Assembly: GCA_003990765.1 (NCBI GenBank)
Contig: RBNJ01000020.1
Coordinates: 1-52,583, forward strand
DNA length: 52,583 nt
Reading direction: 5' to 3'
Origin: Jimgerdemannia flammicorona
Taxonomy: Eukaryota
In this document: positions 1 through 52,583 of the stretch, piece by piece
Numbering within the stretch: position 1 is the stretch's first letter
How the letters are laid out: each line of letters opens with the position of its first letter
Translations under genes and position numbers: made by a program
Notes under the pieces: generated by a model
What the model was told of the DNA's origin: nothing
The model's input: only the letters and a program-made list of their open reading frames with translations
Databases searched by the model: none

Positions 1-205
1 AATTGATTATTATAATTTAATCATCACTACTATGGCAAAAAAAACTTACTAAATAATATAAAGTAATCAAGTTTAATACAAAAGAACTTATTTTGAATAT
101 CAGTATATATCAGAACTCAATATTTGTAATAATTGAATAAGTACTAATACTTGCTATAATATATAGATATAATAATTTCACAGTCATATTTTAGTCTGAA
201 TATAT

Positions 206-3200
206 AGCAGAGGAAGAAGGCCCAGCAGGAGCCAAGGGAGCAAACTCAGAGCCAGTGTCAAAGCAAACAGAAGACATGTGGAAAAGCATGTATAAGGGGG
301 ATGAACAAAGAACATAACCAAAAATGCATCAGCCATTTATTGTCATATAAAAATGTAGTCCTTATATACAAAATATGATGTCCCAAAAGGGAGGATATGC
401 CACAACTCAGGGCGAACCGAATTAGGAACCACATGATCACTGGAGATAGACAGAGATAAAGAGAGAGCCAATCCCAGTTGTAGGATAAAAATCACAAACA
501 AACACAAACAAAACAAATCCAAATCAAGATTAAAAAACATCCGCAGACCCCAGAGGGGTGAGCACAAGTAAGGGGTGAGGCCAAAACGGAGTAAGCCACA
601 GTGAGCCCAAGTGAAGTGAGGGGCTGAAGGCAGCAGAGGGGAGCAGAGTAAGGCTGAGACCCCAGAGTGAGCACGAGACCCTGGAGGGGGCAAGGATATT
701 TTTTAATCCTCTCCAGCAGAGCTGAAGGCACCAGAAGGTGATGAAAACGCAAAACAAGAGTGATGGATTAAAGAAGAAACAGAAGGAAAACACAAATGAG
801 CAATTAGAGGGTATCGAGCAGCAGAGGAAGAAGGCCCAGTGGGAGCCAAGGGAGCAAACCCAGAGTCAGTGTCAAAGTGAATAGAAGACATGTGGAAAAG
901 CATGTATAAGGGGGATAAACAAAGAACGTAACTGAAAATGCATCAGCCATTTATTGCCATGTAAAAATGCAGTCCTTATATACAAAATATGACGTCCCAA
1001 AAGGGAGGACATGTCACAACTCAGGGCGAACCAAATTAGGAACTACATGACCACCGGAGATAGGTGGAGATAAAGGGGGAGCCAATCCCAGTTGCAGGAT
1101 AAAAATCACAAACAAATACAAACAAACCAAATCCAAATCGAGATTAAAAAATATCTACAGACCCTGGAGGGGTGAGCGTGAGTGAGGGGTGAGGTCAAAA
1201 TGGAGCGAGCCGCAGTGAGCCTGAGTGAAGTGAGGGGCTGAAGGCAGCAGAGGGGAGCAGAGTAAGGCCAAGACCCTGGAGCGAGCACGAGACCCCGGAG
1301 GGGGCAAGGATGTTTTTTAATTCTCTCTAGCAGAGCTGGAGGTACCAGAAGGTGATAAAAATGCAAAACGGAGCGATGAATTAAAGAAGAAACAGAAGGA
1401 AGATGCGAATGAGCAATCAGAGGGTGTTGAGAAAGAGATGAAAGTCCATGGCATGAAAGAGAAGAGCACAGGACAGTATCAGGGCATTGAGCAACCCAGT
1501 GAGCATGATCAAATGGTACGATGAGAATTGGGGGTGAGGAAGAAGAGGGGGTATGGAGAGGGTAAGGGGAGAGGGAGGGAAGAGAGGGGGGGTAAAGAGG
1601 AGAGAGCAGGGAAGAGTGAACAACAGACTATTCGACAGAAGCAAGCAGATCATAAACAACAGAAATAGGGTAGGCACAATGATAGACCACAAAGTTGCCA
1701 AGGACCTGAACAGCAGACACCCAATCAGAATGATGGGAGCAGCATAATGCAAGATGACGAGCCTCACCACAAATGCATTCAAGAAGAGTATGATGAGGAT
1801 GATTAGACAAGAAGTCAGAAAACTGTTGGGAATGGGGAAAGCAGGAATAAACAACAGTTTGGAAAGGAGAAAGAGAAATGGAAAGGTCCAAAAATGAGAT
1901 ACTAATCATACTGCAAACCCAGATAATAGAATGGTGGGGAGGGTAGATGCTCAGGAACATATTAGGGATATCAACACCAGTAACAGCGAAGACAATAAAG
2001 TCATCAATGTAATGGCAAAAGAAGATATCTCCAGCCTGGAATACAATGGAAAGAGGTGAAGTAATATCATGTAATGCACGCAATTCATGGGCCAGGCCAA
2101 TGAGGTTAGCAAGAGTGGGGGCACAATTCATTCCCATGGCAATACCAGAAGTCTGGTAAAAGGAGCCAAGGGCTGACTCAAAGTAATTAGAGCTGCAGAT
2201 GAGGAGCATAAGCTCAATGATAGAAGCCAGTGAAACTGGAGAATCCAAAGGAAAAACAATGGAGCCCAAGAAATGAAGGCAAGCATTGATCTCATCAAAA
2301 TGAATAGCAGTATAAAAGGAGGAGAAGTCACCAGAGGCCAAATGGAAAAAATGGTGAACAGGCACAATGGTGGAGCAGAGAAGGGCGAGCTCCTGAGTAT
2401 TATGAAGAATGGTATACTCAGGCCCAAGATAGTGTTGTAAGAGAGCCATCCAGGAGAGAAAGAAGCGGGATAACCACTTCGAAATCTTAGTGGTAGGAGA
2501 ACTGTAAGCAGCTGTAATGGGATGCCAAGCCAGAGTAGGCTTGTGAACTTTAGGAAGAGCATAGAAAACTGGAAGAGAAATATCCAGGGAGGACAAAGAG
2601 TCCTGGAAGAAGTTAAAAATGGGGTTTGCGAACAGGGAGTTCGAAAGCGTTCTGGCATGAGCCAGAGAAACCCAAAGAAGAGTGAGAATCTCATCCAATC
2701 CAAGAGCACTAGGCTCATAAGCCGTGGCTCAAAGAAGGGCAGAAAGGCCATCAAGGTAGAGCAACTTAGGAATAAGTACAAAACCCTAATTCTTATCAGT
2801 GACTGTGAGCAAATGCATAGGCAATTGCTTGACTGATTTAAGCATGGTATGCATGGCATGGTCCAAAACCAAGCAAGAGCGAGCGCGTCCAGGAACAGAC
2901 AGTGAACAGGTCATGTCGAGGAATATGCAGTGTGAAGAGACATTGGGAAGGGGGACCCAATCGCTAGGAATAAAATAGCAAAAGGGAATCTCACCACAAT
3001 CTTGAAAGAATATGATAAGGTCAAGAGTACGATGAAAATGTGTGAGATGAGCCAGATTGGTGAAGGAGAATTGTGAGGGAGTCGCAGGAAAAACAAAGCA
3101 AGGACCCAAGGATAAGGCAAAGACTTGAAGGGAAGAAAGGGGGCAGTCAGCCGAAAAAAAAGGAGGAGACAAAAGAGTTCCAAGAGAAGAGTAAACCCGA

Positions 3201-4279
3201 AAGTTCGAGACAAGCAACTGGGAAAGGTGAAGGGGGGACAATATGAGGAACCACTCAGGGCACACCAGAAGTGACGACAGAATCTGAGAAGAGATAGGGA
3301 CACTGGGGGAGAACCATGCCAGGGGGAAGTTTAAGAGCAGGAGGCCTTCTCCTTCCCTCTGACTTTTTTTAAAGGCAGCAAGCCCGATGAATGGGAGCAC
3401 ACCCCATCAGAGTGCCAGATCTTGCGGCCACAGGCTTTCATGTAGCCCTTACATTCAGGGGCATGGGTAGAGGAGGTGGAGGAGGAACCAGTGGAGGAGG
3501 CTGAAGGCGAGCGAGCAGCCGAAGGGGCAGCAGCATGAGGAACACCACCATGAGGACAGACAGACTTGGCTGGGTGCCAGTAGGCACAGTGGAGGTGACC
3601 GGAGCAGACAGCGCAAGACCAGGCCCCAACAGGGTGAGAACCAAGTTGGCGGCCACACTTGGGGGCAGGGGGAATGGAGGAAGAAGCCTTGGTGGGGGAG
3701 GGGGACTGGGAAGAGACTGACAAAGCCTAATTGGGCTTGGCAGGGGTCTTGGCAGGGGTCTTGGAGGGGGCCTTAGTGGCAGTAGCAGCGAAGGAACGAA
3801 CCTCAGCATGAGCAGCAGCATGAGCTTCAGAGGAAGAAGGCCCAGTAGGAGCCAAGGGAGCGAACCCAAAGCCAGTGTCAAAGCAAATGGAAGACATGTA
3901 GAAAAGCATATATAAGGGGGATGAACAAAGAATGTAACTGAAAAGTAGGGAAGAAGGCCCAGTGGGAGCCAAGAGAGCGAACCCAGAGCCAGTGTCAAAG
4001 CGAATGGAAGATATGTGGAAAAGCATATATAAGGGGGACGAACAAAGAACATAACCAAAAATGCATCAGCTATTTATTACCATATAAAAACATAGTCCTT
4101 ATATACAAAATACGACGTCCCAAAAGGAAGGATGTGCTACAACTCGGGGCAAACCAAATTAGGAACCACATGACTGCTGGAGATAGGCAGAGATAAAGGG
4201 AGAGCCAATCCCAGTTGTAGGATAAAAATCACAAACAAACACAAACAAAACAAATCCAAATTGAGATTAAAAAACATCC
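206..4279 (-). mobile_element. Penelope-like retroelement (EN-less, Coprina/Athena-type), left inverted copy; most of ORF1 missing; tandem pLTRs
   Basis: Reverse complement of 4265-9353. pLTR units at ~206-705, ~821-1322, a partial unit at 3827-3945, and 3949-4279. The RT region (1628-2698) has PLE-type motifs FYALPKVHKP, SGDFSSFYTAI, QTSGIAMGMNCAPTLANL and YIDD. Confidence 0.88.
1317..3270 (-). pseudogene. PLE reverse transcriptase ORF2 (stops and frameshifts), no GIY-YIG endonuclease seen
   Basis: ORF fragments 2786-3400 (LSLGPCF, FHRTLDLIIFF, TDKN) and 1628-2698 (RT core plus thumb SNHPHH). Confidence 0.85.
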
Positions 4280-4605
4280 TTGCCCCCTCTGGGGTCTCGC
4301 GCTCACTCCGGGGTCTCGGCCTTACTCTGCTCCCCTCTGCTGCCTTCGGCCCCTCACTTTGCTCGGGCTCGCTGTGGCTCGCTCTGTTTTGGCCTCACCC
4401 CTCACTTGTGCTCATCCCTCTGGGGTCTGTGGATGTTTTTTAATCTCAATTTGGATTTGTTTTGTTTGTGTTTGTTTGTGATTTTTATCCTGCAACTGGG
4501 ATTGGCTCCCCCTTTATCTCTGCCTATCTCCGGCGGTCATGTGGTTCCTAATTCAGTTCGCCCCGAGTTGTGGTGTATCCTCCCTTTTGGGACATTGTAT
4601 TTTGT

Positions 4606-4612
4606 ATATAAG
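4606..4612 (+). promoter_or_regulatory. Putative TATA box in the pLTR
   Basis: TATATAA about 85 nt upstream of the ORF1 ATG (4696), present in the full-length pLTR copies. Confidence 0.45.
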
Positions 4613-4695
4613 GACTGTGTTTTTACATGGTAATAAATGGCTGATGCATTTTCAGTTATATTCTTTGTTCATCCCCCTTATATATGCTTTTCCAC

Positions 4696-5887
4696 ATGTC
4701 TTCCGTTTGCTTTGACACTGGCTCTGGGTTCGCTCCCTTGGCTCCCGCTGGGCCTTCTTCCTCTGCTACTGTACTGCTTGCCCTCGGGACCTCTGTTCTC
4801 ATTGACAAGCTCATGGATGAGGCTCTTCCTCCTCCTCCTCCCTCCACCTTCACCCCTGCCACTGTCTCATTCGAGACATATGTCTCATCCGCCATCCTTT
4901 CCCTCCCCTTGGACCTTCGTCTCTCTGGCCATCTGTTCCTCTCCCAGTTTCGGTCAGTTCTTGCCCTCTCCACCAAGGAGGCTCATCTCCACTATGACAT
5001 CGACATCGTCGCTCTGCCTACTGTCTGCTACACTATTCTCCCTGAGGCCCACCGCCAAGCCCTCTCTGAAGAGGTTCATGCCACTACTGCTGCCACCAAG
5101 CTTGCTGCCACTGATGCCGCTGCTGCTTCCACCGCCACTGCCTCTGCCTCCTTCCATCGTGTCTGTGCCGCCTTCATGGCCTTTGCCTCCTCTCACCTTT
5201 CGGATACTGCCCCCTTCTGTGGCTTTGTCATCCAAGACGTTCCTTCTGTTGCTGTCAATATTGATGCTGTACATTGTTTTCTCCTCACCGGCACCTCCTT
5301 TATCACTCGCCTTCACAAGCAGAAGATGTCACATGCTGCCACCGCTGCTCGCACCACCGCCACTGCTCCCCTGCCTGCCTCCTCCAAGGTTTCAGTCTCT
5401 GAGGCCATTCGTGCTGAGGTTCGTTCCTTTGCTGCTGCCGCCACCAAGGCCCCCTCCAAGACCTGCCAAGACCCCTGCCAAGCCCAATTAGGCTTCATCG
5501 GCCTCTTCCTGGTCCCCCTCCCCTGCCAAGGCTTCTTCCTCCATTCTCCCTGCCCCCAAGCATGGCCGCCAACTTAGTTCTCACTCTGTTGGGGCCTGGC
5601 CTTGCACTGTCTGCTCCGGTCACCTCCACCATGCCTACTGGCACCCGGCCAAGTCTGTCTGTCCTCATGGTGGTATTCCTCATACTGCTGCCCCCTCGGC
5701 TGCTCACTTGCCTTCAGCCTCCTCTGCTGGTTCCTCCTCTACCTCCTCCACTCATACCCCTGAATGTAAGGGCTGCACGAAAGCCTGTGGCCGCAAGGTC
5801 TGGCACTCTGATGGGGTGTGCTCTCATTTGTCAGACTCGCTGCATTCAAAAAAAGTCAGAGGGAAGGAGAAGGCCTCCTGCTCTTAA
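4696..5887 (+). pseudogene. PLE ORF1: Ala/Ser/Pro-rich protein with two C-terminal Cys/His clusters (putative Zn-binding)
   Basis: MSSVCFDTGSGFAPLAP... (ORF 4684-5577). After a frameshift and stop it continues, as read from the left copy (3331-3723): CGRQLGSHPVGAWSCAVCSGHLH.AYWHPAKSVCPH and CKGCTKACGRKVWHSDGVCSH. Confidence 0.65.
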
Positions 5888-5952
5888 ACTTCCCCCTGTC
5901 GTAGTTCTCCTCCAGTTTTCCCGTCCCTTCTCGGATTCTGTCGTCACTTCTG

Positions 5953-7902
5953 GTGTGCCCTGAGTGGTTCCTCATGTTGTCCTCCCTTCATCTTTCCCAG
6001 TTGCTTGTCCCAAACTTTCGGGTTTACTCTTCTCTTGGAACTCTTCTATCTCCTCCTTTTTCTTCAACTGACTGCCCCCTTTCTCTCCTTCAAGTCTTTG
6101 CCTTATCCTTGGATCCTCACTTTGATTTTCCTGCGACTCTCTCACAATTCTCCTTCACTGATCTGGCTCATCTTATATGTTTTCGTCATGCTCTTGACCT
6201 TGCCATATTCTTTCAAGATTGTGGTGAGATGCCCTCTCGCTATTTTGTTCCTAGTAATTGGGTCCCCCCTCCCAATGTCTCTTCACACTGCATATTCCTT
6301 AACATGGCCTGTTCACTGTTCATTCCCAGATGCGCTTGCTCTTGCTTGGTTTCAGACCATGCCATACATACCATGCTTAAATCGGTCAAACAATTACCTA
6401 TATATTTGCTCACAGTCACTGATAAGAATTAGGGTTTTGTACTTATTCTTAAGTCACTCTACCTTAATGGCCTTTCTGCCCTCCTTTAAGCCATGGCTTA
6501 TGAGCCTAGTACTCTTGGATTGGATGAGATTCTCACTCTTCTTTGGGTTTCTCTGGCTTGCGCCAGATTGCTTTCAGACTCCCCATTCACAAACCCCATT
6601 TTTAACTTCTTCCAGGACTCTTTGTCCTCCCTGGATATTTCTCTTCCAGTTTTCTATACTCTTTCTAAAGTTCACAAGCCTACTCTGGCTTGGTGTCCCA
6701 TTACAACTGCTTACAGTTCTCCTACCACCAAGATTTCGAAGTGGTTATCCTGCTTCTTTCTCTCCTAGATGGCTCTCTTACAACACCATCTTGGGCCTGA
6801 GTATATCATTCTTTGTGATACTCAGAAGCTCACCCTTCTCTGCTCCACCATTGTGCCTGTTCACCATTTTTTCCATTTGGCCTCTGGTGACTTCTCCTCC
6901 TTTTATACTGCTATTCGTTTTGATGAGATTGATGCTTGTCTTCATTTCTTGGGCTCAATTGTTTTTTCTTTGGATTCCCTGGTTTCACTGACTTCCATCA
7001 TTGAGCTTATGCTCCTTGTCTGCAGCTCTAATTACTTTGAGTCGGCCCTTGGCTCCTTTCACCAGACTTCTGGTATTGCCATGGGAAGGAATTGTGCCCC
7101 CACTCTTGCCAACCTTGTTGGCCTGGCCCATGAATTGCATGTGTTACATGATATTAATTCACCTCTTTCCATTGCATTCTGGGCTGGAGATATCTTCTTT
7201 CACCATTACATTGATGACTTTATTGTCTTTACTGTTGCTGGTGTTGATATCTCTAATGTGTTCCTGGGCATCTACCCTCCCCACTATTCTATTATCTGGG
7301 TTTGCAGTATGACTAGTATCCTATTTTTGGATCTTTCCATTTTTCTTTCTCCTTTCCGAACTGTTGTTTATTCCTGCTTTCCCCATTCTCAACAATTCCC
7401 TGACTTCTTGTCCAATCATCCTCATCGTACTCTTCTTGAATATGTTCATGGTGAGGCTTGTCATCTTGCATTATACTGCTCCCGTCATTCTGATTGGGTG
7501 TCTGCTGTTCGGGTCCTTGGCAACTTCATGGTCTATCGTCATGCCTACCCTATTTCTATCATTCATGATCTGCTTGCTTCTGTCGAATGGTCTGTTGTTT
7601 GCTCTTCCCTGCTCTCTCCTCTTTATCCCCCCTCCCTTCCCTCCCTCCCCCCTTACCCTCTCCATACCCCCTCTTCTTTCCCACCCCCGATTCTCATCGT
7701 ACCATTTGATCGTGCTTGCTGGGTTGCTCAATACCCTGATACTGTCCTGTGCTCTTCTCTTTCATGCCATGGACTTTCATCTCTTTCTCGATGCCCTCTG
7801 ATTGCTCATTCGCATCTTCCTTCTGTTTCTTCTTTAATCTATCACTCTTGTTTTGCATTTTCGTCACCTTCTGGTGCCTCCGGCTCTGCTGGAGAGGATT
7901 AA
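5953..7902 (+). pseudogene. PLE reverse transcriptase ORF2 (in-frame stops), no endonuclease domain
   Basis: Same-frame fragments 5953-6432, 6493-6768 and 6769-7902: DKN*GFVL, FYTLSKVHKP, GDFSSFYTAI, GIAMGRNCAPTLANL, YIDD, thumb FLSNHPH. The C-terminus ends without GIY-YIG. Confidence 0.9.
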
Positions 7903-9353
7903 AAAACATCCTTGCCCCCTCCGGGGTCTTGCACTCGCTCTGGGGTCTTGGCCTTACTCCACTCCCCTCCACTGCCTTTGGTCCCTTGCTTCACTCAGGC
8001 TTGCTGTAGCTCACTCCATTTCAGTCTCACCCCTCACTTGCGCTCACCCCTCTGGGGTCTGCAGATGTTTTTTAATCTTGATTTGGATTTGTTTTGTTTG
8101 TGTTTGTTTGTGATTTTTATCCTGCAACTGGGATTGGCTCCCCCTTTATCTCTGCCTATCTCTAGTGGTCATGTGGTTCCTAATTCAGTTCGCCCCGAGT
8201 TGTGGCGTGTCCTCCCTTTTGGGACATCGTATTTTGTATATAAGGACCGCATTTTTACATGGTAATAAACAGCTGATGCATTTTCAGTTACATTCTTTGT
8301 TCGTCCCCCTTATATATGCTTTTCCACATGTCTTCTATTCGCTTTGACACTGGCTCTGGGTTCACTCCCTTGGCTCCCACTGGGCCTTCTTCCTCTGCTC
8401 CGGGGTCTTGCGCTCGCTCTGGGGTCTCGGCCTTACTCTGCTCTCCTCCACTGCCTTTGGCCCCTTGCTTCACTCAGACTCGCTGCGGCTCGCTCTGTTT
8501 CGGCCTCACCCCTCACTTGTGCTCACCCCTCCGGGGTCTGCGGATGTTTTTTAATCTCAATTTGGATTTGTTTTATTTGTGTTTGTTTGTGATTTTTATC
8601 CTGCAACTGGGATTGGCTCCCCCTTTATCTCTGCCTATCTCCAGCAGTCATATAGTTCCTAATTCGGTTCACCCCGAGTTGTGGTGCGTCCTCCCTTTTG
8701 GGACATCATATTTTGTATATAAGGACCATGTTTTTACATGGTAATAAACGGCTGATGTATTTTTGGTTACATTCTTTATTTGTCCCCCTTATATATGCTT
8801 TTCCACATGTCTTCTGTTTGCTTTGACACTGGCTCTAGATTCACTCCCTTGGCTCCCACTGGGCCTTCTTCCTCCACATCTTGTGCTCACTCTGGGGTCT
8901 TGGCCTTACTCTGCTCCCCTCCGCTGCCTTTGGCCCCTTGCTTCACTCAGGCTTGCTGTGGCTTACTCTGTTTTGGCCTCACCCCTCGCTTGTGCTCACC
9001 TCTCTGGGGTCTGTGGATGTTTTTTAATCTTGATTTGGATTTGTTTTGTTTGTGTTTGTTTGTGATTTTTATCCTGCAACTGGGATTGGCTCCCCCTTTA
9101 TCTCTGCCTATCTCCAGCAGTCATGTAGTTCCTAATTCAGTTCACCCTGAGTTGTGGCACATCCTCCCTTTTGGGATGTCATATTTTATATATAAGGACC
9201 ACGTTTTTACATGGCAATAAACAGCTGATGCATTTTCAGTTATATTCTTTGTTTATCTCCCTTATACATGCTTTTCCACATGTCTTCTGTTCGCTTTGAC
9301 ACTGGCTCTGGGTTCACTCCCTTGGCTCCCACTGGGCCTTCTTCCTCTACTCC
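7897..9353 (+). repeat. Three tandem pseudo-LTRs (7897-8398, 8399-8875, 8876-9353)
   Basis: Direct repeats with periods of ~479 and ~473 bp, each ending at GGGCCTTCTTCCTC. Confidence 0.92.
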
Positions 9354-10211
9354 ATGAATAAATGTGGGGTTTTAGAGAGGTCTGATCTAGATGCTGGGAC
9401 CTTAGAATATAGAGTTCAATTCTTATAGGAATTGATCTGAGTTGTTCTGAAGGATGAGATACCAGAACTCTTCTACCTTATCACTATCAAGAGTAATAGT
9501 AGACTGGACTTCTGTTGCCACTCTGGCTTCTAGTACATTGATATAGCAGACTAACAGATCTCTAAAGTCTGTGACTCTAGTATACTTCAAGTTAGGAATT
9601 GACTATGATGTATGTCTGAAGATCTGATGAATCTTCTTAGTTATTCTTATTTTACATATATCTATAGAAGTGATATCTTGTAACTCTTGAGGGCTGGCCT
9701 GTGGGAACTCTCAGCAGAGGAGGTTTCCTATTTCATACTCCTGTCATATATATTTAGAGGCATTTTGTAGCAATAGTGATCCTTGTTTCCATTTTATAGA
9801 AATAGAAAATAAAGTGATAAGAATCCCCAGTACCCAGATTAAGGCTAGGAGTCCTTCTTATATAAGTCCTCATGACTCTTCTAATGTCTTGGATTATCCT
9901 TTCTTTGACTGAGATATCTTGGTGGTTTCTTGACCTTGAGGTTTGGTGAGCAGTAGGCATTTCATTTATAGTAAGTCTTTGAGCTATTTTGGAATTAATA
10001 GGTCTTATTGAGTTGCTGCTACTATAGTTCCTTGATCCTTCTTTTATATTTCTTAAGATGCCTGTACTGTAGTCATAATGACTTACAGTTAGTCATCATT
10101 ACTCATCTCATAGCCTAGATAAGTTATGCCATATGATCTTCTTCTAATCTAGTAACTTATAAAGAAGACTATCTCCTATGCTGATGTTATTATTCTGAGG
10201 TCACCATTACA
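9354..10211 (-). repeat. Element A 3' LTR (truncated by the PLE)
   Basis: Homologous to 22618-23470; ends ...CCATTACA followed by the PPT complement. Confidence 0.9.
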
Positions 10212-10599
10212 TCTTTCTCCTGAATAAGGATCTTCTTGAATATCCTTATTTATTGGTCCAGTCTTGAAAAATTTGCTGATCTCATAACCTCTGGCAGAGA
10301 GTTGAAAAGTAGTATTTATGGGCTGATATCTTCTCTATGTATTTTGGCATAATAGTAAAGAATTGTTCTCTTTATATAAAGTAAGGGCCTGATTCTGATC
10401 TTGACCAATCAGTTGATGGTTCAAACTTCTCTAGCTTTAAAAGTCTCACAGATGAGTAGTTGCTGATACTGTATCTCTTAGAGAATGGTTCAAACAGATT
10501 GCCTGCTGGTCACAGGATATGCTGTTACAATTTGTAGACTAGAACCTTATGGGCAGTCATCACATTTTACTTCTCTTGTATAGGTTTATGATATTTCTT

Positions 10600-13500
10600 G
10601 AATCTGTTCTTATATACTATAGTAGGCAGTATGGTCCTTGAGAGTTTTCTAAGCCAGAAGGTAGTTTCTTTGATATCTTACACATAGAAGAGTCCTTCTC
10701 ATTTAGGCTCCAGTTTTTATGATCATGAGGTCTCTATCATATTTTGATACAGTATCAATTTGAATGAGTTCTAAGGTCTTGTAATTCTTTTCTATATTCT
10801 TCCTCATCAGTACTTGTAACTTGATGATGTAATATTTAGCCTTCTTTCTGATTTAGTGTAGTCTCTAGATTTCTGAGTTAATCTATCTCTAAGTTAGGTC
10901 TAGGTTTGTAGCTGAGATTCTATTAGAATCTTCTTCTCCAAAGAGCAGTTCTCTTGGGGTAAAGTATGTACTCTGTGACTATATATCTCATAAGACAGAG
11001 AGGGTAATTAGGAGATAGTTATCTCAATTCTCATATGTGTCTGAGATCTTTGCCAGAATATTCTTGAGGGTCTTGTTGGTTCTCTCTATCTGTCCATTTT
11101 CTTGAGGGTAATATGTATGCAGTAGTCTTGATGTGCTGAATCTTGTATTTTTGATATATTATTTCATAGAATCTATTGACAAATTCTGTACCACAGTCTG
11201 TGGTGATTTGCTTTGGTGTCTTATAGCAGCAGATGATTTCTCAGTATAGGAAGTTAGCTATAGAGAGGGCATTGGCTTCTTGTAATACTCCTGCTTCTAT
11301 CTATTTGGTAAAGAGGTCTACAATAACTATAATCTAGTAGTTTCCTGATAGTGTTACTGGTAGTGGCCTAATGATATCCATTGCAATGTAGTGAAAGGGG
11401 AGAGACTCAATTCTTGATGACCCAGGTACCTGGTCTTACTGATCTTGTTTCTGTTTTTAGCACTTATTATACTCTTTGATAAATTGGTACAGGTCTTCTT
11501 CTATCTTAGACCACTACATAGTTCTTCTTGCCTTGTTATATGTGTTGGTTCCTTCTAGGTATCCTTGTTCATGTACTTTCTTCATTACTTGATACTTCTT
11601 ATATTTGAGTATTATATTTCTCCTTTTCTAAGTATAGTATTGTCTAGTTCAAACTGTTTCCAAGTCCAGTTGATGATAGTGATTATCCAGGGTTTAAAAT
11701 AGTTGAGCATCTTCCACTGCCTAAGGTAGCTGATTAATCTATAGTATAGCTTCTTATTTATGTTAAATAGTCTTGATGGGGGTGTTTCAGAGTATCCTTG
11801 AGAGTGTATCAGCATTGATATTAATTCTTTCTGAGTGGTACTTGACAGTACAGTTATATTCTTGCAGTCTATAAATCTATCTAGTATATATTTCTTTGGA
11901 GTTCAGAGTGTGAAATAGTCAGACAAGAGTGGAATGGTCTGTTTGAATAGTGAAGTATTTCCCAGCTAGGTAGTAGTGGAACTTGTCTACTGCCCAAACT
12001 ACTACTAAGATGACTCATAGTTCTGTTCTGCTCTATGGGTACCTCAGCTTGTATAGGAGATGACATATTCATGTCCATCTTTCTTCTGAGCTAGAACTGC
12101 TCTAAGTCCTATAGTACTTGTATCTGTCTGCAGGATGAACTCTAGGTTCTAATCTGGTCTTCTAAGGAAGGGTGCTTGGGTCAATCTGGTCTTGAGTTCA
12201 TTGAAGATTTCTTGGCATTTATTGGTCCATTTGAATTTGGTCTCCTTCTTCAGTAGCTTGTAGATAGATATTGCAATATTGGAGTATCTTTTGATAAATC
12301 TTCTGTAGTAAGAGGCCAGTCTAAGGAAGGCATAGACTTCTGTAGTTGTTCTGGATCTTGGGTAGGCTGTAACAGCCTCAATCTTCATGGGGTCTGTATG
12401 GATTCCAGTCTGGTTGATGAGGTGTCCTAGGTTGGCAATTTCCTAAGCTGTAAACTTACACTTCTTGGGCTTGATGTAGAGGTCATGCTCCTTGAGCTTC
12501 TTGAGAACTAGCTATATATGGTTGATATATTCTCATGCAGTGTTGCTGAAGATGATCATATCATCAATATAGACAAAGAGCCATTTTCCAATCTCATTAC
12601 TGAAGACTCTATTTATTATTCACTAAAAACTTGCTAGAGTATTACATATTCCAAATGGCATTTGCAGGTAGACATAGGTGGCATTAAGTGTGATGAAGGC
12701 TGATTTCTCACTGTTATCTTGAGTGAGACCAATCTGATGAAAGCCTGAGAACAGATCCAAGATGGTGTAGTATTTGGCTTCACTTCTAAGGGTAGTAAGG
12801 ATTTCTTAAATATTTGGCAAGAGCTGCCTATCCTTTTTAGTAATTGCATTGAGCTTTCTATAGTCAATATAGAGTCTTGAGACAAACTCTCCAGGCTTGC
12901 TTCCTTTCTTTAGGGTAAGGACAATGGGTGAAGCCCAGAGATTGATAGCTTGCTTGATAATTTCAACTTCTTCCATTTTCTTGAGTTCTGCTTGCAGCCA
13001 TTCTCTATAGGCAGGTGGTATAGGTCTGACTTTCTGGTAGATAGGCTTGGTATCACTGGTATCAACTTCATAGTAGTACTTGATTTCTTAATTGTAGATA
13101 TCCCTAAAGTCTGTAGCAAGTACTCTTTCATTCTAGTACAGGATCTTGAGATGTTGTTCTTCTAGAGGAAAGTTCTCTCCAATGGTATATGTGTACTTGT
13201 TCTGGTCCTTGTCTTTCTTGTGCTCAAGTTTGGTAATCTTGGTGGCAGTATAGGCTCCTCTTCCAGTAGATCCAAAGCCTTATTCTCCTCTCTTGGTCTT
13301 GATAAGTTCAATGGTTTCAGTGATCTTGAGCTTCTTGATTTTGTGGATCAGCATCTGGCCAATTCTATCATACTTCTTAACTTCAAATGGAGTAGTGGGG
13401 TTGTAATTCCTGACTATAAGGAAGATCTTACCAGTGTAATCAGGGTCAATTACTCTTCCTTTAACTGAGATTTTGCTTTTGGCCAGACTGCTCCTAGTCT

Positions 13501-15833
13501 TGATAATTCTAGTATAGTTCTCTAGTAACTTGATTCCAATTCTGGTACCAAGTAGAGTGGTGGTCTGTAGTTCAAGGGTAGTATCTTGAATGCTGGTAAG
13601 GTCCATTTCTATGGCTCCTTCAGTCTTGTATTCTGGGATCTTAGCTTTGGGGTAAAACTTCTTAACCTTGAGAGTGATGTCTGGTTCTTATTCCTCCTCA
13701 TCATCACTGTCAGCTTGAAGCTCTGGGGGCTGGTCATCTTCTTCAGCTTTCTTTTTTGCTTCAGCAGCTTCTTGCTTATACTTCTATTGGTAGATTTTCC
13801 TGACTTCACTAATATAGAACCAGCAGTTATTTAGGTATTCAGAGCAGTATATCTTAGTATCATAGAGGCATCTTTCTTGAGGGATATAGCCATTAATGAT
13901 CTTGTTGTACCATTGCTCATCTGTGAGCTTGGGTATCTTATTCTTATTCTTGTTCATTGAGTACATGAAGATTTCTGTGTCCTCTTCATCTCCTTCCTCT
14001 ATGTCTGATAGAACTTCTTTATAGACATTGATAGAGACTCATATCTTTCTTCCTCTATAGTTGATCTGCATCTTCTGAGCATTAAGGTCAATGATGGCCT
14101 TGGTCTTATAAAGTCATTGGTTGCTAATAAGGATGTCATAGTTAGTGGCACTTATAACAATCACATCTACTAAGATGGTAGCTCCTCCTATCTTAATGGA
14201 GACTTCTCAGATTTTGCCAAGGAGGGTAGCTTATATACTATCTGCTATAACATAGACCATCTTGGTAGACTCTTCAATATTCCAGCCTAGGCAGTCAATT
14301 GTCTTCTTGCTCATGAGGTATTCTCCAGCACCAGTATTAATGATAGCATCAAAGATACAATCTTCAATCTGATATGGAGTATAGGCTGATATTTTATGCT
14401 GGTCTTCAGATTCTTTGCCCGAGTCTTCTTGATCATCTTCTTGTATATTGTGAGCTTCTACAATCTTGTACTCTTGATTCTTGGTAGTAGTTGCAAGTTC
14501 TACTCTCAACTGCTGTCTAAAGGCGGAGACTTTAGCTAGTTGTCCAAAATTAGCATTGACTTTCTGTTCCTTCAGATCCTTGTAGATATTATACTGGTGG
14601 ATCTTTGTCTTGCATAGCTTCTATTCCTTCTTGCTTTTGCTTTCTCTTGAGACTAGAGTAGTGCCTTCAATAATTTGGCAGACAGCTTTATCTAACTCCA
14701 TATCTTGATCAATCTCCTCAAATTGGGTCTTGCTTTGAATAGTGACAGCTGGAGTCTTCTTCAGTCTTCTAACTGGCTTACTGTTGCTCTTCTTGTCATA
14801 GAGCTTGGACTGAGTTCTGGTACCTTCAGTAGCAGGGTAGAATTCAAGCTCTTTGTAGTATTCTTCATCATCAGTGTCACCAATTTCCTTGATGACTACT
14901 ATATTGGTTTATTCTCTAGTTCTGATAGCATTACTTGATTGGGCTTTATGTCTTATTTCAGTTATGTAACTCTTTGCATAGTGGCCTTCTTCTCTATATC
15001 TGAAGTATATGATATTGCATTCTTCTGTAGCAGCTGCAAATCTCTGTGCTGATCTTCTGTTGGTACTTCAAACTTCTCTAATAATGTCATTAAGGTGTAC
15101 AGTTATCTCAGCAAACTGCTTGACAAGTTCCTCCACTGAGTCAGCTTTGACTGTCTTGGGGATAGGTGGAAATGGTTATCTGTTTATAACTGTGGTGGAT
15201 ATGATACTAGTTGGCTTTGATAACTCCATCTTGATGTTAGTTATTTTCTCTATTAAGTATTTGACAGGGTATCTGATAGTCTAATATCTCTATACAAAGA
15301 TCACTTTCTGATCAAGAGTCAGTATAGCTGAGATAGACTAGATTATTAGGGAAATTTCAGAGTAAACTCTTTTAAGAAAGATTGAATCTGTTATTTGTTC
15401 TTTGAGGTGGTCATCATAGCTAGTCAAGACAATCTGGTAGCAGATTCAGGTATAGAATGAGTTGGGATCTTTACTGAGTCTCTGGCAGATAGTATTGAGT
15501 TGATCCTTGAGAGCTTGCTTAATCTCTTCAGTATAGTATGTAGTTCTGAGAAAGGTCTTCATGTTGGCAAGTCTGACTGCACTAGCATCAGCAATAGTGG
15601 CTACATTGAACTTGTCTCTGGTAGGTTCTCTGAGGCTAACTGGTAGAAGAGCTAATTATGTATCCATGTTAAGGGCTCATATAGTAGTGAATTGTTCAAA
15701 GTTTTCAATGAAGATCAAAATTGACTCTTCAGTAGTATATCTATAGAATGTAGGGGGATGCATTTTCATCTTGTCTTAAATTCTTACAGGGGTGACTCTT
15801 GTAGTTAGGGTAGTTGTTGTAGTGGTTGTTCAT
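10600..15833 (-). pseudogene. Element A gag-pol: gag (degenerate CCHC) - PR - dUTPase - RT - RNase H - integrase (GPY/F motif, no chromodomain)
   Basis: PR-like DAIINTGA at ~14335, VYIDD at ~12561-12574, FLRLASYYRRFIK, RNase H LQTDTS, KLEPK(W)EGLF at ~10690-10715. Many stops. Confidence 0.88.
13255..13625 (-). pseudogene. dut: dUTPase domain of element A (between PR and RT)
   Basis: MDL...RSSLA...GRVIDPDYTGKI...DRIGQM...RGE(Q)GFGSTG, i.e. trimeric dUTPase motifs 1-5. Confidence 0.9.
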
Positions 15834-15889
15834 TTTTCAGCTTAAAGGTGAGAGATTTGTCTTAAATTACTAGCTAATAGACACCAAGT

Positions 15890-16016
15890 TGTCATGTAGT
15901 AGTCACTGAGTCCTTCAAATATATCAGATTCTCTTCAAGATATATCTCTTAGACTAACTATAAGTTTGTTATAAACAAGTTCTTATTGGAGTACCTTCTC
16001 AAGGTCTTATAGTTCT
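15890..16016 (-). repeat. Element A 5' LTR, U5-end part (continues at 22047-23470)
   Basis: Starts TGTCA beside the PBS; interrupted at the element B TSD. Confidence 0.75.
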
Positions 16017-19000
16017 TGTAATATTTTAGTATAGTTTATTTCTTTTCTCTATCTTTCTTGAATATTCTATAACCTTCCAGTACTTTCTACATACTTAGAA
16101 ATCCCTTTCTTGGTGCCAAGCATTAACTAGTACTTATTTAGCTAGTCATGGAATATCTTGAAAACTTATAGAACTTTATTTATCATTATTTGTCATCTTT
16201 GCTGAGAACTTTCCTCTTGACATTTTTCTTTGATTTCTCAGATCCTTCCAGATCCTTCTTTCAGATCTTGTATAAATATCCCCTTTGTTCTTATGAATAA
16301 AGTCTCAGAATATTTCTCTCAGAAATCCTTTGAGAACACTTGAATCCTTAGTATCTCTTTGAGCTACTTAGAATCACTAAAACTAGTCACTTCCTCATTT
16401 AGAAACTAGAACTGTTACACTTGGTAGTAGTGGTTAAGTTACACCTAGCAAGATCAAGACACCTCTCAAGATATCAGTCACAATACTATAGAGGATAATG
16501 GGTGAAACCCTTCATACAGTACCTATGGTCCAGGCAATACCTCATATAATCAGTAAGAAGAGAAACAGCAAAACCCTACTCAGTCAAATGGAGTCATTGA
16601 GAGTCTTTTGCAGACTGCATTAGCCCAGATTGCTCAACTTCAAGAACACATAGAAAGAAAGAAAAGCAAGGCCTCTGCTCATACCTCTGTACCTCCACTA
16701 ATATCAATACATCTGACAGCAGTCACTATTAAGCCTCAGAAGCCCAACACTTTTAATGGTCAAAGAGAAGGACTGTCTACTGATACCTGGCTTTTCCAAT
16801 TAGAGCAATACAGAGAACTGACCAATTTGGAAGAAGCAATACTAGTCCAATTCACCACCACACTCCTTTGAGAGAATGCTGCAATCTGGTGGTAAAATCA
16901 AATCCAGAATACCAGATTTTCTGGCCAAATTAAGACCTGGGGCAAATTCTCTGATGCTATTTAAGGCCAATTCAAACCAGTCAATAGCACCAAGGCCACA
17001 TGAGACCATCTGGCAAATGTCAAACAACTCAAATCTATGCAAGCATACAATGTACAATTCCTGTCAATCTTGCTAGAATTACCATATATCACTGAAGATG
17101 AGAAGGTTGACAAGTACATCTAAGGCCTGAAAGATCAAACCTGAGTTCATGTCAAACTAGAAGAACCCAAGGACCTAGATATAGCAATGAAAATTACTGA
17201 TAGGTTTGATGTCATCACCTATAGTCACCACTTTGAACAGAAGAGACTACCTTTCAACAATAATAACAATCACAAAAGGGAGGAACCCAAAGTCAGAACT
17301 GTTGGACCTACCCCCATAGACCTAGACATTATCAACAAGAGTAAGAAAGGTAAGCTTATACCTAAGGAAAAGGAGTGCCTCAAGAAGGCTGGAGTCTGCT
17401 TCTTTTGCCATCAGCCTGGTCACATTGCAACTAAATGTCCCAAGAAAACTGCCAAACCAAAGAGGATCCTGGTCCTATCCAAAGACACTCAAGGTCAATC
17501 AGTTGAACAAGAAGTCATACTCAATTTCATGTGAGTCAATCCCAAGGCCCAGATCCCTCAAGCACAGTCAGAAGGAGCCATTGGTTTGGATCTTTAAATA
17601 GTACAATAAGTCACTATTCCTGTACATAAAAGAAGGCTCATTCTAACTGGCCTTTCAGTCGAAATCCCCAAGAAACACTATATAAGAATTGCACCAAGAT
17701 CTGGCCTCAGTTTCAAGCACTCATTGAATGTTGGTACTGGAGTCATTGACTCTGACTTCCAAGGCAAAACACAAGTCCTGCTAGTCAACTACAAGAACCA
17801 AATATATACTGTCAATGAAGGTGACAGAATTGCACAGCTCATTCTGGAGTGAGTCACTCTATCAGTTGTCAAAGAAGTCACTAAGCTGTCTTCAACCAAG
17901 TGAGATCAGAAAGGCTTTGGTAGTACTGACAAAGTTGCAAGTATAGCCAAGAGCTGAGCCAATCCAATGCTCATTTTCAAAGATCTAGTCAAGGGACAAG
18001 AACTAGATGTTCTCATAGACAGTGGAGCTATTAGGAACTTCATCAACAAGAACTTCATTGACAAGCTCAAGATTCTTACCAAACTAGCTGGCAAGAATGG
18101 TAGAGTTATTACCACAGATAGCACCATCTTACCAATCAACTCAATTACTGCTAAACTTCCCCTCAAGATCCAGAAGTATTGAGAACATTTAGATTTCAAG
18201 GTAGCACTACTAAGAGACCATGATCTGATCCTAGGCAAACCCTGGCTTACATGACATAACCCTCAGATTGATTGGATCAAGAATGAAGTCACCTTAATCT
18301 AGGATGGAGCCAACATTACCATTAAGCCAGACAAGACTCAGATAAGAACCCCAATTGCTACCCTTTTGGCAATTCAGTTCAAGAAGGCCCTCAAGAAAGC
18401 TACCTGTGCCTTTGTGGTACTAATCTGACCAAAGAAAGAAGACAAGAAGCTATCTATTAGTAAAAGTATCAAATTACTGCTAAACAAGTACAAGGATGTC
18501 TTTCCGGACAAACTACCTGGTCTGCCACCTTCAAGAGACTATGACTATGAAATTAAGTTGGTACCTGATGTAGCTATACCTAAGAAGAAAATGTATCACA
18601 TGTCTCTACTTGAAATTGAAGCAGTTAAGAAGGAACTTAATGAACTCATTGAGCAAGGAGCCATTCAACTAAGCAAGTCACCCTTTGGCTCTCCAGTCTT
18701 ATTTGTCAAGAAAAAGGATGATACTCTGCAAATGTACATAGACTACTAAGTACTCAACAAGATCACAGTCAAGAGCCATTATCTGCTACTGCTCATAGAT
18801 CAAATCTTTGATGCTCTCAAGAATGCAAAGTACTTCACTAAGATTGATCTCACTTCTGGGTATCACCAAATTTGAGTCAAGCCAGAAGACATACCCAAGA
18901 CTGCCTTCATAATACCCTTTGGACTCTATGAATTTCTAGTCATGGCCTTTGGTCTCACCAATGTGCCAGCAATCTTTTAAGATCTCATGCAAACTGTCTT

Positions 19001-22000
19001 CAAGGATCAGTTCTATATCTTTGTACTTGTATATATGTATTAATGACATTCTGATCTTCAGTAGCACCAAAGAAGAATACCTCAAGCATATTGAACAAGT
19101 CCTCAAGATTCTCTGTGAGAACAAGCTCTATACAAAGCTTAAGAAATGTGAATTTTTCAAGAATCAAGTCGAATACCTTGGACACATTGTATCAGCCAAA
19201 GGAATTCAAGTAGACCTAAGGAAAATACAAGCCATTGAATAGTGGCCTATATCAGCAAATCTCACTGAACTTAGGTCCTTCCTTGGTCTGGCTGGATACT
19301 ACTGTCAATTTGTCAAGAACTTCTCTGGCATTACAGAATCTTTGACAAACCTCCTGTAAAAGGAACCCAACTCTGACCTCTATATTCCCTACATCTGGGA
19401 TGCTTTCTGTCAACAAGCTTTTCAAGAACTCAAGAACCACCTGACCCATATACCTGTCCTTAGAAATATGGACCCAAACTTGAAGTTTATGGTTACTACA
19501 GATACATCTAACTTTGCTATTGGTGCAGTTATTTCTCAAGATGATGGTCAAGGACATCGACCTATTGCCTTTGAGTCAAGAAAATTATCCCCAGCAGAAC
19601 AAAAGCTGGCTACTCATGAAAAGGAACTCCTGGCAATCATACATGCTCTCAAGACCTGATAACACTATCTAGAAGGAGTTGAATTTGATGTGATCACCAA
19701 TCCCAGGTCTCTTCAGTACATTAACACTCAACCAACTCTTTCTTGTCAACAAGCCAAGTAGAGTCAACTACTTCAGACCTTTACCCCAAACATCATCTAC
19801 AAGCCTGGCAAAACTCTAGTTATATCAGATATACTTTCAAGGAGACCTGACCTTGCCACAATTTTACAAGTTACCATGGCACCTGAATTCCTCAATCAGA
19901 TCAAGAAGACATATAAACAAGACTCTTTGGTTCTATAAAGGAATACCAAGAAATTCAAAGAAAAGTACACCATCAAGGACAACCTCATATACTATCAAGA
20001 CAAAGTATATATTCTAGCCAACCCTGAACTACAGTACAAGATTCTACATGAACATCATGATTTCCCACTAGCTAGTCATCTTGGAACTGAGAAGACCATC
20101 AAGAATATCCAATGAGACTACTACTGGCCAAATATGCTCAAGAAAATCAAGAAGTATGTCCAAAGCTGCGATCTTTGCCAAAGAAACAAGTCAAGCAACT
20201 AAGCACCTGCTGGTCTTCTACAACCCTTGCAAATTCCAACCAAGAAGTTCAAACAAGTCACAATAGACTTCATTGTGCAACTTCCATGAACCAAAACAGG
20301 CTATGATGCTATTGTTGTATTTGTGGACTGTCTCACTAAGATTACAATTACTGAGCCAACTACAACCAATGCCACTGTCCCAGAAATTGCAAGAATCTTC
20401 TTCAAGACTATCTTCTGCCATTATGGACTTTCCTGAGTAATTATCAGTGACCATGACCCTAAGTTCATAAGCCACTTCTGGCAAGTACTCTTTAAGATCC
20501 TTGGAACCCAAATTGCTATATCTACTGCCTTCCACTCTCAAACCAATGGACAGACTGAGCAAATGAACAGAACACTTGAACAAATGCTCAAAAACTATGT
20601 GTCTTATGAATAAGATTATTGAGATCACTATCTGACCTATGCCGAGTTCACCTACAATAATGCTACCCAATTTTCAACTGGCCTTTCCCCATTTCAGCTA
20701 CTTTATGGTCAAAACCCCGAGACCCCTACAAGCCTAGTCCCATTCCAGCAATCTAGTTACACACAAGTCCCTATAGCCCAGAATCTTATCGATAAAATGG
20801 ATTTCCTTCTTAAGATTGCCACTATGAATCTGTAAAAGGCTCAGCAACATCAAGCTAAGTATGCAGATAAGAAGTGATGAGATGTCATATACAATATTAG
20901 TAATATGGTTCTACTCAAAGCTGACAACATCAAGGCTCAATCTCAAGTCAACTGCCAGTCAGCCAAATTCCAGCCCAAGTACCTTGGACCCTTTGAGATT
21001 ACTGAGCAAGTCTCTACCTGGTCTTACTATCTCAACTTGCCAACAACCATGTATATATACCCAGTATTTCATATGTCACAACTTAAGGCCTGGAACTAGT
21101 TACCTCTATATTCTGGCCAAATTCTGACACCATCAGTACCAGTTATAGTTGAAGATCACATTGAGTATAAAGTTGAGAAAATCTTAAACAAGTGAGTCTG
21201 ATACTATCATACAGAATACCTAGTCAAGTGGATGAGTTACTCTGAATATGATGCCACCTGGGAACCTGCTGCCAATCTCAAGAACTCCCAAGACCTCATC
21301 CAAGAGTTTGAGCAAAAAAGAACTCATTGACTGCCTGTGAGATTCTCTCCTTGGATAGTAGACAACCTACTGTGCTGATCAGATACATTATGCATTGGGA
21401 CTCTCTAAGGGATATAGTATCAGAAATAAGAGATATAGGAAAATCCTATAAATCCTACAACCAATGAGGTTTGAATCAGTTCTCATCTGATCAAGATGAT
21501 ACTTTGGCTCTTGCCTTATACAAGGATGGCCAATCCTTGCCAATGAGTTGATACATTTAATTTGAAATTTCTTTTAGCCTTATTGTTTGTTATATATAAC
21601 TTTAAGAATTCAATGAGGACATTGATTCTTAAGAAGGAGGAGATGTAACATTTTAGTATAGTTTATTTCTTTTCTCTGTCTTTCTTGAATATTCTATAAC
21701 CTTCCAGCACTTTCTGCATACTTAAAAATCCCCTTCTTGGTGCCAAGCATTAACTAGTACTTATTTAGCTAGTTATGGAATATTCTGAAAACTTGTAGAA
21801 CTTTATTTGTCATTATTTGTCATCTTTGCTGAGAACTTTCCTCTTGGCATTTTCCTTTGATTTCTCAGATCTTTCTGGATCCTTCTTTCAGATCTTGTAT
21901 AAATATCTCCTTTGTTCTCATGAATAAAGTCTCAGAATATTTCTCTCAGAAACCCTTTGAGAATACTTGAATCCTTAGTATCTCTTCGAGCTACTTAGGA

Positions 22001-22046
22001 CTATCAGAACTAGTCACTTCCTCATTTAGAAACTAGAACTGTTACA
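16017..22046 (+). mobile_element. Ty3/Gypsy chromovirus B, structurally complete and degenerate
   Basis: 403-bp LTRs at 16017-16419 and 21644-22046 (TG...CA). TSD GTTCT/GTCCT. PBS TGGTAG(T/C)AGTGG at 16422. PPT AAGAAGGAGGAGA at 21631-21643. Confidence 0.95.
16500..21330 (+). pseudogene. Element B gag-pol: gag (CCHC) - dUTPase - PR - RT - RNase H - integrase - chromodomain
   Basis: CFFCHQPGHIATKC; RIAPRSGL...GVIDSDF...GDRIAQL...KGFGST (~17540-17930); LIDSGA; SPVLFVKKKD; TDTSNFAIGAV; KYLGPFEI; chromodomain YKVEKIL...EYLVKW...DATWEP (~21160-21310). Confidence 0.92.
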
Positions 22047-23470
22047 GTCCTCAAACTTCTTATCTTTAAACTGTCTTGTTATCTCTTAGATTGCTTACAA
22101 GGAATTGAGGATAAGTGAACTTAACTGACTTTATTTTGAAGGAAATAAGAGAGGTATTTATACAAAATATAATTCAATGGTTGCTAAGATATAAAGCTAA
22201 ATATAAATTCCAATAACCAAATAAAATACTGGAACACAGAAAACTGCTAAGCTCTAGTGTTGGTACAGATGGTTGCACAGGTTCAGGATACTGATATAAT
22301 TTCAGTGATATAGGAAAAGAGTACTGGAATAATTCTGAGTCACATAAGGTCAGAATGCCAGTGGAGAAATAGCTATTACACAGGAAAATAATATCAGCAT
22401 AATTCAGTATAACTAAGGGACTTAGAGCAGAATGTTCAGGATCATAGAGGCTTCATCTTCATCAGAGATCAGGATGTCTTCAAAGGAGATGAGATCAGTT
22501 TTGTCACATGTTTTGTATATATTGCATAGGATGACATTATTGCCAATAATGTCATCACATTTGGCAGTGGAGAAATCAGGGGCTCTCTAATCTATGAGGT
22601 TCTCTTCTACAAAATAGAGAACAAATGTGGGGTCTTGGAGAGGTCTGATCTGGATGCTGGGGCCTTAGAATGTAGAGATCAATCCTTGCAGAAATTGATC
22701 TGGGTTGTCCTAGAGGATGGGATACCAGAACTCTTCTATATCATCACTATTAAGAGTGATAGTGGACTGGGCTTCTGTTGTCACTCTGACTTCTAGTGCA
22801 TTAATACAGCAGGCTGACAGATCTCTGAAGTTTGTAACTCTAGTATACTCTAAGTTGGGGATCAACTATAGTGTATGCCTGAAGATCTGATGAATCTTCC
22901 TAGCTGTCCTTGTTTCACATATATCCATGAGAGTGGCATCTTATAACTCTTGAGAGCTGGTCTGTGGGAACTCCCAGCAGAGGAGGTTTTCTATTTCATA
23001 CTCTTGCCACATTTGGAGGCATTTGGTAGCAATAGTGATCCTTGTTTCCATTTTACAGCAGTAGAGGATAAAGTGATAAGGATCTCCAGTACCCAGGTTA
23101 AGACTAGGAGTCCTTCTTGTATGGGTCTTTATGGCTCTTTTGATATCTTAGAATATCCTTTCTTCAACTGAGGTACCTTGGTGGTTCCTTGACCTTGAGG
23201 TTTGGTGAGCAGTAGGTATTTCATTTATGGTAAGTCTTTGAGCTATTTTGAAATTGGTGGGTCTTGTTGAGTTGCTGCTATTATAGTTTCTTGATCCTTA
23301 TTTTATATTCCTCAAGATGCCTGTACTGTAGTCACAATGACTTACAGTTAGTCATTATTACTCATCTCATAGCCTGGGTGAGTTATGCCATATGATCTCC
23401 TTCTGATCTGGTGGCTTATAAGAAAGGCTGTCTTCTGTACTGATATCATCATTCTAAGGTCACTGTTATA
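22047..23470 (-). repeat. Element A 5' LTR, main part (whole LTR about 1.55 kb)
   Basis: Matches 9354-10211; TATAAATA on the minus strand at ~22155-22162. Confidence 0.88.
22422..23246 (-). pseudogene. Accessory ORF (~275 aa) in U3 of the element A LTR, function unknown
   Basis: Manual reconstruction from both LTR copies: MPTAHQTSRS...ETRTARKIHQIFRHT..IPNLKYTRVTDFRDLSACCINALE...acidic tail FEDILISDEDEA. TATA-like AATATAAAA upstream at ~23301-23309. Confidence 0.6.
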
Positions 23471-24228
23471 ATATCTAGAAATCTTTTCTTAGCACTAAGA
23501 TATTACTAAAATATTTTTATCTTTTCTTAATATTAAGTATTTTGTCTTAGCTTGTAAGAGGGTTGCTTTTTAGGATAACCGTTACGTAGTTCTAGAAAGG
23601 TTTTCTGGATATTCTGGATGTTCTGGAAGACCATTTTCTTATGGTCAAGATCAATTTTGTATGGAGTACATCCTCTACACTTATTGATTTCAAGATTGGG
23701 TTGACATCTCAACCAAAGTCTTTTTTTGGACTAGTTCTGGATATTCAGGATTCTCCATATTTCAGGAAGTTCAGGAAACTAAGACCAGCTTAGTTGAATT
23801 GGCGTATCGCTGCAGACAATACCCAATTAGGAAATTTCATGATGGGATTAGGAGTGGGACCTAACAGGGAGCAGATTTACTTAAGAGTGGTTTGTGGGTT
23901 ATGGAATAGGTTTATTTGCTATTCATGATATTGCTATACTAGGAGTATTTGTGTGAAGGGATATTGTGGAGAAGTATTCAGGAATGTTCTTGTGTGTTTG
24001 AGTCTGAGATTCTGAGGTCTGGGGGAGGGGATATTTATACTAGTGAGGGGCTATCTGGACTATGCTAGATATGGATGTAGTACTAAGTGCCTTGCTGAGT
24101 CGGAATGCAGTCATGTAGTATAAGTGTGATCTGATATGTCAAGAGATCGTCTGACTGCTGAGTCAGTTCACAGTCATGTCATACAATGCTAATTTAACTA
24201 TACTATGACTGCTAGACTATTTATGGGT

Positions 24229-25326
24229 CTAGGCACTGTCTGGATAGTCTTCGATGATATTATCATCGATTGCATCATCTTTGATAAAGTGGTCATCTAG
24301 GAATAATGGTTCGCAGATTACTTCTCCTTGTTCACTGAGGTAATAGTACATTGGAACTTCATCTCCATCCCACAGGATAGCATCGTCTGTCTTGTATGCT
24401 GGATAAGGTGTTGGTGGGCGAAGGATGGGTATATTGTCTTCACTTTCATTGGATTTGCTGTCTGCATACCTTCTATAGGTTATGGCACTGTGAGTTGCGG
24501 GATTATAGTATGCTGGCAGCTATGGTTCATGTCGCTCGTACTCAGGTGGTGGAGTGGTTGATTTGATCTTGAGAGTTGTCTGAAGGTACAGATTGTGTTC
24601 TCCAGTCTCTTCATTGTAGTTGAAGTAATCGGGGGTGAATGCGGGTTGGTATTTGTGCCAATGGTCATTGTCCCAATAAGTCTCATATGTAGTTATAAAC
24701 TGTTGTAAGTTCATTGGCAAGGTTGGCAGAGTGATCAGGGTTGGCAGAGATCCTTGGCTAGAGGTCATGTCAGCATCAGAGGGATCATTGTCTTCTGCTT
24801 CATCTTCATCGAAGTGGATTATATCGTAGATGTCCTTCATGATGTATCCAACTTGGGGCATTTGCAGGATGTGATCATTGGGGTGTGGGAAGGTTCTGTC
24901 TGTGGTTTCAATATACTCAAGGTACTTCTGGTTGAGTTTTTGTATCATGTCATCAATTTGGCAGTAGGACAGGGTAGCAACCATTTCGCTGGTAGTAACT
25001 CGGAGGCGGGGAATAAAGGTGCTGTACTCGTAGAAGAGTTCTCGATGTTTGCAGGTGATGAGCTTCTGGTGTTGAGATATCTGGGTAATGTCTGTATCAT
25101 GGTGGTGTTCGACCATGTCTTCTAGGAGCCGGCCAATCTAGTAGTAGCTTGAGATTTGTCCGATTCAGTGGGCCTTGCTAAGCATGTTCAGAGCATTCCA
25201 TTGGGCTTCCACAAAGTAGAGAGGTGCTAGGCTATAGATATTCATGAGGGGTAGAGGGAGTGTAGCTCAGTTGATAATGGCATTCCAAATGTCAGCACAG
25301 ATGTGGGTATAGATCTCGGTGGTCAT
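24229..25326 (-). pseudogene. Accessory ORF (365 codons, a few transition stops) in U3 of the C 3' LTR
   Basis: MTTEIYTHICADIWNA...SSYYQIGRLLED...KHRELFYEYSTFIPRLRVTT...DDAIDDNIIEDYPDSA*. One frame; some stops are sense codons in the other LTR. Confidence 0.75.
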
Positions 25327-25796
25327 GTTTGTGTGTTTGGAAGTTGTGGTTGTTGTTTGTTTTAGTTCTCTAATTCGACACGTCTCGGTGCTCAGTATAT
25401 ATGCATTTGGTCCTGATTGGTAAGATTCCATTTGTGTAAATCTTGTATTCTGTGACTTCGTATTGACTCAGCTTTGTGTGCTGTGACTTCGGTTTGACTC
25501 AGCTTCATGATCAAACAGGTGATTTCAGTGGCTTGTTTAGAGGGTGACATGTAATTTCAGTGGCTTGGAGGTTGTGTGCTTACAACTCTCCCCTTCTTAG
25601 CTTTCGACATCCTTGTCGGGGCCTTCTAATTTTGTTCAGTGGTACAGGAAGAATAGGCTTGCTTTTAGTTTTGCCATTTCTCCAGAGGGTCAGTGTTCTT
25701 GTCTTGTTTTGCTGAGTTCTTGGTTTGGTTTGCAATGATTATAATGTTTGGGAGGATAATATATAGTATGTACGGATAGGTGCAGAATATTTGGTT

Positions 25797-28700
25797 CTAG
25801 TTGTTCAAGAAATCATATTCCTGAACTAGGTCAGTAGCATTCTGGAGATTGGTCTTGGGTTCCCAGGTTGCATCGTGGATTGGGTAACCTTTCCATTTGA
25901 CAAGGTACTCAGGGTGGTTCTTATTGCTATGTTTGTTGAGGATTTGTTCAACTTCATACTCTTCTTGGTCATTAATAATGACAGGTGCAGGTGGTTTGGT
26001 GGTCCAGTTTGGAAATAGCTCATCATTATTCTCATTATATCGCTTGAGACATTGGACATTAAAGACTGGATGAATCTTAATGGTATCTGGTAGCACCAAT
26101 TTGTAGAAGATTGGAGAGACTTATGCAATGACTTCAAATGGTCCAATGAACTTGCTGTTCAGCTTTGTAGATGGTCTGTGCTTGAGGTTGTCAACTCAGT
26201 ATCCTCTGATGTCTAGTAGAACTTTTTCTCCAATATCAAAAGTTTCTTCTTGGCAGTGTTGGTTAACATACTGTGATTGTTGTTCTTGAGCTTGTGATAA
26301 ATTCTTGATAGCAATCTGGCTTAAATTGCATATTCAGAGTAAGAATTCTTCAATGGCTTCGACTGTGGAGGGTTCTTCAGTGGTTCAGATAAGTGTCAAA
26401 GGGGTGTTTGGATTTTGTCCAGTGTTGGCGAAGAATGGAGTCATTCCAAGAGAGGCTTGCTTGCTATCGTTGTAGGCAAACTCAACTGCAGTGAGGTGTT
26501 CATGCCAGTCATTTTGTCTGTAGAAAACATAGTTCCTTAGTATTTGTTCCAGAGTTCGATTCATTCTTTCAGTTTGACCATCAGTTTCTGGGTGAAAGGC
26601 TGTGGATAGTGCAAGTTTTGTTCCAAGGTATGCATAGAGGGCTTTCTAAAAGTGGCTGGTGAATTTCAGATCTCAGTCACTAACAATGATCTTAGGGAGA
26701 CCATGATAGCAGAAGATGTTGTCAAACAAGAGTGTGGCTATGTCTGGTGCTGTTGCAGTAGTGGTAGTAGGTACAAAGTGGGCTTGTTTGCTGAGATAGT
26801 CCACAAAGACAACAATTGCATCTTTTCCATTCTTGGTTTGGAGTAGTTGTACAATAAAGTCCATAGAGATTTGTTCCCAATTTGCGGATGGTACTGGGAT
26901 AGGGTGGAGTAAGCCGGGTTTTGCTAGTGTTGAGGACTTGTTCCATTGGCAGGCATCACAGAAAGTGATGTAGGTTTTGAGCTGATCTGCCATGTGGGGC
27001 CAATAGAAGTTCTGGGAGATAACTTCATAGCATTTGTCAAATCCTAAATGTCCAGCTGTAGGGGCATTATGACATTTGAATAGGATAGTCCTTCGGAGGT
27101 CTCAGTTGTTTGGAACATACAATCTGTCCTTATAGTAGATAGCATTGTCCTTGAGTTAGTATTGATTGTACCGGGTATGCTTGTCAGCATCATCATAGTT
27201 CAGGATTTCTCAGAGTGCTTGAGCTTCCTTATCATTAGCACATGCTGTGATAATTTGTTCCATGATGGAGTTTGTAACCAAGGTAAGAGTTTAGATAATC
27301 TCTTCAATTGGCAGTCTGGAGATTGCATTGGCAACAATATTTTTCTTGCCAGGGTGGTACTGGATTTCGTAGTCAAAGTTGGTGAGGACTTTCATCCATC
27401 TGGCTTGCTTTCGGGAAAGGGTAGCCTGTGTCTTGATGTTGACTAATGACTTGTAGTCAGTCAATACAGTGAAGTGTGCTCCTTCTAGATATGTATGGTT
27501 GCCATTTGATCAGAGTGTCTACAATAGCTAGCATTTCCTTCTTGTGAGTTGTATAGTTGATTTCGGCATCATTGAACTTGCAGGAGTGATAGACCACAGG
27601 GTGTCCTTCTTGCATGAGCACTGCTCCAAGAGCTAGGTCAGAGGCATCAGTAGTGACTTCATATAATAGGGCAGGGTTTGCCGCTTGAAGTACTGGTGTG
27701 GTTATCAGGGTATCTTTCAGTACTTGAAAGGCAGTATCTTGCTCGTGTCCCCAATTTACAAGATTGTTGAAGTCTTTCTCTTATTTCATGGTCCAGGGTT
27801 GTTCTTGTTTCTTGCTGTGCTTGGTCATTTGGGTGAGGGCAGTAGCGATTTTAGCAAAGTTGGCAACAAATCACCTGTAATAGTTTGCTAATCCCAGGAA
27901 TGACTGGAGGTCTTTCAGCTTCTTCAGTCTGGGCCAATCTTTGATTGCAGAGATTTTGCTGGAGTCCACTTTGATTTCATTTAGAGTGACAATGTGTCCA
28001 AGAAATTGAATTTCTTTCAGGAGAAATTTGCACTTGCTGAGTTTTGCAAAGAGTCAGTTTTCTCGGAGTTTCAGTAGTACTAGTTCAAGGTGTTCAATAT
28101 GTTCCTCCAGGGTTTTGCTAAAGACTAGGATGTCGTCAATAAGACAATGATGAATTTGTCTAGGTATGGATGCAGAATGGTATTCATCAGTGTCTGGAAG
28201 GTTGCTGGAGCATTAGTTAAGCCAAAGGGCATAACCAGGAACTCAAAGTATCCATAGCAAGTTCAGAAAGCTGTCTTGTAGATGTCTTCTTCTTTTATGG
28301 CAATTTGCCAGTAACCATTTTGTAGGTCAAAAGAGCTCATGAATTGTGGGTTGGTAAGTCTATCGAATATTTCATTGATTCTTGGTAGTGGGCAACAGTT
28401 CTTGATGGTCTGTTCATTGAGATTACGGTAGTCAATGCACATTCATAGGTCTCTTCCTTTTTTGACAATAAAGAGGACTGGTGCACTATAGAGTGATACA
28501 CTGGGTCTGATGAATCCTTGTTCTAAGAGTTCATCAATTTCTTTCTTGAGTACATCAATTTCTCTCAGAGACATGTGGTAGATTGACTTGAAGACTGGTT
28601 TGGCATCCGGGATGGTCTTGATTGCATGGTCTACTGCTCGTTTGGGGGGTAGGCCTTTCGGGAGCTTCTTTGGAAATATGTCTCAGAATTTCTGGAGTAG

Positions 28701-30931
28701 TGGTCTGACATGGCTGTCAACTTTGGAAAAATCTTCTTCAGAGTTCTCAGGTTCTCCTTTGGATGGTCGGATGGAGATGGCGAAGAGAGGGCATTTCTTG
28801 GCCAATTTCTTGAGTTATAGCTTGTTGATGTGGGTGATCTTTGGTCCAGGTCACTAGAGTTGAGTGGGTCCTTTTCGCCTTGTAGTTTGAAGTTGTGGCA
28901 TCCTTTCTTGATAGTCAGAGAATGGTTTACCCAATCAATCATGAGGTTCTCTTGTTTTAACCATGGAGTCCCAAGGATGATTTTATTGTCAGGAAGTGGT
29001 ATGATTTGGAGGGTAACATGTACTCAGTAGTCGCCAATTTGGAAGGGTAGATTGCAGACTTCTTTGCTAATAACATGTGAGGTTCCATCAGCTATAGCAA
29101 CTGCTTGAGTTTGCTGTACTGGAGAGGTGAAGACCTTGAGTCTATTGGCTGTCTCTTCATTGATGAAGTTGCCTGAGGCACCACTGTCTATCATAATCTT
29201 GACAGGTGCTCCATTGACAAAAGCCTCAAGGGTGAGCAGTTTGTCTAATCTAATGGTGGTGATTTCAGTTGTAGGAGCCTTTCTTCTGTTGGTTCTTCTT
29301 TGAGCCAGTTCATTGACACAAGAGAAGCAATCATCAATCATTCGGAAAGAGTACATTCCAATGCCATGAGAGCATCGGCCACTTGGTATATATCTATCTT
29401 CGATCTTCTTACAGAATTGTTCTTCTTTGCTCATGGTAGGTTGGGCTGGGACTTTGTTTGATGAGCTAAATCCTTTGGATCCTCGGATGGTGGGCAGTAT
29501 TTCAGGGACTTCCTTGACTGTCAGGGTTGACTCGATTTTTTCGAATAGGATCTGGGCAATGCAGAAACCAATAGGGATCTTGAAGGGTGTCCAACTCTGG
29601 TTTCGAATGAGGACAATGATTTCACCCATATAATCTTCGTCAATGACTCCTCTTTCTACTGAGAGTCCTTTCAGTACTAGGCTGCTGCAACAGCATATTC
29701 TTCCAACATGTCCTTCAGGGATTTGGATACTGATTCCTATATATACTTATTTGACTTCTCAGTTGGAAACTGTAGCTTCTTCAGCTACATATAGGTCATA
29801 TCCAGCTGCTTTTTAACTTCCTTTGGTTGGGGCCTTAGTAGTTTGCCTTAACTTGACAAAGTCTAGTATTCTGGTGGTCAGGTTGTTGAGGTGATAAAGA
29901 GTGGTAACAGTTGCTCGTGTTGCTGTTTGGGGTTTTCTGTTAGAGCAGGCACTGGCCATGTGTCCTGTCTTTCAGCAATAGAAGTATACTCCGCTTCTTC
30001 GAAGTTCATTCCTTTCGCCTTCAGTAAGTTTCTTGAAGGTACTGGGCTGGATGGGTTCAGGATTTCTGGGTGTCCAAGAGGTGGATGTGGAGGGAGCTCG
30101 GGATGCTTCATGCTTGGGTTCTTCTTTCTTGGTCCAAGTCTTTTCCTTGTTGTTAAATTGTCTTTGGGGCAGAATTGGTCTGGCTGTTAGGATTTGCTTG
30201 ACCATGGTCTTGATTCTTGCTAGGCACCATTGTTGATGATCATAACCAACTGGGTGGCCTTGTTCTTGGATTTTTCTAGTAAGCCATTCAGGTAGTGCAT
30301 CAAATAAATGGTCTGCTCTTATACTATTTCATACTTCATCATTAGTGATATATCCTAGGCCAACAGTGTTCAGGAGTGACTCGAGTTTTGTACAGAAGGT
30401 TTCGAATTCTTCTTTGCCATATACATCGAATTTGAGGTTGCGGAGTTTTACTCGAGATTCAGCAATCATGGTTTCGCTGTGGTATTGAGCAATCATAAGT
30501 TGTTTAAGTCCAGGGGCTGCAGGATGGGCTCTGTATCCTGGGGCATTATTTGCTGCATTCTGGGCAATTACTGCAGGTCGGGTATCCCATGTGAGGGGTT
30601 TTTCAGGAAGGGTTCGCCACCATTCTTCGGCAGGTCCTCGGAAGAATGTAACAACTCAGCGGACATAGGCTGTAGTGGTAGCAAAGAGTTGTTCCAGAGT
30701 GTGGTCTTGATTGTTTGTCAGAACGCGGTCAGCAACTCACTCATTAGTCCATTGATTGGCTTCGAAGTTGGTATCAACTATACTAATGAAGCTTTGGACT
30801 TCTTGTGCAGTACCATTGAAGGTAGGTAGGCTCAGATTTTTGGTAGGTTGGGTCTGTTCAGCTAAGGCAGTAATGGTTGCTGCCATTATGGCTATCTGGG
30901 CTGTAAGGTCTAGAATCTGTTGGTTTGCCAT
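25797..30931 (-). pseudogene. Element C gag-pol: gag (CCHC) - dUTPase - PR - RT - RNase H - integrase - chromodomain
   Basis: LPTFNG; YFYC.KTGHMASAC; AAGYDL...GVIDEDYMGEI...RGSKGF (~29460-29870); [46 protein letters not shown]...YLVKWKGYPIHDATWEP. Confidence 0.93.
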
Positions 30932-32568
30932 GTTGTTTACTGGAGGTACTTGAACTGCTGGTAGTGGTATTACTGGTACTACTTGAGGTACTGGTGCAGA
31001 GTGTGATGGAGTTCTTTGGGTCTATTTAAGTTGTTGGAGTAGTAGTTGTGGATCTGAAGTGAGGGCTTGATAGATAACTGTTTGTTGCTGTGTAGGTGTA
31101 TTCTGTCCTGATAGAGGTACTTCTCCTTCGGTGGTATATCTGAGATCGAATTCACTGAGATACTCCTCCTCTTCTTTGGTTTAGTCCCCATGTAATTGGG
31201 TTTGCTCGGCGTCAAAGTAGACAGAATCAGTTGTATATCTGATTTCAGATGGGCTTAATTCAAAGTCAAGTTCAGGTTCGGTATTGGTTTCAGATTTAGG
31301 TAGGGCTGTAGCAGGGCCTGCTTCAGGTTCAGGGTCAGATAGTTGATGAAGAGTTTCTCTTGCTTCTTCTTTAAGGATATGGCGGGCCTTGCTGTTCTGG
31401 AATCGGTAATATAAGGCGGTCTTGGTCCTGGTGTGGTGAAAGTCAGTAGAGTTGAGCCACTTGGCTACAGAGACTTGGGCTTCGTGAGGAACTAAGGCTA
31501 GAAAGACTGCTGCTGGTTGTCCTAGGTCGCTCGGATTTATGGAGCTAACAAAACTCTTGTTGAGAAGAGTAAAAAAGGCTTCAATAAGACCTTCTTCGTC
31601 ATGACTTGCTGGGTGTAGTGCAAGGAGTTCAGTGAATAGGGTTTCACCTATTTGCTAGTTTAACTTGAGTACTTCTTTCTTTGAATGAAGTTTATCCCAC
31701 TTGTTGCAGGTGTGGAGGTCAAATTGCCCTTGTACATCAGGTTCAATTCTCTCCAGATTGTCAGATGGTTCGGATAAATTCCAGTTCAGAGGTTGGGCTT
31801 TATACCAACTTGTAGGAATTCGCAGAGGGGTTTGTAGCAGGGTGAGGAAGCATTTTGAAGTGGAATTGGATTGTAAACTGCTGCTACCAAGTTGTAAGAG
31901 GGTTGCTTTTTAGGGTAACCATTATGTAGTTCTAGAAAGGTTTTCTGGATATTCTGGATGTTCTGGAAGACTGTTTTCTTATGGTCAAGATCAATTTCAT
32001 ATGGAGTATGTCCTCTATGCTTATTGATTTCAAGATCAGGTTGACATCTCAACCAAAGTCCTTTTTTGGACTAGTTCTGGATATTCAGGATTCTCTGCAT
32101 TTCAAGAAGTTCAGGAAACTAAGACCAGCTTAGTTGAATTGACATATCACTGCAGACCATACCCAATTAGGAAATTTCGTGATGGGGTTAGGAGTGGGAC
32201 CTAACAGGGAGCAGATTTACTTAAGAGTGGTTTGTGGGTTATGGAATAGGTTTATTTGCTATTCATGATATTGCTATACTAGGAGTATTTGTGTGAAGGG
32301 ATATTGTGAGGAAGTATTCAAGAATGTTCTTGTATGTTTGAGTCTGAGATTCTGAGGTCTGGGGGAGGGGGTATTTATACTAGTGAGGGGCTATCTGGAC
32401 TATACTAGATATGGATGTAGCACTAAGTGCCTTACTGAGTCGGAATGCAGTCATGTAGTACAAGTATGATCTGACATGTCAAGAGATCATCTGACTGCTG
32501 AGTCAGTTCACAGTCATATCGTATAATGCTAATTTAACTATACTATGACTACTAGGCTATTTATGGGT

Positions 32569-33666
32569 CTAGGCACTGTCTGGATAGTCTTCGATGACAT
32601 CACTATTGATTGCATCATCTCTGATGAAGTAGTCGTCTAGGAATAATAGTTCGTGGATTACTTCTCCTTGTTCGCTGAGGTAATAGTACATTGGAACTTT
32701 GTCTCCATCCCACAGAATAGTATCGTCTGTCTTGTATACTGGATAAGGTATTGGTGGGCGAAGGATGGGTATATTGTCTTCACTTTCATTAGATTTGCTG
32801 TCTGCATATCTTCTATAGGTTATGGTACTGTGAGTTGCAGGGTTATAGTATGCTGGTGGCTGTGGTTCATATTGCTCATACTTGGGTGGTAGAGTGGTTG
32901 GTTCAATCTCGAGGGTTGTCTGAAGGTACAGGTTGTGTTCTCTGGTCTCTTCATTATAGTTGAAGTAATCGGGAGTGAATGTGAGTTGGTATTCGTGTCA
33001 GTGGTCATTGTTCCAATAAGTCTCATATGTAGTTATGAACTATTGTAAGTTCATTGGCAAGATTGGCAGAGTGATCAGAATTGGCAGAGATCCTTGGCTA
33101 GAGGTCATGTTGATATCAGAGGGATCATTGTCTTCTGCTTCATCTTCATCAAAGTAGATTATATCATAGATGTCCTTCATGGCATATCCAACTTGGGGCA
33201 TTTGCAGGATGTGATCATTGGGGTGTGGGAAGATTCTGTCTGTGGTTTCGACATACTCAAGATACTTCTGGTTGAGTTCTTGTATCATGTCATCAATTTG
33301 GCTGTAGGACAGAGTAGCAACCATTTCGCTGGTAGTAACTTGGAGGCAGGAAATAAAGGTGCTGTACTCGTAGAAGAGTTCTCGATGTTTGCGGGCGATG
33401 AGCTTCTGGTGTTGGGACATCTGGATAATATCTGTATCATAGTGGTGTTTGACCATGTCTTCTAGGAGCCAGCTGATCTGGTAGTAGCTTGAGATTTGTC
33501 CGATTCAGTGGGCCTCACTAAGTATATTCAGAGCATTCCATCAGGCTTCCACAAAGTAGAGGGGTGCTAGGCTATGGATATTCATGAGGGGCAGAGGGGG
33601 TGTGGCTCAGTTGACAATGGCATTCCAAATATCAGTGCAGATACAGATATAGATCTTGGTGGTCAT
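32569..33666 (-). pseudogene. Accessory ORF copy in the C 5' LTR
   Basis: Same frame as 24229-25326, offset 8340 bp; includes ORF 33040-33456. Confidence 0.75.
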
Positions 33667-34689
33667 GTTTGTGTATTTGGAAGTTATGGTTGTTGTTTGT
33701 TTTAGTTCTCTGATTCGACACATCTTGGTGCTCGGTATATGTGTATTTGGTCCTGATTAGTAAGATTCTGTTTGTGTAAACCTTGTGTTCTGTAACTTCG
33801 TATTGACTCAGCTTTGTGTGCTGTGACTTCGGTTTGACTCAGCTTCATGATCAAACAGGTGATTTCAGTGGCTTGTTCAGAGGGTGACGTGTAATTTCAG
33901 TGGCTTGGAGGTTGTGCGCTTACATAGCTAGTTATAGAACCTTTGGAATATTATAGAATTCTATTAGTCATTTTTGCTGAGAATCTATTTCTTGGCTTTT
34001 CTCTTCTTTTCTAAGATCCTTCTGGATCTTTCTTCCAGATCTTATATAAATATCCTTATTCTCTGCTTAAATAAAGATCAGAATATTTTCTCTCAGAATT
34101 TCTTTGAGAATACTTGAACCTACAAGTATCTCTTTGAGCTACTTTAGGCTCACCAGAATTATCAGTCTTAGCTACTTCCTCTTAAAGAAACTAGAACTAT
34201 TATACTTAGTAGCAGTGATATCATTGTATCTTGTCTTATTAAGAAATCTTACATGAATTCAGAAATTAGTCACAACTAGTTACATAAGCTCAAAATGAAC
34301 TATGAAAAACTAGTTTATCATTTAGACCTCTCTGTTATAGAAGAAGCAGATAGTATAGAACTACAAGTCAATCTGAAGAAAATAATTACCACTATGGCCT
34401 ATCAAATTTGACAACTTTAAGTATGAATAAACTATTAAAAAACAAAGACCATAGCTATATTATATCCTATTGCTATACTAGTTAGCTTTAAATTACTTAA
34501 GCCAGATATCTTTAATGATCACTGAGGAGGACTGACCACAGATGTATGGATCTTTCAGTTGAACTCACAAGAATAGAAGAAGACATATAAGTCCAATTCA
34601 CTACTATTGCTCTGAACAAATGGAGTTGATTGGATGATATTTGATTCAGATTCATCATGTGATGGATTTGAATCAACTCAGATTGGTCT

Positions 34690-34795
34690 TGTGATCTGAT
34701 CCAGATTGATCCATCTAGATTGATCTATCTAGATTGATCTATCCAGATTGATCCATCTGGATTGATCCATCTGGATTGATCCATCTGGATTGAAA
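34690..34795. repeat. hAT subterminal 14-bp repeats (GATTGATCCATCTG)
   Basis: About 6 tandem copies; mirrored at ~50510-50590. Confidence 0.8.
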
Positions 34796-34930
34796 TCTTT
34801 GGTGACATCATCCTTTCTTTTATTTATTTTACTCTTATTTTTTTTTCCTGTTGCACTTTGGTGACATCACCCTTTCCTTTTGTTCCCTCTCTTTTCTTTA
34901 TTCTTTTTCTTTGTTCTTTCCTACCATATC

Positions 34931-36997
34931 ATGAGCAAACAAAACAGCAGCTCTTAATTTGTATGTTGGTCTAGTCTACTCATTTTTTATCCTGCAATAA
35001 TCATCAAAAGAGAGAGTATTTGAGGTAGAAATACACTCTCTGCTGACAATGTTAGATTTTTTCTCATATGGGCAATATACAAGCTGCTCATTGAGAGCCA
35101 AAGAGGTGACAGCAGTGGTGATGGTGATGGTAATAGTGATAGTAATGGTGATGGTAGGGATGAGGGTGAATTCTGGCAACAACTTATGGTGGTCCTTCAG
35201 ACCTCAGAATTTACAGACCTCACAGCTATATATGTAGCAGCCTTTTTGAAGCAGCCAGTAGTAGATATAGGTTACTCTTTTCTGCCACTACTTTTTACTT
35301 ATTTAAATTTCCCCAGTATGACCTGATTCACCTTATACTCTTCTTAGGGTCCACAGCTCTATGGCAAGATCTGCTGACTTTATTCACAATATCTAGTTAA
35401 GATGAAGAAAGGTTGAAGGATGTTGTGGGGCATACCTTTGGTGGCTGAACTGTTGAGTCAATGTATCACATAGCAGAGATCTCAAAAGGAACAAAAGCAA
35501 GCCTTTATGAGCAATCTTGTACAACTCATGCAACTCATTGGCATATAACTCATCAGTATACAGCTCACTCACTCATACTCTTTTTCTGAAATATCCATCA
35601 CTATATTTTATTTAATTTCATTTTTTATGTGGTCTCTCCCTAAAAAATACCCACACCTATATACAACCTGCTTGTATGCAACTCATCTACACATAACCCA
35701 TCTGCATGCAACCTGTCCATATACAACCCATCTACATACTTATCTTAGTCCCTCAGATCAGAGCTCAGTTCTATTGGAAAGGAGAGTTCAAAGTTATCCA
35801 AGTTTAATCACATCTGGCATCTGATCAAATAGAGAAATTTGAGGGCAAGATGTTCAGCATGAGCAGTACCAGCATTGTTATCAAGGCTTGGGAGTCTATA
35901 TTCAAATCAGAGCCAATCATTCTTGACCAAGAGGTCCATTGGTCAGCAGGAGTAACCAATGACAGAGAGAACCATATCTTTATTAACAAATACAAAGAGG
36001 TAGTTGTGATGGTGATAAGGAACCTCTATAGTAATAAGCTTCGCTGCCATATCAATGAGATTTGCGAGAATTGTGTCAAATATCAGATGGCAGGAAGAGG
36101 GGGCGAAAAAAGCAAGGAGGGGGGGTTTGGATGGAAATTGGGTATACTTCAATACTGGCAAAGGGTGGGTTCTGGAGTTCTGAAATCCCCCGCACTCATC
36201 TCTCTTTTTTTTTTTTCTCTTCCCTAGATAAATCACACTCTTTACTGATATACTCTTTTTGATACAATTCCAGAGATACATAAGATTCTGTATCTCTACT
36301 GGAACTTTAGAAGTGCTGTTGAAGAGCAAACTGCATGCAAGCATGACATGGCCTGTATGGTGATGGCGGCTATGATCTGGGGTTCTTTGAGCAGATTGGT
36401 AGAGCATATGGCAGGTCAGCTTGGTAGTGATCTCAGTATGGCTGTACATATATTCTTGGTGCAATTTAGTATACTGTATGAGGTGAAAAGCTTTACTTTT
36501 TTGGGGTGCTGCAGCCTGGGGGGTTTCTGTGGCCCAAGGGGTTTCTGTGGCCCAGGGGGTTTCTGTCCCCCTACATGTAAAAAGGACTGACCAGTTGCCA
36601 TCCATTTTGGCAGGTTTCCAAGCCAGAGCTCCTGGGGCTGAACCAAGGGCAAGCATCCACCAGCACAGCCTGGTAGTATGAGGTTCTGGACCAAGGGTTC
36701 ACCCAACTGTATACTTGTATCACATTAGGATATGTTGGGTGCAATATTTCTCTGCCCATACACACAGACAACAATGTCACCCCAGTAATGTTTTATATCC
36801 TGGAAAGGAAGGGCCCAACCTGGGAAGATAGTGGAGGAGTCTGGTACAACCTCACCTATAGTTTTGGGGTCCTGTTTGTGGCCAACATGGCCATCCTCTT
36901 CCAATCACATGACCATCACGACACTGTCACCTTTGAGAAGAGCTTGGATATAACAGTCATCATACTCACAACAGATAATAGACTCATCAAGCCCTGA
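34931..36997 (+). pseudogene. Spliced hAT passenger gene; last exon TET/JBP-like 2OG-Fe(II) dioxygenase
   Basis: About 5 exons with G(T/C)-AG introns (approx. 34931-35267, 35318-35496, 35757-36141, 36228-36482, 36614-36997). The last exon reads ...GCNISLPIHTDNN...SGGVWYNLTYSFGVLFVANMAILFQSHDHHDT, with HxD at 36761-36769 and a distal His at 36917-36919. Confidence 0.6.
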
Positions 36998-37229
36998 GAC
37001 TGGTGAGTAGAGCAGTTTTTGTGAGAGTTAGGCAATCTTTCATGAGAGGTAGGCAGTCTTTCATAAGGGTTAGGTAGTTATTTTGTGTAAGTTGAGCAGT
37101 CTTATGTGGGGGGTTGGGCCAGGTACTTCTTCTGTAGCACTATCTTAGCTGTTATGCAGGGCCCTACTAGCCCCTTGGCCCATGGGACCCAAACTGGTGA
37201 TGGGGCCTAAATCTGTAGTAGACTTCGAC

Positions 37230-38045
37230 TACTGGAAGTACTCTCTGATCACCAGAAATGCCCTCCGACCACCAGAAGCACCCTCTGACTACCAGAAGCA
37301 CCCTCTGCCCCAGACTCCTTAGTGGCTTGGGACTGCCCTTATACTGCTGGTAGAGGGTTACAAATTTTACACACTCTCTCTGCCTGCCCTGCCTATCCTG
37401 GATACTTGCAGCTTGGGGCTGTCTCTTGCTGCTGGTGGAGGGCTGCAAATTTTGCATGCTCCCTTGCCAACCCCATGCCCACCAACCCCACTGACTGATC
37501 CCACCCACTGACCCAGATGCTGACAGCTTGGGGCTGCCTCTTGCTGCTGGCAGAGGGCTGCAAATTTTGCATGCTCCTTCTGTCTGCCCCATCTGTCCTG
37601 AATACTTACAGCTTGGGGCTGCCCCTTGCTGCCAGCAGAGAGCTACAAATTTTGCGCACTCTCTCTGCTGACCCTATACCCACTAACCCTGCTGACTGAC
37701 TCTGCCCACTGACCTGGGTGCTGACAGCTTGGGGCTACCTCTTGCTACTAGTGAAGGACTGCAAGTTTTGCACACTCCCTCCACCAATCCCCCCTCTGCC
37801 AACCCTCCCTCTGCCAACCCCCCCTCTGTCAACCCCCCTGACTGAGACACTTGTTGCTTAGGGCTGCCCCTTGCTACTGGCAGAGAGCTGCAAATTTTGT
37901 GTGCTCCCTCCACTGACCCTGCACCCACCCACTAACCTGCCCACCAACCTGGGCACTGATAGCTTGGGGCTGTCCCTTGCTGCTAGTGGAGGGCCACAAA
38001 CATTGCATGCTCTCTCTGCCACTACCACCAACCCCACCAACCACT
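37230..38045. repeat. Internal GC-rich repeat block: ~21-bp units, then 5-6 units of ~80-125 bp with core GCTTGGGGCTGCCCCTTGCTGC...GCAAATTTTG
   Basis: Visible tandem units; the counterpart in copy 2 (~47290-48040) has different copy numbers. Confidence 0.85.
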
Positions 38046-38172
38046 GTCCACTTGGACCACAAACTCTGGGCCAAGTTCTCAGGGTTTTTTACCTTTTTAT
38101 TATTTTTGAAAGGTATTAAATATTCTACAAGACCAACCAACTTATCTGTAAACCCCCAGAACCTACCGAATT

Positions 38173-40775
38173 TTAGTGGCCCAAGCCCCACTAAGACTTC
38201 AGACACATATACACCTGGATTGTCTCAGCATTCAGTGCACATCTCTTTGGGGCAATGAGGTCCACCCCACCTGAGAATACTCACTTGATGGGAGCACTAG
38301 AGGCAGGAATTGCCAGGTAGTCCCAAGCTATACCACACAGGCTGGGGAAGTCTATTTGATATAGCTACATGCCCCAGTGGGTAGAGCAGTGGTTAGATTA
38401 GTCGATTAAATTGGCCCAATGCCCATCTGACAACCCACCTTCCACCAGTTGAGCATCTCCACACCCTCCAGCAGGATCACACGATCACTGATGAGGTAAA
38501 TGATAAGTTCATCTATTGATGACAGCTCTTCCACTAATGGCTCCCTCTTCCTCTTTCTGCTGAAGTAAATGTGAGACAGAAGGGATCTCTCAGCATATTC
38601 ATCCAGACTTCAGCCAGAACCTTGTAGTGGTATATAGTTTTTCTGATATACTTTGATTATGGCCTACTTGGTTCTCTCAATGAAGTACTGCTCCCAGCCC
38701 TGATCTTTATGGTATTATAGCTTTAAGTGTAGGTCCAGCACTGTTTGAAGAAAAGAAAAGAGTGAGTTTTTGTGGGGGTTTCTCTGTTTTGGAAGAGGCA
38801 ATGGCCATATGTTAATATCGACATATCTGTACTGATTGAGTATATGGTAGTATCTGTTTGAGAGTAGTACTTTCTGAGCTTGCTAAGAGTAACCTCCATG
38901 GCATCTCTCTGATCCAGACTCAATCATAAATTACTACAATTCTCCAGCCTGTCCTCAAGCTTGTCTTCTAGCCAGTCAATCAGAAGGTTGTATACTGGTA
39001 TTGCTGAGCTTATTGTTAGGGTCGTTTGTTTGACTATATCCTTCATACAATTATCAAAACACTGGCAGTTATATGTGGTGAGGTGTTGCATTGTATGGAG
39101 GCAGACAAAATGAGTATAGAGGCTGACAAAATGAGTGTAGAGCCAGAGCAATCACCACTTACTTCCAAAACTCTGACAACATTCCTAAGTATGTCCCACT
39201 CACTTTCACCTAGAGCCTCAGTCCATATTTCCTTATCAGCAGTCACTGTTGAATCTATTGGCTTTTTTTGTTTTTTGTTTTTTTTAAAATAAATCTTCAA
39301 TTATCCAAAACAAGTTGCTTTAGCCAACTGAAGAAAAAAAGGACACATACTACAGCAAACTCCAGCATGTACTAGATCATTGCAAATTTTGAGTTCCAAT
39401 ATATACAGATGTCCAATATAAGCTCTTTTGGGGCTAAACTGATTGCCCTACACTGCATAGTGAATTTGTCTCATTATTGTGGGAATGATCAGACTGATAC
39501 AACTAGTTTGTGCAGCTTGGAAATTATACTCAGGGCCCCTCCTCTCTTGGATGTTTTGTCTATGTGTGTAAGATAGTCCTGAATAGCGAGGTTCAGTACA
39601 TGGACCTGGCATTGTACATGGTAGCTTTCTGCACTGAAGGCCATGTTTTCCTGTTTGAGGCTGGCTGCTAAAACTTTGAAAAATGTTGAGTTATTTGTAG
39701 TATTGTCTGTCATAATGGCTAAAATCTGTACTTGAAATATTCAGTTGACAAATTTATATGAAAATAAATAACTAATAAAATCTGGTTTATTTTAAGACTT
39801 CTCTCAAAATATTGACCTAATGGCAAGCCCCCCTTTTTTTACCTTGGTTGTAATCCCAAGCTCCTGGATATAACTAATAAAAGCCTGCAATGTTGTCTCT
39901 AGAATGAGGGCCAGCAAGTTTGATAAAGTCAAGGATGAGAGATTTAAGCTGCCAATCAAGGTCAATCCAATGACTGGTAATGCCCAGAAATGAAATTGCA
40001 TTGAGAGATATCCATGTGTTGATTATAAACGAAATTTTGTCTGCCAAATTCTGCTTATTGAATGTGAGGTTAAATTAGTGAGCTCTTTTATATAATTTAG
40101 CTTACAAAGGTCATGGTGCTGCCCTTATTTTATCTGAAGTATCTGGTGGAGATTATCATGCTCCTTTCTATAGGCCTCCAGGATATCTTTACAAATAGTA
40201 TCAGTATTTGGCAAATATAAATCATGCTTGAGGAGACCAAAGATACTATGCAATTGATCACTCTTGATGGTTGTGAATGGCTGGTCTGTATATACAATCC
40301 AGTGAATGAGCTGATTTCGAAATTCTACTAAAGAGTATGGCTAAATATTTTTGATTAAATGGCATTATTGGTACAGAAATGGTTAGGCAATCAGATAAAC
40401 ATACCCACTACAGCTTGGATGTCAATTTTATTTGTCTCTATGTTCTTTTTAATTTTGTTAGAGTACTTATCTTTTATGTGTTGATTCATGTTCGAAGTTG
40501 TACTACCAAGCATTTTGAACTTCTGGCTGGTGCAGTTTATGGAGGTAGATGAAACAATATCATGTATGTGTCAAAACAAAAAGTGTCAATAAGTGTATCT
40601 TAATTTTTTACCTGCAATAATTACAAACAACATCATCTCCTATCTTAGCACAATGTTGCCAGATTTCAGAGTGAGGATTGCATGGAAGGTGTGAAACTAT
40701 CAGAGATGTTTAACTTGAAGCATCATCAGTACTGTGAACTGTTGAAGACTGATCTGTCGATATGTGTGTTTGCAT
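38173..40775 (-). pseudogene. hAT transposase, multi-intron, degenerate
   Basis: BED finger (SEIWQH...CNYC...STTSNMNQH); DTW.SLN..SFLGITSHWID; MTDNTTN; CQVHVLNLA; WNS; C-terminal dimerisation domain WWK...FPSL...DYLAIPASSAP...FS. Confidence 0.92.
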
Positions 40776-40859
40776 GTTTGCATGTGCATGTGTATGCATG
40801 TGTATATTGTATATGCATGTGTATGTATTGTGTTGTAGACACATCTGGTATATAAGTCA

Positions 40860-41200
40860 TGTGGAGGATTTGGATTGGAGGATTTGGTTGAAGGATTTGG
40901 ATGAGGATTCAGATTGAAGGATTCAAATTGGAGGATTCAAATTAGAGAATTCAAATTGGAGAATTCAAATTGGAGGATTTGGATTGAGTAATTCAGATTG
41001 AGTGATTCAGATTGAGTGATTTGAATTGAGTGATTCAGATTGAGTAATTCGGATTGGGGTGGTTCAGATGGGTGATTCAGATGGGGTAATTTGGATGGGG
41101 TAATTCAGATTAATCTGAGTTGATTCAGATGGCTTCAGATTTGAGATTCAGATCAAACCATCATATGATGAATCAAATCTGGATTTGATTTGAATTGACT
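40860..41200. repeat. hAT 5' subterminal repeats (GATTCAAATTGGAG / GATTCAGATTGAGT, ~14 bp)
   Basis: Many degenerate tandem copies; mirrored at 42930-43295. Confidence 0.85.
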
Positions 41201-43364
41201 TATTCAGAGCACTATTCACTACTATACTTCTCTGAGAGAATGTAGTTATTTAGTAATATAATCATATTATGACTACTACTATCTATTTGAATACAAGAAT
41301 CCAAGATTGGAAATTCTTCAAAAAGGCCCTTCACTAGCAGTTTAAGTCTACTAATGCTACTAAGCTAGCCTGAGATAAGCTAGCAAATATCAAGCAACTC
41401 AAGTCTATATAAAGTTATAATATATAATTTCTGTCAATTTTACTTAAACTATCAGTAATATCTAAAGATAAAAAGATAGACTATTATATCTGAGGCCTAG
41501 AAGGAAATACATAAGTCAAGGTCAAGTTAGAAGAGTTACAGACCCTTAATAAAGCTATATATGAGAATTACTAATAGGTTTGATATTATCATTTTTGGTA
41601 ACTACTTTAAGTCAGAGTACTATAAGAAGAACTATTTTGAGAACTATTATAAGAACTAACTCAAAGCAGTTGATCTAGCAGTAGATCTAGATATGTATAA
41701 TAAATAAGAAAAATACTAAGTTTACTTCAGAAGAAAAGAAATATCTGAAGAAATTAGAGCTTATTTCTTCTATTACTAAATAGAATACATTACAACCAAA
41801 TATCCTAAGAGGACCAGTAAATCTTCAAGATCAGTTACTATATTATCTAAAGATATACTTATTAACTCCACTACTAGTTAATCTAAACTCAAAATTAAGA
41901 AGCTTTATTCAAAGGCTCAGATTTCTCAATATTAATTAGAAGGAGTCATTGGTCTTGACCTATACTCTATCAAGTAAGTCACTATTTTAGCTAAAGACTA
42001 AACTCTAATATCTACTGGAATTGTAGTTCAATGTTCTAAAGGATATTATATCAGAATTGTACTATAATCAGGACTTAGTATCAAATATCATTTAGATATT
42101 AGTACTAGTATCATTAATTCAGACTATTGAGAACAAGTTTAAGTCTTACTTATTAATTAAAAAGATTGATTAAAGAAGAAGACCAAGTCACACAAATGAT
42201 CCTAAAAAAAGCCAGTTAATCTAAGATTACAGAAGTCTAAGAGCTATCTAAAACTAAGTGAGATCAAAAAGGTTTTAATAGTACTGATTAAGCAGTAAGT
42301 CTTACTGAAAATTAAGCTCAAGCTATGCTCATTTTCAAAGATCTAGTTAAAGAAAAAGAAGTTCAAGTACTCATAGACAATAGAGCTATGGAAAACTTCA
42401 TTAACTAGAACCTCATCAAAAACCTCAAGATCCTCACTAAGCCTATACTCCAAGAATGATAGTATAGTAACTATAGATAGTATACTATATCCTATTGAGT
42501 CAATTGCAGCCAAACTATTTATCAAGATTCAGAAATATTAAGAATGAGTAAACTTCAAGGTTACACTACTAGAAGATCATGATTTGATCTTAGAAAAACT
42601 CTAGCTTACTAAATACAATCCAAATATTAATTGATGCAAAAATGAAGTTACTCTACTTTAAGAAAGAGTCAATATTACTATCAAGATAGACAAGTTTATG
42701 AACAAACCCCAGATTGTAATACTCTCAACAATATAGTATAAGAAAGTACTCAAGAAGACAGTACATATCTTTGTTGTAATTGTCTATCTCAAGAAATAAG
42801 ACAAAAAGCTATCTGGTCTACCCCATATATAAGAAGTTGATTACAAAATTAAACTGATACCAGAAGCTATACTATCTAAGAAATATATATACTATATATC
42901 ACCTCTCAAGATTAGTGCTCTGAATGAGTCAATTTGAATCAAATCCAGATTTAATTCATCACATAACAGTTTGATCCAAATCTCAAATCTGAAGCTATCT
43001 GAATCAAATTGGATTAATCTGAATCACTTCATCTGAATTACTCCATCCAAATTACTCATCTGAATCACTCTATCCAAACTACCCTATCCAAACCACTCAA
43101 TTCAAATCACTTAATTTGAATCACTTAATCCAAATTACTTAATCCAAATCACTCAATCTGAATCACTCAATCTGAATCCTCCAATTTGAATTCTCCAATT
43201 TGAATCCTCCAATTCAAATCCTCCAATTTGAATTCTTCAATCTGAATCCTCATCCAAATCCTTCAACTGAATCCTCTAATTCAAATCCTCCACATGACTC
43301 ATATGCTGGACATATCCACATATACAATATATATATATATAAACATATATATGTACATGCAAAC

Positions 43365-46300
43365 ATGCAAACATACATATCAACAGATCAGTCTTCAATA
43401 GTTCACAGTACTAATGATGCTTCAAGTCAAACATCTCTGATAGTTCCACACTTTCTATACAATTCTTACTCCAAAATCTAGTAATATTATACTAAGATAG
43501 GAAATAATATTATTTATAATTATTGCAGGTAAAAAATTAAGATGCATCTATTAATATAACTGATACTTTTGTTTGATATACATATGATACTATTTCATCC
43601 ATCCCCATAAACTGCACCAGCCAGAAGTTCAAAATGCTTAGTGGTACAACTTTGAACATATATTAATATATAAAAGACAAGTACTCTAACAAAATCAAAA
43701 AGAACATAGAGATAAATAAAATTGATATCCAAGCTGTAGTGGGTACAACCATCTGATTGTCTGATCATTTCTATACTAATAACTCTGTTTAATCAAAAAT
43801 ATTTAGCCATACTCTTCAGCAGAATTTCGAAATTGGCTCATTTGCTGAATTGTATGCACAGACCAGCTATTTACAACTATCAAGAGTGATTAATTATATA
43901 GTATCTTTTGGCCTCCTCAAGCATGATTTATATTTACCAAGTACCAATATTATTCACAAAGATATCCTGGAGACCTATAGGAAGGAGCATAACATCATCA
44001 GATACTTCAGGTAAAATAAGAGCAGTACTATAACCTTTGCAAGCTGAATTATATATATTTTTTTATAAAGAGCTCACCAATGTAATCTTACTTTTTTTTT
44101 TTTTTTTTTTTTTTTTTCTACACTTATTTATTCCAAACATAGTTATATAGTGAACAGTGGAAAAACATTCTCCAGATTACCTGACAAGAAAGTAAGTGGG
44201 GTCAGACCCTAAAAAGAGTAGCCTCAGACTACCCGATACCTAACCTTAGCAAAGCCAAGATAGCCAGGGCCTGGTTCTCTCTGCCCTAAGCTGCTCCCAC
44301 CCCCCTCTCTCTGCTAATAACAATGCCTTACCAAGACCACAACCAGCCCCCTCATACAAATAATATATATAATGTAGAGAAATAAAACAGCATGCAGGCC
44401 TGATAAATTCCCAACCATGAGTTACTCTACCTCACCTTGGCTGCCTTGTATCAGCCTATATACTTAATGAATGGGTCTATCATCCAACTGCTGCTCTCTC
44501 TGCCCAACTTTGAGTTAGAAGTCACTATCTGGTTTGTGACACCAGTACCTCAAGTGACACTGCCATCATACCTGGTCTTACCTTAAAGGACTGCTGGATG
44601 CGACCCCAGTACCTCAAGTACTCCTATAGCATTTATCTGACCTACCAGCTCCTCCCTCTCCAAAGTGGCAAGTAGTTACCCTGCTGATCTCCCTGCTGAT
44701 CATCACACCATCACCAGCCAATTACTTGGCCCAATCATCACTATCATCTTGAATCACACCATCCTATATCTACCAATTACTAGTTGCCATCACTATATGC
44801 ATTGAGATCATCTCATCCACCTTAGTCAATCATCAGCTATATCTTCTAAAATTCTCTGAGCCCCTTCCGAAATCACCTAGTACACCTCTACACCTTGAGG
44901 ATACAGTGAGAGTCTCTCCCCTGAGTGCCTAAGGGCCTGACCCATTTCCCCCAGTCTGCTAGAGCACACTAGTAAATCGGATGCTCACTACAAAGTCAGT
45001 CATATTGTTGGATGTAAGACTCCACATCTCCTTGAGATCTTTCCAGTGGCTCCCAGAGCCTACATTGCACCATCTGGCCCACAAAATGATAAACTCTTGA
45101 TTTCTTGGGAAACTGTAGCCTTGAGGTTGGGGTAACTCAACACTATTAGACTTCTCTTCTCTTACCACTTCTAGTACACCCAACCTCAGGGCACTAATGG
45201 CTCCCCTTCTCCTGCACTATAGAGATCTAATTTCCACTCAGACCTTTTGACCAGTATAGTTTGAGAGAAAGAGGTCCCAATGTAACCTTATATTCAATAA
45301 GCAGAATTTAGCAGGAAAAATTTTGTTTATAATTGATACATGGACATTCTCCAATGTAATTTCATTTCTGGGTATTACTAGTCATTAGATTGACCTTGAT
45401 TGGTAGCTTAAATCTCTCACCCTTAATTTTGTCAAACTTGCTAGTTCACATTCTGGAAACAATATCATAGATACTTTTATTAGTTGTATCTGGAAGCTTG
45501 GGATCACAACCAAGGTAAAAAAGAAGAGCTTGCCATTAAGTCAACATTTTGAGAGAGATCCTAAAACAAAACAGATTTTATTGGTTATTTATTTTTGTAT
45601 AAATTTGCTGACCAAATATTTCAAGTACAGATTTTGGCCATTATAATACTATAAACAACTCAATATTTTTTCAAGTTTTAGCAACCAGTCTCAAATAAGA
45701 AAATGTAGCCTTTAGTACAGAAAGCTGTCATATATAATACCAGGCCCATATACTAAACCTCACTATTCAGGACTATCATATATATATAGACAAAATATCT
45801 GAGAGAGGAGGGGCCCTGAGTATAATTTTCAAGCTATGCAAACTGGTTGTATTGATCTGATCATCTCCACAATGATGAGACAAATTTGCTGTACAGTGTA
45901 GAGTAATCAGTTTAGCCCCAAAAGAGCTTATATTGGATATCTGTACACATTGGAACTCAACATTTATAATGATCCAGCATGTGCTGGAGTTTGCTGTAGT
46001 ATGCATCCTTTTTTTCTTCAGTTGGCTGAAGTAACTTATTTCAGATAATTGAAGATTTTTTTTTTTTTAAAAAAAAAAAAAACAAAAAAAGCCAATAGAT
46101 TCAACAGTAACTATTGATAAGGAAATATGGGGCAAGGCTCTAAGTGAAAGCAAGTGGGACATACTTAGGAATACTATTAGAGTTTTAGAAGTAAGTAGTG
46201 ATTGCTCTGACTTTATACTTATTTTGTCTATCTCTGCACAATGCAATACCTCACTACATATAACTACCAGTGTTTTGACAATTATATAAAGGATTTAGTC

Positions 46301-47150
46301 AAACAAATGATCTCAACAATAAGCTCTACAATACCAGTATATAATCTTCTGATTGATTGGCTAGAGAATAAGCTTGAGGACAGACTAGAGGGTTGTAGTG
46401 ATTTATAGTTAAGCCCAGATCAGAGAGATACCATAGAGATTACTCTAAGTAAGCTCAGAAAATACTACTTCAAAACAGATACCACTATATACTCAATCAG
46501 TATAGATATGTCAGTATGTGACCATTGTCCCTTCCAAAATAGATAAACTCCTACAAAAACTCACTTTCTTTTCTCTGAATAGTACTAGACCTATGCTTAA
46601 AGCTACAATATCATAAATATCAGGGCTGAGAGCAGTACTTCATTAAGAGAACCAAGTAGGCTGTAATCGAAGTATACTAGAAAAACTATATGCCACTGCA
46701 AGGTTCTGGCTGAAGTCTAGATGAATATGCTAAGGGATCCCACCTGTTCTATATTTACTTCAGTAGAAAGAAGAAGAGAGAGCTATCAGTGGAAGAGCTG
46801 CCATCAATAGACAAACTTATCATTTACTTTATCAGCAACCATATGATTCTGCTGGAGGGTGTAGAGGTACTTAACTGGTAGAAGGTGGGTTGTCAGGTGG
46901 GTGTTGGGCCAATTTAACCTACCAATCTAACCACTGCTCTATCTACTGGGGCATGCAACTGCATCAAATGGACTTCTCCAGCCTATATAGTATGGCTTAG
47001 GACTACTTGGCAATTCCTGCCTCTAGTACTCTCATTGAGTGAGTATTCTCAGATAGGGTGGACCTTGTTGCCCCAAAGAAGTATATGCTGAATGCTGAGA
47101 CAATTCAGATGTATATGTATCTGAAGTCTTGGTGGGACTTAGGCTACTAA
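43365..47150 (+). pseudogene. hAT transposase, copy 2
   Basis: Collinear reverse complement of 38173-40775, interrupted at 44092-45276. Confidence 0.9.
44092..45276 (-). mobile_element. 5'-truncated non-LTR retroposon (LINE-like 3' end)
   Basis: 26-nt poly(T) at 44092-44117; AATAAA complement at ~44126; ~15-bp TSD CCAATGTAA(T/C)CTTA(C/T) at 44077-44091 and 45277-45291; absent from hAT copy 1. No protein domain confidently recognised. Confidence 0.8.
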
Positions 47151-48300
47151 AATTTGATAGATCCTGGGGGTTCATAGATAAGTTGGTTAGCCTTAAGGAA
47201 TATTTAATACCTTTAAAAATAAAAGGAAAAAAAACCTGAAGACTCAGCCTGGAGTTTGTAGTCTAAGTGAAACAGTAGTTAGTAGGATTGATAGTGGCAG
47301 AGAGAGCATGCAAAATTTATAGTCCTCTGTCAGCAACAAGGGGCAGCTCCAAGCTGTCAGTGTCCCAAGCTATCAGTGTTCAGATCAGTGAGCAGGTCAG
47401 TGGGCATGGAGTTGGTAGAGAGAGCATGCAAAATTTACAGCCCTTCACTGGTAGCAAGGGGCAGCCCCAAGCTGCAAATGTCCAGGACAGAGAGATTGGT
47501 AGAGGGGGGGGGGGTAGGTGGAGGGAGCATGCAAAATTTGTGGCCCTCTACCAGCAGCAAGGAGTAGCCCCAAGCTATCAGTGCCCAGATCAGTGGGTGG
47601 AGTTGGTTGATAAAGTCAGTAAGTATGGAGTTGGTGAAGAGAATGCACAAAATTTTTAGCTCTTTGCTGATAGCAAGGAGCAGCCCCAAGCCACAAGTAT
47701 CTGGGACAGGTGGGACAGGTGGAGGGAGCATACAAAATTTGTAATACCAGTAGCATAGAGCTCCCCCCAGTAGTCTGTGTCCAGGCTGGGGTCAGCAGGG
47801 TTGGCAGAGGGAGTGTACAAAATTTGCAGCCCTCTAGGGATAGCCCCAAGCTACCAAGAAGTCTGAGTCTAGATCAGAGAGTGCTTCTGGCAGTCAGAGG
47901 GTACTTCTGGTGGTCAGAGGATACTTCTAGTAGTCAGAGGACATTTCCAGTGATCAAAGGATACTTCTGGTAGTCAGAGGGTACTTCTGGCAGTTGGAGG
48001 ACATTTCCAGTGATTAGAGGATACTTCTGGTAGTCGAAGTCCACCACAGATTTGGGCCCCATTACTGGTTTGGGTCCTATGGACACCCTGGCCCTGCACT
48101 ACAGTACCACATCAGTAGCACTATAAGAGCAGGGCCAAGGAGCTGATAGGGCCCAGTATAATGGCTAAACTAGTACTACAGAAGAGGTGCTTAGCTACTA
48201 GCCCAACCCACACAAAATAACTACCAAACTCTCATAAAAGATTGCCTAACCCTTATGAAAGATTGCCTAACCCTCACAAAAACTGCTCCACCTGCTAGTC

Positions 48301-50347
48301 TCAGGCCTTAATAAGTCTGTTATCTATTGTGAGTATAACAACTGTTGTATCTGAGCTCTCCTCAAAGGTGATGGTACCATAGTAGTCATGTGGTTGGAAT
48401 AGAACAGCTATATTGGCTACAAATGGGACCCTGAAACCATAGGTGAGGTTATACCAGACTCTGCTGCTATCCTTCTAGATTGGGCCCTTTCTTTCTGGAA
48501 TATAGAATATTACTGAGATGATGTTATTGTCTGTGTGTATGGATAGAGAAATATTTCACCTAACATATCCTGATATAACATGAGTGTATAGTTGGGTGAA
48601 CTCTTGGCCCAGGACCTCATACTGCCAGACTGTACTGGTAGATATCTGCTCTTGATCCAGCCCCAAGAGCCTTGACTTGGAAATCTGTCAGACAGATGAC
48701 ATTCAGTCAGTCCTTTTTGCATATAGGGGGCAGAAACTCTCTGGGCTGCAGCACCCAAAAAAAGCAGAGCTCCTCACCTCATATGATATGCTAAATTGTG
48801 CTAAGAATATATATACAGCTGTGCTAAGATCACCATCAAGCTGGCTTATCATATGCTCTACCAATCTGCTCAAAGAACCCCAGATCATAGCTACTATTAC
48901 CATATAGGCTGTATTATACTTGCTCATAGTTTGCTCTTTGACAGTACTTCTAAAGTTCTGGTAGGGGTACAGAATCTTGTGTATCTCTAGAATTGTGTCA
49001 AAAAGATTATGTCAGCAAAGAGTGTGATTATCTGGGGAGAAGTAAAAAAAAGAGAGATAAGTGTGAGAGATTTCAGAACTCTGGAACCCACTCTTTGCCA
49101 GTATTATAGTATACTCAATTTCCATCCAAACCCTCTCTCCTTACTTTTTTCACCCCCTCTTTTCTGCCATCTGGTATTTGATACAATCCTCACAAACCTC
49201 ATTGATGTGGCAGTAAAGCTTGTTGCTATAGAGATTCCTTACCACCATCGCAATCATCTCTCTGTATTTATTAATAATAATATAGTTCTTTTCATCATTG
49301 GTTACTCCTACTGGCCAATAGACCCCTTGGTCAAGAATGATTGGCTCTGATTTAAATATAGACCCCCAAGCCTTGATGATAATACTAGTACTGCTTATGC
49401 TGAACATATTGTCCTTGAATTTCTCTATTTGATCAGACATTAGATATGGTTAAACTCAAGTAACTTTAAACTCTCCTTTTCAATAAAACTGAGCCCTGAT
49501 CTGAGAGACTGAGATAAGTATACAGATGGGTTACATATGGATAGATTGCATGTAGATAGGTTGCATACAGATGAGTTGTATATGGGCAAGTTACATGTAG
49601 ACAGGTTGCATGTAGATGTGGGTGTTTTTAGGAGGAAACTATATAAAAAATGAAGTTAAATAAAATACAGAGATGGATATTTTAGAAAAAGAGTATGAGT
49701 GAGTAAGTGAGTGAGTTGCATGCCAACAAGTTATATGCTGATAAGTTGCATGAGTTATATAAGATTGCTCATGAAGGCTTACTTCTGTTCCTTTTTAGAC
49801 CTCTGCTACTCAATGCATTAACTCAATAGCTCAGCCACCAAAGATATACTCTGCAATGTCTGTCAGCCTTTCTTCATCTTGACCAGATATTGCAAATAAA
49901 GTCAGCAGATCTTGCCATAGAGCTGCAGACCCTAAGAAAAGTATGAGGTGAATTGGATCATACTGGGGAAATTTAAATAAACACAAGTGAATAAGTAGTG
50001 GCAGAGTGAGCAATCTACATCTACTATTGGCTGCTCCAAAAAGGCTGCTATATATATAGCTATGAGGTCTGTAAATTCCAAGATCTGAAGGACTACCATG
50101 AGTTGTTGTTGGAATTCTCTCTCATCCCCATCATTACCACTGCTATTGCTATCACCATCACCACTACTATTGCCCCTTTGGCTCTTGATGAGCAGCTTGT
50201 ATACTGCCCATATGAGAAAAAAATTAATATTGTCAGTAGAGAATGTGTTTTCACCTCAAATACTCTCTCTTTTAATAATTATTGCAGAGTAAAAAATGAA
50301 TAGACTGGACCAATGTACAATTAAGAGCTGCTGCTTTTTTTACTTAT
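48301..50347 (-). pseudogene. hAT passenger gene copy 2 (TET/JBP-like)
   Basis: Reads ISLSIHTDNN...WYNLTYGFRVPFVANIAVLFQPHDYYGT. HxD at 48529-48537; the His-to-Tyr changes are C-to-T. Confidence 0.58.
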
Positions 50348-51676
50348 AATACAATAGGAAAGAAAAAAGAATAAAGAAAAAGAACAAAAAAAGAACAAAA
50401 GAAGAGAGGGAATAAAAGAAAGGGTGATGTCACCAAAGTACAGTAAGAAAAAAAAATAAGAGCAAAAATAAATAAAAGAAAGGATAATATCACCAAAGAT
50501 TTCAATCTGAATAGATCAATCCAGATGAATCAATCTGGATGAATCAATCTAGATAGATCAATCTAGATTAATCTGGATCAATCTGGATCATATCACAAGA
50601 CCAATCTGAATTGATTCAAATCTATCATATGATGAATCTGAATCAAATCTCATCCAGATCAACTCCAACTATTTGGAGCACTACTCAAGATTGAAGTAGT
50701 TAAGAAGGAACTAGAAGAGTTACTTACATGAGAAGCCATTCAATCAAGCAAATCCCCCTATAGCTTACTAGTCTTATTTATTAAGAAGAAGAATAGTATT
50801 TTATGAATATATATAAACTACTAAGTACTCAATAAGCTTATAGTCAAGAACTGATATCTGCTACTCTTAATTAATCAAATTTTTGATACTCTTAAGAATA
50901 CCAAATACTTCATCAAGCTGGACCTTATATTGAGTTATCACTAAATCTGAATTAAGCTAAAAGATATTCTTAAGACTATATTTATGACTTTCTTTAGACT
51001 CTATAAATTTCTAGTCCTAGCATTTAGTCTTATCAATGTATCTGCTATATTCTAGACTCTAATAAATAAGATATTCAAGGACTAACTATATATCTTCTTG
51101 TTGGTATATCTTGACAATATTCTGATCTTTAGTATAACTAAAGAAGAATACCTTAAGCACATCTGAGTAGTTCTAGAAATATTATAAAAATATAAACTTT
51201 ATATAAAGCTTAAGAAATATAAATTCTTTAAAGAATAAGTTAAATATCTTAGCCACATTATCTCTATACAAGGAATTCAAATAGATCTATATAAGATAGA
51301 GATAATTCAAGAATAGTTTATTCTATTGAACTCTAGTCCTTTCTTGGTCTAGCTAGCTACTATTATTACTTTATCAGAAACTTTTCTAATATTACTAAGT
51401 CACTAACTAACCTCATGAGGAAGGCCCCTCACTCTGATCACTATATATCCTATATCTGGAACTTCTTTTGTCAACAAGCCTTTCAAGAACTTCTTTTTAT
51501 TTTATTATTTTATAAGTTATATATTATATCTGGCTATCTACCTTAGTGATTCTATCCTTTATTTATTTATTTCTATAGGTTATTATTATATTTAACTATC
51601 TGTCCTAACAATTATATCTCTCTTTTATTTTTATTTTATTTTAATGGAAGTTATATATTATTGTCTGGCAATCTAT

Positions 51677-52583
51677 TGTAACGTACCGGCTCAATGGAGG
51701 CAAATTACAAGGTTGGGGGTTGATGTAGTTTGGCTTGAGCCCCCAGTTACTTTGTTAAAAGCAACAAAATGTTCTTGGTGTTTAGCGGTACAATAGTCAA
51801 GATCTGGATACTGTGCGAGCGATTTCCTTATTGGGACGGTTCTCTGGGTGTAGCAGCGATTTGTGTGTGAATGGGTTTCCTTCTTGGGTCAACTGGGAAT
51901 GGCACAATTTGTGTGTAGCGCGACGATCTCCTTGTGTGTGACAGTCTGGCAATTTAGCGGTTCTCCTTATGCGATTTCTGCATGACGATCTCTGTGTAGC
52001 GCGACGATCTTTGTGTAGCGCGGCGGGTTCCTTATGCAGGGCGTTCTGATAATTTGGCGGATAACTCGATTTGGTACGGATTCTCCAAAAGCGGTGGGCT
52101 TCACTGGGAATTGTATGGCGTGGATTCTTCCTAGGCTCACTGGGAATAATGAATAACTCGGATGTCGCGGTTTCGGCTTCAACTGGGAATACTACTCGGA
52201 TGGCATGGGTTTTATGGGAATGCGGATAACTGGCGGCGGATGACGCGGATTCTTCCTGAATCGGCGGACTTCTCGAAAACGGCGGCTTAACTGGGAATAC
52301 GGCGGATAATTCAAAAGGCGGCGGAAATCTTCAGGCTTATCTGGCAAGCGAACCAATAACAATAATTCCAAAGGCGGCGAAGTTCTTCCTTGAACTTAGG
52401 CGGCAAAATCAGCTTTGTATCGGAAAGTGGACCGGAGTGGAAGAGAAGAGAACCAGGCTCACAACTTCTTGGCAGTGGCTCGTTGGCAGGCGTATCTCCT
52501 AAGTGTTGCAATCCTTCCTGGATCAAGTGGCTTTTGGCAGGCGTTTCTCCTAAGTGTACCAGACAATTGACTTTTGCTTTGGT
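51677..52583. mobile_element. Probable start of a young LTR (CpG-rich), running off the window
   Basis: Begins TGTAACG after an AT-rich tract; CpG abruptly reappears; short repeats GTGTAGCGCGACGATCT, ACTGGGAAT and TGGCAGGCGT.TCTCCTAAGTGT. Confidence 0.5.

Follow-up and report, generated by a model that had tools for sequence, protein, structure and literature searches.

TET Genes as Cargo of Fungal Transposons

In basidiomycetes, TET/JBP genes are reportedly linked to the Kyakuja-Dileera-Zisupton and Plavaka transposons, a linkage said to have been described by Iyer et al. in 2014. Like those transposons, the element analysed here has as its cargo a putative DNA-base dioxygenase for which a part in countering methylation-based silencing is proposed. 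It differs in the transposase superfamily, which is hAT in the window (by which we mean, throughout, the whole stretch of 52,583 nucleotides that was analysed).

According to a recent survey, TET genes occur in 11 lineages of DNA transposons (Kojima, 2025, Biology 14:1741; PMC12730594), and TET-carrying transposons are distributed over three fungal lineages. Among them are 20 TET-carrying hAT families of six Puccinia species, which owe the name hAT7 to a 7-bp target duplication; in three of these families the TET gene lies upstream of the transposase and points the same way (PMC12730594). The rust-type (PU) TET proteins were recognised only with HHpred, and the closest solved structures for this type were CMD1, CcTET, NgTet1, and human TET2 (PMC12730594). 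A preliminary description of the window had stated that TET genes were not known from hAT elements. In view of the 20 Puccinia families that statement is out of date, and a first-of-kind claim for the window fails with it, as TET-carrying hAT families had already been reported (PMC12730594). A literature search for further papers on hAT-borne TET genes found none besides Kojima (2025). The element in the window is a further, divergent example of a hAT that carries a TET-like gene, a kind described in 2025, and not the first.

The window element and the published hAT7 families (PMC12730594) have several properties in common: an autonomous hAT element, a CpG-methylating genome of fungal type, and a very divergent TET/JBP-like gene that lies beside the transposase and needs profile-profile methods to be recognised. 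They differ in the target-site duplication, which is 8 bp in the window copies and 7 bp in hAT7. They differ also in gene order, the two window genes being convergent, unlike those of the three hAT7 families with both genes in one direction. Two more features distinguish the window family from hAT7 or from known TET proteins, namely the absence of the canonical Arg and the occurrence of its relatives in sequence with normal CpG content.

Two Inverted Copies of One hAT Element

The window contains one element in two copies, inverted relative to each other, which were 76-81% identical (about 78%) in a self-BLAST of the window and proved homologous end to end in a self-comparison. The features of the element outside the passenger gene are as follows.

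34605..41214, forward strand: hAT element copy A, 6610 bp, delimited by self-BLAST and end reading; first bases TATTGCTCTGAAC, right end reverse-complemented TAGTGCTCTGAAT
34597..34604 and 41215..41222, no strand: left and right target-site duplication of copy A, identical 8-mer TTCACTAC
37217..38042, no strand: internal block of imperfect direct repeats, found as self-matches, between passenger gene and transposase
38200..40950, reverse strand: hAT transposase of copy A, decayed, upper limit approximate; C-terminal dimerisation domain at about 38200-38361
42913..50683, reverse strand: hAT element copy B, 7771 bp, inverted with respect to copy A, delimited by self-BLAST and end reading
42905..42912 and 50684..50691, no strand: target-site duplication on both sides of copy B, identical 8-mer CTCAAGAT

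Exact 8-bp direct repeats flank both copies, in agreement with the preliminary description, which had called them hAT copies bounded by target-site duplications. The terminal inverted ends have the form TAG..CTA, reading TAGTGCTCTGAAT...CTA, and 11 of the 13 terminal bases are complementary in each copy. The duplication was taken as 8 bp and not 7 because its eighth base belongs to the target: copies A and B have different bases there, and in each copy the left and right flanks carry the same one. For copy B, an empty site was also found, the two flanks with one 8-mer between them aligning gap-free to a paralogue of about 69% identity at approximately 18.4-18.7 kb. A segment of about 1.17 kb at 44095-45267 is present in copy B only and absent from copy A.

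The transposase was recognised by its dimerisation domain. Read-through translations matched PF05699 (Dimer_Tnp_hAT) above the Pfam cut-off of 21.4 bits in both copies, copy A scoring 26.5 bits and copy B 30.1 bits; in copy B the domain lies at about 46944-47132 on the forward strand. No Pfam match to the RNase-H-like DDE core was obtained in the decayed frames or in the read-through translations, so that only the dimerisation domain is recognisable. The hAT identity of the element is supported by these domain matches, by the 8-bp duplications, and by the TAG..CTA ends. On the best explanation of the window, a single autonomous hAT family that makes an 8-bp target duplication inserted here twice, long ago and in opposite directions, and besides its transposase it carried the passenger gene discussed below.

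Both copies are dead, with multiple stops, frameshifts, a distal His lost from copy B, and saturating CpG-to-TpG/CpA decay. The window as a whole is TE-dense and has a CpG o/e of 0.18, compared with a GpC o/e of 0.93. Copies A and B are distinguished by 819 transitions and 120 transversions; where a C was kept in one copy the base after it is mostly A, and where a G was kept the base before it is mostly T. This neighbour-base pattern indicates that an ancestral CpG decayed to TpG in one of the copies and to CpA in its counterpart. Both copies are damaged, as the preliminary description had remarked (stops in A and B, a frameshift and a Tyr in place of the distal His in B). In Pucciniomycotina, hypermutation is said to be typically TCG-specific; in the window the depletion extends to all four NCG contexts (o/e 0.08-0.25) and does not single out TCG. 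As a separate observation, the dUTPase-bearing LTR elements and short introns of the window, and the Basidiomycota neighbours of the passenger protein described below, point towards a fungus, possibly a rust.

Structure of the Passenger Gene

Each copy of the element holds a second gene of three exons, arranged tail-to-tail with the transposase, as anticipated in the preliminary description, which had proposed an intron-containing gene convergent with the transposase in both copies. Its parts were delimited with the help of homologues (designated P and L, and treated in the following section).

35850..36164, forward strand: copy A, first homology-supported exon; ATG at 35850, open, donor GT at 36165, collinear with the N-terminal half of P0004
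36165-36227, forward strand: copy A, intron 1, from homologue alignments
36228..36482, forward strand: copy A, middle exon; one decay stop, TGA at 36246-36248; its consensus PYRNF matches P0007 and L001
36483-36613, forward strand: copy A, intron 2, from homologue alignments
36614..37018, forward strand: copy A, last exon, with HTD, R-K-G, GG, and HH(D); stops at 36674, 36995, and 37004; end uncertain, about 37030
48280..49407, reverse strand: copy B, whole gene, exons at about 49407-49092, 49031-48778, and 48684-48280; four stops in the last exon, a frameshift upstream, and Tyr for the distal His

Copy A has four decay stops, of which the middle exon holds one and the last exon three. At 36674 the TAG goes back to a CAG, and the last exon continues beyond the TGA at 36995; P0001 aligns over positions 36623-37018 of this copy with an E-value of 7e-58. 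The range first assigned to the gene, 34931-36997, needed correction: homology-supported coding begins at about 35850, the last exon starts at 36614 and not at 36677, and coding extends to at least 37018. An upstream frame at 35024-35326 was without homologue support. The last-exon peptide quoted in the preliminary description is present in both copies (frames 36677-36997 in copy A and 48621-48304 in copy B), and a two-copy consensus in which C or G was preferred at transition differences gave the earlier consensus peptide almost letter for letter. The HxD motif described there is conserved as HTD in A and B. The distal His, also described there, is found in copy A, where the distal motif reads HDHHD, and is replaced by Tyr in copy B, where the motif reads HDYYG.

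A Family of Homologous Genes

When a profile built from both last exons was run against 1.84 billion representative proteins, six matched at E ≤ 0.001. Five of them are true relatives, P0001 (8e-48), P0002 (3e-24), P0003 (6e-10), P0004 (6e-7), and P0005 (7e-7); the sixth was a repeat artefact and was discarded. P0004 is a full-length protein of 374 aa whose collinearity with the window gene covers the upstream exons in addition to the last exon (tblastn on copy B). When P0004 was used in a word-indexed protein search, P0007 was the only addition; in the same kind of search, the last exon yielded nothing against longer proteins and alignment A2 yielded nothing new. Scanning of metagenomes gave two further loci, L001 and L002; a scan of viral contigs gave no relative. 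A tblastn search of phage genomes with P0007 returned only a chance match to a lysin (E 6), which was rejected. All relatives (P0001-P0005, P0007, L001, and L002) are metagenomic and without names.

Gene structure is also comparable across the family. The L001 gene has three exons; its second intron is located at the same point as that of the window gene, between ...Y(E) and ...LPxLDGG, and its first intron lies near the first intron of the window gene, with approximate placement. The contigs of the relatives are AT-rich and of fungal type, with a GC content of 34%, a CpG o/e of 1.2, and no CpG depletion. Within the metagenomes the relatives are multi-copy and decaying (one 90% cluster has n = 28, and L002 contains stops), and in this respect they look like typical transposon cargo. 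Repeats rich in GATTTGA at the end of L001 resemble the subterminal repeats of the window element, the resemblance being weak (E 0.04-0.15), and Pfam searches of six-frame read-throughs revealed no transposase beside L001 or L002.

The family alignment used below (A4) was made without the upstream-exon rows of the window, whose tails MAFFT had misplaced in alignment A3. Among five intact, divergent members, 20 of 115 columns are invariant, including H283, D285, R298, G300, G307, H335, and G336 in the numbering of P0004. The passenger gene is a real gene with a homologous family.

Probable Relationship to TET/JBP Dioxygenases

The family was compared with a Tet_JBP reference alignment (A5) of nine phage proteins, with gp2 of mycobacteriophage Cooper as the seed and eight relatives spanning 22-71% identity. 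Cooper gp2 matches PF12851 at E 4e-8 with 28.2 bits, under the cut-off of 34.9, and has tblastn relatives in 102 phage records. Alignment of A4 with A5 by hhalign gave a probability of 85.9%, an E-value of 5.2e-6, and a score of 48.6 over 107 columns of approximately 22% identity, in which HtD was paired with HrD, eRkG with Rrg, GG with GG, and HGT with HGvT. The family residues H283, D285, and H335 were aligned with H171, D173, and H221 of the phage proteins. A local rerun gave a score of 43.2 and a probability of 67%, and controls remained at noise level: the reversed family profile scored 17.8, and 200 column shuffles had a mean of 14.7 (sd 2.2) and a maximum of 24.3. The copies in the window, when used alone, had their HTD strand aligned to the phage HRD strand over 23 columns (E 3.2e-4, probability 39%). 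Language-model comparisons point in the same direction. The 30 neighbours returned for P0004 comprised 12 PF12851 clusters, six PF20515 clusters, and 12 unnamed ones, so that 18 out of 18 named neighbours were of Tet-type families; PF20515 is presumably Pfam's fungal "Tet-like" family. The best neighbour was a Basidiomycota cluster (0.96, 211 of 256 features in common), and the decayed window exon itself had no usable match in the protein atlas.

The likeness to phage Tet_JBP proteins (PF12851, Cooper gp2 and its relatives) is one of order and spacing of the HxD, R-x-G, GG, and H-G-x-T elements. Unlike the phage proteins, the family lacks R-x-S at its place, and phage Tet_JBP genes are single-exon genes that act in hypermodification of phage DNA, whereas the window gene has three exons.

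Other searches gave no sign of this relationship. By hmmscan, at E up to 10, neither Tet_JBP nor PF20515 was matched by the window exons, P0001-P0005, or P0007, and no relevant family in Pfam, NCBIfam, or PHROGs was matched by the window exons or any relative at the same threshold. Comparison with Tet_JBP by HMMER, one of the checks proposed in the preliminary description, was thus negative. In the PDB, neither single-protein nor profile queries had a sequence match at E up to 10; for CMD1, CcTET, NgTet1, and human TET2, the same metal triad would be expected as in the window family, which has no sequence match to any PDB chain. Structure prediction and comparison, also proposed there, were no more informative: AlphaFold2 models of P0004 (8 alignment rows) and P0007 (11 rows) had pLDDT values of 40.0 and 36.8 and were unusable, and Foldseek comparison of the P0004 model with the PDB returned only noise (best E 0.66, none at E ≤ 0.001). 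The TET/JBP-like reading put forward earlier is thus carried by the profile-profile match, its controls, and the named neighbours, and draws nothing from HMMER, the PDB searches, or AlphaFold.

The residue expected to bind 2-oxoglutarate deserves separate mention. In the phage Tet_JBP proteins, an invariant R-x-S (R236, S238) follows the distal His by 15 residues, and at the corresponding Arg position (+15) members of the family have Ser, Gly, Ala, or Val. The caveat, raised at the outset, that the usual 2OG-binding Arg after the distal His is not evident holds for this canonical position. An Arg after the distal His is present at +21 in three of five intact members and at +28 in four of five; in the window, copy A has TGA and copy B has CAG as the +28 codon, which reverts to CGG. 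As judged from these alignments, R298, the Arg at +21, or the Arg at +28 may be candidate substitutes for the canonical residue, and the co-substrate may differ. CMD1, an algal TET homologue, uses vitamin C. A more far-reaching reading, to which we would give only a small chance, is that the family forms a separate, unrecognised branch of TET/JBP, borne on canonical 8-bp hAT elements and extending beyond the rusts, as the placement of its relatives on AT-rich, fungal-type contigs without CpG depletion would suggest; since the canonical 2-oxoglutarate-binding Arg would be replaced in such a branch, its members might use another co-substrate or carry out another chemistry on DNA bases.

The same missing R-x-S, together with the failure of HMMER to match Tet_JBP, could also be explained if the passenger gene encoded a 2OG-Fe(II)/DSBH oxygenase outside TET/JBP that does not act on DNA, such as a metabolic or protein hydroxylase acquired by capture, with the Tet_JBP match reflecting the core of the superfamily. 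In keeping with this, hhalign weakly aligned the same core motifs to 2OG-FeII_Oxy_3. However, the score of the family against nine 2OG-FeII_Oxy_3 paralogues of cyanophage P-SSM2 was 22.3 (probability 1.3%), which is less than the best of the 200 shuffles, while its scores against Tet_JBP were 43-49. As the Tet_JBP and 2OG-FeII_Oxy_3 sets score only 32.1 against each other, the family is nearer to Tet_JBP than Tet_JBP is to 2OG-FeII_Oxy_3. The R-x-G and GG motifs that lie between HxD and the distal His and also belong to the invariants of phage Tet_JBP, and the uniformly Tet-type identity of the named language-model neighbours likewise argue against an oxygenase of another kind, which we consider unlikely. 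A reading in which H-x-D...H arose by chance, whether in an accessory protein that is no enzyme or in the non-coding products of decay, appeals to the lack of a family match and of a fold, and to the commonness of such short motifs. It appears highly improbable in light of a homologous family with E-values down to 8e-48, the placement of both His and the Asp within the invariant columns, and a profile-profile score far above the shuffles.

It is also conceivable that the passenger is a one-off capture by a single hAT family, i.e., a transduplicated host gene with no role in the life of the element. The two copies seen in the window go back to a single ancestor, and the contigs of P0001, P0002, and P0004 are too short to show their context, both of which would fit a solitary event. 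Against it stand the multi-copy, decaying state of the relatives and, with the weak E-values given above, the subterminal-like repeats of L001. In addition, the retention of TET genes in many families of rust transposons is documented in the Kojima survey (PMC12730594). We regard a one-off capture as quite improbable. The passenger gene, as its sequence relationships indicate, is probably a divergent TET/JBP-like dioxygenase, an outlier within the TET/JBP group of Fe(II)-dependent nucleic-acid dioxygenases; with one control family (2OG-FeII_Oxy_3), shallow profiles (Neff 1.7), and an hhalign probability short of 95%, membership in TET/JBP should be rated no higher than probable.

Possible Role of the Dioxygenase and Implications

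In an intact element, the transposase and the dioxygenase would be expressed from opposite strands. If the passenger protein has the proposed double-stranded beta-helix fold, the H-x-D strand and the distal H-G-[ST] would hold an iron, and in analogy to other TET genes on fungal transposons the enzyme may oxidise 5-methylcytosine on the DNA of the element, or more widely. Such oxidation would relieve methylation-based silencing and slow C-to-T deamination. The same function is proposed for transposon TET genes by Kojima (2025), who notes that experiments have yet to validate it (PMC12730594). The ruin of both window copies by CpG decay shows that any such protection, supposing it was ever effective, was not lasting.

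A transposon equipped with a DNA-demethylating enzyme of its own would represent a direct counter-measure to genome defence. To the TET-carrying elements already described, the window adds a hAT lineage whose duplication is the ordinary 8 bp, together with a gene family that has diverged too far for standard annotation to recognise any of its members. Because this family is also found on metagenome contigs with normal CpG content, such cargo may be more widespread, and its active site more varied, than has been listed.

Internal structure and flanks of the hAT copies

Three features lie within the two inverted hAT copies:

35946-36698, (-) strand: open frame of 251 codons, antisense to the passenger gene
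37217-38042: imperfect direct repeats of ~115-200 bp each, separating the passenger gene from the transposase
44095-45267: segment of ~1.17 kb in copy B, missing from copy A, which splits the transposase region

The direct-repeat block between the TET/JBP-like passenger gene and the transposase was found in both copies. A family search with the antisense frame gave no match, and the frame is probably a by-product of composition. The flanks of copy B (41223-42904 and 50692-51500) consist of an older repeat, and the spacer beside this copy has a GC content of 28% and a CpG observed/expected ratio of 0. A paralogue of these flanks at 17873-19430, ~69% identical, lacks the hAT insertion and therefore acts as an empty site for copy B.

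Other repeats in the window

Retroelement-related domains were identified at these positions:

13283-13687, (-) strand: dUTPase domain (PF00692, E = 3e-20) in an LTR-retrotransposon polyprotein remnant
26676-27101: integrase zinc domain
29027-29746, (-) strand: dUTPase domain (PF00692, E = 6e-19) in an LTR-retrotransposon polyprotein remnant, adjoined by an aspartyl protease

Retroelements bearing dUTPase are known in fungi. A GC-richer block (47-52%) with strong strand asymmetry occupies 200-9350; it is made of direct and inverted repeats that are ~90% identical (e.g., 820-3811 versus 8399-5409), and contains reverse-transcriptase fragments matching RVT_1 below the Pfam cut-off.

Metagenome relatives of the passenger gene

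On the metagenome contig L001, a relative of the passenger gene is intact, and the contig terminates in repeats rich in GATTTGA (3480-3625). These show weak similarity to the subterminal repeats found at either end of the hAT element in the window (E = 0.04-0.15), a hint that the relative on L001 is likewise carried by a hAT-like element. Contigs of the metagenome lineage are not depleted in CpG (observed/expected ratio of 1.2). Some members (among the loci L001 and L002 and the proteins P0003, P0005, and P0010) have HVN in place of HVD, or carry stops and frameshifts; the metagenome lineage, therefore, also mixes intact and decaying copies.
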